From assembly GCA_044757065.1 (NCBI GenBank), contig JBIVUG010000002.1: a DNA stretch of 24,000 bases. One strand, given 5' to 3'. Below, piece by piece: positions 1 to 24,000 of the stretch (within the stretch, counting starts at the first letter, position 1; each line of letters opens with the position of its first letter). The translations under genes and the position numbers were made by a program. Source of the DNA: Actinosynnema sp. NPDC091369. GTDB lineage: Bacteria > Actinomycetota > Actinomycetes > Mycobacteriales > Pseudonocardiaceae. The notes under the pieces were generated by a model. It had not been told where the DNA came from. It searched no databases and saw only the letters and a program-made list of their open reading frames with translations.

Positions 1-3000
1 ACGTCGGCGAACAGCCCGCACAGCACCTCCTCCGCCCGGGTCGACGCGGCGCGCGAGGTCGCCGCGCCCGTCACCACCGGCTTGGGCAGGGCGCGCACGT
101 CGAGCTTGCCGTTGACGGTGAGCGGCAGCGCGTCCACCGCCACGATCGCGGCGGGCACCATGTAGTCGGGCAGGCTCAGCTTCAGGCTTTCGCGCAACGT
201 TGCAGTTTCGACCGCGGACACCACATAACCGATGAGCCGCTTCACGCCGCCCGGCCCGGCGTCCACGACGACCGCCGCGTGGGTCACCCCGGGCTGGGCC
301 ACCAGCGCGGACTCGACCTCGCCCAGCTCCACCCGGTAGCCGCGGATCTTGACCTGGTCGTCGGTGCGGCCGAGGAAGTCCAGGTTGCCGTCCCGGCGTG
401 CCCGCACCAGGTCACCCGTGCGGTACATGCGGGTGCCGGGCGGGCCGTACGGGTCGGCGACGAACCGCTCCGCGGTCAGGCCGAACCGGTCGTGGTAGCC
501 GCGGGCCAGGCCGACGCCCGCGATGTAGAGCTCGCCGGGCGACCCGGGCGGCACCGGCCGCAGGTGCGCGTCGAGCACGTACGCGCGGGTGTTCCAGATC
601 GCCTTGCCGACCGTGGCCGTCGGACTGTCCTCAGTGGACGCACCGAGCGTGTTGATCGTGTACTCGGTGGGCCCGTAGAGGTTGTAGCCGTACGTGCCGG
701 GTGTGTCGCGCAGCCGCTGCCACACCGACTCGGGCACGGCCTCGCCGCCGAGCAGCACCAGCGCGGGAACGTGCCCCTCCAGCAGGCCCTCCTCGATCAG
801 CAGCTGCGCGTAGGTCGGGGTCACGTTGACCACGTCGATCAGGTGCTCGTCGCAGTACGCCACCAGGGCCGCCGCGTCCCGGCGCAGCTCCTCGTCGCAC
901 ACGTGCACCTCGTGGCCCTCGACCAGCCACAGCAGCTCCTCCCACGACATGTCGAACGCGAACGACACGGTGTGGGCGATGCGCAGCCGCCGTCCGCCGG
1001 CCGCCGCGATGGCGGGCGCGAAGATCGCCTGCTGGTGGTTGAGCTGCATGTTCGTCAGGCCGCGGTACGGCGTGACGACGCCCTTCGGCCGGCCCGTCGA
1101 GCCGGACGTGTAGATCACGTACGCCGGGTGGTCCAGCGAGAACGACGGCCACTCGACCTCGTCGGGCGCCTCGGGCAGGTCGTCGACGCACAGCGCGTCC
1201 GGCACCAGGCCGACCGCCGTGGTCGACAGCACGCACAGCGGCCGGGTGTCCTCGATCATCAGCAGCAGCCGGTCGGCCGGGTGGTCGAGGTCCAGCGGCA
1301 GGTAGGCGGCCCCGGTGCGCAGCACCGCGAACAACGCCACCACCATTTCGGTCGTGCGCGGCAGCGCGAGCGCGACCACGCGCTCCGGTCCCGCGCCGCG
1401 GCTGATCAGCAGGCAGGCCAGGGTGTCGATCCGGTCCTGGAGCTCGGCGTAGGTGAGCCGCTGGTCGCCGAACACGAGCGCGGTCGCGTCCGGGGTCCGG
1501 CGGGCCTGGGCGACGAGCAGGTCGGCGACGGTCTCGGAGACCACCGGGTTGGCGCTGGCGTCCCACTCGGCTTCCAGCGCGCGTCGTTCGTGGTCGGGCA
1601 GCACGTCGAGCGTGCCGACCAGCGCGTCCGGTGCGTCGACCAGGCGGCGCAGCACGGTGGTGTACCGGGTGAGCAGGGCCTCGGCGGCGTCGGCGGTGAA
1701 GGTGTCCGGTCGGGACGCCAGCGTGACGCGGGTGCGGGCGCCGGGCGTGATGATGAGCGTCAGCGGGAAGTGCGTTCCGTCCACGTTGGACACGTCGAGC
1801 ACGCCGTGGCGGGACGCCAGCTCGCCCTGCCGGTCGTCGCCGTCGCCGGTGCGCAGCACGAACAGCGTGTCGAACAGCTGCCGGTGCCCGGCCTCCCGCT
1901 GGATCTCGCCCAGGCCGACGTGCTCGTAGGACATGAGCGCGGTCCGCTCGGCCTGGACGCGCCGCAGCAGCTCCAGCACGGTCTCGCGGGGGTCGATCGC
2001 GATCCGGGTGGGGATGGTGTTGAGGAACATGCCGATGACGTGCTCGACGCCGTCGACCTCGACCGGGCGTCCCGCGACGGCGGTGCCGAACACCACGTCG
2101 TCCCGGCCGACCTGGCTCGCCAGCACCATCGCCCACGCGGCGTTGAAGACGGCGTTGGCGGTCAGGCCGTGCCGCCGGGCCTGCGCCCGGACGCGGTCGG
2201 TCAGCTCCTCGGTCAGCTCCTCGTGGAACTCGGCCGGGATGACCGGCTCGCGGGACCGGTCCGCGGGCGCGACCAGGGTCGGCTCGCGCAGGCCGGACAG
2301 CGCGGTGCGCCACGCGCGCAGCGCCGCGTCGTGGTCCTGCCGGGCCAGCCACGCCAGGTAGTCGCGGTAGGAGCCGGGCGGCGGCAGCTCGGCGTCGGCG
2401 TCGCGGTACAGCTCCAGCAGCTGCTCCAGGAACAGCCACGCCGACCAGCCGTCCCACAGGATCAGGTGGTGGGTGATGACGAGCCGGTCGCGGCCGTCGG
2501 GCAGCCGCAGCACCAGGAACCGGCACAGCGGCGGCGCGGCCAGGTCGAACCGCTCGCGCCGGTCGGCGGCCAGCAGGTCCGGCACGTCGGCGTCGTCCGC
2601 GTCGACCACGCGCAGCGGGATCTCCGGGGCGGGCGCGATGAACTGCACCGGCGTCGGCACGCCGTCGCTGGTGAACCCGGCCCGCAGGCTCGGGTGGCGG
2701 GCCAGGAGCGCGGCGCCCGCGCGGCGCAGCCGGTCGACGTCCACCCGTCCGGCGAAGTCCATCGTCTCCTGGGACAGGTAGACGTCGAGCGCGCCGGTGT
2801 CGTAGCTGGAGTGGAAGTACAGGCCCTCCTGCAACGGGGACAGCGGCCACACGTCCTCCGCCTCGGGCAGGGCGGCGCGCTGCTCGTCGGTCAGCACGAG
2901 CAGCGGCGCGTCGTCGGCGGTGCCCGCCTTCGCCTCGACGGCGGCCAGCGCGGCGACCGTGCGGTGCTCGAACACGTCGCGCGGACTGATCCCGACGCCC

Positions 3001-6000
3001 AGCCGGCGGGCCCGGGTGGACACCGCGATGGACGTGATGCTGTCGCCGCCGAGGGTGAAGAAGTCGTCGTCCACGCCCAGCTCGGCCAGGCCGAGGACGT
3101 CGGCGAACACCTCGCACAGCAGGCGTTCCCGCTCGGTGGCGGGCGCACGGCGCTCGGCCTTGGCGAGCGCGGGCGACGGCAGCGCGTTCTGGTCGAGCTT
3201 GCCGCTCGGGGTGAGCGGGAAGTCCGGCAGCGCCACGACCGCGTGCGGGACCATCGCGGCGGGCAGGGCGGCGGCGATCCCGGTCCGCACCGCGTCGAGG
3301 TCGACGTCGTCCGGCGTCACGTACGCCAAGAGCTGGTTGTCGCGGGCGATGACCGCCGCCCGTGCCACGCCGGGCAGCGCGACCAGCGCCGACTCGACCT
3401 CGCCGAGCTCGATCCGGTTGCCGCGCACCTTGACCTGGCGGTCGGTGCGGCCCAGGTAGACGAGCGCGCCGTCCGCGCGGCGCACGACCAGGTCGCCGGT
3501 GCGGTACATGCGGTCACCGGGCGCGCCGAACGGGTCGGCGACGAACCGCTCGGCGGTGAGCGCGGCCCGGCCGCGGTAGCCCAGCGCGAGCTGGACGCCC
3601 GCCAGGTACAGCTCGCCCGGCACGTTCGCCGGGACGGGCCGCAGGAACGGGTCGAGCACGTGCAGCCGGGTGTTCCAGACCGGGTGGCCGATCGGCACGG
3701 CGTGGTCCGGCGCGCCGTCGTACTCGAAGTGCGTGACGTCCACGGCGGCTTCGGTGGGGCCGTACAGGTTGTGCAGCGGCACGCCGGTGAGGGCGCGCCA
3801 GCGGGCGGCCACCTCACCGGTCAACGCCTCGCCGCTGCTGAACGCGCGGCGCAGGCTCGCCGACCACGCCGCGTCCTCGTTCACCTCGGGCACGGTCAGG
3901 AACGCAGCCAGCATCGACGGCACGAAGTGCAGGGTGGTGATGCGCTCGCGGCGGATCAGGTCGGCGAGGTAGGCGGGGTCGCGGTGGCCGTCCGGCTTGG
4001 CGAGCACGACGGCCGCGCCCTCGCACAGGGCCCAGAAGAACTCCCAGACCGAGACGTCGAAGCTCGACGGCGTCTTCTGCAGCACGCGGTCGTCGGCGGT
4101 GAGGCGGTACTCGTGCTGCATCCACGCCAGCCGGTTGACGATGGCGCGATGCGTGACGACGACGCCCTTGGGCCGCCCGGTCGAGCCGGAGGTGTAGATG
4201 AGGTAGGCGGGCTGGTCCGGGTGCGGCGAGGGGAGCTCGACGTCCGGCGCGGCGTCGTCCCGGCAGTCCTCCGGGCGGACGACGACGGTCGCGCCGGAGT
4301 CGGCCAGCATGAACTCGACGCGGTCGGCCGGGTAGTCGAGGTCGAGCGGCAGGTAGGCGGCGCCGGCCTTGAGCACGCCCAGCAGGGCCACCATCAGCTC
4401 GGCGGACCGCGGCACGGCGACCGCGACGACGTCGTGGCCGCGCAGCCTGCGGGCCAGCGCCGCGGCGCGGCGGTCCAGTTCGGCGTAGGTGAGGGTGACG
4501 TCGTCGTGGACGACGGCGGTGGCGTCCGGGGTACGGGCGGTCTGCGCGGCGATCCGGCTGACGAGCGTGCCTTCGGGCACGTCGGCGGCGGTGGCGTTGA
4601 GCTGCCGCAGCCAGTCGGCTTCGGCGCTGGTGACGAGGTCGAGGCTCGCGACCGGCCGGTCCGGGGTGGTGGCGAACGCGGTCAGCAGGCGGACCAGCCG
4701 CTCGGCCAGGGCGGCGGCTTCGGCGTCGGGCACGCGGTGCTTGAGTCGCAGCTCGATGCGCTCGCCGGGCAGGGCGATCAGCGCCAGCGGGTAGTGCACC
4801 TGGTCGCGGATCTCCACGTCGTCGACCACGTCGGGGAAGTTCTCGACCACGACGAGGGTGTCGAACAGCTCGCCGTGCCCGGTGACGCGCTGGATCTCGG
4901 CGAGGCCGAGGTGCTGGTGGTCCAGCAGCCGCGCCTGCTCGGCCTGGAGGTGGGCGAAGGCGGTCGCGAGGCTGTCGTGCCCCCGCCACCGCTGGCGGAC
5001 GGGCACGGTGTTGATGAACAGGCCGACCGCGTTCTCGATCCCGGGCACCTCGGCCGGCCGCCCGGCCACCGTGGTGCCGTAGACGACGTCGGCGCGCCCG
5101 GTGAGGCCGCCGAGGAGCAGGCCCCACGCGCCGTGCAGCACGGTGCTCAACGTCAGACCGCGCCGCCGCGCCTGCGCGACCAGCGCCGCGCTCAGGTCGG
5201 CGGGCAGCGTCACCCGGTGCTGCCCGTGCCGCGGCGACACGTCGCCCACCGGGGCCGCTGCGCGGGCGTCCCCACCCACGGCAGCGCGGGCGTCCCCGCC
5301 CACGCCGGAGTTCCCGCCCAAGGCTGCGCGGAGGTCCCCGCCCAGGGGACCCCTGTTCTTATTCTCCCACCGGGGTACGAGAATTCCGGCGACGAGCGTC
5401 GGCTCGTCCACATCGGACAGGGCCGCGCGCCAGGCAGCGTGCGCCGCGTCGCGGTCACGGCCCGCCAGCCACGCGAAGTAGTGCCGGTGGTCGACCGGCT
5501 CCACCCGGCCGCCCACCAGCTCACGCCGCAGCAGGCCGACCGACCAGCCGTCCAGCAGGATGTGGTGCAGCGTCAGCACCAACCGGCCGCCGTGCCGCGC
5601 CGCCCGCACCAGCGGCGGGCGGGACAGGTCGAACGGTTCGGCCCGTTCGGCGGCCAGCACGGCCTCGACGTCGTCACCCGCCGGGTACTCGCGCCACGGC
5701 AGCGCCAACCCCTCCGCGATCACCTGCTCCACGCGCCCGCGGTCGGTCTGGCGGAAACCCGCGCGCAGCAACGGGTGCCGGTCCAGCAGGCCCTGCACCG
5801 CCTCCCGGTCCACGTCGAGGTTCAGCACCTCCTGCACCACGTACGAGTCGTCCGCGTCGTACTGGGCGTGGAAGAAGAAGCCCTCCTGCAACGGCGACGC
5901 CGGCAGCACGTCGGAGGGGAAACCGTCCAGCGACACCTCGGCCGCCGCGCCGATGGCACGCGCGACCCGCGCCAACCCCGCCACGGTCCGGTGCTCGAAC

Positions 6001-8855
6001 ACCTCGCGCGGCGTGAACTCCAGGCCCGCCGCCCGCGCCCGCGACACCAGCTGCATCGTGACGATGCTGTCGCCGCCCAGCTCGAAGAAGTTGTCGTGGA
6101 TGCCCGGCGTCAACCCCAGCACGGCCTCGACCAGGTCCACCAACGCCTGCTCGACCGGGTTCGTGGCCGGGGCGTCGCCGCCGAGCGCGGTCCAGTCGGG
6201 TTCCGGCAGCGCCGCGCGGTCCAGCTTGCCGTTCGGGGTCAACGGCAGCGGCCCGGCCACCGGCACCACCACGGACGGCACCATGTACTCCGGCAGCGCC
6301 GCGGCGACGTGCTCCCGCGCGTCCACCGGCGCGGCCGAGCCGACCACGTACGCGACGAGCCGCTTCACCCGCCGGTGGTCCTCCCGCACCAGCACGGCGG
6401 CCTGCGCGATCCCGGGGTGCGCCATGAGCACGCTCTCGACCTCGCCCGGCTCGATCCGGAACCCCCGGATCTTCACCTGGCCGTCGGAGCGGCCCAGGAA
6501 GTCCAGGTTGCCGTCCGCGCGCCACCGCGCCCGGTCGCCGGTCCGGTACATCCGCGCACCGGGCGCGCCGAACGGGTCGGCCACGAACCGGGACGCGGTC
6601 AGCGCCGCCTGACCCCGGTAGCCGCGCGCGAGCCCGCGCCCGCCGACGTACAGCTCCCCCTCGACGCCCACCGGCACCGGCCGCAGCGCCGAGTCCAGCA
6701 CGTAGCAGCGGGTGTTCGGGTCCGGCACGCCGATCGGCACCGGCCCCGTCCAGTCCGGCTGGGCCGGCCACAGCGTCGAGTTCACCGTCGCCTCGGTCAG
6801 GCCGTAGGCCGCCACGACCCGCAGCCGCCGGGCCCACCGGGCGATCAGCTCGGTCGGAACGGTCTCCGTGCCCACGATCAGCACCGCACCCGCGGGCAGC
6901 TCGCACTCCGGCGGCAGCGCGGCGACCAGCGACGGCGGCAGGATCATGTGCGTGGCCCCGTGCGCGGCGATGTAGGAGGTCAGCTCCTCGCCCGCGACGC
7001 GGCGGTGCGACGGCACGACGACCGCCCGCCCGCCGACGCCCAACGACATGCACAGGTCCCACACGGCCACGTCGAACCCGACGGACGCGAACTGCACCAC
7101 CCGGCTGTCCGGCGTGATCCCGATCCGGTCCAGTGCCGTCGCGATCAGGCTGCCGATGCCCTCGTGCGTGACCACGACGCCCTTGGGCCGGCCGGTCGAG
7201 CCGGACGTGTAGATCACGTACGCGGCCTGGTCCAGCGCGATGGGAAGGCCCAGGTCCGAGCCGTCGGCGGGCAGGTCGAACCGGGTCTGCGGCGTGATGA
7301 CGAGCTTGGCGCCCGCGTCGGCCACCATGTAGTCGACGCGGTCGCGGGGGTGGTCGAGGTCCAGCGGCAGGTAGGCCGCGCCCGCCTTCATCACCGCGAG
7401 CAGCGTCACGACCAGGTCGGCCGAGCGGGGCAGGGCCACGCCGACGACGTCCTCCGCTCCCACGCCCGCCGCGACGAGCGCGCGGGCCAGCCGGTTCGCG
7501 GCGGTGTTCAGCTCGGCGTAGGTCAGCGCCACGTCCTCGCACACCACCGCGACGGCGTCCGGGCGCAGCGCGGCCTGGCGCTCGACCGCACCGGGCCACG
7601 TCACCTCGTCCACCTCGCGCGGCGACGTGCCGAGGTCCAGCAGCCGGGCGCGTTCGGCGTCGTCGACCAGGTCGATCAACGCCACCGGCTGGTCGGGGTC
7701 GGCGTCGAGCACGCGCAGGAAGCGGCGCTGGTGGTCGGCCAGCTCGTCGGGCGTGCACACGGCGGCGTTCGCCTCGAACGTCACGACGAGCCTGCCGTCG
7801 GCGCGCTGGAGGAACGACGTGGTGAGGTCGTTGACCGGGCCGAGCGACAGCATGTGGAACGCGGGGTCGAGCTCGGTGAACCCCATCTCGCGGCCGAAGC
7901 CGAGGTAGTTGACCGTCGGCCCGACCAGCTCGGGGATGCCGTCGCGCAGGCCCAGCTCGCGGGCCAGGTCCTCGCCGCGGTAGGCGCTGTGCGGGATGAC
8001 CTCGCGGATCTCGCGGTCGACGTCGGCGATCAGGCCGGTGAGCGTGCTGTCCGGGCGGACGGTGACGCGCAGCGGCAGCACGGTGGACGCCATACCGGGC
8101 GTGACCCGGCTGACCGCGTCCCGCCGGCCCGTCACCGGCATGGCCAGCACCAGGTCGGTCGCGCCGGTCACGCGGTGGGTGTAGGCGGCGACGGCGGCGA
8201 TGACCTGCCGCGAGGACAACGGGTCCGGCAGCTCGACGGTCCGGCGGATGACCTCGCGCACCTGCCCGGCGGCCCGCGGCACGAGCCGCACCGGCTCGGG
8301 GTGGTCGGCCATCTTCGCGTGCCAGAACGCCCGGTCCGCTTCGCGGGCCGGCGACTCGCGGTAGGCCAGGTCGGCGTCGACCAGTGCCCGGACCGGCTTC
8401 GGCCGCGGCTCGGTGGCGCCCTCGTACAGCTCGCCGGCCCGGCGGGTGATCAGCACGCAGCCGTAGGCGTCGACCACGAGGTGGTGGTAGCGCTGGTACC
8501 ACAGCACGTGGTCGTCGGCGATGCGCAGCAGCGCGTGGTGGAACAGGGGGCCGTCGGCGATGTCGGTCAACCGGGCCATGTCGTCGTCCATCCACGCCCG
8601 CGCGTCGGCGAGCGAGTCGAACGACAGCAGCGTGACGTCGGTGGTCGGCGGCACCGGCACCTGGCCGTGCTCGGTGAAGCGGACGTGCAGCGCGCCGGTC
8701 TCGCCGACCACCTGCCGGACGGCCGCCTCCAGCCGGTCGTGGTCGACCGGGCCGCGCAGCTCCAGGTACCAGGCGACGTTGTAGACGGGGTTGTCGGGCT
8801 CCAGCTGCTGTGCCAACCAGACACCCGTCTGAGCACCGGTCAAGGGCAGCGCCAT
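1..8855 (-). CDS. Non-ribosomal peptide synthetase (siderophore type); 3' end runs off the left window edge. Domain order: C(DhbF/EntF-like)-A-T-C-A(Ser)-T-C-A(N5-hydroxy-Orn)-T(partial)
   Basis: Hand translation of the minus frame whose codon first bases are congruent to 2 mod 3. ATG at 8855-8853 is preceded by a GGAAGG SD. The N-terminus is [37 protein letters not shown]..., with HHLVVDAYG at 8486-8460. The three A3 cores [11 protein letters not shown] lie at 7179-7211, 4164-4196 and 1080-1112, all in the same frame. Carrier motifs are FFELGGDSI (Ser codon 6066-6068) and FFTLGGDSI (Ser codon 3039-3041). Internal C-domain motifs are HHILLDGWS (5541-5567) and [10 protein letters not shown] (2442-2471). 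NGKLD A10 motifs are near 6219-6233, 3190-3207 and 99-113. The window starts inside T3 ([11 protein letters not shown]). The gene is missing from the ORF track only because no stop codon lies in the window. Confidence 0.95.
5256..5345 (-). repeat. In-frame tandem 24-nt (8-aa) repeat inside NRPS condensation domain 2, with units VGGDARAA / VGGDARAA / LGGNSG / LGGDLRAA
   Basis: Plus-strand units are cgctgcgcgggcgtccccacccac (5256-5279), ggcagcgcgggcgtccccgcccac (5280-5303), a shortened 18-nt unit (5304-5321) and ggctgcgcggaggtccccgcccag (5322-5345). The reading frame was checked codon by codon and contains no stop. Confidence 0.85.
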
Positions 8856-8897
8856 GGTCACGACCTTCCCGTTCCTTCCCGACTTTCCCCGTACACG

Positions 8898-8939
8898 CAC
8901 CGCGGGTGGGGATGCGCGACGGCACCCCCACCCGCGGTG
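8898..8939 (-). other. Perfect 14-bp inverted repeat (stem-loop) in the 92-nt spacer between the binding-protein gene and the NRPS gene
   Basis: caccgcgggtgggg (8898-8911) and ccccacccgcggtg (8926-8939) are exact reverse complements separated by a 14-nt loop. No U-tract follows on the minus strand. Confidence 0.6.
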
Positions 8940-8947
8940 GACCGCCG

Positions 8948-9958
8948 CTAGTTCTTGATCGCTTCGAGCAGCGGCACGACCTGCTCGATGCCGTAGGGCA
9001 CGCTCAGCACCGTGTTGAACGACATGGCCGCGCCGATCGGCGGGTCCATGTAGGTGAGGAACAGGTCGCGCTTCTCGCTGACGACCTTCAGCCGCTGGTA
9101 GGCGGGCACGGACTTGACCCGCTCCCACGCGCTCTGGTCGAACATCAGCCACACCAGCCGGTCGGCGTCGAGCAGGTCGAACCGCTCCTCGCTGAACTCG
9201 GCGACGTTCATCTGGCCGGCCAGCTTGCCGATCTCGTCCACGAGGGTGAAGCCCAGCTCCTTCATGAAGATGGCCTTCGGGTCGGTCGGCGCGAACGCGG
9301 AGTACTGGCCGGGCTTGAAGCTGTCGGCCACCACCATCTTCTTGCCCGCCCACTCGGGGTGCGCGGCCTTGGCCTCGCCGAACTTCTTCGCCACGCCGTC
9401 GATCAGGGCCTGCGCTTCCTTCTCCTTGCCCAGCGCCTTGCCGATGTGCAGGGTCTGGTCCTGCCACGGCGCGGCGTAGTCGGGGAACGCCTTGGGCTGC
9501 GCGACCACGGGCGCGATCTTGGACAGCGTGTCGTACTGCTCCTGCTTCATGCCGGAGTAGACCGCGAGGATCAGGTCGGGCTTGAGCGCGGCGACCTTCT
9601 CCAGGTTGTACTCGTCGCGCTCGCCGACGATCTCCGGCTGGGTGCTGCCCCAGAGTTCCTTGGTCCACGGCCAGTTGCCGAAGGGCCGCTCCTTGAACCA
9701 GTCCACGACGCCGACCGGCTTGACGCCCAGAGCCAGCACGGGCTCCTGGTCGGACAGGCCGAGCGTGACGACCTTCTTCGGCTCCGCCTTGATCTCGGTG
9801 GTGCCGTACTTGTGCTCGACCGAGACCGGGAACGCGCCGGTGGAGGCGGTGTCGGTCGTGCTCGTCCCGCCGGAGCCGGCGTCGCCGCCGCCCCCGCAGG
9901 CGGCCAGCGCCAGCGCTGCGGCCGAGACGACCGCGACCAGCTTGAACCTCGTGGACAT
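8948..9958 (-). CDS. Iron-siderophore ABC transporter substrate-binding lipoprotein (FhuD/DesE/CchF-like)
   Basis: 336-aa ORF. The N-terminal signal has a lipobox ([12 protein letters not shown]). The body is typical of a periplasmic-binding-protein type 2 domain ([22 protein letters not shown]..., [11 protein letters not shown]...). GC3 is high and it sits between siderophore biosynthesis genes. Confidence 0.9.
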
Positions 9959-10004
9959 CAGGGTTTCCCTTTCAGCGGGCGCGACGGCGCGCCGTGATAC
10001 CAGG

Positions 10005-10023
10005 TTAGGTTTGCGTAACCTAA
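10005..10023. promoter_or_regulatory. IdeR/DmdR-type iron box upstream of the binding-protein/NRPS transcription unit
   Basis: TTAGGTTTGCGTAACCTAA matches the 19-bp consensus TTAGGTTAGGCTAACCTAA at 16/19. The 7-bp arms TTAGGTT/AACCTAA are perfect. It lies 47 nt upstream of the ATG at 9958, in a locally AT-richer spacer. Confidence 0.8.
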
Positions 10024-10039
10024 CAAACGGAGAGGCGGT

Positions 10040-11392
10040 TCAGCTCACCCGTGAGACGCTGATCGCGTATTCGGGCTGCGAGGGCACCGCCACGGGGACC
10101 GTCCGGGGCACCGTCGGGGTGCGGCGGTCGAGCACGGACCGGAGGATCTCCCCCACCCGCACGGAGGTGTTGGACAGCAACGACGACGAGATGCCGTGCG
10201 TGTGCTCGGTGCCGCCCTGGAGGTACAGGCCGGCGAGCAGGTCGTCGTCGGTGTCCAGGCGGTAGTCGCGGCCGACGCTGAGCCTGCCCTGCGCGTCCCG
10301 GGCGCAGCGCCCGGCCAGCTCGCCCAGCAGCGCGGTCGGGTCGGCCTCGCGGTAGCCGGTGGCGTAGACGATCGCGTCGGCGTCGAGCACCTCGCGCGCG
10401 CCGGTGGCCAACGACTCCACGGTGACCGCCACGCCGTCCGCGCGGTCGTCCAGCTCGGCCACGCGGGAGAGGTTGAGCAGCCGCAACCGCTGCCGCCCCA
10501 CCACCTTCTCCCGGTACACCCGCCGGTACAGCTCGGCGATCAGGTCCTGGTCGACCACCGCGTAGTTGGTGTTGCCGTGGTAGTCCATGAGCTTGCGCTT
10601 GACCGGCTCGGGCGCGGCGAAGTAGTCGTCCACGGCCGCCGGGTCGAAGATCCGGTTCGCGAACGGGCTGTCGTCGGCGGGGCTGTAGCCGTAGCGCGCG
10701 AACACCGCGCACACCTCGGCCGACGGGAACCGCTCGTGCAGGAACGCGGTGACCTCCGCGCCGCTCTGCCCGGCGCCGACCACGACCAGGCGGCGCGGGT
10801 CGGTCAGGGACTCGACGCGGTGCAGGAAGTCCCGGTTGTGCCACACGCGCTCGGAGGCGCGCACGCCCTCGGGCAGCGCCGGGCGCAGCCCGGTGGCCAG
10901 CACCAGGTTCCGGGCGCGGCGCACCTCCACCTCGCCCGCCGCCGTGGTCGACACGACGTCGAAGTGCGTGACCACGCCGTCCTTCACCACGGGCCGCACG
11001 TCCACCACGTCGTGGCCGTAGGACACCAGGTCGTCCACGCGCCCGGCGGCCCACTCGAAGTAGTCGTGGAACTCGACCCGCAGCGGGAACAGGTTCTTGT
11101 GGTTGATGAAGTCGACCAACCGGCCCTTGCCGTGCAGGTAGCTCAGGAACGTGAAGGTGCTGTTCGGGTTGCGCAGGGTCACCAGGTCCTTGAGGAACGA
11201 CACCTGCATGGTGGCGTCCTCGATCAGCATCCCGCGGTGCCAGCCGAACCGGGGCTGCCGTTCCAGGAAGTGGGCGGTCACCACGTCTTCGGCACGCGCG
11301 GTGGCGTTGTACTCGGTGACGGCGATCGCGAGGGCCAGGTTGGACGGCCCGAAGCCGACGCCGAGGACGTCGAAGACAGGTGGCTGTGGCAT
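10040..11392 (-). CDS. L-ornithine N5-monooxygenase (PvdA/SidA/CchB family flavin-dependent N-hydroxylase)
   Basis: 450-aa ORF. It has the FAD dinucleotide fold FDVLGVGFGPSNLALA, the NADPH motif VVVGAGQSGAEV and a family-typical C-terminal block (DAIVYATGY...LYLQGGTEHTHGISSSLLS). The ornithine assignment is supported by the hydroxyornithine code of NRPS A3. Confidence 0.92.
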   Translation of the reverse strand: MPQPPVFDVLGVGFGPSNLALAIAVTEYNATARAEDVVTAHFLERQPRFGWHRGMLIEDATMQVSFLKDLVTLRNPNSTFTFLSYLHGKGRLVDFINHKNLFPLRVEFHDYFEWAAGRVDDLVSYGHDVVDVRPVVKDGVVTHFDVVSTTAAGEVEVRRARNLVLATGLRPALPEGVRASERVWHNRDFLHRVESLTDPRRLVVVGAGQSGAEVTAFLHERFPSAEVCAVFARYGYSPADDSPFANRIFDPAAVDDYFAAPEPVKRKLMDYHGNTNYAVVDQDLIAELYRRVYREKVVGRQRLRLLNLSRVAELDDRADGVAVTVESLATGAREVLDADAIVYATGYREADPTALLGELAGRCARDAQGRLSVGRDYRLDTDDDLLAGLYLQGGTEHTHGISSSLLSNTSVRVGEILRSVLDRRTPTVPRTVPVAVPSQPEYAISVSRVS

Positions 11393-11428
11393 GGCTGTCC
11401 CATCGGTGCGACTACAGGGTGATCGAAC

Positions 11429-11447
11429 TTTGGTTACCCTAACCTAA
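11429..11447. promoter_or_regulatory. IdeR/DmdR-type iron box in the divergent promoter region, proximal to the monooxygenase gene
   Basis: TTTGGTTACCCTAACCTAA matches the consensus at 16/19. It lies 37 nt upstream of the ATG at 11392. Confidence 0.75.
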
Positions 11448-11481
11448 GTTGATCCTCCGCGGGAGTGATCCATGCCTCTCT

Positions 11482-11500
11482 TCTGATTAGGCTAGCCTCA
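11482..11500. promoter_or_regulatory. Second, weaker iron-box-like site in the divergent promoter region, proximal to the ABC genes
   Basis: TCTGATTAGGCTAGCCTCA matches the consensus at 14/19, with the core TTAGGCTAGCCT conserved. It lies 31 nt upstream of the likely GTG start at 11531. Confidence 0.5.
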
Positions 11501-11530
11501 CCTGACACAAAGTGGAAGGCGGACACCGGG

Positions 11531-13189
11531 GTGAAGACCGTCCTGAAGGACGCCGTCGTCGGGCAGTGGAGGTCGGTGACCACCGCTTCGGCGCTCGGCG
11601 CGGCGCACCAGGCGGGCGAGGCGGCCGTGCCGCTGCTCGTCGGCGTGGTGATCGACGAGGCGGTGCGCACCGGAGCCGGCGGGCGGCTGGTGCTCTGGAT
11701 CGGCGTGCTGGCCGCGGTGTTCGTGACGCTGTCGTTGAGCTTCCGCTTCTCCTTGCGCAGCGGTGAGAAGGCATCGCACCAGGCCGCGCACGAGGTGCGG
11801 TCCCGGCTCACCGCGCGAGTGCTGTCGACCGACGGCGGCGCGGCGCACGGCAGGCTGTCCGGGGAGCTGGCGAGCATCGCCACCAGCGACGCCCAGCGGG
11901 TCGGCCAGGTGAACCTGGCGCTGCCGATCGCGTTCTCCGCCGTGGTCGGCCTGCTGGTGGGCGCGGTGGCGCTGCTGCGCGTGTCGTGGGTGCTCGGACT
12001 GCTGGTCCTGGTCGCCGCGCCGGTGCTGCTCGGCCTGGCGCACGTGCTCGGCAAACCACTCGAACGGCGCAGCGACGCCGAGCAGGACCGGGCGGCGCTG
12101 GCGTCCGGGGTGGCGGCCGACCTGGTCGCCGGGCTGCGGGCGCTGAAGGGCATCGGCGCGGAGGTGACGGCGGCGCGCCGGTACCGCGTGACCAGCCGGT
12201 CGTCCAGGGCCGCCGCGATCCGGGCCGCCCGGTCGCGGGCCTGGCTGGACGGCTCGATGCTGGCCATGACCGGGGTGTTCCTGGCGGTGGTGGCGCTGGT
12301 CGGCGGGCACCTGGCCGCATCGGGCGCGATCACGGTCGGCGAGCTGGTGGCCGCGGTGGGGTTGGCGCAGTTCCTGCTGTGGCCGCTGTCGATCTTCTCC
12401 TGGGTCAACGGGCTGCTCGCGCAGGGCCGGGCGTCGGCCGCGCGGGTGGCCGAGGTGCTGGCCGCTCCCCCGGCCGTGCCGCCGGGTTCGGCGGCGTTGC
12501 CCGAGGTGGCCGGGCGGGTGCAGCTGGACGGCGTGGTGTCCGGGTCGTTGCGGGGCGTGTCGTTGACGGCGGCGCCCGGCGAGCTGCTCGGCGTGGTGGC
12601 GCGCGATCCGGCGGACGCGGTGTCGTTGCTGGCCGTGCTGGCGCGGGAGGTGGACCCGTCGGGCGGCGCGGTGACGCTGGACGGCGTGCCGCTGTCCACT
12701 GTGGAGGGTACGGCGCTGCGGTCGGCGGTGGTGGTGGCGGCGCACGACGCGGACCTGTTCGAGGGGTCGGTGCGGGAGAACGTCGCGGCCGGCGGCCCCC
12801 GGGTGGACGAGGCGATGGACGCGGCGCGGGTGGACGACGTGGCGCGGGCGCTGCCGGACGGGCTGGACACGGTGGTCTCCGCGCGCGGCCGGTCGCTGTC
12901 GGGCGGGCAGCGGCAACGGGTCGCGCTGGCCCGGGCGCTGGCCGCCGCTCCCCCGGTGCTCGTGGTGCACGACCCGACGACCGCGGTGGACGCGGTGACG
13001 GAGGTGGCGCTGGCGGCCGGGATCAAGCGGGTTCGGGCCGGGCTGACCACCGTCGTGGTCGCCACGAGCCCCGCCCTGCTGGCCGCGGCGGACCGGGTGG
13101 TGTTCCTGGCCGGTGGCGCGGTGGTCGCGGAGGGGACGCACGCGGAGCTGGTCGCCGATGACGACTACCGACTGGCGGTGTTGAGCTGA
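11531..13189 (+). CDS. ABC transporter, fused permease/ATPase (type I exporter fold), with a degenerate nucleotide-binding domain
   Basis: The track ORF is 11465-13189. I prefer the in-frame GTG at 11531 because it has a GGAAGG SD 11 nt upstream and the longer start would overlap an iron box. There are six hydrophobic segments followed by an NBD. The signature LSGGQRQRVALARAL is intact. Walker A is lost (GVVARDPADAVSLL), Walker B/catalytic Glu is altered (VLVVHDPTTAVD) and the H-loop His is absent (VVVATSPALL). The stop overlaps the next start (TGATG). Confidence 0.88.
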   Translation: MKTVLKDAVVGQWRSVTTASALGAAHQAGEAAVPLLVGVVIDEAVRTGAGGRLVLWIGVLAAVFVTLSLSFRFSLRSGEKASHQAAHEVRSRLTARVLSTDGGAAHGRLSGELASIATSDAQRVGQVNLALPIAFSAVVGLLVGAVALLRVSWVLGLLVLVAAPVLLGLAHVLGKPLERRSDAEQDRAALASGVAADLVAGLRALKGIGAEVTAARRYRVTSRSSRAAAIRAARSRAWLDGSMLAMTGVFLAVVALVGGHLAASGAITVGELVAAVGLAQFLLWPLSIFSWVNGLLAQGRASAARVAEVLAAPPAVPPGSAALPEVAGRVQLDGVVSGSLRGVSLTAAPGELLGVVARDPADAVSLLAVLAREVDPSGGAVTLDGVPLSTVEGTALRSAVVVAAHDADLFEGSVRENVAAGGPRVDEAMDAARVDDVARALPDGLDTVVSARGRSLSGGQRQRVALARALAAAPPVLVVHDPTTAVDAVTEVALAAGIKRVRAGLTTVVVATSPALLAAADRVVFLAGGAVVAEGTHAELVADDDYRLAVLS

Positions 13190-14913
13190 TGCGCGAGTTG
13201 TTGGCGACCGCGTCCGGCACGCGGACGTGGGCGGCGGTCGGGGAGCTCGTGCGACCGCGGCGGGCGTTGGCCTGGGGCGCGTCGCTCGTGCTGCTGGCCG
13301 GCACGGCGGTCGGGTTGCTCACCGCGCCCGTGCTCGGCCGGATCGTGGACCTGGTGGGCGCGGGGTCGTCCGCCATCACGTGGCTCGTGGTCGTGTTGGT
13401 GCTGGTCGCCGTCGCGCAGGGCGTGTCGACCGCGTTCGGCACGGCGCTGGTGGCGCGGCTCGGCGAGGGGATGCTCGCCGACCTGCGCGAGAAGTTCGTG
13501 GAACGGGCGCTGCACCTGCCCCTGGAACGGGTCGAGGAAGCGGGCGCGGGCGACCTCACCTCCCGCGTCACGCGGGACGTGCAGGTGATCGCGGACGCGG
13601 TGCGCAACGCGCTGCCGGTGATGGCGCGCTCGGCGTTGACCATCGGGTTGACCGTGGTCGGGATCGCGGTGCTGGACTGGCGGTTCCTGATCCCGGTGCT
13701 GCTGGCGCTGCCGATCCACGTGCACACCGTGCGCTGGTACGGCGGCCGTGCCGTGGAGCTGTACGCGGCACAGCGCGTGGCCGTGGGCGTGCAGCAGCAA
13801 CAACTGCTGGACTCGATCGGCGGCGCGGCGACCGTGCGGGCGTTCGGGCTGGCCGAGTCGCACGTCGACCGCGTCCGGTCCCGCTCGCGGGAGGCGGTGG
13901 ACCTGGCGCTGCGCGGCATCCGGCTGCTCACCCGGTTCTACGGACGCCTGAACGCGGCCGAGTTCATCGGGCTGGCCGGCGTGCTGGTGACCGGGTTCTG
14001 GCTGGTCGGCGCGGGCACCGCGTCGGTGGGCACGGCGACCGCCGCCGCCCTGTACTTCCACAGCCTGTTCAACCCGGTCAACGCCGCCCTCGCGCTGGCC
14101 GACGACGCCCAGGCCGCCACCGCCTCGCTGTCCCGGCTGGTCGGGGTGGCCGACGAGCCGATGCCCGTGCTCGAAGGGCGGGTGCGGCCCGACGACACGA
14201 CGATCAAGCTCGCCGGCGTCTCCTACTCCTACGTGGACGGCCACCCGGTGCTGCGGGACGTGGACCTCGAACTGGCCGCCGGTGAGCGGGTGGCGCTGGT
14301 CGGCGCGTCCGGCGCGGGCAAGACGACGTTGGCGAAGCTGATCGCGGGCGTGCACGAGCCGACCAGCGGCTGCATCAGCCTCGGCGGGGTGGAGCTGGGC
14401 GCGGCGGTCCGGTCGGTCGCGCTGATCACCCAGGAGGTGCACGTCTTCGCGGGTCCGCTGGCCGACGACCTGCGGCTGGCCCGCCCGGACGCCACCGACG
14501 CGGAGCTCACGGCGGCGCTGGACCGGGTGGGCGCGCTGGGGTGGGCCGAGGCGTTGCCGTCCGGCCTGGAGACCGTGGTCGGCGAGGGCGGGCACCGGTT
14601 GACCGTGGCGCAGGCCCAGCAGTTGGCGCTGGCCCGGCTGGTGCTGGCCGACCCGCCGGTGGCGATCCTGGACGAGGCGACCGCGGACGCGGGCAGCGCC
14701 GGCGCGCGGGAGCTGGAGGCGGCGGCGGCGCGGGCGCTGGACGGCCGGACCGGGTTGCTGGTGGCGCACCGGCTCACCCAGGCCGTGACGGCCGACCGCG
14801 TGGTCGTGCTGGAAGCGGGCCGGGTAGTGGAGAACGGGACGCACGAGGAACTGCTGGCCGCGGGCGGCCGGTACGCCGAGCTGTGGGCGGCCTGGTCGGG
14901 CACCCGCGCCTGA
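13189..14913 (+). CDS. ABC transporter, fused permease/ATPase, with a canonical nucleotide-binding domain but a degenerate signature motif
   Basis: 574-aa ORF. Walker A is GASGAGKTT, the Q-loop is ITQEVHVF, Walker B is VAILDEATADAG and the H-loop is LLVAHRLTQ. The signature is LTVAQAQQ instead of LSGGQ. It is translationally coupled to the upstream gene. Confidence 0.9.
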   Translation: MRELLATASGTRTWAAVGELVRPRRALAWGASLVLLAGTAVGLLTAPVLGRIVDLVGAGSSAITWLVVVLVLVAVAQGVSTAFGTALVARLGEGMLADLREKFVERALHLPLERVEEAGAGDLTSRVTRDVQVIADAVRNALPVMARSALTIGLTVVGIAVLDWRFLIPVLLALPIHVHTVRWYGGRAVELYAAQRVAVGVQQQQLLDSIGGAATVRAFGLAESHVDRVRSRSREAVDLALRGIRLLTRFYGRLNAAEFIGLAGVLVTGFWLVGAGTASVGTATAAALYFHSLFNPVNAALALADDAQAATASLSRLVGVADEPMPVLEGRVRPDDTTIKLAGVSYSYVDGHPVLRDVDLELAAGERVALVGASGAGKTTLAKLIAGVHEPTSGCISLGGVELGAAVRSVALITQEVHVFAGPLADDLRLARPDATDAELTAALDRVGALGWAEALPSGLETVVGEGGHRLTVAQAQQLALARLVLADPPVAILDEATADAGSAGARELEAAAARALDGRTGLLVAHRLTQAVTADRVVVLEAGRVVENGTHEELLAAGGRYAELWAAWSGTRA

Positions 14914-14962
14914 TGTCCCCCGAACGCCGTGTATCCAGCGGCCGGACGCGGGCCTCTACCTG

Positions 14963-15508
14963 GTGTTGGTCCCCCACCGCCACCACTGGAGCCCCGCCGT
15001 GACCAGTTCCGTCAAAGCCGACGCGACGAACACCGTGACCATCACGTACCACCTGACGCTGCCCGACGGCCACGTCATCGCGGGCACGAAGACGTGCACC
15101 AACCTCGACCGGCTCGACTGCCCCCAGTACTACTACCGCGAGGAGGACCGCAAGGACGAGCGGGGCAAGCCGGTCTACCTGCACATGTGGGACCCCGACA
15201 CCCAGCTGTTCGACTGGCTGGCGAACCAGGTGTTCGCGCACTGCCGCAACGACACGCAGACCTACACCGCCGCCGCCCGCCGGGCGGTCGGCCGGGTCGA
15301 CGTGGTCGACGACCAGGGCCCCTGCCACTCCTGCCGCGGCGTGCTGTCCCAGTTCCACCGCGAGTACCCGAACGTCGTCGTCAAGGTCGACTACGCCACC
15401 GGTGACGTGAACCGGCCGACGAAGCCCGCGGGCACGGGCAAGGGCGTCTACGGCTACGCGGAGGGCGCCGTGCACACCGGTCGCGGCTGGTGGACCAAGA
15501 CGCTGTGA
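14963..15508 (+). CDS. Small cytoplasmic protein of unknown function with a deaminase-fold-like helix plus PCxxC signature
   Basis: GC3 is very high throughout, so it is genuinely coding. An alternative and probably better start is GTG 14999, with a GGAG SD at 14988-14991. The sequence contains ...LHMWDPDTQLFDWLANQVFAHC...GRVDVVDDQGPCHSCRGVLSQFHREYPNVVVKVDY... No signal peptide or TM segment is present. Confidence 0.75.
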   Translation: MLVPHRHHWSPAVTSSVKADATNTVTITYHLTLPDGHVIAGTKTCTNLDRLDCPQYYYREEDRKDERGKPVYLHMWDPDTQLFDWLANQVFAHCRNDTQTYTAAARRAVGRVDVVDDQGPCHSCRGVLSQFHREYPNVVVKVDYATGDVNRPTKPAGTGKGVYGYAEGAVHTGRGWWTKTL

Positions 15509-15834
15509 ACGCGACTCCAACGAGAAGCCGCCATGACAACGATTCCGCCACCGTCACGCGCCCGCAACCGCAGGGAACCGCCGTGCACGGCCATGATCGT
15601 GTCCACAATGGTCAGTCCGAACCCGGCACCCGCGCCGGCCGCGGTCCGGTCGCGCCCACCCCGCCGGAACGGCTCGGTGAGCTCGGCCACCTCGTCGGCG
15701 GACAGCGGCGGACCGGTGTTCTCGACGCGCACGGCCCCGTCCGCGGCCGGCAGCACCCTCAGCACGGAGAACCTCTTGGGCGACAACCGGATCGGCACGC
15801 CGTCCCGGACCGAGCCCTGCCACCGCTCCAGCAC
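15454..15834 (-). pseudogene. Histidine-kinase fragment: only the distal HATPase_c part with G1/G2 boxes, truncated at both ends
   Basis: The translation contains AVRVENTGPPLSADEVAELTEPFRRGGRDRTAAGAGAGFGLTIVDTIMAVHGGSLRLRARDGGGIVV. No H-box, N-box or sensor region is present. An in-frame TGA lies 6 codons upstream of the first possible start. The last ~30 codons lose the GC3 bias and overlap the 3' end of the convergent gene 14963-15508. Confidence 0.7.
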
Positions 15835-15852
15835 GACGTCGACCGAACAGCC

Positions 15853-15887
15853 TCACCGACGCCCTCCCTGTCCGGAGGGGTCGGTGA
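15853..15887 (-). terminator. GC-rich hairpin downstream of the 49-aa ORF
   Basis: tcaccgacgccctcc / ggaggggtcggtga form a 14-bp stem with one bulged G and a 6-nt loop (ctgtcc). The U-tract is weak. Confidence 0.5.
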
Positions 15888-15923
15888 ACACCGGCCGACA
15901 TCAACAGGGCATGAACACCGGGC

Positions 15924-16073
15924 TCAGAACAGGACGATCAGCAGGATGATCCCGAGAACGACCGCGATCAGGGTCGGGATGGTCGCGGGCGACCTGCGGT
16001 AGTGGCTCTGCACCGAGGTGGTGCGGAACCAGCTGTACGGCACTCGGCGACGGTGTCGCTGAACCCAGGGCAT
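15924..16073 (-). CDS. Small tail-anchored membrane protein (49 aa), not in the supplied ORF track
   Basis: Hand translation gives MPWVQRHRRRVPYSWFRTTSVQSHYRRSPATIPTLIAVVLGIILLIVLF*. A GGGAG SD lies 6 nt upstream of the ATG (16073-16071). About 90 percent of third positions are G/C. The protein has a basic N-terminus and a single C-terminal TM helix. The overlapping listed ORF 15901-16110 is in another frame and looks like a shadow. Confidence 0.6.
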   Translation of the reverse strand: MPWVQRHRRRVPYSWFRTTSVQSHYRRSPATIPTLIAVVLGIILLIVLF

Positions 16074-16165
16074 TTCGGCTCCCAACGTCGTTTCGTCCCC
16101 CGACGATCACCAGGGAGATACCCGCGACGGTCCGCCGCTAAGCCCGGGAACGCCCCGGATGCCGA

Positions 16166-16198
16166 AAACGCCGGTGGCCGCGAGGGCCACCGGCGTTT
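16166..16198 (-). terminator. Rho-independent terminator after the MFS gene
   Basis: aaacgccggtggcc (16166-16179) and ggccaccggcgttt (16185-16198) form a perfect 14-bp stem with a 5-nt loop. On the minus-strand transcript the GC core is followed by UUUU. It lies 16 nt downstream of the MFS stop (16214). Confidence 0.8.
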
Positions 16199-16213
16199 CC
16201 GGGCGGAACGGGC

Positions 16214-17377
16214 TCAGGTCTGTTCGGCCACCGGCACGGGCCGGCGCAGGGCCAGCGCGTCCGGCACCAGGGTCAGCAGGCCCAGCACGCCGAGGGCCGC
16301 GCCGATCCACAGCGGGCCGCGCAGCCCCATGCCCCAGTCGATGCCGAGACCGCCGATCCACGACCCGACCATCACGCCGAGCATGATGCAGGCCGTGTGC
16401 ACGGAGTTGACCAGCATGTTGTTCTGCCCCACCCGCGCGCCGCGGGTCACCAGGGCCGGGTTCATCGACACGCCGGTCAGGCCGATCACCACCAGCGCGA
16501 CGACCGCGACCACGGCCGACTGGGCGAACAGCGCGAACAGCACCATCGCCGCCACGGCCACGACCAGGCCGACCACGAGCACCTGGATGGTGAACCGGTC
16601 GGCCAGCCGGCCCACCACGTTGTTGCCCACGATCGTCGCCACGCCGTAGACCACGAGCAGCACCGGCACGATCCCCGCCGAGAACCCGCTCAGCTCGGTC
16701 AGGATCGGCACGAAGTAGGTGAAGCCCGCGAACGTGGCGCCGATCAGCAGCAGGCTCGTCGCGTAGATGGCCCACAGCTTGCCGCTGCGGAAGATCGCGA
16801 GCTGGCCCGCCATCGGCATCGCCGGCGGGGCGGGCATCGCGGGCAGCGCCTTGACCAGCAGCAGGCCGACCGCCAGCGCGACCACCGCCACCGACAGGAA
16901 GCTGACCCGCCAGCCGAACCGCTCGCCGACGAACGTCGCCGCCGGCAGGCCGAGCACGGTGCCGAACATCAGCCCGCCCAGCACCAGCGACGACGCCCGC
17001 GCGAACTTCTCGCCGCCGACCAGCTCGGCGCACGCCGTCAGCGCCACGCCGAAGAACGCCGCCGCGGCGACCGCGGTGACCAGGCGGGCCACCACCATTG
17101 TCCCGTAGCCCTGCGCGACCGCGCCGAGCACCTGGCCCACCACGAAGACCGCGACGAGGCCGAGCAGCGCGGTCTTGCGCGACATCTTCAACAGCGCCAC
17201 GGTCAGCAGCGGTCCGCCGACCGCCATCGCGCCCGCGTAGACGGTCACGAGGTAGCCGACGGCCGCGAACGACACGTCGAACTCGGCGGACAGCGCGGGC
17301 ATCAGCCCCGACACCATGTACTCACTGGTGGTCAGGGCGAAGATGCCCAGGCCGAGGACGTAGACGGCTAGCGGCAT
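16214..17377 (-). CDS. MFS transporter (12-TMS, DHA1-like efflux pump)
   Basis: This is the real part of track ORF 16214-18097. It starts MPLAVYVLGLGIFALTTSEYMVSGLMPALSAEF... from the ATG at 17377, with a GGGAG SD. It is 387 aa and uniformly hydrophobic, with an MFS-type repeat organisation. The 240-aa N-terminal extension in the track overlaps clpP and is Arg/His/Gly junk. Confidence 0.9.
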   Translation of the reverse strand: MPLAVYVLGLGIFALTTSEYMVSGLMPALSAEFDVSFAAVGYLVTVYAGAMAVGGPLLTVALLKMSRKTALLGLVAVFVVGQVLGAVAQGYGTMVVARLVTAVAAAAFFGVALTACAELVGGEKFARASSLVLGGLMFGTVLGLPAATFVGERFGWRVSFLSVAVVALAVGLLLVKALPAMPAPPAMPMAGQLAIFRSGKLWAIYATSLLLIGATFAGFTYFVPILTELSGFSAGIVPVLLVVYGVATIVGNNVVGRLADRFTIQVLVVGLVVAVAAMVLFALFAQSAVVAVVALVVIGLTGVSMNPALVTRGARVGQNNMLVNSVHTACIMLGVMVGSWIGGLGIDWGMGLRGPLWIGAALGVLGLLTLVPDALALRRPVPVAEQT

Positions 17378-17439
17378 CGGTTCGGACTCCCGAAGAGGAT
17401 TGGACGGTCGAGCGACGCCGGCGACGGGCCGGCGGTGGG

Positions 17440-18045
17440 TCAGATGTTGGTGATGATCCGGTCGATGAAGCCGTACTCCAGGGCCTCCTCGGCGGTGAAC
17501 CACTTGTCGCGATCGGCGTCGCGCTCGATGGTCTCCACCGTCTGACCGGTCTGCTCCGCGGTGATCCGGGCCATCCGCTTCTTCATCTGCGTGAAGATCG
17601 TCGCCTGGATCTCGATGTCGGTCGCCGTGCCGCCGATGCCCGCGGACGGCTGGTGCATCAGCACCCGGGTGCTGGGCAGCACGAAGCGCTTGCCGCGCGT
17701 GCCCGACGAGAGCAGGAACTGCCCCATCGAGGCCACGAAGCCCAGGCCGATCGTGGAGACGTCGGGCTTGATGTGGTTCATCGTGTCGTAGATGGCCATG
17801 CCCGCCGTGACCGAACCGCCCGGCGAGTTGATGTACATCTGGATGTCGGCTTCTTCGTCCTCGGCCGCGAGCACCAGCAACTGCATGGTCAGCCGGTTCG
17901 CGACCTCGTCGTTGACCTCCGAGCCGAGCAGCACGATCCGAGACCGCAGCAGCTGCTCGTACAACGGGTCGTGCGTGATCGGAGCTTGCGTGTTCGAGCG
18001 GGCCATGATCGCTGCCGCGAGGTCCACCGTTCCCCCATGTTCCAT
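17440..18045 (-). CDS. clpP: ATP-dependent Clp protease proteolytic subunit, ClpP1-type, stand-alone copy
   Basis: The sequence ...RSNTQAPITHDPLYEQLLRSRIVLLGSEVNDEVANRL...YINSPGGSVTAGMAIYDTM... is a close match, from memory, to actinobacterial ClpP1. The catalytic Ser (GFVASMG), His (LMHQPS) and Asp (ERDADRDKWF) are present. An alternative start is the ATG at 18006 (MARSNTQ...). No clpP2, tig or clpX is adjacent. Confidence 0.95.
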   Translation of the reverse strand: MEHGGTVDLAAAIMARSNTQAPITHDPLYEQLLRSRIVLLGSEVNDEVANRLTMQLLVLAAEDEEADIQMYINSPGGSVTAGMAIYDTMNHIKPDVSTIGLGFVASMGQFLLSSGTRGKRFVLPSTRVLMHQPSAGIGGTATDIEIQATIFTQMKKRMARITAEQTGQTVETIERDADRDKWFTAEEALEYGFIDRIITNI

Positions 18046-18115
18046 ACCGTGAATGTGCCGATCGACTACGGAACGTAGCCTGATCGTCGCAACCCAATCA
18101 ACTCGGCGCTCCGCA

Positions 18116-18132
18116 GTTCGCTAGTGGCGAAC
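18116..18132. promoter_or_regulatory. ClgR-type operator palindrome upstream of clpP
   Basis: GTTCGC-TAGTG-GCGAAC is a perfect inverted repeat fitting the actinobacterial ClgR motif (GTTCGC-N5-GCG / TTCGC-N5-GCGAA). It abuts the methyltransferase stop codon. It sits 14 nt upstream of a possible -35 TTGATT (18101-18096), followed by an 18-nt spacer and a -10 TACGTT (18077-18072), all on the minus strand. Confidence 0.7.
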
Positions 18133-21331
<3,199 letters not shown>

Positions 21332-21334
21332 GGC

Positions 21335-21757
21335 TCAGCCCTGCACGATCGCCGCGGCGGCGTCGGCCCCGCCGAGCGCTTCCATGTGCTTCACCGGGTT
21401 CCAGAAGTCCCGGTAGAGCGTGATGTGCTCGCCGTCGGTGTGCAGGACCGAGATGTAGTCCTGGTCCAGCTTGAGGCCCGACGCGGTGGCGGTGCCGTCG
21501 CCGTGGAACTCGCCGATGGCCAGGTTCTCGTCGGCGGTCGGGTAGAAGGTCACCTCGCCGAACTTCACGGTCAGGTGCTCGGGGAACTTCTGCATGTGCT
21601 GCCAGATGGCCTCGCGGCCCTCGAAGCGGTTGGGCCAGCCGGGCGGCGCGTAGGGGAACTCCAGCACGCCGTCGGGGTGGAACAGGTCGCACCAGCCGCG
21701 GGCGTCGCCGTTCTCCAGCAACTCCAGGCTGCGGGTCAGGATCTCCTGGGCGTTCAT
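21335..21757 (-). CDS. NTF2-like / SnoaL-like small protein (possible cyclase, isomerase or epoxide-hydrolase fold)
   Basis: This is the real part of track ORF 21335-22474: MNAQEILTRSLELLENGDARGWCDLFHPDGVLEFPYAP...ITLYRDFWNP, 140 aa. Its ATG (21757) overlaps the P450 stop as ATGA. Confidence 0.7.
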   Translation of the reverse strand: MNAQEILTRSLELLENGDARGWCDLFHPDGVLEFPYAPPGWPNRFEGREAIWQHMQKFPEHLTVKFGEVTFYPTADENLAIGEFHGDGTATASGLKLDQDYISVLHTDGEHITLYRDFWNPVKHMEALGGADAAAAIVQG

Positions 21758-22977
21758 GCGGACGTCCTTCCGGTGAGCACGGGCTGGGGGATGACGGGCA
21801 CGCTGATCAGGGCGCGCAGGAACGTGATCGGCAGCCAGACCAGCTCGCCGTGCGGCACGGCCAAGCGCAGGTCCGGGAAGCGGGTGAGCAGCTTGCCGAT
21901 CGCGACGCGGGCCTCCAGCCGGGCCAGCGGCGCGCCGACGCAGTAGTGCACGCCGTGGCCGTAGCCGAGGTGCCCGTCTGCCTTGCGGGTGAGGTCGAGC
22001 CGGTCCGGGTCGGCGAACCGCTCGGGGTCGTGGTTGGCGGTGAGGTTGGAGACCAGCACGTACTCCCCCGCCGGGATGGTCACGTCGCCGAGGTCGACGT
22101 CCTCGACGGTGAACCGGAGCATCGACGCGCGGACGGCGCTGTCGTAGCGGACCAGCTCCTCCAGCGCGTTCGGCAGCAGGTCCGGGTCCTCCCGCAGCGA
22201 CGCGGCCTGCTCGGGGTGCAGGAGGAGCGTGACGACCGCGTTGCCGATCATGTTCATGGTCGTCTCGAAGCCGGCCATCAACAACAGGTGGGACATGGCC
22301 ACGAGCTCGTCCGCGGAAAGCCCGTCCTCGTCCGCGGCCTGCACGAGCGCGCTGTAGACGTCGTCGGCCGGGTCGCGGCGCTTGGCCTCCAGCAGGCCGC
22401 GCAGGTAGTCGGCCTGCTCCTCGGCCAGCGCCTCGGCGGCCTCGGGCGACAGCAGCTCCGCCTGCCGCTCCCACGCACCGCGCACGTGGTCGCGTTCGGC
22501 GGTCGGCACGCCCAGCAGCTCGCAGATCACGCCGATGGTCAGCGGCACGGCGAAGTCGCCCATCAGGTCGACCTGCTCGCGCGCGGCCATCGCGTCCAGC
22601 AGCTCGTCGGTCAGCTGCTCGATGTGCGGGCGCAGCCGCTCGACCCGCCGGCTGGTGAACGCGCGGCCGACCAGGGCCCGCAGCCGGGTGTGGTCGGGCG
22701 GGTCGGCGTTGAGCATGTGCGCGGTCAGGGAGGCGCCGATGGCCTCCCGCCGCTCCCCCGTGCGCCGGGCGTACAGCTCGGCCGCCTGCTTCGCGTCACG
22801 CCGCACGCCGGGGTGCGAGAGCACCTTCTTGGCGTCGGCGTACCGGGTCACCACCCACACCGGGTGGTCGGGCGCGAGGTGGGCGGGCCGGGGCGCGCCG
22901 TCGACCTGGAGGCCGTCGTAGAGCGGGTGCAGCGGCGAGATCAGCTCCTCGCCGAGGCGGAGTTCAGGACCCGACAC
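21754..22977 (-). CDS. Cytochrome P450 monooxygenase
   Basis: 407 aa with the I-helix LLLMAGFETT, the ExxR motif ELVRYDSAVR and the heme loop GYGHGVHYCVGAPLARLE. A GTG start overlaps the SDR 3' end by 14 nt. Confidence 0.95.
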   Translation of the reverse strand: MSGPELRLGEELISPLHPLYDGLQVDGAPRPAHLAPDHPVWVVTRYADAKKVLSHPGVRRDAKQAAELYARRTGERREAIGASLTAHMLNADPPDHTRLRALVGRAFTSRRVERLRPHIEQLTDELLDAMAAREQVDLMGDFAVPLTIGVICELLGVPTAERDHVRGAWERQAELLSPEAAEALAEEQADYLRGLLEAKRRDPADDVYSALVQAADEDGLSADELVAMSHLLLMAGFETTMNMIGNAVVTLLLHPEQAASLREDPDLLPNALEELVRYDSAVRASMLRFTVEDVDLGDVTIPAGEYVLVSNLTANHDPERFADPDRLDLTRKADGHLGYGHGVHYCVGAPLARLEARVAIGKLLTRFPDLRLAVPHGELVWLPITFLRALISVPVIPQPVLTGRTSA

Positions 22978-23881
22978 GGTGCGCCTCCTGGTCGGCGGGC
23001 AGCGGGGTGACGATCTTGCGGAACATCGAGTCCACGGCGGTGTCGGGCAGCACCCGCGCCAGGAAGCTGCCGCGCCGCACGTCCGTGCCGATGCGGTAGC
23101 GGGTCTTGGGCTTGGCCGAGGTGAGCGCCGAGTCGATGGCGGCGGCCACCTCGGCGGGCCGGGTCTTGCTGTCCTTGGCGGCCTGCTCGTTGAACTGGAG
23201 GAACCGCAGGAACGTGGCCCGGTAGAGGTCGGCGACGCGGGCCGGCGCGGCGGACAGCGCGTCGTGGCCCTCCTGGGCGATCTTGCCCCAGATCGGGGTC
23301 CAGATCGCGCCGGGGCTGACCACGGACACCGACACGCCCATCGGGGCCAGCTCGCGGCGCAGCGCGTCGCTCATGCCCTCCTTGGCGAACTGGGCCGCCG
23401 AGTACGGCCCCAGGTACGGGATGGCGACCGTGCCCAGCCCCGAGGTCACGTTGACCAGCCGGCCGCGGGCGGTGCGCAGCTGCGGCAGGAACGCCTGCGT
23501 GACCGCGAGCTGGCCGACCACGTTGACCTCGAGCTGGCGGCGCAGCACGTCGGTGGGCACGACCTCCAGCGGCGCGGAGACGCAGATGCCCGCGTTGTTG
23601 ACCAGGCCCCACAGGCCGCGTCCGCCGACCTTGGCGGCCACCTCCTCGGCCGCGGCGGCGATGGACGCCTCGTCGGTCACGTCGAGCACCACGTGCTCGA
23701 CCCGCCCCGACGGGCAGTCGGCGGCGAGCCGGTCGCCGTCCTCGGTCTTGCGCACCGCGCCCAGGACCCGGAAGCCCCGCTCGGCCAGGTGCAGCGCGGT
23801 CTCCCGGCCCAGGCCGGTCGACGCGCCGGTGATCAGCACGGTCTTGCCGCTCGGCGGCAGTGCCTTGGCGGTGAACACCAT
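22964..23881 (-). CDS. Short-chain dehydrogenase/reductase with an atypical active-site motif (YxxxQ)
   Basis: 305 aa with the cofactor motif VLITGASTGLG, then NNAG, and the active-site region TSGLG...GPYSAAQFAKEG. A strong GAGGAG SD precedes the ATG at 23881. Confidence 0.88.
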   Translation of the reverse strand: MVFTAKALPPSGKTVLITGASTGLGRETALHLAERGFRVLGAVRKTEDGDRLAADCPSGRVEHVVLDVTDEASIAAAAEEVAAKVGGRGLWGLVNNAGICVSAPLEVVPTDVLRRQLEVNVVGQLAVTQAFLPQLRTARGRLVNVTSGLGTVAIPYLGPYSAAQFAKEGMSDALRRELAPMGVSVSVVSPGAIWTPIWGKIAQEGHDALSAAPARVADLYRATFLRFLQFNEQAAKDSKTRPAEVAAAIDSALTSAKPKTRYRIGTDVRRGSFLARVLPDTAVDSMFRKIVTPLPADQEAHRVGS

Positions 23882-23888
23882 GTACTCC

Positions 23889-24000
23889 TCACGCGCCCGC
23901 GGGCGAACTCTGGGTGATCTCCGACAGCAGGGTGTCCAGCGAGTCGTCCGCCATCCGCCGCGCGCGCTCGTCCGGCACCGCGTCGGCGATGTAGGTGAAG
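23889..24000 (-). CDS. 3' end of an upstream gene of unknown function; 5' part lies outside the window
   Basis: The minus-frame translation ...FTYIADAVPDERARRMADDSLDTLLSEITQSSPAGA* has high GC3. The TGA at 23891-23889 lies inside the SDR ribosome-binding region. Confidence 0.55.
   Translation of the reverse strand, partial: FTYIADAVPDERARRMADDSLDTLLSEITQSSPAGA

Follow-up and report, generated by a model that had tools for sequence, protein, structure and literature searches.

The window analyzed here is a 24,000-nucleotide stretch of Actinosynnema sp. NPDC091369 (contig JBIVUG010000002.1). Its right-hand part carries nine complete genes and a fragment at the 5' end, every one on the minus strand, in which the assigned Pfam families were found. 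Read from the fragment to the final gene for a major facilitator superfamily (MFS) pump, the junctions measure 7, -14, -4 (ATGA), 3, 11, 3, 41, 87, and 62 nt, negative values being overlaps. The first-pass annotation had described ten codirectional genes with such overlaps and gaps, and our recomputed values agree with it; the 41-nt gap, which separates the acyl coenzyme A dehydrogenase (ACAD) gene from the next gene, shrinks to 35 nt with an alternative start used in relatives. A fragment of a siderophore nonribosomal peptide synthetase (NRPS) cluster adjoins these genes. Further to the left, a plus-strand open reading frame of 2890 aa (279-8951) and several long minus-strand frames gave no Pfam hits and were discarded as high-GC shadow frames; the real gene in that region is an NRPS gene in a minus-strand frame that runs off the window's left end. 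All features described below are on the minus strand.

The 5' fragment (23889-24000) comprises the C-terminal ~35 codons of a gene that runs past the window edge. Alignment of the window with a related locus, L001, extends to the final base and ends inside a 440-aa Condensation/PapA_C gene, and the full-length L001 orthologue matches PDB entry 8S6L, which is AzeD, with an E value of 5.4e-190. By this match, the fragment, initially labeled unknown, encodes the last residues of a standalone dehydratase of the condensation family and the AzeD type. There follow a short-chain dehydrogenase/reductase (SDR) (22964-23881; Pfam adh_short, 2.1e-43), a cytochrome P450 (21754-22977; Pfam p450, with the haem cysteine motif HYCVG at residue 344), and an NTF2/SnoaL-like protein (21335-21757; Pfam SnoaL_2, 5.4e-14). 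This order is that of AzeE-AzeF-AzeG, and the identities to the Pseudomonas and Serratia clusters span 66 to 78%: 66 to 68% for the SDR, compared with its equally placed counterpart in these aze-type clusters, 71 to 78% for the P450, and 71 to 74% for the NTF2-like protein. AzeE is a ketoreductase acting on the bicyclocarbamate ring (bioRxiv 10.64898/2026.07.17.738954), AzeF is a ring hydroxylase, and AzeG is needed in vivo according to the literature on the aze cluster.

The ketoacyl synthase III (KASIII) encoded at 20336-21331 (Pfam ACP_syn_III and ACP_syn_III_C) is of the FabH type, scoring 374 bits against the NCBIfam FabH subfamily (cutoff, 249), and contains the Cys, His, and Asn motifs AACTGF, PHQAN, and GNTVAAS. 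It is followed by a discrete acyl carrier protein (ACP) (20085-20324; Pfam PP-binding, 1.2e-17) that has its DSL motif at residue 36 and shares 100% identity with its L001 counterpart. Both genes are placed as they are in the proteobacterial clusters. Next is the ACAD (18945-20081), with three ACAD Pfam domains, an acyl-CoA/ACP dehydrogenase corresponding to MtaJ, the extra desaturation enzyme that sets the MTA subtype apart (PMC13386464). RedW, PigA, and MbtN, all of them dehydrogenases linked to carrier proteins, are among its subthreshold NCBIfam hits, and, among the loci compared, the gene was present in all actinobacterial and in no proteobacterial ones.

The gene at 18133-18903, with a class I methyltransferase fold, had been labeled a methyltransferase gene. 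Judged by its sequence, it encodes instead an azetidine-2-carboxylate (AZE) synthase homologous to AzeJ: the protein matches AzeJ (PDB 8RYD) with an E value of 1.8e-91 and 66% identity, is about 95% identical to PDB 29st_A, and holds all three signature motifs, namely, FY, PFNxxGN, and RxxYYxxC (present as RHAYYTRC). A tblastn search with this protein against plasmids returned no match.

The operon then contains a gene for a ClpP1-type protease subunit (17440-18045; Pfam CLP_protease, 1.7e-74), the counterpart of MtaL. Its catalytic triad is intact (Ser106/His131/Asp180), its closest solved relatives are mycobacterial ClpP1 proteins (E value of about 1e-70), and it is 76% and 49% identical to the first and second genes, respectively, of an Actinosynnema clpP pair that itself adjoins neither tig nor clpX. 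The window contains no tig, clpP2, or clpX, and the cluster has no ClpP2 partner; residues, identities, and window content thus bear out the initial description of a ClpP1-like protein with a complete triad that lacks these neighbors. An exact look-up of the ClpP sequence found no record. In the phylogenetic placement, this ClpP and all cluster-borne copies formed one clade (at least 81% identity), which sits inside this cluster in 11/11 distinct loci examined that carry it and is confined to genomes with the cluster. The nearest noncluster ClpPs (79%, 76%, and 74% identity) are found elsewhere and not at the cluster. The gene is thus co-inherited with the cluster, and it has the lowest G+C content in the operon (0.65, compared with 0.69 to 0.76 for the others).

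The last gene encodes a Cmx/CmrA-like MFS efflux pump (16214-17377; Pfam MFS_1, 3.4e-37) that scores 290 bits against the NCBIfam Cmx/CmrA model, under its cutoff, and is 70 to 77% identical to the MFS proteins of the proteobacterial aze-type clusters. Downstream of it, a hairpin with a short U-run (16162-16202) probably represents the operon terminator. It has an 18-bp stem and a predicted energy of -46.8 kcal/mol (z=-5.3), and 0 of 200 shuffled sequences were equally stable; folding thus confirms the hairpin noted earlier as real and as the only strong one. A consensus terminator and promoter scan of positions 15000-24000 returned nothing and missed this hairpin as well, because its U-run is only four long. 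Homology with Umezawaea stops at 16183, within the hairpin, and the clpP-MFS block is intact in that genus though the downstream neighbors differ there.

In nine syntenic genomes of Saccharothrix, Actinosynnema, and Umezawaea, DNA identity of 90 to 97% reaches the window's last base, the closest genome found being that of Saccharothrix saharensis (97%). The genes that come next in these genomes are (i) the full AzeD homologue, which each syntenic relative has right past position 24000, (ii) a 386-aa FAD_binding_3 monooxygenase with predicted Baeyer-Villiger activity, which in each relative is flanked by the NRPS gene and the C-domain gene and is 69 to 77% identical to the proteobacterial cluster enzyme, and (iii) a bimodular NRPS (C-A-T-C-A-T-TE, 2343 to 2383 aa), found directly past the right edge in 9/9 genomes. 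The antiSMASH label of the Umezawaea counterpart is clipibicyclene/azabicyclene. The first-pass annotation had concluded that the gene set differs from the NRPS plus Baeyer-Villiger monooxygenase set of known ClpP-associated clusters, a statement contradicted by these relatives, since both genes seem to be missing only because the window ends before them. By synteny, the cluster of the window is expected to continue with the same NRPS and monooxygenase genes.

Taken together, these data indicate with high confidence that positions 16162-24000 are the downstream part of an azetidomonamide/clipibicyclene-family, ClpP-associated NRPS cluster of the MTA subtype, the subtype that yields metaze-like bicyclocarbamates. 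Family membership and synteny uphold the earlier proposal that the operon serves the biosynthesis of a metabolite directed at ClpP. The same proposal had called that metabolite undescribed, which does not hold: the genes are arranged as in the MTA/aze/clipibicyclene family known from the literature (PMC13386464; bioRxiv 10.64898/2026.07.17.738954), and the locus represents the rear two-thirds of a known type of cluster and is not new.

The window's copy would make the same class of compounds by the following route. (i) The AzeJ homologue would cyclize S-adenosylmethionine to azetidine-2-carboxylate. (ii) KASIII, ACP, and the extra acyl-ACP dehydrogenase would provide a short unsaturated acyl starter, which is crotonyl in aze and 4-methylpenta-2,4-dienoyl in MTA. 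(iii) The off-window bimodular NRPS would join acyl-Ser to AZE and release a bicyclic lactam, (iv) which the off-window flavin-dependent Baeyer-Villiger monooxygenase would convert into a seven-membered cyclocarbamate. (v) The warhead would be finished by ketoreduction (SDR), dehydration (AzeD-type C-domain protein), and hydroxylation (P450), assisted by the NTF2-like helper. (vi) The product would be exported by the MFS pump, and the cluster ClpP1-type subunit is likely the means by which the producer tolerates the inhibitor or tunes its response to it. We regard this ClpP as a candidate self-resistance or decoy copy. That an extra ClpP confers self-resistance is plausible, and the authors of the MTA study termed clpP a "potential" resistance gene (PMC13386464).

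Another possibility is that the cluster ClpP serves as an alternative protease subunit and that the metabolite tunes its assembly or activity, so that the molecule would regulate proteolysis in the producer and resistance would not be involved. Such a role has been proposed for ClpP1/ClpP2 of P. aeruginosa and the aze products, where a resistance function of ClpP2 is stated to be undemonstrated (PMC13056064). It would also agree with the modulation of biofilm and pigment of the producer by azetidomonamide A reported in the aze literature, with the observation that metaze A and B did not inhibit the growth of the organisms tested (PMC13386464), and with the intact triad of the cluster ClpP. However, accessory ClpPs are reported to act as resistance factors in Streptomyces (Thomy 2019; Culp 2022, cited in PMC13056064). 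Furthermore, the biosynthetic genes are 53 to 78% identical, yet the actinobacterial and proteobacterial ClpP types are very different, and selection for whatever copy protects the producer would explain such variety no less well than would a specific partnership in regulation. We consider a purely regulatory role rather unlikely.

Two further explanations concern the boundaries and the chemistry of the operon. The first-pass annotation envisaged an NRPS-independent KASIII/ACP/ACAD/P450/SDR/methyltransferase pathway to an undescribed, possibly beta-lactone-like, ClpP-interacting metabolite, and the window taken alone, in which the operon's NRPS and Baeyer-Villiger enzyme are absent, agrees with that idea. 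It becomes very improbable once the syntenic relatives are considered, in all of which the NRPS, monooxygenase, and AzeD genes come directly next. In addition, the supposed methyltransferase corresponds to an AZE synthase, and the SDR, P450, and NTF2-like protein are counterparts of AzeE, AzeF, and AzeG. The analogy with OleA, the head-to-head thiolase of beta-lactone pathways (OleABCD, LstABCD, Nlt), is not borne out either: the KASIII is of the ordinary FabH type and would build the acyl starter for the NRPS, and the SDR is the AzeE counterpart; an OleC-type (AMP-binding) beta-lactone synthetase gene was found neither in the window nor, NRPS aside, among genes called up to 10 kb away in the relatives. 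That clpP and the MFS gene are unrelated neighbors merely lying downstream of the biosynthetic operon might be suspected from the low G+C content of clpP and from the gaps preceding the two genes (87 and 62 nt), which exceed those at the other junctions. We nevertheless judge this extremely unlikely: the clpP-MFS pair accompanies the operon in 11/11 distinct loci, Umezawaea included, a co-occurrence across genomes that supports the original view of both genes as integral to the operon; the sole strong hairpin lies downstream of the MFS gene; and the MFS protein belongs to the block conserved across phyla.

The azetidomonamide/clipibicyclene-family assignment has several consequences. Metaze-type ClpP inhibitors were until now known solely from a metagenomic cosmid, and cultured Saccharothrix, Actinosynnema, and Umezawaea strains are likely producers. 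The cluster ClpP1-type subunit, the housekeeping and orphan paralogues, and the proteobacterial ClpP2-type proteins offer a natural comparison for the study of whether, and by what means, cluster ClpPs withstand acylation of the active site. As far as annotation is concerned, a reading from sequence only was able to flag a target-duplication cluster correctly, and a window edge can conceal the central enzymes of a cluster, so that a familiar family is taken for a novel one.

The ten biosynthetic and export genes are 44 to 78% identical across phyla with their order kept, whereas the linked ClpP differs in type and position; the ClpP of the window is only 39 to 41% identical to that of the Serratia and LSJC7 clusters and represents another lineage. 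Tentatively, the actinobacterial MTA-type clusters and their proteobacterial relatives may have gained ClpP in separate events, although we judge this less likely than not. If true, a horizontally moving cluster would repeatedly capture a host-type ClpP, and the clade-specific residues Q153, K156, R160, E164, E174, and K181, the last of which immediately follows the catalytic Asp180, would be candidate inhibitor-tolerance substitutions.

Among known systems, the P. aeruginosa aze cluster (AzeB-AzeJ), the source of azetidomonamides and azabicyclene, has the same order (NRPS-BVMO-AzeD-AzeE-AzeF-AzeG-KASIII-ACP-AzeJ-MFS), as have the aze-type clusters of Pseudomonas, Serratia, and LSJC7, with protein identities of 53 to 78% (44 to 53% for the ACP). 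The cluster of the window differs from P. aeruginosa aze, to which a clpP2 is linked, in its extra ACAD gene and in having a ClpP1-type actinobacterial clpP between the AzeJ and MFS genes. The clipibicyclene (cac) cluster of Streptomyces cattleya is likewise reported to be an NRPS/BVMO bicyclocarbamate cluster with a duplicated clpP, a product that covalently inhibits ClpP, and an AZE synthase, Cac6. The Streptomyces AzeJ-type loci that we recovered are only 43 to 50% identical, differ in layout, and have no clpP within 10 kb. When the region was compared with plasmids by megablast, a hit on the S. cattleya megaplasmid, considered as the clipibicyclene cluster, was rejected, as the locus is unannotated and only an unrelated P450 matched (37%). 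ClpP-ADEP of Streptomyces hawaiiensis (cited in PMC13056064) is a comparable case, in which one accessory gene of the ClpP1 type borders a cluster with a ClpP-acting product; the ADEP biosynthetic genes are unrelated to those of the window. ADEP activates ClpP by binding to the ATPase-docking pocket and is not an agent that acylates the active site.

The MTA (metagenomic azetidopyrroline) cluster, from which metaze A and B derive (Kan et al., ACS Chem Biol 2026, PMC13386464, GenBank PX841131), was compared by means of its published description and primers. Both 22-nt primers for the recovery of the MTA clpP match the window exactly (17771-17792 and 17440-17461), and they match several relatives too. 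The cosmid-end, A-domain, and promoter-insertion primers have no match within the window, and because the cosmid-end and promoter-insertion sites are absent, the window may come from a different strain than the MTA cosmid. The MTA regulator gene mtaA and the NRPS gene have their places outside the window. The authors report a likeness of MTA to a Saccharothrix cluster, and for metaze B they describe a covalent adduct and inhibition of M. tuberculosis ClpP1P2:C1 at 1.35 µM (PMC13386464). After the NRPS gene, the two clusters share the codirectional order BVMO, C-domain protein, SDR, P450, NTF2, KASIII, ACP, ACAD, AZE synthase, clpP, and MFS. Both thus have the extra ACAD gene after the ACP gene and a clpP relocated between the AZE synthase and MFS genes, and both adjoin a siderophore NRPS cluster.

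Ten minus-strand genes lie in the segment from 16214 to 24000, nine of them complete and one truncated at its 5' end. According to Pfam and read in the direction of transcription, they encode a putative condensation-family C terminus (23889-24000), an SDR (22964-23881), a P450 (21754-22977), a SnoaL/NTF2 protein (21335-21757), a KASIII (20336-21331), an ACP (20085-20324), an acyl-CoA dehydrogenase (ACAD; 18945-20081), a protein with a class I methyltransferase fold (18133-18903), a ClpP (17440-18045), and an MFS pump (16214-17377). The successive junctions measure 7, -14, -4, 3, 11, 3, 41 (or 35), 87, and 62 nt; recomputation thus reproduced the ten codirectional genes, domain families, and junctions of the first-pass annotation. 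Folding bore out the strong hairpin proposed 3' of the MFS gene (-46.8 kcal/mol, z = -5.3), which a consensus terminator scan did not list because its U run has just four residues. In the SDR, residues ~163 to 170 read YSAAQFAK in place of the usual YxxxK: Gln occupies the Lys position and Lys follows three residues on, as in all aligned AzeE-type homologues, including those of Pseudomonas and Serratia.

The product of 18133-18903, initially labelled a methyltransferase, matched AzeJ, the azetidine-2-carboxylate (AZE) synthase of Pseudomonas aeruginosa (PDB 8RYD), with an E value of 1.8e-91 and 66% identity. It contains all three motifs that are diagnostic of AZE synthases, namely, FY, PFNxxGN, and RxxYYxxC (PMC11794875), and the gene was re-annotated as a predicted AZE synthase. 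A near-identical actinobacterial enzyme has already been crystallized, since the product is ~95% identical to PDB 29st (29st_A, "Methyltransferase family protein", 247 aa). AZE synthase homologues of 43 to 50% identity occur in Streptomyces and Kitasatospora loci (within L014 to L025) with differently organized NRPS contexts; no clpP was found within 10 kb of these loci, and the ClpP association is not common to all AZE-using clusters. In a variant cluster on a metagenome contig (L038, SRR13588842_46866; 13351-19628), an IS110 transposase separates the monooxygenase from the end of the NRPS, and the AZE synthase homologue, which is 54% identical and retains the motifs, is shifted downstream of the MFS gene. 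This homologue is followed by a methionine-salvage-like IF-2B family isomerase, a class II aldolase, an ARD, a hydrolase, an aminotransferase, and a PNP_UDP_1 phosphorylase; a role in recycling the methylthioadenosine by-product of AZE synthesis would fit these genes.

Syntenic contigs were reached through the closest homologues of the window ClpP and included Saccharothrix saharensis (97.1% DNA identity, the closest of the syntenic relatives), Actinosynnema sp. NPDC051121 (93.6%), Umezawaea sp. Da 62-37 (89.7%), and Saccharothrix texasensis. Among the cluster-bearing genomes are S. saharensis VFPP01000001.1, Umezawaea CP135965.1, and Actinosynnema CP191993.1. In every syntenic relative, a 436- to 440-aa Condensation/PapA_C protein, a 386-aa FAD monooxygenase, and a 2,343- to 2,383-aa NRPS with the domain string C-A-T-C-A-T-TE are encoded directly upstream of the SDR. 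Because the relatives carry the condensation-family gene at this place and all alignments with them reach the final base of the window, the fragment at 23889-24000, previously listed as unknown, most probably represents the C terminus of an AzeD-type protein. The full-length protein of NPDC051121 matches PDB 8S6L (E = 5.4e-190), which is the standalone dehydratase AzeD (bioRxiv 10.64898/2026.07.17.738954). Synteny predicts that the NRPS and monooxygenase genes of the operon are cut off by the window edge, which accounts for the earlier statement that an NRPS plus Baeyer-Villiger set is absent. Species-representative genomes were scanned with an AzeJ alignment and then by tblastn with all window proteins. 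The full order NRPS-FMO-C-SDR-P450-NTF2-KASIII-ACP-ACAD-AzeJ-ClpP-MFS was found in five Pseudonocardiaceae genomes, and the same order without ACAD in Pseudomonas, Serratia, and one Enterobacteriaceae genome, at 53 to 78% protein identity (44 to 53% for the ACP).

The window ClpP retains Ser106, His131, and Asp180, and the solved structures closest to it are those of mycobacterial ClpP1 proteins. Compared with an Actinosynnema clpP pair, it shares 76% identity with gene 1 and 49% with gene 2. These features agree with its initial classification as an intact-triad ClpP1 type. An exact look-up found no record of its sequence. We inspected the gene neighborhoods of ClpPs that are progressively less identical to the window copy. 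(i) At 90 to 99% identity, the gene lay in the cluster in all nine named genomes. (ii) The copies of two metagenome contigs (82% and 81%) were both in ACAD-type cluster variants. (iii) At 79% identity there was an orphan gene in an unrelated context, at 76% the clpP-clpP pair of Actinosynnema mirum and relatives, and at 74% an orphan gene in Saccharothrix sp. AJ9571. No AzeJ locus of A. mirum or its relatives was among the 22 loci returned by the AzeJ scan. ClpP1-like genes of Pseudonocardiaceae are thus also present outside any such cluster (loci L027, 5001-6303; L037, 6001-6594; L040, 10001-10579). Neither tig nor clpX adjoins the clpP-clpP pair of A. mirum and A. pretiosum, and lone Pseudonocardiaceae clpP genes are located beside TetR/acetyltransferase or ABM/PhzF genes.

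A neighbor-joining tree groups the cluster-borne ClpPs in a single clade that falls within the ClpP1 types of actinobacteria. Umezawaea has kept the cluster with its clpP and MFS gene next to different downstream neighbors, and its homology to the window stops at 16183, within the terminator hairpin. The possibility that clpP and the MFS gene are chance neighbors is excluded, because the ClpP clade is confined to the cluster and this block is conserved in Umezawaea despite differing downstream genes; their assignment to the operon was upheld, with linkage kept in every cluster-clade locus examined. The first-pass annotation had also likened the KASIII and SDR to OleA-type beta-lactone routes. 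This analogy fails because the KASIII is of the ordinary FabH type (NCBIfam), the SDR corresponds to the ring ketoreductase AzeE, and no OleC-like enzyme was found in the window or among the called genes within 10 kb in relatives. A match to the Streptantibioticus (Streptomyces) cattleya megaplasmid involved an unrelated P450 only.

The ClpP of the proteobacterial clusters is 39 to 41% identical to that of the window, belongs to another lineage, and occupies another position, unlike the colinear genes with their 53 to 78% identity. This suggests that the actinobacterial cluster captured a host-type ClpP independently, and the biosynthetic and MFS genes look as if they were shared horizontally between phyla. 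Separate capture was not found stated in the literature covered. In a comparison with twelve non-cluster ClpP1-type proteins, six residues were private to the clade of actinobacterial cluster copies (Q153, K156, R160, E164, E174, and K181); K181 lies immediately after the catalytic Asp180. The G+C content of clpP (0.65) is the lowest in the operon.

A separate hydroxamate-type siderophore NRPS cluster occupies positions 1-14913. Its minus-strand genes encode a multimodule NRPS that runs off the left end (3 A, 4 C, and 2 T domains within 3-8900), a periplasmic binding protein (8948-9958), and an ornithine/lysine N-monooxygenase (10040-11392); two ABC exporters are encoded on the plus strand (11465-14913). 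A 2,890-aa plus-strand frame opposite the NRPS (279-8951) has no Pfam match and was rejected as a high-GC shadow frame, as were several other ORFs of >300 aa in the window. The siderophore cluster adjoins the ClpP-linked cluster in the Saccharothrix and Actinosynnema relatives; this adjacency is not present in Umezawaea. The ~0.9 kb at 14945-15850 have no counterpart in any syntenic relative and may be a small insertion or remnant. They contain a 181-aa ORF (14963-15508, plus) with a weak deaminase-toxin domain match (PF14424, E = 1e-7) and a truncated histidine-kinase ATPase fragment (15454-15834, minus); the G+C content over 14945-15924 is 0.70.

Our analysis of the window established gene identity, order, and co-inheritance. 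Following the chemistry published for homologous clusters, the AZE synthase would supply a proline analogue, and KASIII and ACP, with ACAD in the metagenomic azetidopyrroline (MTA) subtype, an unsaturated acyl starter. NRPS and monooxygenase would make the cyclocarbamate, and the AzeE, AzeD, and AzeF homologues would finish the warhead, which would acylate the ClpP serine. The MFS pump may export the product, and the cluster ClpP might protect the producer. This last step is the weakest point of the scheme. The MTA clpP, mtaL, was called a "potential" resistance gene (PMC13386464); in P. aeruginosa neither inhibition nor ClpP2-mediated resistance was demonstrated, and regulatory interplay was proposed instead (PMC13056064).

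The aze cluster of P. aeruginosa encodes the NRPS AzeB, the Baeyer-Villiger monooxygenase AzeC, the dehydratase AzeD, the ketoreductase AzeE (SDR), the hydroxylase AzeF (P450), and the NTF2-like AzeG, along with precursor and transport genes, and its product is a seven-membered cyclocarbamate that modifies ClpP covalently (bioRxiv 10.64898/2026.07.17.738954). MTA is an aze-like cluster from a soil cosmid that has an additional gene for an acyl-CoA dehydrogenase (mtaJ) and a clpP at another position (mtaL), resembles an uncharacterized Saccharothrix cluster, and shares its cosmid with a saccharochelin siderophore cluster fragment at the opposite end. It yields metaze A and metaze B, and the values for the MTA products are m/z 219 and 263. 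Metaze B, a 4-methylpenta-2,4-dienoyl bicyclocarbamate, inhibited Mtb ClpP1P2:C1 at 1.35 uM and formed a covalent adduct of ~262 Da (PMC13386464). The gene set and order of the window cluster equal those of the published MTA cluster, so that the pathway can no longer be termed undescribed. The antiSMASH label of the Umezawaea counterpart is "clipibicyclene/azabicyclene", and the two MTA clpP recovery primers have exact matches in the window but also match several relatives. Members of this family were described between 2019 and 2026, and the window cluster is a further one, or possibly one identical to a known member; specialists would expect no surprise from it. Relative to the proteobacterial aze-type clusters, the window cluster has an ACAD in addition and a different position of clpP. 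The extra ACAD, the relocated clpP, and a neighboring siderophore NRPS cluster are common to MTA and the window, whose cluster would be exactly the variant described as MTA by Kan et al. (2026; PMC13386464).
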